Below are positions 1 through 64,000 of a DNA stretch of 64,000 nucleotides, piece after piece. Location: positions 29,698,001-29,762,000 of the forward strand of contig OZ024741.1 in NCBI GenBank assembly GCA_964016885.1, read 5' to 3'. The DNA is from Eledone cirrhosa. Its lineage: Eukaryota. The translations under genes were made by a program, and so were the position numbers. Below the pieces are notes generated by a model, which was not told the DNA's origin, did not search any database, and worked only from the letters and a program-made list of their open reading frames with translations. How positions within the stretch are numbered: the stretch's first letter is position 1; the number at the start of each line of letters is the position of its first letter.

Positions 1-681
1 AAGTTAATTTTGTTAGAGTGTCATATATGATGTCGTGGGCTAAAGGGGTGCAGAAAAGTTCCTGACTTAAGGGTATCGTGAAAGGGTTGAGCTGTTACCT
101 TTACAGTGGAGCTAGAACTGCAGCTATAAGTGGGTGAATGTGAGAGGGAAATATGTTGAATAACATCATAATTAACTGGTCTTCTTTTATTTTCTTTCAC
201 CCAAAGCCAGGAAAGTTTCAACACCCAGGAAAATATTCATAATCTTTACGTTCTGAGGTCAAATTACTTGCACGAAAGTCTTAACCCATTATCTGTTTTA
301 ATGCCACAAGCTGTGTTTTGATTGCTCTTAGTACAGCACACCCTATTACAAACTTTTGAGGATATCTTCTTCGCTCTCTCCCATCAGTCTCGTATCTCAA
401 GAAAAGAGTAACAAGTCTGGCCCCGTTGTTCCTGTTTAACGTATTTGTCGGAAGAAAACGGATGCAAACTATTGCAAACCAATCCGACCACGAAAGATCC
501 CATCAGTTGAGATACTGTTGAGACAAGTTAAATAAACCATCATAATGTTGATCACTATGTCTATTTTCGAATTTTGTTATTAATTCTGGAAGTTATCATA
601 AATATTATTTTCTATTTCGTGAGCAACGAAGAATTTTTTTTTCACATCTACACTGCAGGAAGCCACAAGATGTAGAAAGGC

Positions 682-860
<179 letters not shown>

Positions 861-1349
861 ACATATAGCTTAATGTGTTGTAACCTTATGTTACTGTTGG
901 CACACCAACTTGATTATTCGATGATATATTTGTATGTATATATAGTGAGCGAGCGAGAGAGAGAGAGAGGGGTTATATATATATTCGGTTTATTTTGTTT
1001 TCTTATGAATGTAGTTAGTTTATTTATGTATTTATTTATTCATTTATTCATTTGTTATTTGCGTTCTCGTATGGTTAATTTAGGCTTCCCTACAGCTCTT
1101 TTATGGAGAATAAGAATAAAATGCTGTTATATGGGATATTGAAGGTCTCCATTATTAAATGATCATTGTATGTTTGTCTTTGAAAATTGACAAGACTTTC
1201 TAGCTGTATTTCACGCATATATCTTTCACCAAAAGTCTACAGCTTCTATTTCTTTATTAATATAATTGTCTGCTTAAGAGTTTCTTTCTCCTTCACTCTA
1301 TTTCCAGTCATTTAGTTTCTTATACTTGTGTCCGGATTCACGTAACAAG

Positions 1350-1752
1350 ACACACAAACAAACTTACTCACACACATACTTACATTCACACACACTTGCA
1401 CACACACAGACACATACTAACATACACACACACACTCACACACTTGCACACATATACTTACATACACACACGCGCGCACGCACACACAAACTTACATTCA
1501 CATAGACACACACTCACACACTTGCATACATACACACACATACATACACACACAGGCACACACACACACGTACACACACACGTACATACACACACATACA
1601 CACAGACACTTACATACACACACTTACATACATACACACACTTACACACACATACACTTACACCCACACACACTTACGCACACACAACGCGCACACACAA
1701 ACACACACACCCACACACACACAGAGGCGCTCGCAAGCACACACACACACAC

Positions 1753-1836
<84 letters not shown>
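1350..1836. repeat. Degenerate (CA)n/(TACA)n tract ending in (TA)n
   Basis: Directly visible. Confidence 0.95.
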
Positions 1837-1839
<3 letters not shown>

Positions 1840-2169
1840 TATATCATGTATGAAAATGTGAGGTTTCCCTATAAAATACTTTTATTCTTTATCGAACGTA
1901 ACAAAACATTAGCAGATGATTGGCCCTACGTCTTGATACAATAAACCTAGCTCCAATATTGATCTTATCAATCGTGTGGAGTTAAGTTGACTATACGAAT
2001 GTTCTTTAGATCGATACTGGAGTCAGGTCTAACGTATCGATTAGACCTAGAGTCGCTCGTCTGCGAAACACATGTTAAGTTCAATAATGGACAAGTATAT
2101 TTTATAGTGAAACTTCGTTGTCTCATACATAATGTAAACACTTTCGAGATGAATTTGCCTACGATATAG

Positions 2170-2590
2170 TTCTGGTGACAAACACAGTGAAGGAGGTGGA
2201 GGAGTTGATGCAGGAGATTGAGACTGTGTCGATGTGTGTGGGGCTGAGAATGAATGAGATTAAGACGAACTATCTGGTAGAGAATATTAAGAAGTCAGAG
2301 AAGCTTACTAATGTAGGCGGGAAGCTGATAGAATTGGTTGACGACTTTCTGTATTTGGGAGCAAAGATTCGGAATACGAAAGATGATGTGGTCGAGAGGA
2401 AGAGGAAAGACTGGGCGGCATGCCACAGCATGAGTTCGGTGGGGAAGTCGGACCATCGTAAAGACCTGAAGACCTGTCTGACTCTTCGTTGCTGTAGTGG
2501 AGTCTGTGCTGCTGTACGGGTCTGTGACTTGGACACTGACTAAGAAACTCACTCAGATGCTGGATGGGTGCTACACGAGAATGCTGAGAG
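2170..2590 (+). mobile_element. RTE-clade LINE fragment (RT C-terminal part), same family as 55962-59261
   Basis: Translation TNTVKEVEELMQEIETVSMCVGLRMNEIKTNYLVEN...DFLYLGAKI closely matches the 970-aa ORF at 56184-59096; frameshifted and truncated into (GA)n. Confidence 0.93.
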
Positions 2591-2720
2591 AGATAGAGAG
2601 AGAGAGAGAGAGAGGAGAGTGGGAGAGAGAGAGAGAGAGTATGAGAGAGACAGAGAGAGAGACAGAATGAATGCAATAAATGATAGTCCTACTCTTCTGG
2701 AATGTGATGTTTTCAAATAA

Positions 2721-2908
2721 TTGCTTCTACTTTTGGCACAAGGCCAGCATTATCCCAGTGTATTACTGGTACTTTATTTTATCGACCCCGTAAGGATGAA
2801 AGGCAAAGTTAACCTCGGCGGGATTTAAACTCAGACCATAAAGGGCCGTAACTCTTTGCTGCAAAGCATGGCGTCCGACCCTCTACCGATACTGCCAATC
2901 CACCGCCC
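2721..2908 (-). mobile_element. tRNA-derived SINE (short form), the dominant SINE family in the window
   Basis: Minus strand: A-box-like TGGCAGTATCGGTAG, B-box-like GTTTAAATCC, central CTTTGCCTTTCATCCTTACGGGGTCGATAAAATAAAGTACCAG (resembles the Meta/MESC SINE domain), ATT-type tail. Confidence 0.9.
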
Positions 2909-3743
2909 GATCTTTTAAAATAATGTTATATCTATCTATCTATCTATCTCCGGATGGCATAGACGTGCTTCACATCGGCTCCGCGAATATTGGAGATATT
3001 ACGTGTTAACAGTAAGTGTTTGTCTGTATTATTGCGTTACTGTGTTAATTAACCCCCTTGCCTGGGTCTTCGGACATTAGGGTTAATTTATTTCACCCCT
3101 TTATTTATTTCATCCTAAAACTCTTGCAATTGTCTCTACGCTAGTGGTAATGGAAGCCATTACCACAGGTAACGATGACACGCCCACTAAACAAACTGAA
3201 GGAGAGCGGGTAGCTGAGGCAACAAGCCACCCTACTGAAAGAATAATGATTATTAGAAACATTGAAAAAATGGAACCTAACCCTAATGAAAAAAATGTGA
3301 AAAAAATTAACTCGTAGCAATTGCCAAAATTAATGGATGACGTTTCGACTTTTCACGGCGCCACGCCCACCAGAAAAGGTGAAAGAGAAGTAGTAGCTGT
3401 GACTACAAGTCTCTCGGATAATGAAAATATAAGTGAAGATTTTGAAAAAATGGAGTCTAACTCCAAAGAAAAAAAAATGTGAACGAATACACCAACATAA
3501 ATAACACAAACACAACAAAAACAACTTTCGCACAGACAACAAAAAAATCTATAATATATACACCTATTGACTTAACTGCCGCCAGAGAGAAACTGGCAGA
3601 AGCAAAAAAACACATAGTCTTGGGGGAGAACGGAATATTTTCCATTAATTCCCCCCCCAGAATTCAAGAAAACGAGACTAGAAAACACTGTTCTGTTTAG
3701 AACAGTCCTAAACCACACGAGAAAGCCAGCACAGCCCAGCCAA

Positions 3744-4904
3744 ATGGAGATAGAGTTGGTCCTAAAAGACTATATGAAGAATATTCTCTTCATACGAAAG
3801 GACCGACTCTATGGCAGCATTTCGGTCTTAACAAAAGACAGGGAAACAGCTCAGAGGCTTTCCCTAAGCCCACTCTCATCAACAGCATACAGCTTCTATC
3901 CCTCCTACATGGGTAGAAGAACACAGAGAGTCAAAATACAGACAATACTGCCCACAATGGACTTCTGGTGGGCTATTGCTGGCTTCATAGACATGGGCGA
4001 GGACACAGTGCTATCAATGGGGAAGGCATCTGGAGATGCGTTCCTGGGAATGGGCCTCGACCTACTAGTCCAAATGAGGCCCGAAAGAATAGCGCAAATC
4101 CCGGATCGCATCTGGCTGGATGACCTCACCCCAATATATATAATTGTAGAGGGGAGAAGACCAGCATGCTATTCATGCACCGAAAGGGGACACGTTAAGG
4201 CTAACTGCCCGAATCGTATCCCCCAAAAAGGACTATTGCCCACACCTACCACAAACAGTACACCAACACCACCCACCTCCAAAAATACACTAATACCACA
4301 CACAGCAAACAAAATACAGACACCACCAACCACAAGCACAACACAAACATCACCACCACCAGCACCAAACACAAGCACGACACAAAAATCACCACCACCA
4401 TCACCAACCACAACACAAACATCACCACCAACATCACCAACCACAAGCACGACACAAACATCACCACCACCACCACAAAACACATTCCAAACAAATAATA
4501 AAAAAAACAGCAACAAATCTACCCCTCCCGCAAAAAAAAAACAACCAGACACCACGTCCCTCCCACCTAGCGCTGAAGAGTTTCCCCCAACTTCTGAAGA
4601 AGAAGGAGGAGAAGCCTTCAGACAAGTTAAAAGAAAAAAACGAAAGCACACACCCAGCACACCACAACAACAAATAACCCACACACAAACACCAACTCCA
4701 ATCAAAAACACCCCACCCTCGACAAACAAAAATAAATCTGCGCCTCCCCCCTTCGAAACATTGACAGCATCACAAAAAAAGACTTTACAATACACATATA
4801 TAAATAAAGAAAACAAAAAACTTTATCTCAACAGAGAACTTCACCCATTAAAAAATGATAAAGGTCCCTCTGGACCTTTATCGTTCCTTAAAAGAACAAT
4901 TTAA
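3744..4904 (+). CDS. Tx1 ORF1 (gag-like nucleic-acid-binding protein), main open segment
   Basis: Zinc knuckle CYSCTERGHVKANC (CX2CX4HX4C), Pro/Thr repeats, basic stretch KRKKRK. The original start may be the ATG at 3150, with upstream parts broken by stops and A-run frameshifts. Confidence 0.8.
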   Translation: MEIELVLKDYMKNILFIRKDRLYGSISVLTKDRETAQRLSLSPLSSTAYSFYPSYMGRRTQRVKIQTILPTMDFWWAIAGFIDMGEDTVLSMGKASGDAFLGMGLDLLVQMRPERIAQIPDRIWLDDLTPIYIIVEGRRPACYSCTERGHVKANCPNRIPQKGLLPTPTTNSTPTPPTSKNTLIPHTANKIQTPPTTSTTQTSPPPAPNTSTTQKSPPPSPTTTQTSPPTSPTTSTTQTSPPPPQNTFQTNNKKNSNKSTPPAKKKQPDTTSLPPSAEEFPPTSEEEGGEAFRQVKRKKRKHTPSTPQQQITHTQTPTPIKNTPPSTNKNKSAPPPFETLTASQKKTLQYTYINKENKKLYLNRELHPLKNDKGPSGPLSFLKRTI

Positions 4905-5143
4905 ACAGGACGTGAGCCCCCCCCCCCCCTGTTTAAAACCGTTAAATCGCGTCCTCTTGAAAGATTTCCCCATAACCTCCCCTCTCCCTGACACAACTCC
5001 AAATACCCCAACCCACCACACTCGGATACCCCCACACAACCACAAAACATCCCTCCACCCAACACACCCGACCCCATGGAAATTACACAACCCGGAGAGG
5101 TAGGTGCTTTTCTTTCTTCACTTTCAACACCAAAATAGATCAA

Positions 5144-8100
5144 TTGAGAGTTCGCTGTTTGAATGCGCGTGGCCTGGGCTCAGCTTGGAAGCAAGCAAAG
5201 CTTCTAAGTGAACTCAGGTCACGAAGTATAGATGTGATGGTTGTTTGCGAGAGTCGGATCAGCAGCGTGCGACAGCTGGCTCCCGCCTTCGATGACTTTG
5301 AGATGCACGCATCTCTCTGTCAACCCGGAGGCGGGGATGGGATTGCCGTACTGCTGGATAAACGTCTGGCTCTCGACGTACAGATTGTTCACTCGGACCC
5401 GGGGGGGGGGGGGTCGATTACTGGTGCTGGACGTCGGAGGCGGTGAAGGCGGGGCTTTCAGACTGGTCGGTCTTTATGCCCCCTTCGGGGCTGAAAGAGC
5501 CGACTTCTTCCAGCATCTGGAGACTTTTCTAGGAACGTCGCGTTCCCTGCTTTTAGTGGGGGACTGGAATGGAATCCTAGATGCGCGTTGGGACTATGCA
5601 GGGGCATGTCCCGATAGAGGCGGGTGTAGCAGCCTCAAGGGGTTACTCCATCGATTCGACCTGGTCGATAGAGTTCGACTAGATTTTCCAACTGTGCCAA
5701 CCTGGACCTGGGTAAACCGCAGTGGTCAATCTAGATCGTACCTAGATAGGTTTTTGGTTAGGAGTAAGGATAGGGACGTATTTAGTTGTCCAGCATTGCT
5801 CATGGTTGGCTATTCAGATCACAAATTAGTGACCTGCGTGGTCAACCGTGATAGAACACATAGACAGGGTCCCGGTTACTGGAAGATGAACTTGTCCTTG
5901 CCGGCAAAGGAAGCTTACAGGAACCGGATTAGTAGCTTAGTTATGATGCGGTTGACGGGAGCGATCGTCAACAGCAGGTGGTGGGTATCTCTAAAGAGAG
6001 AGATTAGAGTAAGTTCGATAGGTTACAGTAAGGAACTAGCGGCGAATAGAAATAGGAGGGAAAGGGAGTTAACAGATATACTAGAAGAGGCGATTAGGAG
6101 CGGAGACGTGGCCAGAGTGTTAGCGTCGAGAACGGCGTTGAGCCAGTTCTTTGACTTGAAGCACGAAGGCTGCGTTGTCCGAAGTAAAATACGTGCTTTA
6201 GGAAACGAGGGGACCAAAGCTGTTAGCTGGGCCCGCGTGACAGAAGCCAAGAGTAGGATTAAATCCACCATTCGGTCTTTGCGAGACCAGGATGGACGGG
6301 TGATCCTTGAACCTGAGCGGATGTGCGAGGCCTTTCAAAGGCACTTTGCTCGACTGTTCGGAGGAGGCGGGGGGCCGGACGGGTATGTGGACTTCGGTCC
6401 ATACCTCGACGGTCTACCGCGTCTTTCGAGCGGCAAAGCGGAGTGCTGCGAAAGGCCAATCACAGCCACTGAAATCGGGGAAGCGCTCAGCCAATGCAGC
6501 AGACGCAAATCTCCGGGTCTCGATGGTCTACCATACGAACTTTATTTAGCTATGCCGGTCTTGTTCTCCGAACTCCTCGAGGCTGTCTATTGCAACTGGC
6601 AACAGAACGGGAGAATTCGCTGTTCTGTGACCAAGGGCGTAGTCACGTTAGTGAGGAAGGACGACAGCAAGGGGGACGACTTAAGTAACTTTAGGCCCAT
6701 AACTCTGCTGAATGCAGAGTTACAGATTTTGGCCAAGGTGTTGGCGAAGAGGTTGGCGCTTGTGGTGGGTGGTTTGGTGGGAGACGCGCAGACATGCGCT
6801 ATCCCGTCCAGGTCCATTCACGACAACCTCCACCTCATGCGATACATCGTAGAGAGGGTTGGGAACGAACCCGGCTTTGGTGGGGCCCTGATCAACTTGG
6901 ATCAATCTAAGGCGTTCGATAGGGTTGACCATGGTTTCCTGGATGCGGTGCTAGCGGCGGCGGGCTTCGGACCCGTTTTCAGGGGCTGGATTTCTGCCAT
7001 GCACAGTGGTAACTCTGCTCTAGGGTTAAAGTAAACGGCTACCTCTCGGAGCCGTTTCAAATCACCCGGTTAATCAGGCAGGGGTTCCCCCTCTCCTCCT
7101 TTCTGTACGTATTGGCTCTCGAGCCACTGCTGCGGAAGTAGGAGTTGCTGCGGGGCATACCCCTGGAACCGGGATTGCACAAAGAGGTCTCGGACTATGC
7201 CGACGACGTAACAGTAATGGTGGCGGACGCCTCGAAAATTGGGGCGATCGCCACCCTACTGGAGGAATACGAAAGGCTGACGTGGGCTAGGCTGAACAGG
7301 GACAAGACAGTCGGTTTGCAACTCGGAACGTGGAGGGGCAAACCGATGCCGTTAGACGGTGTCGTCGGGGGGTGGACGGAGGGCCCGGTGAAGCTGCTCC
7401 GGGTCTGGTTTGGACCGGACCTCCAGGTGGAGAAGAATTGGGGCGACGTGAGGAGCAGGGCGTTTGCGTTGACCCAGAAGTGGGCCAAGTGCAAACTATC
7501 ACTGAAAGGTCGGGCGGAGGTGGCGAACGCTTACATAGTGTCCGTCATCTACTACCGCCTGACCGTCGTGCCTTGCCCTAAGGAAACGCTCACCATCATG
7601 GAGCGCATGCTCTTCCAGTTCCTCTGGAAGAAGCGGCCTCCCATGGTGAGGAGATCCATCTGCTGCCAGCACCCTTCGAAAGGAGGGCTGGGTATGCCGT
7701 GGCTGTTGATGCGCAGGCACGCATTGAGGCTACGGCATCTACAGGTATTCCTCACCGGTCAGCCGGTGTGGGCCCCGTTTGTGAGGCGAGCCTTCTCACA
7801 GCTCGTCTCGCTCACCGAGCTGCAATCCTGGGTGAAGCAAAGACCGAGAAAACTGGGCAACTGGCACACCGAGTGTGCCCAGGCGCTCACGGCTCTCTGG
7901 GAAGCGGACCCGACTATCAGTGGAGAATCCACCTCGACATTCTATAGAGGGCTGGTGGCTAGCAGGGGCGACGACACCCTTGGAGAGTCGCTAGGCATGG
8001 AGGAGGACGAACTGGCCAGCTTGTTCGGTAGAACTTTCGGCCCGGGACCCATGGACAACTTCCAGAGGTCCCTAGCCTGGCAGTGCTACTGGGGGGCTCT

Positions 8101-8578
8101 GCCCGTTCGAGAAAAGCCCTACAGACACGGGCGCCCGGACAGGGATCCCGCGAAAAAGATCTGTCCCAGATGCGTGCGCGACGAGAAAACCGTTGCGCAC
8201 GCACTAGTACACTGCCCGGGCGTTGCCGATCTGTGGGGCTACGTCGAACGACTGCTGTCGCGTGTGGCGCCGATGCGATTGGCCGCCGAGTCTGTGGTGA
8301 ACATCAAGCCGCCTCCTCCCTTCAGAAATGAAGCAGAGGCGGTCTTTCTGTGCGTAATAGCCATGATGAAAGAGGTTGTGTGGTTGACGCGCCTGAAAGG
8401 TCTGAGGTCGGGTGACTTTCTCTCCGGCCAACACCTGGTTTACTTCTTCCGATACCACTTCGGAAGAAGGATCAGGATGGAGAGAGAAGTGCTTGGCCCT
8501 AGACAGTTTTATGAAAGGTGGGTGAAAGAAGCGAGAATGACTCGTGTAAATGGGCCTTCTCTCTACATTGTTCTGTAG
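5144..8578 (+). pseudogene. Tx1 ORF2 (APE endonuclease + reverse transcriptase + C-terminal Cys/His motif), disrupted
   Basis: LNARGL, GDWN, SYLDRF, SDH (APE); KSPGLDGLPYE, FRPITLLN, LDQSKAFDRVDH, RQGFPLSS, YADD (RT); CPRC..HALVHC. Frameshifts at the G-run 5401-5413 and near 7010-7020; in-frame TAG at 7139-7141. Confidence 0.93.
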
Positions 8579-9483
8579 GTGAAGAAGTGAAGAGGAAAGG
8601 GGGAGCGCCTCTTCTCTGGGCTTCCCCCGCGAAAAGGGTTGCACACTTTTCGAGGGTATGTGCAATCCCCAACACTCCCCCTCCCTTTTGAGGACTTTTT
8701 ATTATTATATTATTATTGTTATTCCTTTTTTCTTTACTCGATTTATGTAAACTCCCCCACTGTGTATTTGTCCCCTTCTTTTGTGCCCTCGTGGCAAATA
8801 AATAGAAATCTATCTATCTATATACACGATTGTATATAGATAGATAGATAGCACGTGTCTTTGTTTTGTCCCCTTTTCTTGTGCGCCCTTGTGGTTAATA
8901 AAAAATATATTTATATAATAATAAAATGACGATTTGTTATGGCTTAGTTTGGATTATTGAATAGTGACGCCCGTTTCGCTATTGATCAGCTCAAGGTTCG
9001 ATCTGTATCGATCTAGCCCGACTCTGGAATCAAAAGTTCGTCGGCCCTCTGCTGTGGTAATGACAGAATGAACCTGTAGGGCTTAGATAGGTCTATGACG
9101 ATTCACATTCATTTACGGTGGTCAGTTACTGTTGTTTTGATTGGTGGTGTTGCTATAAGGAATGTTTTGGTGTGTGATAGGTGGGGAGAATGATCATATA
9201 AAGAGTTGGTTGTGGGTAGTGATGGTTGGTGTGAGTCGCGGGGGGAGATGGTCGGTGTGAGTTGCGGGGCTGTGGTGTTTTGGCTGTTTCATAGACATTG
9301 TAACGTGTATGTGGTGAGGCGAATATCTGGGGTGGGTCTTATTACACTACCCCAGTTTTTGAACTGTGCCTTTCATATTGAATTCAGATGTATTAAACTC
9401 AAAGTACGCCGCAGTGTTCTATGAACTCTAAGGTTAAACAATGGCAATTAAATACATTGATACATTTTTCGATGCTTTAATAA

Positions 9484-9870
9484 TTGTTTCTACTTTTGGC
9501 ACAAGGCTAGTAATTATTCCAGCGCATTACTGGTACTTTATTTTATCGACCCCGTAAGGATGAAAGGCAAAGTTAACCTCGGTGGGATTTGAACTCAGAA
9601 TGGCAAGGGCTCTAACTCTATGTGCCAAAGCATGGTGACCGACCCTCTACCGATACTGCCAACTAATAATGGTTTCATATTTATGCACATAGACCACAAT
9701 TTTTAAGGGAAGGGCTTAGTAGATTAAATCGACTCCAGTACGTTACAGGTACTTTTTTATCGACTTCGGGACGGTGAAATGCAATTTTGATCTCGACGGA
9801 ATTCAAACTCAGAAACTGCTGGAATATATATACTTAAGTAATTTTCCCGACGCTCTAACAATAACAACAA
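9484..9870 (-). mobile_element. Two adjacent tRNA-SINE copies (9484-9663; more decayed 9668-9870)
   Basis: Same motifs as 2721-2908. Confidence 0.85.
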
Positions 9871-9874
9871 TGTC

Positions 9875-12765
9875 ATCGGTTTCATTTAAATCCAAAGATT
9901 GGCACAGCAGGGCGTTGGGGCTGACACTCAATACACCGTTGCACTCAGCAATCGTTGCTGATTCCTGTCCATACTTCAAGGCTGAGTTGCGATGTCAACT
10001 ATAGTGTATTTCTTTGTCTGCCCCCTTTTAAACCCCCTTACAACTTGCCTCTGGAGAATGGGTTTAAATAGTAGATGCAGGACATCTGTCTATATTAAGT
10101 GAGTTTCGGCATTTTATGGTGAACAATAGTGGTTTTTCTCTGTCAGCATTTTTGTGACTTGCTGCCTAACAAGGATGTATTGTGTGCCTAGTATTGTTTG
10201 TGAGCCACTGTTTTACTGCGCGCAGAGAGTTCCGATGACCATATTTTTCTTAATCGGGTGTAATATTCCCTGGTTACGTGTTCCTTATTACAAATGCCAT
10301 TATAGGATATATTCTCATCTATCCCCAGGTATCTGTAGCAGATATCATTATCTCGTCAGATATCCGTGAAACAGTTAGGTCATTGACACAAATGTTGCAA
10401 AATTGGGTTGTAGTTTTTCCTCGCTTTACAATCATATATGAACCTTTATCTTGGCCAAACTCCATTCCTATATACTTTGAGAATGTTGTAACTAGGTCAA
10501 GATTTTTCTTCATCCCATTTATGTCCTTGGTATAGAGTTTCAGAACATCTACAAAGGAATTATGGGTTAAATTCTTATTTCTGTCTTCCTGTGAGCCAAT
10601 GATGCATCCTTCACATTTCTAGAGAAAAAAAGGACAAGGGGTTTAATGACATGATAAATAGCAGCACAAACAGAGACTGTCTCCCTTGTTATATTCCATT
10701 TTATCACTGGAAATAGAGTTCTCCTTCCTTGTTTTTAACTTTAGGATAGTAGCCCAAGAAGAAGACAGCTTTGCTATGGCTCTGATAATAATTGTTTCTA
10801 CTTTTGGCACAAGACCAGCAATTATCCCAGTGTATTACTGGTACTTCATTTTATCGACCCTGTAAGGATGAAAGGCAAAGTTGACCTCGGCGGGATTTGA
10901 ACTCAGATCATAAAGGGAGGTAACTCTGTGTTTCAAACCATGGCGTCCGACCCTCTACCGATACTGCCAATCCACCGCCCTCTCTGATAATAATGTCTGG
11001 GGCTTTAGCAAGTCGGAGGGCTTCTATCATCCAAGAGTGGGGAACAGAATCAAATGCTCTCTTGTAGTTCAGCCAGACTGTAACCCTATTCCTCCTATGT
11101 TGTCGCACCTCCGACATCGCAGTTTTGTTAATTAGGAGTTATTCAGCACACCCAGAAACCCCTTTCTTTCCAGCTGCTTGTTCATTTCTGGTGATGTCAT
11201 TACTGTTGCAGTGATCTTGGAGAAATAGGTTCAGGCAGGCTGTATACCACTTATACATCAGGTTCCGGCATGCAATGGGTCGGTTGTTTTTTCCCAAGTG
11301 GGTGTCTTTGTTCTTGGGGCCAGTATTGCTTGTGTTAATGTCAACCATTCTGGTATATGTGAATCTCCCTTGAGAGCTTTCTAGTAGAGGTCGATAAGAT
11401 ACATCCGATAGAATATCAGTTTTTTGCCAGTAGCCGACAATCATGTCTCTTCCTGGTGCTTTCTTATTTTGGAGTTTTCCTATTACAGTCTCAAGGGTAT
11501 CCTCATTTATTTCGTATGTTTTTGGTGTAGCTTAGGAGCAATAACTCTTTTGGATTTCTTTTAGTCACACTGCATCTTGGTTGAAATACTTCTTTTCACC
11601 CCATCCTTTTCTACAGAAGGAATCTAAATGTTTCTGGGATGGGCCCTCTGTGACATTTATTACTTTGCCCTTTATATCTTTATAGACACATGTTTAGTTT
11701 CGTCTGAATCTTTTATTAAGTACTTTTCTTTCATCTACCTCCTTCAGGTATCGAAGTTTCTCGCTGACAGTTCTCAATTCTTGTTTGATGGTGATCAGCT
11801 TATATTGAAGAGTTCTGTTTCTACTTTTATCAAACATCGTTTCTATTTTATGTTTCACTCTTTGTTGGTGAGGAGTGAAGTTTTTGTGTTTTTCTGTTTT
11901 TGTTTGCAAGTTAGGAGCATTGTCACATATCCTGTGGTTTTTCGTAGGTCAGCAATCTTTCTTTCTATTTTAGTTATATATGATGGTATTTTTGGTGCTG
12001 TTTTGTTCTTGGTAATATCTCTGCTATCACCAAGACAATGCTTCACTGTCGTTTCTAGGGCATATAAACAGGCGTTGATTTGCCAAAATGTTGGGGTTTT
12101 TATCCATCGTAAATATCCATCTCCTATTTCGTCAATAATATTTCATTATTTGGTTTTATTGTTGTTTTAATACGTTCAGCAAGAGAAATGTTTATACATG
12201 AATTAATTTATCTCTGGAAGATTTCGTTGGGGAAAATTTCAATTCTTTATACTTTTGATTATTATTATCGATAGTGTGTTCCATAGCAGTCGGGGCAGAC
12301 TCAGATGGTATACGTGGTGTCAAATTTCTTATGGGCATAATTGTTTCAAGGCCATGTTCGACCTGGCTGCTAGGAAGTCTAGTAGCACGGCGAGCTGTAG
12401 CGCGTGGTGTTGATTTTGTGTTTGTTCTGGGGGACTTATAATTAATAATATTTATGTTATTTTTGCGTTCAACAAACGTCGCTTGTTGGTGTAATTGTTT
12501 CGGTGGGAAGTGATTTAGCTCTGTGTATATTTCCTTCGAGTGTTGCTTCATTCTGTTCATATAGCCAACAGAGAGTTTTTTTGGCCATTTTATAACAATT
12601 AAATAAATCATCATTAAGTTCGCAACTCCATGAGAAATGTGATTTATAATTTTGTTTTCTTCTGTAGCTACAACTAAATGAATTTTGTTTACTTTTGTCA
12701 TTGCTTATTTCAATAAATTGTTCTCATTACTTGTATTAGGTAAGTTGTTGTTGTTGTGTCTGGCC
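9875..12765 (-). mobile_element. Decayed R4/Dong-clade LINE (N-terminal region and RT)
   Basis: Minus-strand peptides RPIACRNLMYKWYT, EQAAGKKGVSGCAE, WLNYKRAFDSVPHSWMIEALRL, IGMEFGQDK, GYMNRMK are typical of R4/Dong; many stops and frameshifts; boundaries approximate. Confidence 0.82.
10793..10981 (-). mobile_element. tRNA-SINE inserted in the R4 RT with a 13-bp TSD
   Basis: CTCTGATAATAAT at 10780-10792 and 10982-10994; B-box GTTCAAATCC on the minus strand. Confidence 0.95.
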
Positions 12766-13054
12766 ATGCTGTTTGTAGCAAATCTTTGTACAGTGAATTA
12801 CTTATTTAGTTGAATATGTCTACGATTTGGAATAAAATGTGTCTTCAGTGGATATAGTTAGAAGAATATCCAGATATTCAACATGACTGATAGTTGTGGC
12901 ATTACTGTCGGAGGTAGTATTCATTATATATTTAATGAATAGTTGCTTAAGCCAAAATGCACGATGATCGCGTTGACTGTCTGTCTATGTATGTATATAT
13001 GTACATACGTGTGCATATATGTATGTATGCATATATGTATGTATGTATGTGTGT

Positions 13055-13573
13055 AAGGTTTCTTGGTGAGGAGGGTGACTTTGGACATCCTGCAGGACTA
13101 AAAACAAAACCTGTCAAAGGGCAAAGGAGCTCTTAAGAGCCAATGGCCATCCAAAATCACCGATCAGAGATGACCCCTTAGCCTTTGTCAAGGCAGAATT
13201 CTAGGAGAAGGAAAACTCTGATATAACACCTGCAACCTTGATGGTATCCAATGATGTTGACTTGTTCTTCTTTTTGATAAATATCATCTTGGTTAAGAGA
13301 GTGGGACTGGCTTTGTGCAAAGCCTTTGCTCACTATAAAAGATTCACGGCACATGCATTGCTTTATATCTGGAGATCTCTCTGCAATTCTCGTCACATGG
13401 TTCCATGGGCCCAGCACTATGTATCAATAATTGTCACAAGTGTAATGTTTCTACCAGAGTTTTCAAGTCGCTGGCTGGACTAAAAAGTCACACTCGTTCA
13501 GTGCATCGGTAGGAGTTCTCCTACATGGATATAAAGTAGCAGCCGTACTCGAAAACGAGTTGGCAGCCACCAT
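13055..13573 (+). mobile_element. Non-autonomous RTE-derived element, 5'-truncated copy
   Basis: Highly similar to ~41918-42435; ends with a C2H2-like remnant CNVSTRVFKSLAGLKSHTRSVHR* and a short 3' UTR; (GTAT)n on both sides. Confidence 0.78.
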
Positions 13574-13840
13574 GTATGTACGTATGTCCGTGTGTATGTA
13601 TTCATTCCCTGTCGTGTAATTAACATGGCATAGCAAATATGTACACATTTTCAATTGAGCTTTAGTCGCTATTTGAAATACTATTAACGTTGTTTTTGTT
13701 AAGTGGATAACATTGACGATATTTAACTGTTCTTTAAGAATTTAATTTCATGGGTCTCTGTCACTGTTGCTAGTTCAAAGATTTCTCTACTTAAATAAAC
13801 ACGTTAAGTGAGTAATTTTATTCTCATTTTACGTAAACAA

Positions 13841-14187
13841 GGGTAAAAAGAAACCTTTCGTCATGAATGACTATGGGATTTAAACCTAGAAAGTTCCCCT
13901 CCGATGCACAAGTCCAGGCAAGGTTATTTGTGGCAGACCAACAGTCGCCCATGCATACTATCCTCCCCTCTCCACGTCACCGATGTTGTCCAGGGAAAGA
14001 CAATGGCAATGGAAATACAGCTTGGCACCAATGACGTTGCAACTCATTTCTACAGCTGAGTGAACTGGAGCAACGTGAAATATAGTTTTTTGCTCAAAAA
14101 CACAACTCAAAGCCGGGTCCAAGAATGGAACTCACAATTTCCCGATTTCAAGCCCTATGGTCTAACCACTAAGCCATGCGCCTTCAC
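13841..14187 (-). mobile_element. tRNA-derived CORE-type SINE (octopus OR-like)
   Basis: Minus strand starts GTGAAGGCGCATGGCTTAGTGGTTAG (A box), degenerate B box, CORE-like TTGAGCAAAAAACTATATTTCACGTTGCTCCAGTTCACTCAGCTGTAGAAATGAG. Confidence 0.8.
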
Positions 14188-14301
14188 CACTTTATGTGCA
14201 GGAAATTATTATCGAGAAATTATTATCATACGTGCTGACACCATAGCTAGAAGTTTCATGGGATTACATATATATAAAAACATGGAACAGTTATAACAAT
14301 A

Positions 14302-14454
14302 AGGATCACCTCCCTACTCACCACCATCGGCAAGGAGTTGGTTACCCGCATATGTGAGCATCACGAGATTGAATGGCTTTTCCAACGCGTCTCCCTCACT
14401 AAACTCTGTGAAAACGCCTTCTCTATTCTGTTACTAGGACCGCGGGGTGACTAG
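14302..14454 (+). mobile_element. CRE-clade LINE 3'-terminal coding fragment
   Basis: Manual translation ...IGKELVTRICEHHEIEWLFQRVSLTKLCENAFSIL...* resembles the CRE C-terminal L.QRLS.A.QRGNA.SIL motif. Confidence 0.65.
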
Positions 14455-14639
14455 CGCTTGGGCCCAAATTTCCTTATAATAGTGAGAAGCGGGAGGGCGA
14501 GAGAGACGGAGGCAGTGAGTGAAAGAGAAAGAACATCAACACTTATCTATTTATCTATTTGTATTTACTGACACCCGAATGGAGCTGTAGCGCTACCTAT
14601 TAAGATTTTGTATGTTTACGGTCAATAAATAACTCGGCT

Positions 14640-14659
14640 TCATCATCATCATCACCACC

Positions 14660-14729
<70 letters not shown>

Positions 14730-14731
14730 AT

Positions 14732-14782
<51 letters not shown>

Positions 14783-14985
14783 GTATCCAGGTTTTGATTA
14801 TGCGGGACACAATTAATCCCAATGTAGGGTTGGGTCCTGCCTGACAACGCCCCTTAGTGTCTCGCTCCATCTGTTTCAGTCCACTGGTCTCACTTTGGCC
14901 AGGCCAAACCTAGCTTGTTCCCGACGGACATCCTCCATCCAAGTCCTTTTCAGTCTTCCTGGGCCTCTACTGGGCTTGTTGAAAT
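14640..14985 (-). mobile_element. RTE-type LINE 3' end with an expanded (GAT)n tail ((CAT)n at 14640-14778)
   Basis: Minus strand reads RGPGRLKRTWMEDVRRE (GRP...W.D motif), then a short UTR and the trinucleotide tail. Confidence 0.65.
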
Positions 14986-16886
14986 AAAATTGTATTGTTT
15001 AGTTTCCTATTACTTTATCATCTGTATATAGAAGACAATGTAGAGTGTTGGACTGGTGGGTGTCTTTAGAACATCAGATAGGACGGCTTGTGTTACACAG
15101 TTAGCTATTTACATTTTCGTTTCAAATCCAGCAGTCTCTCTTTGGCCTTATATACCTAATATGTGGCTCCGATTAAAACCACTACTACTTGAAACCTGGG
15201 TGCTTTTAACGGATTTCATTTTGGTGCAAGAAGATGCCTTCCTCTCTACGTTTTTCCTGTCTTTGATGTTCCAGGATAGAAAAACGGACGCTTCCTTTTC
15301 TCAGTTAAGTAAGTACTAGCATATTTAATGTTTTGAGCAAAAACAAGATTCAATTGGTTAAGCCACCTGTGTAAAGGACGATAGAAAAATAGGACCAATA
15401 ACTAATACTAATCAAATATGTTTGCGGTACAGTTAACGAGAACTTCGAATAGTTATTTTATCAGAATTTGGATTACACATGAATCTGGAGAGATGAAACA
15501 TTTGTCCCAAGGCTTAATATTAATTTACAGGGTGATCCATGACACGTATGCTTCCCACTACAAGCAAAATAAAAAGTTTAATTAGATAAATGTTTACATG
15601 TTCTTTAATTGAATTTATTCAATATTAATCATTATGAATATTATTTTGGGGGGCCAAAATGCTAAGATGTTATATTACAAATGCAGTCAATTATCCCTGT
15701 CTAATGTTTATTGTCCAGTTCTTAGGATCACTTATTACTGGAGCAATTAGTATGTGGCTGTCTAGTTCTTTCTTTCTTTCTTTATTTATTTATTTATTCC
15801 TTTATGTATTTTATTTTGCATTTTGCGTTCCGTACTCTTATGGGGTTGAGTTACACCATAACCCAGTTTAATACAACCACCTAATATTTGGTTGTATTTA
15901 TTGCAGTGAATTCTTTTTGCAATTATTTGGCCTACATCTCCGCTCTGAAAAAACTAAAATGTTATGGGTACTATTATTTCCTCTTTGAATAAACTGTTAA
16001 TAAATACATAGATAAATATATATCGACAATCATTTATGCTATGTAAATACCACAATGAATTGATGGCACTCTATCGATTCTTTTGAGTCATTCTAACTAT
16101 AATTAAGAATCATACAAGTTCGTATTTTATTTTCCGAATGAAGTAATAATGTGTTTCATGAGGTAATAGCATTTGTAGTTAATAAATTATTTCGTAATAA
16201 CAGAGTAGATGTTTGCTGCAATGGTGTGTTTCAAGACGTAATTTTATTTTTAGTTAATAAACCATTTCGTAATAATAGAGTTTCGTACCCAAAGACAACG
16301 CATCTGACAACAATTATTCCTTTCTATTTATATGTGTTAACAGAATATGGTTAGCTAACTAATTAGAACTTGCTTCGAAATACGTAGGGAAAAAGTCGAT
16401 CATATAAAATGAAAGAGATTAGGAACAAAGTCAAACGATTGCAGGAATATAATAATGGATCAATTAAAAAAGGAATTACTGAAAGGAAGGAAAAGAGGAA
16501 AAAACATGAATGTGTATGTTTGTACACACACACAATAACATACGCATAGAAACACAAACACACACACATATAGACATATATGTTTATATACACACACACA
16601 TATTAATGAGCCGAGTCACGATACGTGCAAAATAATAATAAGAAATATAACTGAGGAATTATATATCTGACGGGTAGAAATGTGTAATTCTTCCATGCCA
16701 CCCTTTTCTTTCTTTGATTTTCTTTTCTGATTGAAAGGTTCCTTGATGAGCTGAGCCTTCTCACAGTGCACAAAAAAATGCGATTATTCAGCGAAACTGC
16801 AGCAGTCGGGATAATAAAGTGAAAAGATGAACATATATTTCTTACCTTGTTTACTTTTCCCGAATATATATATATATATATGATAA

Positions 16887-17863
16887 ATCATGTCCTTAGA
16901 TTATTAGATAAAATATATACCATTTCCTCTCCCAATTAGCATAATTAACCATATAAAAAATCAATTAGACCAAGCTATAAGATGAAAGGCTCTTATGAAG
17001 AAATCTCCGACAAATAACCGAAAGTGGCCTCTTCGTGGTGGCCCCAATAGAGTAGTTATCCAACATTTCGACAGTTTGTAGAAACTGACTAAATATACCA
17101 TCAACCATACACAATTAGGTGTAAAATTAAACTTAGAAGAAATGTGTACATACCGTAATTATATGTCTACCATGGTTTCATCCGTATTTTTAGACATCCA
17201 ATTAATAGGAATGTCTTTAGTTAGGATTCATCATGAGACAAACTCAAAATCAGACATTTACTTTTCCAACGTGATCGCGCCAAAATTAGATTCAAGAATC
17301 GCTATGTGGCTGTGGTCAAGCTAGAAAGAATGTAATTGGTTGCTTACGGCGGGTAGGCTTGTTGCTAGAAAGCGCAGCCAAATATCGCCAAATTGTATCT
17401 CAACCTAACGGGAGATCATTAAATATAAAAGTTTACATATACATAAAGTTATAGATATATATGCTGCAACCGGTCACTTTTTGGCTCTATGAAGAATTAA
17501 TAAATTAAATAATCAGAGCAATATATCATACATCATGTCCTTAGTATTATTAGATACAATATATACCATTTCCTCTCCCAATTAGCATAATTAACCATAT
17601 AAAAAATCAATTAGACCAAGCTATAAGAAGAAAGGCTCTTATGAAGAAATCTCCGACAAATAACCGAAAGTGGCCTCTTCGCGGTGGCCCCAATAGAGTA
17701 TTTATCCAACATTTCGACAGCATGTAGAAACTGACTAAATATACCATCAATCATACACAATTAGGTGTAAAATTAAACTTAGAAGAAATGTGTACATACC
17801 GTAATTATATCTCTACCATGGTTTCATCCGTATTTTTAGACATCCATTTAATAGGAATGTCTT
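16887..17863 (+). repeat. ~330-bp direct repeat (16887-17217 and 17532-17863) around a ~315-bp spacer
   Basis: Near-identical copies by eye; (TA)n on both sides. Confidence 0.93.
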
Positions 17864-17866
17864 GAG

Positions 17867-17898
<32 letters not shown>

Positions 17899-17899
17899 C

Positions 17900-18064
<165 letters not shown>

Positions 18065-18340
18065 ATATATGAATCCGAAATATATAGGGACAATTAAATC
18101 TCTCCCAAGGTAACTCTCTCTCGTGTTGTTATTTTAATTTTATCCTTTATACTCTTTACTTCATTCCTCTACACGTCTTATACACACCACGCATCTCAAC
18201 GTACACCCACTTACATCTCTCTCTCCACCACCGGATCTTGTTACCCGGAGATTTACCCATTTGCATTGTCGAGGCTTCCAAACGACTTAAAGATATTTAC
18301 CTATTATTCCACAATGCTTCAAGCAAACTTCAATACTCTC

Positions 18341-18378
<38 letters not shown>

Positions 18379-18379
<1 letters not shown>

Positions 18380-18517
18380 ACGAAGGAGTTGTGGTAAGGA
18401 ACAAGATGGACCATAACGCCAGAGAGTACTCAATATTTAGGGTAGAAAGAGTGGGTAATAGTCCAGAAATAGCCGTCGAAACGGCTTGAGCTCTGCCGCC
18501 GGGATCCTACTTTCTCC

Positions 18518-18518
<1 letters not shown>
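18379..18518. mobile_element. Short PLE-terminus-like repeat, family also at 37387-37518 and 40776-40965
   Basis: Shared AACGAAGGA..GGTAAG..ATGGACCATAACGC; the GAAATAGCCGTCGAAACGGCTTGAGCTCTGCCG block is shared with 40911-40943; embedded in (TA)n. Confidence 0.65.
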
Positions 18519-18604
<86 letters not shown>

Positions 18605-18850
18605 CACATGTGTATATAATGTCAAAGAGATGTGATGTTGTTGGGAATAATAGAACGAGCATTAACAATAGATACAATAAGAACATATGACATATGGTAA
18701 GTACAAAGATGGCAACATACTACGGATAAAAGGACAAAGTATTTTATACACCGTTCATGAAATATATAGAAGTAATAGGGAATATATCTGTCTGAAGAGT
18801 TCGGTTGAAATTTGGTTGAGGGAGATGCAGAATCGCACCGTATGTATATG

Positions 18851-19028
18851 ATTGTTTCTACTTTTGGCAGAAGGCCAGCAATTATCCCAGTCTATTTACT
18901 GGTGCTATATTTTATCGATGAAGGCAAAGCTAACCTCAGCGGATTAGAACTCAGAACGTAAAGGGTCATAATTCGGTGCTGATAATCATGATTTCTAACG
19001 CTCTACCGATACTGCCAAACCACCGCAT
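18851..19028 (-). mobile_element. tRNA-SINE with TSD CGTATGTATAT
   Basis: TSD at 18839-18849 and 19029-19039. Confidence 0.9.
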
Positions 19029-19519
19029 CGTATGTATATAATGTAATTTCAAACACAAGGTTCTAAAAACCTTCGCTAAGTACTAACTGAACTAGAACAA
19101 GATTCGGTCCCGAATACTTAGGTATTACTACATCCTATTTAGTACATTTCCTGTAGCATTTGGACTTTTCACACCCATGGATTCATTAATATTCAAAACA
19201 ATCTCATTTTCTTAATTCCTTTCCTCCTTACCCACTCTTAATTTCTACCCTTTCTTTTCTGTCTCTCTCTTTATTCCTTCTCTACCCTCTCTACCATATA
19301 TGGTAAACATCAAAACCTTCACCCATACCAATGGTCAAAGAATAATTGTTCCATAACACATCACACAGATTGATAATGTGAAATGCTTTACCTGCATCCC
19401 CTCTACTATCACACTAACTGAATATTTCATGCTATTTTTAACTTATTTACATTTTCTTAAATGAAAATCTCATTACTGAATTCTACTTTGTGATGAACAG
19501 TTGAATTCCACTACTATAG

Positions 19520-19788
19520 GCTTTCTGATGAAGTGTAATAAATAATTGTTTCTACGTTTGGCACAAGGCCAGAAATTACCCAGTGCATTACTGGTACTTT
19601 ATTTTATCGACCTCGTAAGGATGAAAGTCAAAGTTAACCTTGGCGGGATTTGAACTCAGAATGGAAAGGCCGTAACTCTATGCTTCAAAGCACGGCGTCC
19701 AACCCTCTACCGATACTGCCAATCCAATATATATTGTAGTCAGCATATGTAGAAAATGTATAATTGCACAGGAAACATATGTCAAAGC
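19520..19788 (+). ncRNA. Type I hammerhead ribozyme motif with a SINE (about 19546-19727, minus) inside loop II
   Basis: GCTTT-CTGATGA-A-GTGTAAT...ATTGCAC-AG-GAAA-CATATG-TC-AAAGC: perfect stem I, 7-bp stem II, palindromic stem III, GUC triplet. Confidence 0.72.
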
Positions 19789-20534
19789 AAATAATTTCAT
19801 AATCTCTTCACGCCGACGTTTTATTTTTCTTTGTGCATTACTTGTTTATCACTCTCTATATATAAAATTATTTTTCTCAAGAAAAGTTCACATCCGAGCA
19901 TGTATTTTCGTTGTTGTAGTGGCAAGGTGGCCACATGTCATGTCTCCAGTTGCAATTTTCACCCTGTCACACTTTGAATTTGCCCGCCAAAAACGTGATA
20001 GTGAAACATTGGCTGCTACCATTCGTAGTACTTTATTTTACACTTCACACCGGTTCGAAACACAGAACGGAAACCTGTTGATAACGTGAGTCCACAGTTC
20101 AGTCATCGAATACCACAAACTTGCATATTGCGCAAGTAGGATTGTTGATTTTGGATTTCATAGAAACGTATCGGAGGTATTGCATAATATCGTTCGTGAT
20201 GGTCCAGGTTTGTTACTTGACCAGATTGTTTTTATCGTTGCTTTCATATTATGTGGCTAGGCTCACCTGCCGCAGTTTTCAATTTGTCAAGCTACCTTAC
20301 GTATGATATTACTCTAAGGTGACACAGCCTTATGGAGTGCTTTGCTGTACATTCCTAATTGTATAGCGTTAGCTTTGCCACAGCGAAAACTTCGATTTTA
20401 CTAAACTTCCATTTGTATATGTGTGTGTGTGTACAATTCAGCCCAGGGTTTTCTCACTCCTGTTGGTTGCAAGTTGGTGAGGCTATTTAACCAATAATTC
20501 TGGTAGATGGCTGTTGACTTAGGAGTTATTCCCC

Positions 20535-20711
<177 letters not shown>

Positions 20712-20895
20712 AGTTCCACAGCAAATTAGTAAAGCATACTCGAGGACGCACGTTTCATCCAACGGATTTTCAACCCGAGTTCTGAGAAAGGAAGTGTAGA
20801 TGAGCTCATATACACTTCCGATCCATGTCAATGTTTACCTTTGTGCCTGTGTTTATGCCCTGTAACTCACTGGTTCAACTGAAATGAGATCCATA

Positions 20896-21582
20896 AAATG
20901 AACACAAATCGTACAACATCAAGGCTGTCCTTCGACAGGAACATATTCTAATAACTGAAACAAGTTCATGAATTAAATCATAAAAACATATACATCAGTT
21001 ATAAAGAAATATTCTTCACAAATATAACCCGTGGATTTCTTTGCACAAGGATTATTTTATATTGGATAAATATTGTATTTGGTTGATTACAGCAGTTGAT
21101 TACTTGAATGTAAACAGAACGCTCGTTTAATCACGGATACTCTCGATCGATTGCTATAACAGTAAATCATATATTCCCTTGAGGATGTACATATATTCGG
21201 TATGAATAAATTTACCGACGATAATCAATCTGGTTATAGGAGCTGTGACAGCGTGGGAATAATATCTACAATGATATTAGTAAAGCTTTAATGAAAATAT
21301 GCTGCGGAATCAAACGATTAGGAAAGTGAAAATGAGTTAGAAAATGAGATAGAAAAGCTTAGAAAAAAAGGTGTGAAAGTATGGATGAAATGAAGATAGA
21401 TTTGTTGGTCACGCGGGTACGAAATGCATAAAAATGGCCGTAACTATTTTCGATCATTGGACCTTTTGACTGAGAGACTGCTGTATATGTTTTTTTATGA
21501 TTTAATTCATAAACTTGTTTCAGTTATTAGAATATGTTCCTGCCGAGGCACAGCCTTGATGTTGTACAATTTGTGTTCATTT
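20896..21582. repeat. ~105-bp inverted repeat (20896-20999 / 21477-21582)
   Basis: Arms are reverse complements with scattered mismatches. Confidence 0.88.
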
Positions 21583-22205
21583 TAGGGAAAATAAAATAAT
21601 AAATATAATAATCTAAAAGACGGTGCAGAGAGTTGAACGCTGAAAATTTGCCAGACAATTCTATTGAACACTTCTAAGAGAACCATATAATAACATTTCA
21701 CAACAGTAACAGCAATGAGGAGGGAACAAGAAGATATTGTAAACAGTATACGGAACGAAATCTAATTAAACACATATAGAAAACAAAATAGTTCTAAGTT
21801 ATTCAAGCTCATGTGGAAGATATTTCATGGTGTCAATGAACGTGGTTGTGTGCATTTGTTTGCATGTTTGTGTGTGTATGCGTGTGCGGCGTGCGTGGGT
21901 GTGTGTGTGTGAGAGAGAAATCGTATGTGGGAGAAAGACAGAGAGATCATCGAGAGACGGATAAAGTGAGAGGTTGCGAATGATATATATATATAGACAT
22001 ACACACACACACATATATATATATATATGTGTATATGTATATATAAATATATATGTCTATATACATATGTATGTATATACCTATATGTATATATATATAT
22101 ATATACTTATATATACATGATTATATATATATATATATATAAATTTAATCATATATATATAATAATATATAGAGGAATATAGGTATCTACATATATATAT
22201 ATAAA

Positions 22206-22271
<66 letters not shown>

Positions 22272-22681
22272 CTCATATATATATGTGTGTGTGTAAGTGT
22301 GTAAACACACAGCCAAAAAGGCGATAGAGCCTTACAGAGGGAATATAAGGTAAAAACCACATTCACAGTCATCTAACATTAAATTCGACCTACTTGACAG
22401 TGTTATAACATTAGCTATTGACTATTTACTTTACAAATTGAAGTCTTTTATATGCCAACATTTCTATTATTGACTACAAGATTGGAAGTGGTTTTATCCG
22501 CCATCTCCTTCTCTGTTGTCTCCCCTTTTCTAGAACTCTCTATATACAGACGTATAGACGAACAGACATTTATATATACACACAAACAAATATAGGTTAT
22601 TGAGTGTATATAGCTTGTAAAATGTAATTATACATATATAGTAAATTATATATATATATATATACACATACAGATATAGCA

Positions 22682-22726
<45 letters not shown>

Positions 22727-22757
22727 AAATTATATATATATACATAACATACATATA

Positions 22758-22788
<31 letters not shown>

Positions 22789-22799
22789 TGTTATATCTG

Positions 22800-22949
<150 letters not shown>

Positions 22950-23387
22950 CATATACATTAATGTGTATATTTGTATAACTGTATATACATAAAAGGACAT
23001 ACAGTTAAATATATATATGTTTGTAGTCGTGTGTGTGGCTGTCTTTTAACGCTAATTCCCGCGTGTGATACAGTGATTTTTTGCCGAGAAAAAATGCCAG
23101 ATTTTTAAAATAGATTAACTCCGGCGTGTGATGTCTTTTGTTTGGACTCGTTGTTTGAGCGTCAAATTGGAGTGCTCCGTGTTCGAGCAAGATTTTGGCC
23201 AGCTTACTAATTGGTCACATACTCAATCATTAGACATGTTTCTTTCAGATAGTCGGGGGGCATTGGAATAGTAAATATATAAAAGAATAAGAAAAGGTAT
23301 AACAGAAAGACGTAAGAAGGAATATCGATGCAAAGTCTGGCGACAAATATAGAGTGAGCACTGGCATAAAAGCAGAAAGACTATCGC

Positions 23388-23487
<100 letters not shown>

Positions 23488-23630
23488 CATATATATATAC
23501 TATACATATATATATAAGCATACATTGAAGTTGTAGCCGCATTAGAGCAGATGCCAATCGAATTGCTTGAGGCAGTCTCAAAACAATGTATTATACATAT
23601 ACATACATTTATATATAAATATATGTATGT

Positions 23631-23685
<55 letters not shown>

Positions 23686-23698
23686 TTCACTCTTTCAC

Positions 23699-23764
<66 letters not shown>

Positions 23765-23864
23765 CTGTATTTATCCCGGGTTCAATCGGAGGTAACCACA
23801 GTAAGTAAGGTACTCAATACATAGCAGAGTGTAAATATTTAATATAGAAATGGCTTTTACAATG

Positions 23865-23914
23865 GCTTTCCTGATGATATCCTCCTAATGAAACAGTTCT
23901 AGTCCTGTAGAAGC
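23865..23914 (+). ncRNA. Hammerhead-like motif in a PLE-type terminal repeat (duplicate near 29155-29204)
   Basis: GCTTTC-CTGATGA-tatcctcctaat-GAAA-CAG..CTG-TA-GAAGC; stem II is weak. Confidence 0.5.
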
Positions 23915-23915
23915 A

Positions 23916-23966
<51 letters not shown>

Positions 23967-24006
23967 ATGAAATATAAGAATCAAAGAACTGTTCAAAACA
24001 TTATTG

Positions 24007-24053
24007 TGCTTACAGCCGTTTCCTCGAAACCGAGCTTTGGATTCTTCGGAGCA
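24007..24053 (-). ncRNA. Minimal hammerhead-like motif with CCGAAGA core
   Basis: Minus strand TGCT-CCGAAGA-atccaaag-CTCG-gttt-CGAG-GAAA-CGGCTG-TA-AGCA. Confidence 0.5.
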
Positions 24054-24272
24054 ATTTATTAATGCATGGACAGTTATATGACCTCGTATATATATATATA
24101 TATAAATACACTTTGGCGCAATCTGGGTTACACATTCTGTAATTATGATAATAGACTATATATATATCAAGATAGAACAAGTTTTAAATTAGTTAAAACA
24201 TTATTCAACAGAGTACTCGAAACTTGGGCTAGTAGAGTATGACTATATTATAAAGAGTCGGGGCCCAATATA

Positions 24273-24318
<46 letters not shown>

Positions 24319-24411
24319 CATCATCATCATCATGATCTTCATTTAACGTCCATCTTCCACGCTAGCATGGGTTAAATATATATATATATATATTATATAT
24401 TGGGCTCCGAC

Positions 24412-24472
<61 letters not shown>

Positions 24473-24473
<1 letters not shown>

Positions 24474-25366
24474 GAGGTGTGTCAGAAACGTTCCAGGACT
24501 GATGTCACAAAAGATTAATTTCGAAACCAAACTTCACACTAAGAGTTTTCTCCTTCAAAGTAATTCCACTGGAGTCTAATGCACTTTTCCATCCTTTTCT
24601 GCCCCGCTTGCATGCACTCCTGGGAGGATTCATCCGGGATCCTCCGCAGTTCCGTCGTCACGGCCTTTTTGATGTCGTCCACGTCTTCAAAACGGGTCCC
24701 CGCCGGGTCGTACTCGAAGATCCATGACTCATCACCGGTGATGACTGTCACTAGCAAGTCTGGTTCGGTTTCAAGACGCTCGAGGATGTCCTGGTACACT
24801 TGCATGCGTCGACCCTTCTGGTCATTGTTCTGCAATGTTGGCACCATTTTCGCGCAGACTTTCCGCATGTCCAAATCTTCGGTGAGAATCTTCCAGACGC
24901 TGCCCAATTCATGCCCAGCTCATTTGCCATCAGTCGAACAGTCAGCCGACCATAGCTACGCACCATCTGCCTGACGAGCTCAACGTTGACCTCAGTACTG
25001 GTTGTTGAGGGCCTTCCGCTCCTGGGGTCATATTCCAAGTTCTTGCGTCCTTCTTTAAACCTCTTGCACCACTCAAAAACACGTGGGCCTGACATCGTCT
25101 CATCTCCATACACATGCTGCAGCAATTCCAGTGCTTCTGGCGAAGTTTTCAAGTGTTATCGTTGCTTTGTGCTCATTGCTTGACGGCCTGAAACAGAGGG
25201 CATGTATATAACATTATGAAGAAAAAGGTTTGATCGCTTCAGAGAGCTAAGATTACAGTACATACTCCAGGGGGATTACTTTTAAGGAGAAAACTCTTAG
25301 TGTGAAGTTTGGGTTTGAAATAAATCCTTTGTGACATCAGTCCTGGAACTTTTCTGAGGCACCTCG
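24473..25366 (-). mobile_element. Mariner (Tc1/mariner) internally deleted element
   Basis: ~100-bp imperfect TIRs starting CGAGGTG, TA flanks; HTH region (RVFEWCKRFKEGR..DPRSGRPST), KVCAKMVP, ITGDESWIFEYDP joined directly to GTRFEDVDDIK, so most of the DDD domain is missing. Confidence 0.95.
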
Positions 25367-25484
25367 TATATAAGTGTGTGTGTATATCCGGGGTTAAATT
25401 GGCGGTAACAACAGTAAGTAAGGTACTCAATACATAGCAGAGTATAAATATTTAATATAGAAAGGCCATTTCTATATTAAATAA

Positions 25485-25570
<86 letters not shown>

Positions 25571-26303
25571 AGAGAAAGGGGTAGATAGATAGATATGTGT
25601 GTATGTGAGTGTATGTATCTGTATAAATATGTATGTGTATAGGGACATAAACTGAGTCTTAAATTTTCTAGCCGGATTCTCAGAGGGTTCATTAATTTTG
25701 TGAGATGATTCCCCCGTGCCTCCAGCAAACCCAATCACCTCCCACAAGTGATTTCTGAAAAAAAAAACTTTTTATTTTTCCTTTTTTCTGTCGCTTTGTT
25801 TTGTTATCTTCCGTGAAGTAGAAGTGTCACACGTCGTACCATTATCTACATATCTTCCTAGCAACACTTGTCTACATACTTTTACTTATGCTCTCCCAAT
25901 ATGGCATAGTCCTGGAAAAGTTTTGTGATCTTCTTGCTATTTCAGGCTTTACAATTCTAACGAATAATTTATGAAGAATTATTTTCTACATTGTCACAGA
26001 AGGAGGCATACTGATACGAAAATGACTGCTAAACACTTTAATGTGTACTTTCTCTCTCTCTTGTAACCATAACGCTGGCGATCTATATTTCAGTATTAAT
26101 GAAACGAACTAGATAATAGAATTTAAATTAAATTAAACCAGGCCGAAATATCGATAAATACTAAGTGAGGAATCATTACAAGAACACAGATTGTACTTGA
26201 ATTCATTTAGAATGAACGTTTAATATATTTGTATTAAATGTGCGTATATTAAATTTTCACTGCCACATGGTTCTTTGATATTTATTTTTTTTAAATTATA
26301 AAG

Positions 26304-26413
<110 letters not shown>

Positions 26414-26478
26414 GTATATATACATACATATATATATATATATACGTATATATACATACATATATATATATATATATG

Positions 26479-26547
<69 letters not shown>

Positions 26548-26597
26548 GTATATATACATACATACATATATATATATATGCATATATATATATATAT

Positions 26598-26673
<76 letters not shown>

Positions 26674-26775
26674 CTATATATATACGTACATATATATATA
26701 CATATATATACATATATATACATATACATACATATATATATATATATATATACATATATATATACATATATATAC

Positions 26776-26862
<87 letters not shown>

Positions 26863-26985
26863 TATACATATGTATGTATGTGAGTATGTATGTATTATCT
26901 ATGTATGTATGTCTGTGTGTATTTATGTGTCTATGTCTGTCTGTATATATATATATATATATATACAGCTATATATAAATATAGG

Positions 26986-27040
<55 letters not shown>

Positions 27041-27853
27041 TAGGGTAGATATGTAACTCTGATAGCTGTATACATATGTATATGTATGCATATATATATA
27101 TACATATTATATTTTTATTTATTTAAAAAAAAATTTTTTAAACATATAACTAGATACATTGACTTCGAGAAGGAAATCTGGGAAAATATGACACGCCAAT
27201 ATACGGCCAGCAATCTTTATATTCGTGAGATTATGTTTGATTGTAGATACAACTACAACTACATATGTGCCTGTATAAATGGAAGAACCATAGTTCTATA
27301 AGTATGTCTGTCTTCTTACCTACCTATGTCGTACGTACATGTATGTGTTTGTTTAACTCGCTATATCGATCTTGCGGCAACAATTACTGGTTTCATAGCT
27401 CCAACAATTTACAGATATATTAAGAAAGTGTGATTGCATCTTATGACTTTTGATTTCCTCACGAACGCATCAAATTATCAACACTCTTCACATTAAATAC
27501 GCGAAAATAAGCACAAACGTACACATTAGCATACATACATATATACATACATTCATAGATGCTTACATATATGCATACATACACAAATACATACAAACAT
27601 ACGTGCATACATACATACGTACGTACATAGATACATAGATAAATACACTTTAAAATGAGATACAGAATGTCTTACATATATACGATGATTTGCAGTACCA
27701 TATACGGCAATGTAGACATTCACACTAACACACAAACACACTCACACACACACTCATGCATACATCTTTAGAAATTTTGCCTATTATATCATGCATATAT
27801 ATGTATACATATAAATGGTATGTGTATACATATATATATGTGAGGTGTATATG

Positions 27854-27885
<32 letters not shown>

Positions 27886-27942
27886 TACACACATATATAT
27901 ATATATATACACACACATATATATATATATATATATACATAT

Positions 27943-28037
<95 letters not shown>

Positions 28038-28044
28038 TACATAT

Positions 28045-28132
<88 letters not shown>

Positions 28133-28149
28133 ATATATATATATATAAA

Positions 28150-28263
<114 letters not shown>

Positions 28264-28274
28264 AATATACATAT

Positions 28275-28335
<61 letters not shown>

Positions 28336-28434
28336 GTATATATGTAGTTGTATGTATGTATATATGTGTGAGTGTGGTGAGGCATAATATATATTGTCTA
28401 TTATTATCAGAATCTGAAAGAGGCTATGGGGCAG

Positions 28435-28634
28435 NNNNNNNNNNNNNNNNNNNNNNNNNNNNNNNNNNNNNNNNNNNNNNNNNNNNNNNNNNNNNNNNNN
28501 NNNNNNNNNNNNNNNNNNNNNNNNNNNNNNNNNNNNNNNNNNNNNNNNNNNNNNNNNNNNNNNNNNNNNNNNNNNNNNNNNNNNNNNNNNNNNNNNNNNN
28601 NNNNNNNNNNNNNNNNNNNNNNNNNNNNNNNNNN
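28435..28634. other. Assembly gap (200 N)
   Basis: Directly visible. Confidence 1.
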
Positions 28635-28714
28635 AGACGTAAGAAGGAATATCGATGCAAAGTCTGGCGACAAATATAGAGTGAGCACTGGCATAAAAGC
28701 AGAAAGACTATCGC

Positions 28715-28807
<93 letters not shown>

Positions 28808-28950
28808 CATATATATATACTATACATATATATATAAGCATACATTGAAGTTGTAGCCGCATTAGAGCAGATGCCAATCGAATTGCTTGAGGCAGTGTCA
28901 AAACAATGTATTATACATATACATACATTTATATATAAATATATGTATGT

Positions 28951-29001
<51 letters not shown>

Positions 29002-29014
29002 TTCACTCTTTCAC

Positions 29015-29054
<40 letters not shown>

Positions 29055-29205
29055 CTGTATTTATCCCGGGTTCAATCGGAGGTAACCACAGTAAGTAAGG
29101 TACTCAATACATAGCAGAGTGTAAATATTTAATATAGAAATGGCTTTTACAATGGCTTTCCTGATGATATCCTCCTAATGAAACAGTTCTAGTCCTGTAG
29201 AAGCA

Positions 29206-29254
<49 letters not shown>

Positions 29255-29579
29255 ATATATATATATGAAATATATGAAATATAAGAATCAAAGAACTGTT
29301 CAAAACATTATTGTGCTTACAGCCGTTTCCTCGAAACCGAGCTTTGGATCCTTCGGAGCAATTTATTAATGCATGGACAGTTATATGACCTCGTATATAT
29401 ATATATATATAAATACACTTTGGCGCAATCTGGGTTACACATTCTGTAATTATGATTATAGACTATATATATATCAAGATAGAACAAGTTTTAAATTAGT
29501 TAAAACATTATTCAACAGAGTACTCGAAACTTGGGCTAGTAGAGTATGACTATATAATAAAGAGTCGGGGCCCAATATA

Positions 29580-29619
<40 letters not shown>

Positions 29620-29727
29620 TGTATATATAATATCATCATCATCATCATGATCTTCATTTAACGTCCATCTTCCACGCTAGCATGGGTTAAAATATATATA
29701 TATATATATTATATATTGGGCTCCGAC

Positions 29728-29798
<71 letters not shown>

Positions 29799-29802
29799 TA
29801 TA

Positions 29803-30699
29803 CGAGGTGTGTCAGAAACGTTCCAGGACTGATGTCACAAAAGATTAATTTCGAAACCAAACTTCACACTAAGAGTTTTCTCCTTCAAAGTAATTCCACT
29901 GGAGTCTAATACACTTTTCCATCCTTTTCTGCCCCGCTTGCATGCACTCCTGGGAGGATTCATCCGGGATCCTCCGCAGTTCCGTCGTCACGGCCTTTTT
30001 GATGTCGTCCACGTCTTCCAAAACGGGTCCCCGCCGGGTCGTACTCGAAGATCCATGACTCATCACCGGTGATGACTGTCACTAGCAAGTCTGGTTCGGT
30101 TTCAAGACGCTCGAGGATGTCCTGGTACACTTGCATGCGTCGACCCTTCTGGTCATTGTTCTGCAATGTTGGCACCATTTTCGCGCAGACTTTCCGCATG
30201 TCCAAATCTTCGGTGAGAATCTTCCAGACGCTGCCCAATTCATGCCCAGCTCATTTGCCATCAGTCGAACAGTCAGCCGACCCATAGCTACGCACCATCT
30301 GCCTGACGAGCTCAACGTTGACCTCAGTACTGGTTGTTGAGGGCCTTCCGCTCCTGGGGTCATATTCCAAGTTCTTGCGTCCCTTCTTTAAACCTCTTGC
30401 ACCACTCAAAAACACGTGGGCCTGACATCGTCTCATCTCCATACACATGCTGCAGCAATTCCAGTGCTTCTGGCGAAGTTTTCAAGTGTTATCGTTGCTT
30501 TGTGCTCATTGCTTGACGGCCTGAAACAGAGGGCATGTATATAACATTATGAAGAAAAAGGTTTGATCGCTTCAGAGAGCTAAGATTACAGTACATACTC
30601 CAGGGGGATTACTTTTAAGGAGAAAACTCTTAGTGTGAAGTTTGGGTTTGAAATAAATCCTTTGTGACATCAGTCCTGGAACTTTTCTGAGGCACCTCG
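29803..30699 (-). mobile_element. Second copy of the deleted mariner, within the duplication
   Basis: Same TIRs, deletion and flanks as 24473-25366, with extra 1-bp insertions. Confidence 0.95.
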
Positions 30700-30819
30700 T
30701 ATATAAGTGTGTGTGTGTATATCCGGGGTTAAATTGGCGGTAACAACAGTAAGTAAGGTACTCAATACATAGCAGAGTATAAATATTTAATATAGAAAGG
30801 CCATTTCTATATTAAATAA

Positions 30820-30850
<31 letters not shown>

Positions 30851-31593
30851 AGGGAGAGAAAGGGGGTAGATAGATAGATATGTGTGTATGTGAGTGTATG
30901 TATCTGTATAAATATGTATGTGTATAGGGACATAAACTGAGTCTTAAATTTTCTAGCCGGATTCTCAGAGGGTTCATTAATTTTGTGAGATGATTCCCCC
31001 GTGCCTCCAGCAAACCCAATCACCTCCCACAAGTGATTTCTGAAAAAAAAAAACTTTTTATTTTTCCTTTTTTCTGTCGCTTTGTTTTGTTATCTTCCGT
31101 GAAGTAGAAGTCTCACACGTCGTACCATTATCTACATATCTTCCTAGCAACACTTGTCTACATACTTTTACTTATGCTCTCCCAATATGGCATAGTCCTG
31201 GAAAAGTTTTGTGATCTTCTTGCTATTTCAGGCTTTACAATTCTAACGAATAATTTATGAAGAATTATTTTCTACATTGTCACAGAAGGAGGCATACTGA
31301 TACGAAAATGACTGCTAAACACTTTAATGTGTACTTTCTCTCTCTCTTGTAACCATAACGCTGGCGATCTATATTTCAGTATTAATGAAACGAACTAGAT
31401 AATAGAATTTAAATTAAATTAAACCAGGCCGAAATATCGATAAATACTAAGTGAGGAATCATTACAAGAACACAGATTGTACTTGAATTCATTTAGAATG
31501 AACGTTTAATATATTTGTATTAAATGTGCGTATATTAAATTTTCACTGCCACATGGTTCTTTGATATTTATTTTTTTTAAATTATAAAGTGTG

Positions 31594-31722
<129 letters not shown>

Positions 31723-31929
31723 GTATATATACATACATATATATATATATATACGTATATATACATACATATATATATATATATATGCACATATATATAT
31801 ATATATAATATATTATATATATATATATATATATACACGTATATATACATACATACATATATATAATATATATGCATATATATATATATATATATAATAT
31901 ATATATATGTATATGTATATTATATATAT

Positions 31930-31975
<46 letters not shown>

Positions 31976-32079
31976 CTATATATATACGTACATATATACA
32001 TACATATATATACATATATATACATATACATACATATATATATATATATATATACATATATATATACATATATATATAC

Positions 32080-32156
<77 letters not shown>

Positions 32157-32288
32157 TATACATATGTATGTATGTGAGTATGTATGTATTATCTATGTAT
32201 GTATGTCTGTGTGTATTTATGTGTCTATGTCTGTCTGTATATATATATATATATATATATACAGCTATATATAAATATAGGAATTATA

Positions 32289-32356
<68 letters not shown>

Positions 32357-33178
32357 GTTATAGGGTAGATATGTAACTCTGATAGCTGTATACATATGTA
32401 TATGTATGCATATATATATATACATATTATATTTTTATTTATTTAAAAAAAAAATTTTTTAAACATATAACTAGATACATTGACTTCGAGAAGGAAATCT
32501 GGGAAAATATGACACGCCAATATACGGCCAGCAATCTTTATATTCGTGAGATTATGTTTGATTGTAGATACAAACTACAACTACATATGTGCCTGTATAA
32601 ATGGAAGAACCATAGTTCTATAAGTATGTCTGTCTTCTTACCTACCTATGTCGTACGTACATGTATGTGTTTGTTTAACTCGCTATATCGATCTTGCGGC
32701 AACAATTACTGGTTTCATAGCTCCAACAATTTACAGATATATTAAGAAAGTGTGATTGCATCTTATGACTTTTGATTTCCTCACGAACGCATCAAATTAT
32801 CAACACTCTTCACATTAAATACGCGAAAATAAGCACAAACGTACACATTAGCATACATACATATATACATACATTCATAGATGCTTACATATATGCATAC
32901 ATACACAAATACATACAAACATACGTGCATACATACATACGTACGTACCATAGATACATAGATAAATACACTTTAAAATGAGATACAGAATGTCTTACAT
33001 ATATACGATGATTTGCAGTACCATATACGGCAATGTAGACATTCACACTAACACACAAACACACTCACACACACACTCATGCATACATCTTTAGAAATTT
33101 TGCCTATTATATCATGCATATATATGTATTACCATATAAATGGTATGTGTATACATATATATATGTGAGGTGTATATG

Positions 33179-33226
<48 letters not shown>

Positions 33227-33282
33227 TATATATATATACACACACATATATATATAATATATATATACATATACACACACAC

Positions 33283-33330
<48 letters not shown>

Positions 33331-33338
33331 ATACATAT

Positions 33339-33405
<67 letters not shown>

Positions 33406-33433
33406 TGTGTGTGTATATATATATATATATAAA

Positions 33434-33483
<50 letters not shown>

Positions 33484-33533
33484 ATATATAGTATATATAT
33501 ATATATATATATGTATATATAAAATATACATAT

Positions 33534-33596
<63 letters not shown>

Positions 33597-34424
33597 GTAT
33601 ATATGTAGTTGTATGTATGTATATATGTGTGAGTGTGGTGAGGCATATTATATATTGTCTATTATTATCAGAATCTGAAAGAGGCTATGGGGCAGGTTTG
33701 AAGTCATGCATTTTAAAAAGGAAGAATAGATAGTGTGAGAATAAGATATATATGATGATGATGAGGAGATGGAGGGGGGGAGGAGGAGGAGAGGAAAAGC
33801 AGCAGGAGGAGAAAGAAGAACACGAGCAATGATGATGTAAGGATGTTGGATGTAGGGGCGTTGACGATGATTATGCTTGTTCTGTTTATGATGGTGATGA
33901 TGATTAGGGTGAAAGTAGGATTACGATCCTAAAAGCGGTGGTGGTAACAGTGACACAAGCAGAGATTCCTATACCGACATTGTTATACATTCTCACAACA
34001 ACAACAAGAAAATGCATATTTTTTATTACAGTTGAAAAGCAACAAATTCGGAGGGAGCGCGGGGTTTATTTGATTAAGTCGACCTCAGTACTGCCCTTGT
34101 ATGCTATGTTAAGGGGTCGCGGAATACTCCGTCATATGTAAAACTGCAAGGTCGAAGACCTTTGTTATTAACCCTTAATTGTTAACCTGAATTTTTACTG
34201 GAGGATCTCGATCAAACTGTTTATATTGACTCCCAGAATCGACCCACTATCTTTCCTTAGAATTTAATGCTCGATACTTAAACGACCACCTCTTATACAT
34301 AGTAATGCCTGGCAAAAATAAAGATGCCATTTGCTGAAACACAGTTTATAATTGAAACAGGGGTACATCCCAGACAAAAATATGAGATATAGATAGAAAA
34401 TGTCTCATGAAGATTGAATATATA

Positions 34425-34760
34425 TATGCACGCAGTCCTCGTTCTCGACTTCGCAGAATGTCTCGAGATATATCAACTCGTGCGCATGACTAAGTGTCAC
34501 GCTCCCACATTACTACCAGCGCTGCTGCTGCTGCTACGTCCGCTCTCTTCTCGGTTGCCGCTACTGTTGATTCTGTCAGAATAAGAGACTGCCTCTTTTT
34601 CGGTCAGTCGTAGCCCGGTACAGACGTGTTTCAACTGCTGTCTTGTTTTGTTTCATCTATATGTCAGCGTCATATCAACAGAAATGTGATTTCTGTTCCG
34701 TAGGCTAGCCTTAAATACGTGATACTTCCTTATCCCACGCGAAATCATGCGCCTAGAAGT
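34425..34760. promoter_or_regulatory. Possible host promoter or first non-coding exon region
   Basis: Locally GC/CpG-enriched and apparently unique in the window; TGCGCATG, (GCT)n, TCAGT initiator-like motif. No transcript evidence. Confidence 0.3.
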
Positions 34761-35235
34761 TAGCTGACGAGATGATTACATCGCTATAGGTCATTCATTT
34801 TATGTACATCAATTTTTTTCGGCTGTTTTATCTTTCTTAATTCTGCATGTCACTTTTTATGCTCTAATTTGCCCTTTTTCTTGTCTCTCTCTCTATATAT
34901 ATACTTCTTCCATCAGTCATCCTATGCGTTACACTAGATATCTTTCGTGTTATCTCTCCCTTCTCTTCTGACGGCCCTTCGTACATAAGAGGTTATATTT
35001 TATTCCACCCTGCATAGTATTCACGTTATACAGTTATTTTCCTTGTTTGAGATTCCTACAATTTTATGAAGACGTTTTAAAACACTCCAATGTATTTCAT
35101 ATTATGTTGACACATTGAAACGGCTACAGCTCAACCGTCGGGTTCCGATTCTTTATAATATAACCTTGCTTTACTACTTCAAGTATCGAGTGCTCCGTTG
35201 AGTAATGGTCTAAACCAGTTTCAAATTGAATCCAG

Positions 35236-35332
<97 letters not shown>

Positions 35333-35689
35333 GGATTGACTGTGTAGTTGCTAGTTAAGGTAGCTTAAAATGAGTGAGAATAAGAAGAAAACAAGAACGG
35401 GGGGGGGGGGGTCCTCATCAGTTGTCTACTGGGGTCTCGGATATTTTCAACGCTTTAAAGACAATATATCTACCGCACAGAGGCTTCAATAACTGGGTAA
35501 GTTATTGGGAAAACGGAGGAAGGAGGTAAGCCAAATAGAAGGGATAAGGGAAGAATATATATATGCATACATATACATATATATATAAATATACATACAT
35601 ATATATATATACATATATATAATATATATATTATATATATATATACATAAAATATTATATATATATATATATAAATAAATAAATAAATA

Positions 35690-36240
35690 AATACATACAC
35701 AAGCACAATAACAACAAACACATATAAAAACACACTAGTAAACTAAGATAGAATACAATAACCAAAACACAGTCACCCAAACACGAACACACATCAAACA
35801 CTATACACACACGCAAACGCATACGCAGAGAAGAAGACGATAAATAAATTAAATAAATAAATAAACAGATTAAATAAAGATGGCGTAGACATACAATACA
35901 ACAGGAGGAAACATAATAGCACATCTGCCAAGACCGTCAGTGGTGCTATTATGTTTCCTCCTGTTGTATTGTATGTCTACGCCACCACTGACGGTCTTGC
36001 AGATGTGCAACGAAAGAACTTTGTTAGACTATATATATGTGTTTGTGTCTATATATCTGTCTTTTTGACCGTTGGTCAGTCAATGGTAAACATTGAGGAG
36101 AGAATAAATTAACTGATATAACAGATACAGAAGCGAAAACCAACCAAAACTGTGAGTGCGTTCTGTTATTAATTCTGGCAATATTATTACAATATGACCC
36201 TCACAAAGTATAACAATATATATAAATATTGTTATACTGT
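35690..36240 (+). mobile_element. Penelope-like 3' UTR/pLTR remnant with decayed hammerhead
   Basis: Ends ATGACCCTCACAAAGTATAAC like 40543-40564; contains CTGACGG..TTGCA-gatg-TGCAAC-GAAA-GAAC-TT. Confidence 0.65.
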
Positions 36241-36269
36241 TAATCTGTTAATCTGTTTAATCTGTTTAC

Positions 36270-36361
<92 letters not shown>

Positions 36362-36798
36362 ATATGGTAATTTGGCAAGGCCTAGCAAGTAGAAGCCACC
36401 CTTGCCAGGATTGCTTGGGGAAGACATTTTGCAGCAGCATGTTGTATATGATCAGTGGAAAAATCTAATGAACCAGACATTTCACGTTGTATCACAATGG
36501 TGCCATGCAAATAATCCATCACGTTGGACATTGGATGAGACCTAAATATTCCGAGTTAGCTGGAAACTGTATACATAGTGTTGTGCCTTGTTTTTATCTC
36601 TACTGACGTTAGCGAAACCTCTGCCGTGACACACGTAAACAGTGCCAGAGTTAAAGACTTTGACTAAATCTTTCCTTATATTTCTTCACGTCAATTGAAG
36701 GGAAACATCCGGCTGAGGAAACAATGGAAAACATTTATATGGGGCGGCCCACTGGACAACCGAGGACAGGATAAAATATATATATATCTTTCTCTCTC

Positions 36799-36898
<100 letters not shown>

Positions 36899-36924
36899 TC
36901 TCTCTCTCTCAATGTATATTTTTA

Positions 36925-37105
36925 AGTGTTTATCCCAGGTTCAAACGGTGGTAACCACAGTAAGTAAAGAAGGTACACAATACATAGCAGAGTATAAATA
37001 TTTAATATAGAAATGGTTTCTATACAACTAGAACTGTTTCATTCGGGAGAAATCATCAGGAAGCCCAGGGCTTCCTGATAATTTCCTGGTTTCTCCTAAT
37101 GAAAG
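36925..37105. mobile_element. PLE-type terminal repeat (family also at 23761-23914, 25379-25480) with a minus-strand hammerhead core and foldback
   Basis: Shared GGTAACCACAGTAAGTAA..AATACATAGCAGAGT; minus strand GCTTC-CTGATGA-tttctcccgaat-GAAA-CAGTTCTAG. Confidence 0.6.
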
Positions 37106-37262
37106 CAGTGATTATTTGGTTAAACTTAAACTAATCTGTTCTTAAAATAAATATTTGCTCTACGGGTGTATATATATTTTATATATTTATATATATAATC
37201 GTTATTCAGCCCTCTTCGGATTTAATCTTCACATTCATTATTACCAGATATACAGACATACT

Positions 37263-37388
<126 letters not shown>

Positions 37389-37534
37389 CGAAGGAAATGA
37401 GGTAAGAAACCAAATGGACCATAACGCACCAAAGTACTGTTCCTATAACCCTCTCTACTACCCTAAGTATTGAGTTCTGCGTTATGGTCCATCTGGTCCT
37501 TACAACATTCCCTTCGCTATATATATATATGTAT

Positions 37535-37633
<99 letters not shown>

Positions 37634-37679
37634 TTTGCTTTGCAAGGTTTTTGATATGAAATCGTGTGTCGATACAAAT

Positions 37680-38032
37680 ATTGTTATACTTGGGGAGAGT
37701 CATATTGTTGTAATAATATTGCCAGAGATAATAACAGAACACACTCACTGTTTTGTTGGTTCTCGCTTCTGTATCTTTTATATCTCCATAGTTAATTTAT
37801 TTGGTAATCAATGTTTATCATGATTGACCAACGGTTAAAAATACAGATATAAATATATATATATATATAGTCTATCAAAGTTCTTTCGTTGCACATCTGC
37901 AACATCATCAATGGAACTATTATGTTTCCTCCCAATGTATTGCATCTTGCTGTAATGTCCACGCCAGTGAGTGTGTTCTGTTATTATTTCTGGCAATATT
38001 ATTACAACAATATTACCCTCCACAAGTATAAC
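37680..38032. mobile_element. PLE pLTR remnant with ~70-bp inverted ends and a decayed minus-strand hammerhead
   Basis: 37680-37750 is the reverse complement of 37965-38032; minus strand TTGATGA-t-GTTGCA-gatg-TGCAAC-GAAA-GAAC-TT at about 37869-37915. Confidence 0.68.
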
Positions 38033-38039
38033 GATATAT

Positions 38040-39482
38040 ATACATATATATATATATGTATACAGACGCACAGTAGTATGTATATATATACATACATGCA
38101 CAGATATATATATGTACGTATGGATTCATGGATTCACCGAACATTTATTATAATGTTCGGCGTGTTTGTAAACATACATAATTATATTTAAGTAACAGCC
38201 GTACTAAGAGTGAGAAATGAAATTTCGGTTCATTTTTTCTGTTTATCGTTTTCGGTGCCCCGGCCGATTAACTCACTCGATATGCAAATTAAGCTGCTCA
38301 GCCGTTAATATGCAAAAGGAAAGTATATACTTTCAGACGTTCAATCATCTGGCAGAAAGGTATTCGTTACTGACGATAGCTAATAAGCTTGAAACTAGTA
38401 CATCGTTCCTTTGTCAGTGTTGAACAAATGAGCAACGATGGTTGCTAGGCACTGTACGGCTTAATTCGGGATGTTTGTTTACCAACACACCGAGCATTAT
38501 ATTTAATGTTCGGTGAATCCATACGTACATATATATGTGTGCATGTATGTATATATATATATATATACATACTATTGTGCGTCTGTATACATATATGTAT
38601 GTAGGTATACATACTTATATTTAAGTAACAGCCGTACTAAGAGTGAAAAATGAAATTTCGTTTCATTTTTTCTGTAAATGGTTTTCGGTGCCCCGGCCGA
38701 TTAACTCACTCGGTATGCAAATTAGGATGCTCAGCCGTTAATGTGCATAAGGAAAGTATATACTTTCAGACGTTCAATCATCTGGCAGGAAGGTACACGT
38801 TGCTGACGTTGAACAAATGAGCAACGATGGTTGCAAGTCATTGTACGGCTTAATTCGGGATGTTTGTTTACAAACACACCGAGCATTATAATGAATGTTC
38901 GGTGAATCCATACGTACGTATATATGTGTGCATGTATGTATATATATATATATACATACTACTGTACGTCTGTATACATATATGTATGTACGTATAAATA
39001 CTTATATTTAAGTAACAGCCGTACTCAGAGTGAGAAATGAAATTTCGTTTCATGTTTTCTGTTTATCGTTTTCGGTGCCCCGGCCGATTAACTCACTCGA
39101 TATGCAAATTAGGCTGCTCAGCCGTTAATATGCATAAGGAAAGTATATACTTTCAGACGTTCAATCATCTGGCAGGAAGGTATACGTTGCTGACGATAGC
39201 TAATAAGCTTGAAACTAGTACATCGTTCCTTTGTCAGTGTTGAACAAATGAGCAACGATGGTTGCTAGACACTGTACGGTTTAATTCGGGATGTTTTTTT
39301 ACCAACACACCGAGCATTATAATGAATGTTCGGTGAATCCATACGTACATATATATATATATGTGTGCATGTATGTATATATATATATATATACATACTG
39401 CTGTACGTCTGTATACATATATATATGTACGTATACATACTTATATTTAAGTAACAGCCGTACTAAGAGTGAGAAATGAAAT
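38040..39482 (+). mobile_element. Retrozyme-like tandem array: about 3 units of ~430 bp plus a 5' inverted segment
   Basis: CTGACG cores at 38370, 38803 (3' half of the ribozyme deleted) and 39190; 38040-38172 is an inverted copy of part of the unit. Confidence 0.85.
39184..39226 (+). ncRNA. Minimal type I hammerhead ribozyme (best copy in the array)
   Basis: ACGTTG-CTGACGA-t-AGCT-aata-AGCT-t-GAAA-CTAG-TA-CATCGT; stem I extended by CTGGCAGGAAGG / CCTTTGTCAG. Confidence 0.82.
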
Positions 39483-39488
39483 AAGAAG

Positions 39489-39530
<42 letters not shown>

Positions 39531-39533
<3 letters not shown>

Positions 39534-39792
39534 AAAAGATAACAAGGACGATTGGTTTCTCCTTCATTACATTTATTCTAATGAAGGAGTAACCCATCGT
39601 CCTAGTTATCTTTTCAATATAATAAACTCTGTATAGCTCTACACCTCGACACACAAGTGAACCTACAGTAACTCCAAGTTACACTCCCTATATATATATA
39701 TATATTGAAAAGATAACAAGGACGATGGGTTACTCCTTTCATTAGAATAAATGTAATGAAGGAGTAACCCATCGTCCTTGTTATCTTTTCAA
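39531..39792. repeat. Two ~88-bp palindromes with mutually inverted 9-nt loops
   Basis: 39531-39617 has loop CATTTATTC; 39705-39792 has loop GAATAAATG. Confidence 0.93.
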
Positions 39793-39816
39793 TATATATA
39801 TATATATATATATATT

Positions 39817-40564
39817 GTTATACTTTGGGAGGGTCATGTTGCCAATAAGAAACACACGCACCAATTGCTTTCACTTCAATTTATTATATATTTATACATT
39901 TATAAATTTACAAATCTATAAATTTCTGGTTGGTCTATTTTTATTTCTATGTTCTCTAATTTACCCTTGTGTTCTATCTAGAACACAAAATAGAACACAA
40001 GGGTAAATTAGAGAACATAGAAATAAAAATAGAATCTACACACAGAAAAGATGCAATGTTTAGACAAATTACAGAGGCAATAAACATAAAAGAATTACAT
40101 CCAAAATTAAATAGAAAATATGAGTGGAACAGCAACATCACAACTTACAATTAAGGACAAAATGAAAACACACACACACATAGAACAAACAACCAACCAA
40201 TAACATGTAAATAAATAAATAAATAAACAAATAGATAAATGAACATAAACACACACAGACACCCGGACGTGGCGCATGCGCAAACTGAGCACACAACACA
40301 CACACAGAAACAAAATGGCGTAGGACAGAAGAAAGGAAAGGCACAGAAACAAAGAAAGGAATCCCCAGTCACTGAAGAGGTCACAGAATGTGTGACGAAA
40401 GGACTATGACTATATATAAACAACTACCTGTTTGTGGAACCAACTAACCAACCAGAAATTTATAGATTTGTAAATTTATAAATTTATAAATATATAAAAA
40501 ATTGAAGTGAAAGCAACTGGTGCGTGTGTTTCTTATTGGCAACATGACCCTCCCAAAGTATAAC
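39817..40564 (+). mobile_element. Penelope-like element 3' part: GIY-YIG C-terminus, 3' UTR, hammerhead, ~120-bp inverted ends
   Basis: ORF 39969-40154 DAMFRQITEAINIKELHPKLNRKYEWN; 39817-39935 inverted at 40447-40564. Confidence 0.85.
40367..40411 (+). ncRNA. Minimal hammerhead ribozyme in the PLE terminus
   Basis: AGTCA-CTGAAGA-g-GTCACA-gaatg-TGTGAC-GAAA-GGAC-TA-TGACT. Confidence 0.8.
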
Positions 40565-40621
40565 ACTATCGGTTTCAACAAACGATTTCAGATAAAGAAT
40601 CTTTCTAAACAAATTCAGAAA

Positions 40622-40662
<41 letters not shown>

Positions 40663-40694
40663 TAATCTTCTTATTTCCACTCCTCTTTAAGCTA

Positions 40695-40777
<83 letters not shown>

Positions 40778-40853
40778 CAAAGGAATCGTGGTAAGGAAGC
40801 AGATGGAGCATAACGCACCAGAGTACTCAATACTTAGGGTAGTAGAGTGGGAA

Positions 40854-40965
40854 ATAGGAAAAAGTATGACCCTGACGGCAGAGCTCAAGCCGTTTCGACG
40901 GCTATTTCTGGAAATAGCCGTCGAAACGGCTTGAGCTCTGCCGTCAGGGTCATACTTTTTCCTAT
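40854..40965. repeat. Perfect palindrome with 55-bp arms and a 2-nt loop
   Basis: Loop TG at 40909-40910. Confidence 0.95.
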
Positions 40966-41257
40966 ATATATATATATGTATATATGTTTAATTTGCAAAT
41001 TAGTACTTCCATATATAAGCCACTCGGTTTCCTATTTCCTTGTCTTTGCTTGGATCATATACCCACCTTCTGATGAAAGAACAATGAAGGTCCAGCAATT
41101 GATTACCTGTGTCCAGCGTTTCATCACTTTACAGGGAAATATATTTACCGTGTATGCAAGGTAAAAAATGTGTAAAGTTTTATACATATTTACGTATTTT
41201 CACTTACCTTTATTCTGTATATATACAAATATAACTTGTACACTTAAGCTGCTCATA

Positions 41258-41829
41258 TACCTACCTATTTTTCTACCTATCTATTTACCAACCTACCTAC
41301 CTACCTAGCTACCTACCTACATACCTACCTACCTACTTATCTATCTATCTATCCACCCACCTACCTACCTACTTACTTACCTACATACCTACTTATCTAC
41401 CCACCTACCTACCTACCTACCTATTTAACTACCTCCCTACATATCTACCAACCTACCTACCTAGCTAAATATCTACTTATCTCTCTATCTACTTATCTCT
41501 CTATCTATCCACCTACCTACCTATTTAGCTACCTCCCTACATATCTACCTACCTACCTACCTACCTACCTAGCTACATATCTACCAACCTACTTATCTCT
41601 CTATCTATCCACCTACCTACTTACCTACTTATCTACCTACCTACTTATCTACCCACCTATCTACATATCTACCTACCTACCTACCTCTCATGTCCCATTT
41701 CAAGTACGCCCCTGCCGCAAATAAAGAAAGATATCCATTTATGTATGTATGTATGTATGTATGTATGTATGTATGTATGTATGTATGTATGTATGTATGT
41801 ATGTATGTATGTACATACATACATACATA
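41258..41829. repeat. Complex (CCTA)/(TCTA) tetranucleotide tract followed by (GTAT)n
   Basis: Directly visible. Confidence 0.95.
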
Positions 41830-42435
41830 GGTCACCAGTTAGTGCTACTGGTAACATGTATCCCAGTACAACCTATCTCATGGTCGGGTCGTTGGCGACT
41901 AAACTGGCAACCCCACCAAGGTTTCTTGGTGAGAAGGGTGACTTTGGACATCCTGCAGGACTAAAAACAAAACCTGTCAAAGAACAAAGGAGCTCTTAAG
42001 AGTCAATGGCCATCCAAAATATCCGGGAGAGATGACCCCTTAGCCTTTGTCAAGGCAGAATTCTAGGAGAAGGAAAACTCTTATATAACACCTGCAACCC
42101 TGATGGTATCTAATGATGTTGACTTGTTCTTCTTTTTGGTAAATATCATCTTGGTTAAGAGAGTGGGACTGGCTTTGTGCAGTGCCTTTGCTCACTATAA
42201 AAGCTTCACGGCACAGGCATTGCTTTATATCTGGAGATCTCTCTGCACTTGCCATCACCTGGTACCATGGGCCCAGCACTATGTGTCAGTAATTGTCACA
42301 AGTGTAGTGTTTATACCAGAGTTTTCAAGTCGCTGGCTGGACTAAAATGTCACACTTGTTCAGCGCATCAGTAGGGGTTCTCCTACATGGATATAAAGTA
42401 GTGGCCGTACTCGAAAACAAGTTGGCAGCCACCAT
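41830..42435 (+). mobile_element. Non-autonomous RTE-derived element, apparently full length (~605 bp)
   Basis: RTE-like 5' UTR (AGGAGAAGGAAAACTC) fused to the C2H2 remnant and 3' end; inserted in (GTAT)n; mini-copy at 42562-42628. Confidence 0.78.
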
Positions 42436-42626
42436 ATATGTATGTATGTATATATATATGTATATGTATATATATGTATATATATATATGTATGTGTGTA
42501 TGTATATTTGTATGTATTTATTTATGTATGTTTGTGTGTATATATTTATGTATGTATGTCAGGTCACCAGTTGGTGCTACTGGTAACATGCTACTGGCCA
42601 TACTCGAAAACGAGTTGGCAGCCACC

Positions 42627-43355
<729 letters not shown>

Positions 43356-44023
43356 TATATATATATATATATATATATATGAAAATAGAGAAATCAATGT
43401 GAGCAAGAAGCCAACAGTAATTCATAATATATAAGTGACTATTACGTCAAGATAGAAAATATTTAACGTAAGATATGGGAAAATAATTCAATCTCAATTA
43501 AAAAAAAGTCAAGACAAATTTTATCCACAGATTTTGTGTGATCCAGGGTAAAAACCAATAGAGTCTTAACTCAGAATAAAATTAAGGGTAAATACTTATC
43601 CTTCAATTTGGATAAATCTACAAATGCTCTATATAGTCTTAAAAAGACTATTTCACGAAATCTTTCAGTGAGGTTAGTCACGGTTGGAACCGTTCATCAG
43701 TAGAGCTCAAACACGATAACCAAAGCACTGCTAAAATATGCCAGAAAGGGAATTTAAAAGCAGGCTAGTTACACCTCGTGTGGAATAAAGATAATAAACA
43801 CACATGGAGAACAGGGCTAGTAACGTCAGAATGAGACGAATGACTGTTTACAAGAAACAGCAGTCAAAACATTCTGAAAAAAAACTCAAAAGAAGGTATG
43901 GAGTTCAGCATAAAGCAATATTATCGCGGTTTTTAAAAAAAAAACCGGGATTAGTCACAAATAATTTTAAGCACTCTAGGAAAAATTCCGAGTATAAATA
44001 TAAATAAAAATAGAGAAATTAAT

Positions 44024-46876
44024 TGTTTCTACTTTAGACACAAGGCCAGTGCATTACTGGTACTTTATTTTATCGACCCCGTAAGGATGAAAGGCAAAGA
44101 CAACCTCGGCAGGATTTGATCTCAATGAAAATAGAGAAATTAATGTAGGCAAGAAGCCAACAGTAATTCATAATATATAAGCAAAGAGATGTCCAAACTG
44201 AGCCTAAACCGATAAGGCCTGGTTTCTTGGGTATGTCAACATTTATAAAACAAATTTTGTATTTTATCTGATGAGTGCGTACCAAAAGTTTCTAAATGAA
44301 TTATTGATATTTTGATATTTAATGTCAGTAGAAGAAAGTGTCTTCATATTGACTGCTACCAGGTAAGACAAAAAACAAAACAAAACAGTGACGTCATCGA
44401 AACTTACCGACTCACCACCTATTGAACAGAAATTCCCTTTGAAGTAAGTGCGTTTGGCTTCCATGGAAGATGTGGAAACATGACTGTGCCAACTGTGGTA
44501 TACCTGAACGACCAATAAAACCCTGCGGCGTGGTAATTTACTCAAATTATCTACATACCACCTACCTATGGAAGGCCATCTTCAACAAAATGTAGGTTAT
44601 ATGGAAGAATTTTATATTTAATTAAGTTAGGAGTAAGATTTATTCATTTAATTTTTTCTTTTTATCGTGATTGTTTTTACTTTTGGCTCAAGGTCGGCAA
44701 TTTTGGGGAAGGTAAACTCGATTAAATCGACTCCAGTGCATTACTGGTACTTTATTTTATCGACCCCGTAAGGAAGAAAGGCCAAGCTAGCCGTAGCAGG
44801 ATTTGAACTCAGAACGCAGAGGGCCATAACTCTATACTGCAAAACATATTGTCCAACACGCTACCCATACTGCCAATCCACCGCCCTTTATAATTGTTTC
44901 TACTATAGGCACAAGGCCAGTAATTTGGGGGAGGGCAAAGTCGATTAAATCGACCCCAGTACATTACTGATACTTTATTTTATCGACCCCGTAAGGATGA
45001 AAGGCAAAGTTAACATCGGCAGGATTTGAACTCAGACCGTAAAGGACCGTAACTCTATGCTGAAAAGCATGGTGTCCGACTCTACCGTTACTGTCAATCC
45101 ACCGCCCCCAATAGTGCAATAATAATAATAGTGTTTCTACTTTTGGCACAAGGCCAGCAAATACCCAGTGCATCACTGGTACTTTATTTTATCGACCTCG
45201 TAAGGATGAAAGGCAAAGTTAACCTCGGCGGGATTTGAACTCAGACCATAAAGGGCCATAACTATGCTGCAAAGCATGGTGTCTGACTCTCTACCGATAC
45301 TGCCAAATAATAATAGTAATAATATTTTTTCAATTTGTAAGGTTTCTCTAGTAACCAGTTGCTAGTTGCAGAGTGTTGATTGCCTCAGATCAGTCTCTGA
45401 TCTGAGAATAGCAATATATTGCGTAGCAGTCTGGTAGAAATTGGGCAATTTCTCTAAAGGTGTGAATCCTGAGACGTTTAGGGACCGTGCCTAGCATCCC
45501 AATAACGATTCCCACAACTTCTGTCTCTACATGGCAATCAGTTCTAATACCTCCTGCAAGTTTTTCATATTTATTCATTTCTTCTATTTCCTTTTCAGCC
45601 ACATTCAGGTCTAAAGGTATTGCAATGTCAATTAGAGTCCATATTTTGAAAGTGCGGGCTGCAGTTTAAGCAATATCAGGGCGGTGTTGTTGGACTTTGT
45701 TTGTGGTCTTGATCTCAAGATCCCAAAATAACTCAACTCCGTCCCCTGATAGGCATGGTTCAAGAGGAGTATGTTAGTACCACCGACATCACGTTTCTAT
45801 GCTGTATTTTTTGCATAACTACCAATGGACTCCTTTTGCTATAAGATCATAAGGGATTTTATAACAACTTTTCACTAATTGCACACATCCTTAGTAATGA
45901 TTTCATTTATGGGCCACAAGGGCCGACACAATCTTAATAATGATGATGATGATGATCGTAATAATAATAATAATTGTTTCTACTTTTGGCACAAGGCCAG
46001 CGATTACACCAGTGCATCACCGGTAATTTATTTTATCGACGCCGTAAGGATGAAAGGCAAATTTAACCTCGGCGGATTTGAACTCAGAACGTGAAGGGCC
46101 ATAATCATATGCTACAAAGCATGGTGTCTGACGCTCTACCGATACTGGCAAACCACTAATAATAATGGTTTCTAATTTAGGCACAATTTTGGAGGAGTGG
46201 AGAGCCACCCTCAGTACGTTACTGGTACTTTATTTTATTGACCCCAGTAAGTATGAAAGGCAAAGATAACTTCGGCGAGATTTGAACTCAAAACGCAAAG
46301 GACCGTAACTCTATGCCACGAAGCATGCTGTCCGACGCTCTACCGATACTGCCAATCCACAATGATAGCAATAACAGTAACACACTCTTCTGAAAATGAA
46401 CTTGAGGGCAATAACGACAGAGAAATCAACCCTGACACCTTAAGACAAACACCAAATAACACAACCGTTAACAGAACAAATAAAACCTAATAGACAAGAG
46501 AGGAGTATGAACAAGCCATGACATTATTCTACACAGCATTGATCCAACCAGGACGTAATAAAACTGAATTGTGCTTTCATATCTGGAAAGAAATTACAAG
46601 GGACGAAAATCGTGATAATAATAATGCAAACAAACTAGCCAACGTACGCTAAGTTATCATGCGTAACAACCGTCTAACATCTGCATAATTAGAGACAGCC
46701 AAAGATAATTGTTTCTACTTTTGGCACAAGGTCAGCAATTATCCCAGTGTATTACTGGTACTTTATGTAAGGATGAAAGGCAAAGTTAACCTCGGTGGGA
46801 TTTGAACTCAGACCATAAAGGGCCGTAACACTTTGCTGCAAAGCATGGCGTCCGACCCTCTACCGATACTGCCAAA
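44024..46876 (-). mobile_element. Cluster of about 7 minus-strand tRNA-SINEs (44024-44125, 44672-44886, 44893-45108, 45131-45306, 45972-46156, 46164-46361, 46707-46876)
   Basis: Family motifs in each; 17-bp TSD AAAATAGAGAAATTAAT at 44007-44023 and 44128-44144 around the truncated copy. Confidence 0.9.
45320..45875 (-). mobile_element. R4/Dong LINE 3' end (restriction-like endonuclease domain)
   Basis: Minus strand RPDI...TLIDIAIPLDLNVAEKEIEEMNKYEKL...VVGIVIGMLGTVPKRL, followed by an (ATT)n-type tail. Confidence 0.8.
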
Positions 46877-49275
46877 CATAATGTCACTATCATCCCAGAA
46901 AACCAGGCTGAAGCACTTGGAATATTGTAGAGGAAAACATTATTCGACATATTGATAAATGTACCCATGAACATAATGTTAATATACGCAACTTAGAACC
47001 TGAATTAGTAGATGGTCGAGCTGAAACTGAAGTAGCAGAAGGTAAAAATGAACCCGAAGCTGCAATGGCGTATTTGCTGAAGCCAATACAAAGAAAATAC
47101 TTGAAGCAAAAATACACGATATCTTGAGAGTGTTAGGCACTTTTAAACCTCTAGAAATGAATGAGAGATCAATTACTAAAGTTTCAGAAATGCAAATCAA
47201 ATGCAAGTACGGTCAAAATATATGACTATAACCTGAAGCAGCTTCTTGAATTGGAGACAGATTTGATTTCGTTAAACCATGTTATATACTCAATATCTAT
47301 GGCTGTCCCAAAGAAAATATGAATCAAAATAAAGAAAAAGGCTCCCCGAAAAAGCGCGCAAACAACAAAGGTCGAAAGAAGGCATAAATAAGGAAATTGA
47401 GAACTTCTGAGGGGAATTATCGATCTTAGATGAACGCTCCAAAGGAAATAATGTAAAAACCAGAATGGCTAAAAAGTTGAAACGAAAGTACAATCTGATA
47501 AACATGAATGGAGTCCTGAGGGCAAAAGAGGTGTTTAAGCAAAAGTTCAGGATAAGGTCAACGCTTACGCAGATATGAAAAAACAAAACACATTGTACAT
47601 TCAAAATAAGATATTTAAAACTGATAATGAGAAATTCTAGAGAGAGTTAAGGAAACAATCGATTTATATTAAAGACCCACCTGATATGAAGTAGAGACAT
47701 TTTGGAAAAATATATGAAGCGATAGAAAGAGATTTAACGCGGAACCTGAATGGGTAGTGAGAGACGTAGAAAGAATGGATGAGTTTGAAGAACAGGAATA
47801 GGAGGATATTACAATCCAGGAACTAACTGAAGCCCAATCTAAAGCTCATCAATGGAGGTCTCCCTGACATGATAAAATCCCATACTTCAGTTTAATAGCC
47901 TCTCACCATCCCACAGCAAGTTAATGAAATGTTTCTCCGATATCATCAGAAACCCCGAAAAAACTCCAAACTGTCTCACATTAGGAATAACTACCTACTC
48001 CCTAAAATGAGTGAAACAAAAAAACACGAAAAACTACAGAGCGATCACTTCTTGACAACTATGTACAAAATACTTACAGCCATCCTTACCGAAACTATGT
48101 CCATTTCCTCGATCAAAAGAACATCTTTCCTATTCAGCATAGCTCTGCAAAAGAAACACATACGGCTGCAAAGACAAGGTATTAATAAATAGTATGATAC
48201 TGGAAAATTGCTCATTGAAAAATCGAAATCATAGAACAGTATGGATTAACTACCGTTTGACAGTGTCCCATATAGCTGAAACTTAACGATGCTATATATA
48301 TACAAGATCTGTCCCTGCCTAGAAAAAGTGTTTTTGCCACATATGGGATTGTGGAACATGAAATTGCTTCTCGACCACAAGAAAAATTTGAAGGTGTCAG
48401 AAAATATTACAATAGATCGTGGAATATTTCAGGGTAATTCTCTTTCCTCACATCTCTTCTGTCTTACCCTCATTCCCTTGTCCCAAGAGTTGAATAGAAG
48501 AAATTATAGTTACAAAATGTTTGATAAGATCATCTCATACACTTGTTCTACACGGATGATCTGAAATTATATACTGAAGATGACAAGGACCTGAAAAGGC
48601 TAATGGTAACTTTGAAGAAAGTTAGTGATGATATCAACATGGAATTTGGCCTTGATAAATGTGCAAAAGCTACCTTTAAATGCAGTAAATTCACAGCAAA
48701 TATCTCAATCCACCTTCATAATGATAAAACTATCAAGGATCTTGATCAAGAAGGCTTTTATAAGTATCTTGGTGTAAACGAAGAGGAAGGGCTTCAGTAC
48801 GGGTCAATGAAAGAGAAGACCAGGAAAGAATATTATAGACGTGTTAAAATTGTCCTGAACACCCAGAATAGAATTGAAGCTATAAACACCCAGATTGTGT
48901 CGTTTATCCAGTATAGACTTAATATCATCAATGGGAATTTTGGTAAACTCCAGGATTTGAACATAAAGACTAGGAAACAGTAGACATTAAACAGAATGTA
49001 TCACCCAAACGAAGACATCCGTAGTTTCTATCTCCCACGAAAGAAGGTTGTTAAAAGCCTCATTCAACTTGAAATATCCTATAAGACACCGATTGGATGA
49101 TACAGTTGGTACGACACACCAATAGGATAATAAACTACACACAAGGCATATAAATGCAGATGAGAACTTAACCTCCCTGATTCTGATGATCATCATAAGG
49201 ATATGCGGTCCACAAAAGTTGCAAAAATGTGTAAGGTGAAGCCAAAAAGAAAGCTTGAAGGAAATCTCAATTGTG
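46380..49275 (+). mobile_element. Decayed R4/Dong LINE (N-terminus and RT)
   Basis: NKLANVR N-terminal motif; RGIFQGNSLSSHLFCLTLIPLS, FYTDDLKLY, DINMEFGLDKCAK, YKYLGV; many lesions; SINE inserted at 46707-46876. Confidence 0.88.
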
Positions 49276-49405
49276 GCATGATACGGGCGCGCAGGCACAC
49301 ACATACACACACACGCACACACACACACATATGTGTGTGTGTATATATATATATATATACAATAAACATATGGGGAGCCTCGCTATCAAAGAAACATGAT
49401 ACTCA

Positions 49406-49451
<46 letters not shown>

Positions 49452-49570
49452 CGATGACGATGATGATGATGATTATGGTGATCATGACGATGATTATGAT
49501 GATGATGATGATGATGATGATTATTATTATTATTATTATTATTATTATGATGATGACGATGATGATGATT
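49406..49570. repeat. (GAT)n/(ATT)n trinucleotide tract
   Basis: Directly visible. Confidence 0.97.
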
Positions 49571-49592
49571 GGTAATGTGGTAAAATGTAATA

Positions 49593-51128
49593 CTAACTGA
49601 GGTACCCAGCTTCGCTAAGGTTCACAAATGATAAGAGAAGACCGGCAGAAGAGAAAACGTCTGTATTGAATGCATTGTCTTGTTTACAGTGTATGTGTAT
49701 TGTGTGTGTGTGTGTTTGTGTATACATATATGTGTGTGCGTGTGTGTGAGTGTTCGTGTGTGTATGTGTGTGTGCGTGTATGTATGTGTATATATATATA
49801 TATGTGTGTGTGAGTATATAGATATATGTGTGTGTGTGTGCCTGTGTGAGTTTTCGTGTGTATGCGTGCGCGCGTGCGTGTGTGTGTAATCCACTGTTGG
49901 AATCGGAGACATAAGCCGCGGAACACGATCATCACTGACAACGAACTCGAGGGAGAATCCCTTATGGTTGATTCCCAACCTGCTAGAAATAGCAGTCAGG
50001 TTGGTTAGCATACGTGGTATGTCTTTCTTCTTCTTTGGTGTTATAAAATTAGTATCAATAAACTTTCCTGGATATACTCTTATTCCAATCCTGTACATAC
50101 TTTCCGATTGTCACTTTTCGTTTTTTTTTGTGTGAAACGTGACCAACAAGTATCTCTCTTTTATATCTCTTTTATTTGTTCATTCAAAATATTTTCCAGC
50201 TAATTCTGTCGTACAATATACATCAGCAATCGTTATCTAATGTTTAAATCATGAATAGCTGCGCTATATGCACCATATCAATCAAAAACGATATGAGAAT
50301 TGAATACCATACTAAAGCGCCAGTAAGCTTGCTAAGAACCTGCAGATAGGAATGTTAATAAATACAACATTTGGCTTGGGTAAACTTTAAGATGTTCTTT
50401 CAGTGTAGGTTTCTTTAGCTTCTCTCCTCTTCCTTAGCTCACACTAGAGCATCCTACATACGATTGACCATGGTTTTCCCAGATGAAGGCTAGCCACTTT
50501 TAGGGTTTGACCCTGAGCTTTGTTGATGGTAATCGCGAAGCTTAGCCTCTCTGTTGCTCTAGTAACATTTTTTCTTCTGGAAAATCTGATCTTGCGGCCA
50601 AGCTAGGACTTTTGCGTGGCATATCGGCAGTAACAATGACGATAAGCCGCCTGTGCTTTCGTGAAATAAATACGTTTGTTTATATTTTATTTTTGTGTAT
50701 GCAAATTATATCTGTACACGAATATATAATTATATAGATATATATATTAAAATAACAGATTAAAGTTTAAGCAAAGAATCGCTGCTTTCACTCTTAACGG
50801 GATCTTCTGAAACTAAAAAAATCAATTTCTCAACGCAGAAGTAAATATTTCGAAAAACGTTGTAACCGAAAGAAAACAGGAAGATGATATTTTGGTTCGT
50901 GAAGACGTTAGGAATGTCGTATAACCGGAAGTGTTGACATTTGAAATTTTAAAGAAGTGAATATTTAAATAATGTCTTTAATCTTTTAAGAAAATTCAGT
51001 AGACAAAAATACCCTCACTTTCTTACTTGGAAAAAGTCACATCTATGGTGCAAATTTGGTGCCGTTTGTTCCAGCCGCTTGGCGGAAAGTTTTTTATTTA
51101 TATACGACCGTCAGCTTTATAGTATAGA
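49593..51128 (-). mobile_element. Non-autonomous Helitron
   Basis: Minus strand begins A|TCTATACTATAAAG and ends with an imperfect hairpin (49604-49621) then CAGTTAG|T (CTAG variant); A/T insertion site, no TSD. Confidence 0.62.
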
Positions 51129-51199
51129 TTAACTGTTATTGATGTATTTTAGAGCTGTTATTGATAATATTGTTAACTCCATGTTGCAAAGGATGGCGT

Positions 51200-52554
51200 C
51201 CACGAGGGTCGGACGCCATGCTTTGCAGCATAGAGTTACGGCCCTTTATGATCTGAGTTCAAATTCCGCCAAGGTTAACTTTGCCTTTCATCCTTACGGC
51301 GTCGATAAAATAAAGTACCAGTCACGCACTGGGGTCGATTTAATCGACTCCCCTTCCCCAAAAATTGCTGGTCTTGTGCTTATATAAGAAACCAATATTG
51401 TTGTTTTTATTGTTGATATTGTTTTTCTTCTTCATTATCAGCATTATTCTCCTCACCCCTCCTCCTACTCATCCCCCCTTCACCTCCCTCTTCTACCTTA
51501 TCTCCCACCTCCCCTTCATGTTTATGATCATGATCATCATCATCATTATAACCTTCTCAACTCTTGTTAATGTCGATGTGATTATGCTATAGCTGTAATT
51601 AAAATGATGTCAGCAGTTCTTGCTAGGGCGGTGTATTAGCAGTATCAATAGAGCGTCGGATGTCATGCTTTGAGGCATAGAGTTACGGCTCTTTACGTTT
51701 TGATTTCAGATGCTGCCCAAGTTAGCTTTAAAAAAGTACCAGTAATTCACTGGGGTCGATGTAACCGACTTTCCTTTCTCCTTGAAATTACTGGCCTTCT
51801 GCCTAAAATAGAAACAATTATTGGATGGGTAAAGGGTTTGCTTCACAATCACGAAGTACACCCTTCGATCTCCCTGTGTGGCATCTGGGACTAGGGTCTT
51901 TTACCATAGTCTCAAGTTGTAACTATTGTAATAAATTATGTCTTGTTAGCGGATTGGGTTTGGACGCCAACCTCATAGACTGTATTAGTGCTTTCATTCC
52001 ACTGGTCCAATAGTTAGAATTATCATCGTCGACAACGATGGTGAGCCATTTATATTTGTTGTTAGTTCTTGTAGTTGCAGTATCAGTAGAGCGTCAGACA
52101 CTATGCTTTGCAGCAGAGTTAAGGCCCTCTAAGGTCTGAGTTTAAATCCCGCCGAGGTTAGTTTTGCCTTTCTACCTTATGGTGTCGATAAAATAAAGTA
52201 CAGTAATGCACTGGATGGATTTAATCAATTTCCCCTTCCCCTCAAATTGCTGGCCTTGTGCCTAAATCAGAACCCATTATTATTATTAGTAGCATTAGTG
52301 GTGGTAGCAGGGATTGCCAAATCGGGAGAGAATCGGACACCATGTTTTGCAACATAGAGTTACGGCTCTTTATGGTCTGAGTTCAAATCCTGCCGCGGTT
52401 AACTTTGCCTTTCATCTTTACGGGGTCGACAAAATAAAGCCCCAGTAACGTACTGGGGTCGATTTAATCGACTTTCCCCTTCCCCCAAATTACTGGCCTT
52501 GTGCCTATACTAGAAATCAGTATTAGTGGTGGTAGAAGCAGCAGCAGCAGTAGA

Positions 52555-52619
<65 letters not shown>

Positions 52620-53555
52620 CAACATCAGCAGCAGTAGTAGTAGCATCAGTAGTAGTAATAGTAGTTGTTATTTTTGTTATGTTTATAGTTTAGAATCGTT
52701 GTTACATTATATCTAATGGCGTGATTTTGATGATGAAAGAACGGAAATGATTAAAGCTGTTGTTAAAATCTCAGTTTCATAATGTCCATAATCAGGAAGT
52801 GTTGCTTCGTTAAGCATATTCCACTTTCTCTTCGTTTCTTTCATTTTTTGCGAGGTTTCTCTTATTTTCTATATATTTATTCAAACGTATCTGTCATCTT
52901 CCCTTCCTTTCACACTTTCTTTCTTCATTTACTTGTTTATCTCTCGTACTTTTTTCATCTATTTCATTTTCTCTTTCACTGGATTGGCAGAATCGGTAGA
53001 GCGTCGGATAATATGCTTTGCGCCATAGAATTGTGGGCCCTTTACAATCTGAGTTCAAATGCCGCCGAGGTTAGCCTTGCTTCTCATCCTTATGGGGTCG
53101 ATAAAATAAAGTACCAGTAATGTACTAGGATCGATTTAATCGTCTTTCCCATTCCCCTACAATTGTTGGCCTTGTGTCTAAATCAGAAACCAGTGGTAGA
53201 TTGGCAGAATCGGTAGAGCGTCAGACAACATACTTTGCGGCATTGAGTTGCAGCCCTTTACAATCTGAGTTCAAATCCCGTTAAGGTTAGCTTTGCCTTT
53301 CATCCTTATGGCGCCGATAAAATAAAGTAACATTTAATCGACTTTCCCATTCCCCTAAAATTGTTGGACTTGTGCCTAAATCAGAAACCATTATTTCAGG
53401 GTCAGACGTTACGGTTAGAGGAACGGCCCTTTATGATATGATTTGAAACCCCGCCGAGGTTAACTTTGCCTTTAATCCTTACGCGGTCGATAAAATAAAG
53501 TACCAGTAATGTACTGGCTAATTGCTGGCCTTGTACCTGAATCAGAAACCATTAT
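51200..53555 (+). mobile_element. Cluster of about 7 plus-strand tRNA-SINEs (51200-51393, 51625-51822, 52076-52285, 52302-52522, 52978-53191, 53193-53395, 53400-53555)
   Basis: A/B boxes (TGGCAGAATCGGTAGAGC, GTTCAAATCC), central domain, AGAAACCATTATT tails. Confidence 0.9.
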
Positions 53556-53825
53556 TTCATAATTTCTCCTTTGTCAGCATTTTCGTTACTCTCTCATTTC
53601 TTTCATCTTATTTTCTATCTTTCCTAACACTCTCACTTTTTCTCTTTCATTCATTCTTTTAAACTTTCTATCTCTCCTTATATTTTTTTTAACATTTTCC
53701 TTTCCTTATGATCTTCTTTTTATATTCTTTGTTCCTTTCTTTCTTTCGTTCGTCTTTCATTTAGACTTTTCTGTCTCTCAATCTTTCCGTCTTATATTTT
53801 TACCTTCATTTTCTCTCTTTATTCT

Positions 53826-53856
<31 letters not shown>

Positions 53857-54334
53857 TGTCTACTTTATTTCAGTCTTTTTTTCTTCTTCATTTACTGAAG
53901 TTATAAAATTACCAAAAATATACAGCAAAAAAAAAAAAAATAAAGAAGGCAAAACACATCAAAACAACTTACAATGAGCTGAACCGAAGAAAGAACTAAA
54001 ATTTACCGATAATTATGAAGACCATGCAGAATATATATTTTACACTCTTGTTGTTGTTGTTGTTGTTGTTGTTGTTCTTCTTCTTCTTCTTCTTCTTCTT
54101 CTTCTCTAGAGCGGATATGTCATACCGGAAGTGCTTTTCACCTCATCGCAAGATTCAGTAGAAAATTGTATCTGAGCAATTTAAAATTGAAACTTCTGAA
54201 AATTGCTTTTCAATAAAAATTCCGACATTTAAATATATCTCGTTTGTTGGAGATTGTGTCTTTTTAAAAATATTTATTTTGCTATTAAGTATTTTATTAC
54301 CACAAACACACGCAAACACGCACAAACACACACA

Positions 54335-54370
<36 letters not shown>

Positions 54371-54540
54371 AACACACATACACATACATACACACATATA
54401 GCATGAAACTTATATATATATATATTACATACACATGTGTAAATAATAACACTTGCATACATCATTATATATACGTATATATATATATATATACACATAT
54501 ATACGTATATATATATATACATATAAATGTATATACACGT

Positions 54541-54589
<49 letters not shown>

Positions 54590-54597
54590 TATGTTTG

Positions 54598-54703
<106 letters not shown>

Positions 54704-54932
54704 AGTGTGTGTGTTCGTGTGTAGGCGCAAAAATATTAGTATCCAATTGTCTTGTCATCTTCAATACATTAAATATACTTCTTTATATTTTTGAAATAAA
54801 AACATACAAAATGAAAAAAATACAAGACATCACGTTGGTAAATGACATGTAAACAGCCGCATTATACATAACACTTGTTTAAATACATACACAGATCCAT
54901 CCATTCATACGTGTATACACATAAATGCATAA

Positions 54933-54983
<51 letters not shown>

Positions 54984-54984
54984 C

Positions 54985-55612
54985 AAATAACGAAACGAAA
55001 TTAAATTTCGTTTCGTTTGTAACTCACTTTTGTATGACTGACGCTTAAACAATTAAGTTAAAGATGTACATCCATATATGTATACTGAAATACTAGTATG
55101 TATATGAATACACACACGTATATATATGTAGATGTACCAAGTTTTTTTCACTGGTCACTTTACTGTGAGTGGCCAGCTATTCTGTATGTAAACACACAGA
55201 CAAACCGGTTTTTAGAGTCATACTGTATCGTCTCCGTTGAACCGGTACTTACTCACACTCTATGCAAATTAGTCTGCCCACTACTAATTTTCATAGAAAA
55301 AGCTATATAACGATATGTGCTTTTACGATTCTCTAGAGAGGCCGGAAGATAGGTAAATATTGCTGATGAGTTGTAACAACAACGAAACTAGTTCAATATT
55401 CCTTGTCTGGCTTTCTGGAGAATAGAGGAAAGGTGTTTCCTCAAAAACCAGTATGACTCTAAAAACCGGTTTGTCTGTGTGTTTACATAGCTGGCCACTC
55501 ACAGTAAAGTGACCAGTGAAAAAAACTTGGTACATCTACATATATATACGTGTGTGTATTCATATACATACTAGTATTTCAGTATACATATATGGATGTA
55601 CATCTTTAACTT

Positions 55613-55617
<5 letters not shown>
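54985..55617 (+). mobile_element. Diverged retrozyme-like monomer with a 5' inversion (~170-bp inverted arms 55052-55225 / 55449-55615)
   Basis: Shares motif order and helices with the 38-39 kb unit; flanked by (TA)n. Confidence 0.78.
55356..55400 (+). ncRNA. Minimal type I hammerhead ribozyme
   Basis: AATATTG-CTGATGA-GTTGT-aaca-ACAAC-GAAA-CTAG-TT-CAATATT: 7-bp stem I, 5-bp stem II, intact core, GUU triplet. Confidence 0.9.
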
Positions 55618-55688
<71 letters not shown>

Positions 55689-55961
55689 AGCTTCCAACAG
55701 AAATGGTCGAATTCTTTAAGGGTATGTCAATATTTATTTATAAAACTGATATATTATATTTTATCTGATAAAAGCGCACCATAATTTGACTTGGTGTCCT
55801 TGAAATATGTATAATGAATTAAATATGGTTTTATACATATAGTTTCCATTTGTTAATATCGTATTTTTACTCCAATAATTTGTTGAGTGCTTCATATCAG
55901 CTATAAAAATATGTTCGTGTTGTATTCCAACAATTAAAATATAACTTCTACATATATATAT

Positions 55962-58900
55962 CTAAGGCGGGTAAAATTCCCGAGATCCATGGACGAGTTC
56001 TCTCCAGCGGTCTCTGTCCCTCATTATCGCTGCCATATCCTGCATCTCCAACAGACCAGTGTCTGTCCTTAGGGCATCAACATATGTTAACCTTGGTCTT
56101 CCTCTTCTAGTGTGTCCATGTAGGGGCTCCCAAAGGAGCACTGAGTGCAATGTCAACTCTGGATGTCGGTGAGCATGTCCAACCTACCTCAGTCTCCTCT
56201 GTGTCACTTTTGAGCTGACTCTTGGGATGCTCCCATACAGCTCTGAGTTTTTCATCCTCAGCGTATACTGATTAATGTTCAGAGCCATCCTCAACATTCT
56301 CGTGTAGCACCCATCCACCATCTGAGTGAGTTTCTTGGTCAGTGTCCAAGTCTCAGAACCATACAGCAGCACAGACTCCACTACAGCAATGAAGAGGCGG
56401 ATTTTCAGGTCTCTACGAAGGTCCGACTTCCACACCGATCTCAAGCTGTGGCACGCCGCCCAGGCCTTGCTCTTCCTCTCAACCACATCATCCTCCGTAT
56501 TCCCAATCTTTGCTCCCAAATACAGGAAGTCCTCAACCAATTCCAGCGGCTTCCCGCCTACATTAGTGATCCCCTCTGGCTTCTCAACATTCTCTACCAG
56601 ATATTTTGTTTTAGTCTCATTCATTCTCAGCCCCACACTCATCGACACAGTCTCAACCTCCCGCATCAAATCCTCTGCCTCCTTCACTGTATTTGTCACC
56701 AAAACTATGTCGTCGGCAAATTCAGCATCCGATACCTTTTTCGCCCCAACTCTCCTGCTCTGAGCCGGTGCTACAGTAAAGCCAGAGTCCTGGTGTTTCT
56801 CTAGTGCAAGGCGCATACAATAGTCCACTACGATGACAAAAAGGTAGGGAGCCAATGTATCTCCCTGGAGCACTCCAGCCAGTATCTCAAAGAACTCTGT
56901 CATCCCATCAGGTGTAATGACTTGGGCTTTGGTGTTGGTGTAGAGCAGTGATATCAGGTCCACTATCCTCTTGGGGATTCCATAAGCCTGTAAGATCTTC
57001 ATCAGGCAGTAACGGTCCACAGAATCAAAGGCCTTCCTAAAGTCAATGAAAACCATGACCGCAGGAAGGCACTTTGCTCTAGCTCCCTCTAATATCCTCC
57101 TCAGCATCAGGATGTGACTGGTGGTTGATCTACCCTCTCTGAAGCCGTTCTGGTGGTCCCTGTGCTTCTTCTCCATCTCAGGCCGGATCCTGTTAAGAAT
57201 CATCCTGTTGAGGGTCTTTGCCACAAGTGACGTCAGTGAGATCCCCCGGTAGTTGTTGGTGTTAGAGAGATCTCCCTTCTTTGGCTCTGGGACGATGTTA
57301 CTGATCCTCCACTGATTCGGGGCAACTCCTTTCTCCAGTGCCCCGTTACAGAACCCCAGGATGATATCATCAAAATCACACCTCTTCATCACCTCTGATG
57401 CCACTCCATCTTCTCCATGAGCCTTGCCCTCCTTGATCTTCTTCTTGGCTCTCTGAAGCTCCTCTATGGTGAAGGGCTCTGTCTCAACATCCAGTTCCTC
57501 AAACAGCCGCCTGATCTCCCCTGTGCTCTGGGCTGTGGAGGGTGGCTCTCCTAGTAGGGTCCTAAAATGGTCTAGCCATTTCCTCTTCCTATCCTCGGGC
57601 CCCGTTCCCTGGATCTGACTCGAACACCTTTTCTTCCTCCCTGTGATCTCGTTGATGATCATCCAGCTCTCCTTACATCCAGATCTGTCAACCGCTCTCT
57701 CCACACTTCTGATCTTCTCTATCAGTGCCTCCTCTCTGACCTCAGTGTAAGCGGTACAGAGCTCTTCCCTCATCACCTCCACAGTCTCCATCCTCTCCTC
57801 CGTAGGATCAGCATAGAATTGGTCCCTGGCAGCTTTCAGGTGTTCTCTGGCTGCACACACTTTGGGGTTTGCAGAGCTGACGTGCTTCCCTTTGTTCTTT
57901 TTCCTCGGCACCAGGGTTTCACTTGCTTTCGCCACTGCATTGGTGAAGTGCCCGTACCTCCTCGTCACACTCTCCTCAGTCCATCCAATCTCTCTCTCCT
58001 CTGACTCTCCACACAGAGCACTAAACCTGTTTCTCACTTCCACTGTGAACCTCTCCTGTAGCTTATCATCTTCCTTGAAAGCTCCCCAGTCATAGATTGT
58101 TCTCCGGGGCTGAGCCTTGCTCTTTCTTAAGCTCACGCGGACCTCACTCATAACAAGCCGGTGGTCACTACCCAGTGTACTGAAATAGCTGTATGGTTCC
58201 GTGTTCAGAACACTATTCCGCCACTTTATCCTCACCAGAATGAAATCAATCTGGGACTTGGACAGGTGCACATCTGAGATATAGGTCCACATCTTGCCCA
58301 GATTCTTCCTAAACATTAGGTTGGTCACCATCAAGTTCGCCTCCAGAAGGGTGTCTCTTAGTAGTCTTCCATTTCGGTTGGTGTTGTTATGGAAGTACCA
58401 GCAAGGATCTTCACTGCCCTCCTTACTCAGATGTGCATTGAAGTCCCCCAAAACAAGCAGGATATTGTGTGCCTGAGTGGTGTTGACAGCTCTACACACC
58501 TCCTCATGGAACTCCTCCGCATTCACATCACTGTCCCCCTCGGTTGGACTATAGGCTGAGATGACTGTCAGTCTTGGGTTTCCATTGAAGGTCACCCTCA
58601 ACACTCGCGGGGAGATAGGCATTATTTCCCTCACCAACAGATTGGTTTTTGCACTGAACACAAAACCCACTCCTCCCACTGCAGCATTTGTTGTGTTCTT
58701 CACTGCCGATGTAGTGATGAGCTGGCTCTTCCTCCCGATTATCACACTCCTCACGGGCTCATCGTGTAGAATCCTGTGTTCTTGGATCGCAAGTATCTGT
58801 ATACCACTCTCCTCGAACAGATGTCCCAACTCCTCTCTCTTCTCCAGCGTCCGAATAGTCCTCACATTCAAAGTGCCCATTTTGATGGCTCCTCTGCAGG

Positions 58901-59096
58901 ACAAAACTGCATTCTTTATATTTGTCTCAGAGACAGCTGATCCATCATCCACTGGTCCCCTCTGTGGCTCTAAGCCAGCAGAGTCATAACGACCAGGCTG
59001 CTCCTTGACAGTGTAATTAGGGGCTCTAACCCTAGTGCTGTTAGATCGACTCTCCATATTTCTTTTCAATGGCTGACAATACCTTACCGGCGCCAC
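55962..59096 (-). CDS. RTE APE endonuclease-reverse transcriptase; one in-frame TAG at 56184-56186
   Basis: TLNVRT, IQEHR, AYSPT, LGDFNA, QIDFIL, SDH; NYRGISL, FIDFRKAFDSV, GVLQGDTLAPYLF, FADD, FLYLG. The frame continues past the stop: VGHAHRH..LLWEP.HG..RRGRP..TYVD. Confidence 0.92.
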
Positions 59097-59260
59097 TCGA
59101 ATAAGGTAGTTATTTAACCCATAAATGGAGCCCTAACAGGTACTACCACCCCGGGCCAGGGCAGACCTGGGAGTCATGACAACTAAGAGGTAACTCCACA
59201 TTCCCCACATCTCCTGAACTCCCGAACTGGAGCCTTGACACTGGATGTAGTTTAATGTCA

Positions 59261-59261
<1 letters not shown>
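55962..59261 (-). mobile_element. Full-length RTE-clade LINE
   Basis: TSD ACATATATATAT at 55950-55961 and 59262-59273; ~165-200-nt 5' UTR; single APE-RT ORF. Confidence 0.94.
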
Positions 59262-59302
<41 letters not shown>

Positions 59303-59378
59303 GTACTCTCTCTGTATATATATATCGAGTACAATATATACATATATATATACATATATAAATATATATATCGAGTAC

Positions 59379-59533
<155 letters not shown>

Positions 59534-59542
59534 GTATAATCT

Positions 59543-60142
59543 CAGGAAGGTATACGTTGCTGACGATAGCTAATAAGCTTGAAACTAGTACAGCATTCCT
59601 TTGTCAGTGTTGAACAAATGAGCAACGATGGTTGCTAGAAACTGTACACCTTAATTCGGAATGTTTGTTTACAGACACACCGAGCATTATAATAAATGTT
59701 CGGTGAATCCATACGTACATATATATACATTCTACTGTACGTCTGTATACATATATGTATGTACGCATACATACTTATATTTAAGTAACAGCCGTACTAA
59801 GAGTGAGAAATGAAATTTCGTTTCATTTTTTCCGTTTACCGTTTTCGGTACCCCGGCCGATTAATTCACTCGATATGCAAATTAGGCTGCTCAGCCGTTA
59901 ATATGCATAAGGAAAGTTTATACTTTCAGACGTTCAACCATCTGGCAGGAAGGTATACGTTGCTGACGATAGCTAATAAGCTTGAAACAAGTAAAGCGTT
60001 CCTTTGTCAGTGTTGAACAAATGAGCAACGATGGGTGCTAGAAGCTGTACGGCTTAATTCGGGATGTTTGTTTACAAACACACCGAGCATTATAATAAAT
60101 GTTCGGGGAAACCATACGTACATATTTATATATGTGTGCATG

Positions 60143-60206
<64 letters not shown>

Positions 60207-60308
60207 CTACTGTACGTCTGTATACATATATGTATGTACGTATACATACTTATATTTAAGTAACAGCCGTACTAAGAGTGAGAAATAAAATTTCCTTTCA
60301 TTTTTTTC

Positions 60309-60312
<4 letters not shown>
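59543..60312 (+). mobile_element. Second retrozyme-like array (about 1.9 units, period ~403 bp)
   Basis: Same unit as 38-39 kb; hammerhead cores at 59560 and 59963. Confidence 0.85.
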
Positions 60313-60350
<38 letters not shown>

Positions 60351-60354
<4 letters not shown>

Positions 60355-60478
60355 CTGCCATGTCCTGCATCTCCAACAGCGATAATGAGGGACAGCGATA
60401 ATGAGGCAACAATAATGAGGGACAGAGACCGCTGGAGAGAACTCGTCCATGGATCTCGGGAATTTTACCCGCCTTAAA
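60351..60478 (+). mobile_element. RTE 3'-end mini-insertion with a 5' inversion
   Basis: 60351-60379 matches 56026-56054 on the same strand; about 60411-60477 is the reverse complement of about 55963-56027. Confidence 0.88.
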
Positions 60479-60504
60479 TAGAGATGTATATATATATCGA
60501 GTAC

Positions 60505-60539
<35 letters not shown>

Positions 60540-60663
60540 CGAGTAATCTGGTAGGTTATTGTCCACCTGGTTCCTTAGTACATTTTCTTCATTATATATA
60601 TATATATATATATATTGTAACATTTACTCCTGCGTTTGACTGCCTCCTGTTCTTTGTTATTCC

Positions 60664-60733
<70 letters not shown>

Positions 60734-60890
60734 GGGATACTATTTATGGTTATGTATATATTAAAACTTCTTATAGTTATGTATATTTTAAACCCTAAAC
60801 AGTGAAGGTCAGTAATTTCTTACAACCTATTAGCAGTAAGATAAATACCTCAATGTAATAATTTCAGTTGTTCTACAGAGCAGTTATATA

Positions 60891-63340
<2,450 letters not shown>

Positions 63341-63464
63341 ATCATATAAATAAGGAACCTAGAGCAAATATTTATTAAAATAACAGATTAATTTTTTTTT
63401 AGTTTCAGAAGATCTCGTTATGGGTGAAAGCAGCGATTCTTTGCTTAAACTTTGATCTATTTTA

Positions 63465-63559
<95 letters not shown>

Positions 63560-63940
63560 AATATGATAATAATGGAGCTGCCGCGCTGCAAATGGGTTAC
63601 ATATGAAAAAGTTTGTCCTCATCAGTGGCCTTCTAACCGTCGTAGGCATTTCGTCGCATTAAAGGCCATATACCTCAGGTTGGTGCGAGCAACGGCTAAA
63701 AAAAGTCGTTGGGACACGTAAATAAGGGGGACGCTAGGGTAAACAAACAAAATGGTTTAAGCAACAGAAAGTGATGAAGAAGGAAACAAGTCCCAGATTT
63801 CTATGAATATAAATTCGGTGGAATCGTGAACGAGAGAACAAAGACCATCAAACCTGGTTGAAATGTGAGCAAGGAAGGAAATTCGCACAGGTCTAACGGG
63901 GGGAAGAAGGGGTCTGGTCTGCGAATTCGGTAAACATAAG

Positions 63941-64000
<60 letters not shown>

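Follow-up and report, generated by a model that had tools for sequence, protein, structure and literature searches.

The window, meaning the whole stretch of 64,000 nucleotides analysed here, comes from Eledone cirrhosa (GCA_964016885.1, contig OZ024741.1, positions 29,698,001 to 29,762,000). Positions 54985-55617 of the window hold a single insertion of a protein-free tandem unit, flanked by (TA)n tracts. We call this unit type family B, and use family A for the repeats at 38-39 kb and 59.5-60.3 kb; unit numbering starts at the predicted hammerhead cut. Features of the insertion, and the two family A arrays of the window, are given by window position.

54936-54979, no strand: (TA)n target, left
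54977-55225, minus strand: left arm of the B insertion, a 5′-truncated inverted piece (unit 56-302) with 96% identity to a real B monomer by blastn
54980-55043, minus strand: "tail" between the short and long insertion ends, about 57-70 nt, with a GAAATTT hairpin
55032-55039, minus strand: 3′ strand of the long-range helix, AGTCATAC, the true partner by the minus-arm fold and by four Watson-Crick allele pairs across loci
55044-55057, minus strand: small hairpin whose loop and 3′ side contain the "short" insertion end (unit 227-234)
55216-55223, minus strand: 5′ strand of the long-range helix, GTATGACT, by position and fold of the minus arm
55226-55621, plus strand: right arm of the B insertion, unit 300-466 and then 1-233, by tabulated ends
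55261-55296, plus strand: TATGCAAATTAG hairpin, whose 5′ strand carries the octamer ATGCAAAT (z -5.8)
55297-55324, plus strand: hairpin ahead of extended stem I, AAAAAGC.../...GCTTTT (in A, AAAGTA/TACTTT)
55329-55422, plus strand: extended stem I surrounding the ribozyme (fold of 55325-55440, z -4.6)
55356-55400, plus strand: predicted type I hammerhead, stems I-III, stem I open, a fold found in both the MFE and the centroid structure
55425-55442, plus strand: hairpin H1, GAGGAAA/TTTCCTC (in A, GAGCAAC/GTTGCT), with compensatory alleles
55451-55458, plus strand: long-range 5′ strand GTATGACT of the plus arm, without a partner on that arm
55491-55516, plus strand: hairpin CTGGCCACT/AGTGACCAG, whose inner four pairs covary among B subfamilies
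55530-55601, plus strand: long TA-rich hairpin
55620-55686, no strand: (TA)n target, right
38035-39482, plus strand: family A insertion, with an inverted left arm at 38035-38179 and tandem units after it
59543-60315, plus strand: second family A array

An earlier note on this DNA had taken the 633 bp as one unit. The insertion instead consists of two arms joined head to head, 55046-55225 being an inverted copy of 55449-55621 (95.5%), and the B unit is about 466 bp long (range 462-470 bp). The left arm finishes in (TA)n at what we call the long 3′ end. The right arm finishes in (TA)n at the short 3′ end, has a 7-nt deletion in its TTTAC hairpin, and stops at unit 233, short of the true long-range partner (unit 240-247). 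The long-range pair of the earlier note survives in part: on the plus strand, GTATGACT/AGTCATAC is an artefact of the inversion, AGTCATAC at 55216 being the mirror of GTATGACT at 55451, while the true partners sit together on the minus arm (55223-55216 with 55039-55032), and the pair folds there and in complete monomers. The insertion contains only one ribozyme and no ORF of at least 120 aa. A transcript of the whole insertion is predicted to fold its arms into a long perfect duplex in place of the unit fold, and because of this duplex and the single ribozyme the copy is unlikely to be a source of new insertions.

Other elements lie in the same window. A 970-aa frame at 56184-59096 on the minus strand, 560 bp from the B insertion, has the Pfam domains Exo_endo_phos_2, RVT_1 and DUF6451 and looks like a LINE of RTE-like type; three long frames at 3744-8578 (plus strand) are also LINE-like in look, one ORF1-like and an endonuclease-RT split in two. 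Blocks at about 21983-27647 and 28400-33626 are repeated (e.g. 23871/29161, 24971/30303 and 26395/31704), which suggests either that about 5.3 kb was duplicated locally or that the assembly is at fault near the run of N at about 28.6 kb.

Ribozyme-to-ribozyme monomers were collected in 59 rows, some of which repeat overlapping loci; 50 are B rows of 462-470 bp and nine are A rows of 403-479 bp. A genome search with the middle part of 54985-55617 returned 46 matches, many in arrays with a period of 462-470 bp. An exact octamer-plus-hammerhead pattern, with A's commonest stem II start excluded, matched 8,231 times in the 3.0-Gb genome (95 among the first 100 matches listed are B), and the pattern with family A spacing matched 18,097 times; reversed controls of both patterns gave no matches. 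Motif copies in the genome number about 8,000 of B type and 18,000 of A type. Copies are dispersed over many contigs and long tandem arrays are also present, with at least 30 units near C1:5.74 Mb; GC is about 0.31-0.39 in covariance-model matches. Part of the ribozyme can be lost from a unit, as in the family A unit at window 38808, where deletion of stems II and III leaves a 387-bp period (Tandem Repeats Finder).

The earlier note had described the primary sequence as strongly different from that of the 38-39 kb unit. This was overstated, since A and B can be aligned end to end and collinearly at 61-64% identity in a sequence-only alignment. Its count of at least two subfamilies holds: A and B are separate families, and several subfamilies are present in each. 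No third family that shares the ribozyme was found among the matches listed. Pattern searches with excluded letters or altered spacings gave mutated A/B copies, and the other pattern matches, among those listed, were A subfamilies and unrelated single motifs. No A/B unit stood beside the unlike motifs at 11 loci (L121-L131) or at L095, L106 and L113. A metagenome scan with the pattern gave three matches, none like A or B, sited in apparently bacterial coding regions.

The predicted ribozyme has stem I AATATTG/CAATATT, stem II GTTGT/ACAAC, a core of CUGAUGA and GAAA, a short palindrome, ACUAGU, as stem III, and the triplet GUU, so that CUGANGA, GAAA and NUH are all found at 55356-55400. The cut is presumably after GUU, between 55393 and 55394, where the hammerhead consensus would place it. 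Rfam Hammerhead_HH9 (RF02275) matches full-length at 55345-55416 with 37.7 bits (E 7.7e-8), below its gathering score of 52, and at gathering level Rfam gave no match in the window. Motifs named in the earlier note were located at or near the places given there: AATATTG at 55356, CTGATGA at 55363, GTTGT/ACAAC at 55370-55383, GAAACTAGT at 55384, CAATATT at 55394, GTATGACT at 55451, CTGGCCACT at 55491, AGTGACCAG at 55508, TATGCAAATTAG at 55261 and ACTAATTTTCATAG at 55283. Two of the helices that it quoted carry a mismatch in the window copies, a U-U in stem I of the A copies (ACGTTG/CATCGT) and a C-A in the CTGGCCACT/AGTGACCAG hairpin. Judged by its sequence, in which every feature expected at that level is found, the insertion at 54985-55617 is a non-LTR retrozyme. 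Contigs from an unspecified library show the B unit with a 466-nt go-back joint, a joint that tandem DNA yields as well.

Eight real monomers folded as circles had z values of -4.0 to -12.9 against 15 dinucleotide shuffles each, values that are inflated by TA-rich palindromes. About 13 predicted helices, compared by eye as a series, come in the same order in A and B, as the earlier note had proposed: stem I with its extension, H1, the long-range helix with four hairpins inside it, a multiloop carrying two more, then the octamer hairpin, one further hairpin, and stems II and III. Fifty pairs coincide exactly in the two families, and 75 of the 139 B pairs fall within 2 columns of an A pair. RNAalifold on sequence-only alignments found a double change in 18 of 75 and in 19 of 79 pairs.

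A covariance model was built from 14 B copies over 222 nt, with the ribozyme excluded. All five A copies in the window were its best non-self matches, full length and at 49.5-69.1 bits, and the best other match was partial at 34.4 bits. A sequence-only model gave the same five copies 24.9-40.3 bits with partial cover, leaving the first hairpin uncovered; the gap in bits between the models is not purely structural, as their information content is 0.59 and 0.38 bits/position. Pairs defined in B outside the core are broken in A in 23-26 of about 100 cases, against 41-42 in permutations that preserve base composition (p=0.0002). The five matched copies and the deficit of broken pairs speak for the earlier note's claim of selection on the structure of the whole RNA, which it had tied to alignment or covariation between the units outside the hammerhead core.

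Other outcomes of the two-family test are weaker. Double changes outside the core number 6-11 against about 6 in the null (p 0.03-0.61), a modest excess that counts against our main explanation; with B-defined pairs they number 9-11 against 6 (p 0.03-0.17). In the reverse direction, A-defined pairs read in B are broken in 33-37 cases against 41-42 (p 0.03-0.14). Indels misregister several helices in the alignment behind this test.

Covariation is clearest at the long-range helix, 8 bp formed by strands about 175-190 nt apart, which occurs in four fully Watson-Crick states at 49, 23, 6 and 5 loci. It is fully paired in 92 of 121 locus-allele rows, and most of the other rows are breaks confined to one locus or motifs picked wrongly. 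One strand changes at three positions, and these are the exact partners of the three that change on the other, a coincidence with a chance of 1 in 56 before complementarity is even required. On a tree of 13 monomers the helix needs four compensatory events, position 4 changing twice.

Shorter helices vary in the same manner. H1 in A has A-U, G-U and G-C states in 37, 7 and 11 loci. At position 3 of stem I, family A alternates between U-G, G-U, A-U and U-A, which pair only on the plus strand. The inner four pairs of the CTGG hairpin show four paired states in B, and the multiloop stem is GAGTGAG/CTCACTC in 53 loci and GAGTGGG/CCCACTC in six. Compensatory alleles also separate subfamilies inside A and inside B. 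Variants common to at least three loci have a ratio of kept double changes to other breaks of 10:20, against 10:171 for rare variants (Fisher p=5e-5). Three observations count against the main explanation: the outer pair of B's CTGG hairpin is commonly mismatched (the commonest allele of the hairpin, at 14 loci, has an A-A), stem II of family A is closed by U-U, also a commonly mismatched paired position, and the strand test of G-U against A-C, with all cases pooled, did not reach significance (37:24, p=0.12). A model-fitted alignment is 94.3% paired, a level reached in none of 500 shuffles, but it leans to its model and we do not take its pair counts as proof. We conclude from these comparisons that the fold outside the ribozyme is probably under constraint.

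The octamer hairpin behaves otherwise. The earlier note had described it as compensatory, with the hairpin re-closed by another sequence. The 5′ strand, with ATGCAAAT, is nearly invariant in both families and the 3′ strand varies with mismatches, so the hairpin is a case of sequence conservation, not covariation. The hammerhead repeat satellite 2 of newt reportedly has an octamer in its promoter. An snRNA-type promoter is not supported by the U1 upstream regions of this genome: the full octamer is upstream of one of ten U1 loci (10 of 42 U1 matches examined), and the best blastn match has E 0.07. The U1 upstream regions (L255-L264) have two motifs in common, one about 60 nt and the other about 260 nt upstream; the farther of them weakly resembles the sequence directly before the octamer in family A (15/18, E 1.8).

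Insertion ends are also regular. The 3′ ends of B (81 in all) are bimodal: 39 lie at unit 227-234, another 40 at 298-303, and (TA)n follows 76 of the 81. Those of A fall at 210-229 (52 of 122) and 275-284 (41 of 122), with (TA)n next in 74. Short and long sites of the two families align with each other as homologous places. The short end falls within the loop and 3′ side of the small hairpin that directly precedes the long-range 3′ strand, and the long end within a mostly unpaired stretch of the next multiloop. Every B locus with both ends seen (28 of 28) carries a long end on one arm and a short end on the opposite one. Head-to-head insertions of A combine long with short in 20 of 40 cases and never long with long or short with short; 20 of the 40 have at least one end elsewhere, which counts against the main explanation. 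At 36 B head-to-head junctions the 5′ breakpoints are spread along the unit.

The median divergence between opposite arms is 0.72%, against 3.66% to other loci. When arms were compared for a circular versus a linear template, the nearest other locus was at 0.45%, and the arms were that close in only 7 of 31. At one locus, L184 (G000:C3:77328500-77331500), the arms differ by 7.95% against the median of 0.72%; two subfamilies were possibly joined there in one insertion, or insertions are nested.

An inverted 5′-truncated arm, a tail at one end and a (TA)n target are all Penelope-type features. Our main explanation is that this is a protein-free tandem retrozyme that keeps pairing along the whole unit, likely because a Penelope-like RT/endonuclease recognises the fold and would start copying at two fixed internal sites; we give it a probability of roughly 0.7. 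The pairing of a long with a short end is the "tail" signature of Penelope, and the fold is therefore likely a scaffold for the starts of reverse transcription. Tandem units would be transcribed, and the hammerhead would cut the transcript into monomers, which may be circularised. The enzyme of an autonomous Penelope-like element, acting in trans, would nick both strands of a (TA)n tract and, with the two start sites presented by the conserved fold, reverse transcription would begin from the short site on one strand and from the long site on the other. Each of the two cDNAs would end at a random point, and a head-to-head joint would connect them. The few source copies that are still mobile, rather than every copy in the genome, would be the ones under selection for the fold.

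Penelope reverse transcription is the closest relative of that of telomerase. A more specific version of the explanation, which we offer only tentatively, is that the 400-500-nt RNA serves as a telomerase-RNA-like scaffold with two fixed starts for a dimeric Penelope-type RT, one per target strand. If this is true, the covarying helices would amount to the first map of the structure of a Penelope template RNA, and the tandem and inverted insertions of the family would follow from the rule of one long and one short end.

The proposed enzyme would have to come from elsewhere, as the unit has no RT or GIY-YIG endonuclease ORF and so is not itself an autonomous Penelope-like element. Among the Penelope-like elements compared, no autonomous one with an A- or B-like end was found, which counts against the main explanation, as does the tail of about 57-70 nt, longer than the published 30-40 bp. 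At seven loci with Penelope-like ORFs neighbouring A/B arrays no end was shared; Pfam on these ORFs gave only RVT_1, weak and in one of the seven, and we take them to be Penelope-like from motifs and anatomy.

An abundant, young, TA-inserting Penelope-like family adjoins some A/B copies and occurs in the window (loci elsewhere include L194, G000:C1:52959000-52964700, and L216 and L230). Among 150 scored of 31,794 candidates its identity is 94-100%. It has open frames of up to about 1,200 aa, an Asn-rich stretch and a hammerhead-like motif of its own, after which several 3′ ends run into (TA)n (at about +22, +118, +200-223 and +249-265). A role as the partner is not supported: its hammerhead and ends are different, and blastn found no significant similarity to A/B beyond TA-rich sequence.

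End pieces of autonomous Penelope-like elements lie in the window at 35673-36219 (plus), 37611-37914 (minus), 37965-38037 (plus), 39812-39840 (minus) and 40541-40643 (plus), with 39969-40109 listed among them; the set includes an endonuclease-end fragment. Some of the pieces abut the family A insertion; the set as a whole has (TA)n targets in common with the retrozymes and is nested with them. A hammerhead-like motif lies at 40372. Just after the A array, 39493-39822 holds near-perfect short inverted repeats (arms of 50 nt, 100%) between TA tracts. A different family of CUGAUGA...GAAAC motifs occurs at window 23871 (plus), 29161 (plus) and 37059 (minus) and at L199:1949, the L199 motif being directly upstream of a 585-aa Penelope-like frame.

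Of the alternatives the strongest, though we think it unlikely, is that the fold is kept for the circular RNA's own life (stability, ligation, a ribozyme held competent or blocked, host-protein binding) and that the ends are set by short T/A-rich sequence matches to the target rather than by structure. Metazoan retrozyme RNAs do accumulate as highly self-paired circles (PMC7229834). Some covarying helices, H1 and stem I, are distant from both ends, and both ends have TTAAT/TTTAT-like sequence able to anneal to (TA)n. The long (TA)-rich tracts in the units would anneal better, yet few ends are there, while the ends that are used occupy homologous positions in the structure of two families that share only about 63% identity. 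Strict pairing of long with short speaks rather for an ordered enzyme complex.

Local inverted repeats in TA-rich sequence can self-correct, and many of the helices are just such repeats. Compensation might then come from the mechanics of mutation (template switching, palindrome correction) or from single-stranded DNA structure, with no selection on an RNA fold outside the ribozyme. The insignificant G-U versus A-C test and the weak double changes outside the core in the two-family test would fit this. We nevertheless rate it as quite improbable, in that four compensatory changes occur in the long-range helix, whose strands are about 175-190 nt apart with hairpins between them, G-U intermediates are kept in H1 and stem I, and loops and linkers change freely.

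Unequal crossover or rolling-circle amplification of DNA might instead have spread the unit, mainly as a satellite, with the likeness of folds inherited without constraint. This has in its favour the long tandem arrays (at least 30 units near C1:5.74 Mb) and the local amplification invoked for retrozyme arrays in a 2026 preprint (10.64898/2026.07.22.740005), but as the main route it is largely refuted and hardly credible given dispersed copies, fixed 3′ ends in (TA)n, variable 5′ ends, inverted arms and fewer broken pairs than expected at the observed divergence; it may lengthen single arrays.

These findings bear on how animal retrozymes are mobilised. Families A and B link a covarying fold to the rule of one long and one short end, a signature that purified Penelope protein produces in vitro, and they name helices and sites to mutate. 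The unit is also a small, naturally varied template for the study of Penelope reverse transcription.

Several known systems can be set beside these families. Non-LTR retrozymes of coral, mussel and axolotl are tandem non-coding repeats that self-cleave and accumulate as circles (PMC7229834). Those of metazoans share with A and B the tandem, low-GC, non-coding repeats (150-450 bp) with one type I hammerhead per unit, the thousands of copies, the several families per genome and the highly self-paired predicted circle, and the U-U at the stem II base of family A recalls axolotl HHR_Amex2 (PMC7229834). The B units are slightly longer at 462-470 bp (A, 403-502), and expression and cleavage were demonstrated for the metazoan elements, whereas for A and B they are predicted. 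In its accessible text PMC7229834 gives MFE folds and does not mention covariation, inverted arms, two fixed 3′ ends or a tail. In the accessible literature, including PMC4918200 and PMC7761336, we found no covariation analysis of a whole animal retrozyme, although an earlier description may exist, and likewise no account of two fixed insertion ends in one. The review PMC7761336 describes retrozyme repeats as having no conserved motif that points to a partner, and plant retrozymes as similar to one another in predicted architecture. The full-length match to Hammerhead_HH9 (RF02275) stays below gathering score, and stem III of B is the short ACUAGU palindrome.

Newt satellite 2 is a hammerhead tandem repeat for which an internal snRNA-type promoter has been reported (PMC2220036), a parallel left unsupported by the octamer in one of ten U1 upstream regions of this genome. 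Vertebrate retrozymes have been proposed to be non-autonomous derivatives of Penelope-like elements, mobilised by the enzymes of the latter (bioRxiv 10.64898/2026.07.22.740005). The basis there is co-occurrence and pLTR similarity; for A and B no pLTR similarity was found, and the basis is insertion anatomy.

Penelope itself leaves an inverted 5′-truncated copy and a 30-40-bp tail at one end, in microsatellite targets (PMC8557442), and a purified Penelope protein, assayed in vitro, cleaves both strands of AT-rich DNA, extends them, and initiates reverse transcription at two internal positions that delimit the tail (PMC11167929). Head-to-tail non-autonomous Penelope-like derivatives have been described in Chlamys (PMC8557442; PMC11167929). 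A and B differ from such elements in lacking an ORF for RT or endonuclease, in their tail of 57-70 nt and in their full hammerhead stems I-III, and no autonomous partner that matches them was found among those compared. They resemble the Penelope-like elements with a C-terminal endonuclease in their partial tandems, inverted 5′-truncated arm, one-end tail and (TA)n targets, and Penelope-like elements also in the hammerhead upstream of two internal ends (PMC8557442; PMC11167929). The kind of element is thus a known one, and what is new is the link of a covarying fold to a strict end pattern of the Penelope type.

Follow-up and report, generated by a model that had tools for sequence, protein, structure and literature searches.

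How did a non-coding repeat that carries a hammerhead ribozyme come to lie, as short multimers, at two places of the same stretch of the Eledone cirrhosa genome? The stretch analysed here (hereafter the window) is 64,000 nucleotides of contig OZ024741.1. An initial annotation of it had proposed that the unit of an array at 38-39 kb recurs at 59543 as about 1.9 copies, that this second array begins just 5' of a hammerhead, ends close to where the first one ends and lies in (TA)n, and that reverse transcription of RNA, helped by Penelope-like elements (PLEs), explains these copies better than unequal crossover does.

Results

Two arrays of the same unit

The unit of the 38-39 kb array was indeed found again at 59543, on the same strand and with a divergence of 5.8-8.8% per unit pair. 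The two arrays are called array 1 (38174-39483) and array 2 (59543-60314), and their repeat family A. They are made of the following parts:

38035..38179, minus strand: inverted arm of array 1, head-to-head with the direct arm
38174..39483, plus strand: direct arm of array 1, 3.12 monomers
59264..59542, no strand: left (TA)n tract, target of array 2; any target-site duplication is unreadable
59543..60314, plus strand: array 2, made of 1.76 family A monomers (433-bp unit), inverted arm not observed
59801..59832, plus strand: internal copy of the 3' hairpin in array 2
60276..60314, plus strand: terminal hairpin and T-rich tail of array 2
60315..60352, no strand: right (TA)n tract of array 2

The full monomer is about 433 bp long with a GC content of 36-37%; it is repeated head-to-tail and is non-coding, any long frame being absent. 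Array 2 holds 1.76 such units and not 1.9, the earlier figure having been obtained because the raw length was divided by a unit carrying a deletion. Its 5' boundary lies 17 nt upstream of the CTGACGA core of a hammerhead, 4 nt inside the outer stem I, in agreement with the start that had been annotated. The (TA)n setting applies in full to array 2, which is bordered by (TA)n on both sides, but not to array 1, where 16-17 other bases separate the right end from (TA)n. Random array ends with shared flanks had been named as the mark of segmental duplication. When the 1-kb flanks of array 1 were compared with those of array 2, there were no matches in any of the four flank pairs; segmental duplication is therefore not the origin of the two copies.

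A second, diverged retrozyme-like family, which had escaped the initial annotation, is present between the two arrays, at 54980-55621. It is called family B:

54980..55225, minus strand: inverted arm of family B, ends in (TA)n
55226..55621, plus strand: direct arm of family B, with an octamer at 55262, a TATA-like box at 55304 and a hammerhead core at 55363, ends in (TA)n

Families A and B are 61% identical over 223 columns, in the part that covers the candidate promoter and the hammerhead, and the architecture of the hammerhead is the same in both. The inverted arm of family B duplicates 55449-55621 and continues to the homologous hairpin and tail.

A type I hammerhead motif in each unit

An intact family A unit contains one type I hammerhead motif, with the CTGACGA core, a GAAA, and a long stem I interrupted by an internal loop. 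Stem II consists of four pairs over a U-U mismatch, and stem III of two pairs with a palindromic sequence. Metazoan hammerheads cleaving in dimeric form are described as typically having such a short palindromic stem III (PMC4209133). Cores are found at 38370, 39190, 59560 and 59963, and one further core, that of the third hammerhead of array 1, has been removed by a 44-nt deletion. The two motifs of array 2 are:

59543..59607, plus strand: hammerhead motif 1 of array 2, near intact, core at 59560, predicted cut after 59590
59942..60010, plus strand: hammerhead motif 2 of array 2, damaged

In motif 1, the outer stem I is clipped by the 5' end of the array. In motif 2, the first pair of stem I is broken and loop III is not palindromic any more.

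A looser type I descriptor detected four hammerheads in the window, all of them within retrozyme elements, where 30 block shuffles gave 0.13 on average, and a stricter one detected two, versus none in 20 of 20 shuffles. Rfam gave no match at gathering score over the window; among the 150 of 231 E-value matches listed, the sole hammerhead was HH9, on family B (55345-55416), with 37.7 bits versus a gathering score of 52. Matches to Rfam microRNAs were rejected as TA/TG-repeat noise.

Comparison of the two families suggests that the hammerhead is conserved as a structure: 5 of the 15 pairs were changed on both sides, a number reached in 0 of 500 shuffles, while slid controls gave 0 to 1 such changes; in this test, the structure was drawn from the same sequences, and all five changes are contributed by one sequence, family B. 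Folding of the monomer as a circle gave z values of -6.7 and -8.7 (40 dinucleotide shuffles each) with 65-67% of the bases paired, a stability to which TA-rich stretches contribute. In public data, a stem I subfamily of the hammerhead, with several linked-looking changes at 39165-39265, was observed in all 4 runs examined; these changes appear to preserve pairing, and an alternative small hairpin is found after position 39248.

A candidate promoter upstream of the ribozyme

Upstream of the ribozyme, an octamer and a TATATA are spaced by 42 nt in both families. In array 2, this module reads:

59875..59922, plus strand: octamer (59875-59882), then a TATA-like box 42 nt on; candidate snRNA-type promoter

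The octamer lies within the longest block (12 nt) that is conserved in the two families. As a background, the octamer is found 4 times in the other 60,902 bases, i.e. 0.028 per unit length. TATA-like words are common in the TA-rich DNA of the window, and the TATA-like box of the array 2 copy is mutated to TTTATA. In the spacer between octamer and TATA, comparison of A and B revealed no identical block of 5 bases or more and no conserved proximal sequence element. Variants of the module exist in public reads: 2,868 reads lack 8 nt at the TATA box, and 101 reads lack 87 nt across the octamer.

From these sequence features, we consider the module as a possible snRNA-type promoter. In vertebrates, an octamer followed by a TATA box is reported to mark Pol III transcription (PMC9652321). 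No T4 run is found in either body, but none was also expected with a probability of 0.43 and 0.33 in shuffles, so that T4 avoidance was rejected as a sign of Pol III, being not significant. The common end lies 7 nt past a T6 run. If active, the module would contradict the view that metazoan retrozymes are transcribed by read-through, and would provide a reason for their tandem form.

Family A is abundant in public sequence data

The repeat stretch is present, whole or in part, in 21 sequencing runs, with half of it or more in at least three among the 15 listed; none of these 15 is recorded as RNA sequencing, which says nothing about expression. Run X1 may be the one from which the window comes. 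Four of the 21 runs were examined: family A was represented by 11,348 contig records on 381 bp in run X1, by 90 contig records in X4, 15 in X7 and 79,518 reads in X19, where contig records, like summed contig depth, are no measure of copy number. In one organism, family A thus reaches a very high abundance, and it also occurs in others. With thousands of contig records in public data, its copies are not confined to this locus, and the dispersed nature that had been proposed for it is borne out. Pattern scans for the repeat in metagenome and viral contigs gave 0 matches.

A 3' end zone rather than a single 3' end

A common 3' end of the two arrays had been annotated. The ends are close, but they do not coincide: array 1 ends directly after GAGTGAGAAATGAAAT, and array 2 ends 23 nt past that point. 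Read in the sense of the ribozyme, the five element ends of the window fall at four different points of one zone of about 85 nt, which is closed by the conserved hairpin and the T-rich tail. The end of array 2 corresponds to the point homologous to the end of the family B inverted arm (score 74, versus a shuffle maximum of 42; 0 of 500 shuffles). Element ends share 2-4 nt of TA microhomology with the target.

Outside the window, two of the four end points found support, and that of array 1 found none. Among the loose ends listed (six per run, 585 more being present), the exact end of array 2 followed by (AT)n was found in at least 33 contigs of run X1, so that this end does recur elsewhere, and at least 6,829 reads of X19 showed another end, located about 60 nt upstream and close to the end of the family B direct arm, before (AT)n. 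A pile of read ends at the array 1 end (15,421 + 10,896 = 26,317) was rejected as a restriction-site artefact, because the cut site of the RAD library, AATT, falls exactly there. The letter following AATT was a T in a fraction of 0.41 of this pile, versus 0.33 in the window; random joining predicts a similar split. As one of its members coincides with the library cut site, the pair of ends 23 nt apart could not be counted. We conclude that 3' ends fall in a zone where several points are preferred, the ribozyme cut site not being among them.

Inverted arms

Head-to-head inverted arms are found in two of the three elements of the window, array 1 and family B, and not in array 2. The strand changes in 7 of the 15 X19 read joints listed (41 others being present), with 26-74 reads each and breakpoints that are all different, any single read junction being a possible library chimera. 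In all 7 strand-changing joints, the length of the short side is the distance to the next AATT cut site; the head-to-head geometry is therefore fixed, and the junctions are away from cut sites. These inversions, in the window and in the seven read joints, agree with PLE insertion signatures, a comparison that the initial annotation had called for. PLE insertions are described as containing partial tandems, a 5'-truncated copy in inverse orientation and a tail of 30-40 bp (PMC8557442). For a purified PLE protein, nicking and extension of both strands were reported at AT-rich DNA, with internal initiation at a pair of adjacent stem-loop sites (PMC11167929). The inverted structures would arise if two cDNAs were primed on opposite strands.

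Alleles of the units

The units of array 2 differ from each other at 16 of 280 sites (5.7%), about as much as units of different arrays do, and four allele sites separate array 1 from array 2 cleanly. For array 2, whose internal divergence is similar to that between arrays, only the four separating alleles speak for a single rolling template. The direct units of array 1 share alleles that are rare in X1 (about 1.5%, 0.2% and 0.1% of depth), whereas its inverted arm has the common alleles at both sites covered. One of the rare alleles is present in units 1 and 3 and absent from unit 2, a mosaic that a single pass round one circle leaves unexplained. The allele pattern of array 1 fits either one template per arm or an early local duplication, and local duplication may have lengthened this array. 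Reverse transcription is still preferred to unequal crossover as regards the unrelated flanks, the recurring ends and the inversions, but the length of array 1, with its shared rare alleles, may be due to crossover.

Helper candidates in the window

Two elements with reverse transcriptase (RT) sequences lie close to array 2, together with a fragment of one of them:

55949..59263, minus strand: LINE, with an open 982-aa endonuclease and RT frame (56184-59132; RVT_1 E 9e-32)
60353..60488, plus strand: inverted fragment of the LINE 3' end, just right of array 2
61935..63287, minus strand: broken Hydra-type Penelope-like element, with RT motif YRDD, CxCX5C linker and GIY-YIG-like end

We take the LINE to be of the RTE type. 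The PLE remnant (61935-63287) is situated 1.6 kb from array 2. An exhaustive search with it returned 592 matches at E<=0.001, and it was matched by 9 of 9 long unnamed proteins (tblastn, best E 6e-28). Five of these proteins were inspected, and contained DKT-type (4 of 5 exact), RWR/RWK and CxCX5C motifs. Pfam, the protein atlas and the word-indexed search gave nothing useful for the remnant itself, nor did Pfam give anything for the nine long relatives. No hammerhead was found near this remnant in the descriptor scans of the window. Another remnant, at 39960-40151, is presumably PLE-like, as judged from a GIY-YIG-like C-terminus; it had no Pfam match, and no tblastn match from the nine long Hydra-type proteins. 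The abundant PLE remnants with hammerheads of the initial annotation thus come down to one remnant recognised by homology, with no hammerhead found nearby, and one that we assign by its presumed motif.

RWR/RWK, DKT and CxCX5C are the motifs reported to define the Hydra clade, whose members target (TA)n and have been described from molluscs; the Hydra label of the 61935-63287 remnant comes from the comparison of motifs with that description, as none of its nine long relatives carries a name (PMC8557442). The tail, candidate promoter and hammerhead of the repeat were similar to 0 of 9 other repeats in the window, the LINE and both PLE-like remnants included. We therefore infer the helper from the insertion footprint, rather than identify it. 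The proposal of a PLE helper keeps the PLE-type inversions in its favour but has no sequence link among the repeats compared in the window, and a Hydra-clade PLE is the leading candidate.

Other elements of the window

Several other structures were observed along the way. A short repeat with a minimal hammerhead-like core lies beside microsatellites at 23761-23918, 29051-29208 and 36926-37110; in the copy near 37 kb, the core is on the opposite strand after inversion. At 39816-40565, the presumably PLE-like remnant and a minimal hammerhead-like core (40372) are accompanied by inverted repeats (39816-39934 and 40447-40565), apparently also in a head-to-head architecture. Further palindromic or inverted-arm elements are found beside (TA)n at 35881-35984, 39532-39800, 40854-40965 and 60890-61518. 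A LINE-like element (3618-8578, plus strand) has long open frames, with a zinc-knuckle protein, an endonuclease and an RT in shifted frames. Finally, a near-identical tandem duplication (99-100%; 23308-27720 and 28635-33043), located around an N gap, may be an assembly artefact; it contains a transposase remnant with inverted ends.

Discussion

A retrozyme probably inserted by a PLE

RNA-level criteria aside, the repeat qualifies by its sequence as a non-LTR retrozyme, a known and common class. We think it likely that this non-coding retrozyme was copied from RNA into (TA)n by the RT and endonuclease of a PLE, a reading that we favour because of the clustered ends at a conserved hairpin, the head-to-head inverted arms and the TA targets. 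Transcription of the repeat would come first, perhaps driven by the octamer/TATA module that immediately precedes each ribozyme. Pairs of hammerheads with palindromic stem III would then excise the monomer of about 433 nt, to be circularised by a host ligase. The PLE protein would nick (TA)n on one or both strands, and reverse transcription would begin inside the RNA, at a few sites of the roughly 85-nt zone closed by the hairpin, some 200-280 nt beyond the ribozyme cut. Copying of a template longer than one unit would yield inserts of 1.8 or 3 units, and two cDNAs primed on opposite strands and joined 5' to 5' would yield the inverted arm. Counting against this scheme, array 2 lacks an inverted arm and contains a damaged second hammerhead.

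The same helper might have used a linear, uncleaved multimeric transcript, in which case array 2 would be a full copy of a read-through RNA that begins at the transcription start and stops at the next unit's hairpin. This alternative overlaps with the preferred scheme, from which it differs in the excision of the monomer and in the copying of the longer template, and we view it as possible though somewhat doubtful. The 5' end of array 2 is located 29 nt downstream of the position at which the TATA-like box begins, away from the ribozyme cut site and where an snRNA-type start is expected; it is, however, a single 5' end, noticed after the fact, and no pile of 5' ends at this point appeared among the six loose ends listed per run. 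The units inside an array are hardly more alike than those of different arrays, and the anole PLE was found to use mainly unprocessed RNA, ribozyme mutants being still inserted (PMC11167929). Conversely, the hammerhead appears to be kept by compensatory change, and circles are reported as abundant for known retrozymes (PMC7229834).

The arrays are unlikely to be pseudo-LTR (pLTR) pieces of an autonomous PLE, in the form of tandem and 5'-truncated copies. PLE pLTRs do bear type I hammerheads and yield similar tandem and inverted structures (PMC8557442, PMC4209133), and retrozymes have been argued to derive from pLTRs (bioRxiv 10.64898/2026.07.22.740005). But the units follow each other head-to-tail with no coding sequence between them, the arrays have no RT and GIY-YIG frame and nothing in them is matched by the 9 long Hydra-type proteins, and 842 reads bridge unit end to unit start at the main junction. 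Mobilisation of the repeat RNA by the adjoining LINE (55949-59263), and not by a PLE, appears very improbable, even if this LINE has the only long open RT frame adjoining array 2 and has left a fragment of its 3' end beside the TA tract of the array. The repeat shows no 3' similarity to it (176 of 200 shuffles score as high), and both arms of family B contain the 3' zone, unlike twin-primed inserts. In LINE twin priming, the inverted part does not repeat the 3' end. We also give very little credit to a DNA-level satellite, spread by segmental duplication or circular DNA and grown by unequal crossover, with the hammerhead as a passenger. The rare alleles common to the direct units of array 1, together with the common alleles of its inverted arm, do point to a local duplication after insertion. 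Such a process would account for the length of an array and not for dispersal, and against it stand the unrelated flanks, the ends that recur before (AT)n, the many different inversion junctions and the apparent conservation of the RNA structure.

Returning to insertion by a PLE, the retrozyme might even be self-promoting, and we put this forward as a tentative extension. The U6/H1-like external promoter of a unit would serve the ribozyme of the next unit, and only templates of more than one unit, circles or read-through multimers, would carry the promoter along; a Hydra-clade protein would prime at the dedicated hairpin and on both (TA)n strands. If true, this would explain why the repeat moves as multimers.

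Comparison with known systems

The repeat resembles the metazoan non-LTR retrozymes described by Cervera and de la Pena in 2020 (PMC7229834) in being a short, non-coding tandem of low GC with one type I hammerhead per unit, and also in its short palindromic stem III, its self-paired predicted circle and the presence of PLEs in the same genome. The U-U at the base of stem II is as in axolotl HHR_Amex2. At 433 bp, the unit is larger than the 170-400 nt given in PMC7229834, and inside the range of 51-972 bp of bioRxiv 10.64898/2026.07.22.740005. Circles were demonstrated for the retrozymes of PMC7229834, whereas here they are predicted from the sequence; in the preprint, only 1 of 9 predicted retrozyme dimers was reported to cleave. 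The accessible text of these descriptions of metazoan non-LTR retrozymes does not mention clustered ends, inverted arms or insertion into (TA)n, all of which are present here. Metazoan retrozymes are also reported in a review (PMC7761336) as seemingly without a promoter and without a motif pointing to a helper, whereas families A and B keep the octamer/TATA module and the terminal hairpin.

Partial tandems, an inverted 5'-truncated arm, hammerheads and AT-rich or (TA)n targets are shared with PLEs, as described for the Hydra clade (Craig et al. 2021, PMC8557442) and for anole Poseidon in vitro (Frangieh et al. 2024, PMC11167929); alternative ends some tens of bases apart at a stem-loop may be a further likeness. 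Unlike PLEs, the repeat has no protein frame, and its ends are 23 nt and about 60-85 nt apart, where PLEs have a single tail of 30-40 bp. Its start zone is rich in U instead of AC, and the ends show TA microhomology, whereas the start site of anole Poseidon is described as not homologous to the cut DNA (PMC11167929). A third likeness is with newt satellite 2, also a tandem repeat with a hammerhead, and cited as carrying an snRNA-type promoter inside its unit (Coats et al. 1994, via PMC2220036), where family A has a candidate one. In the newt, transcription from this promoter is reported to be by Pol II, but in family A the octamer precedes a TATA-like box, an order that in vertebrates marks Pol III.

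The proposal that PLEs mobilise animal retrozymes is already in print, founded on the hammerheads they have in common, on co-occurrence and on the phylogeny of pLTRs. In the openly accessible main texts covered, we found no prior description of family A, nor of such an insertion footprint or promoter in retrozymes. What this locus adds is the insertion footprint, with its inverted arms, putative fixed priming zone and TA targets, a defined RNA hairpin, a candidate helper clade and perhaps a promoter built into the unit. The footprint and the candidate clade make the partnership between PLEs and retrozymes testable with the existing in vitro PLE assay.
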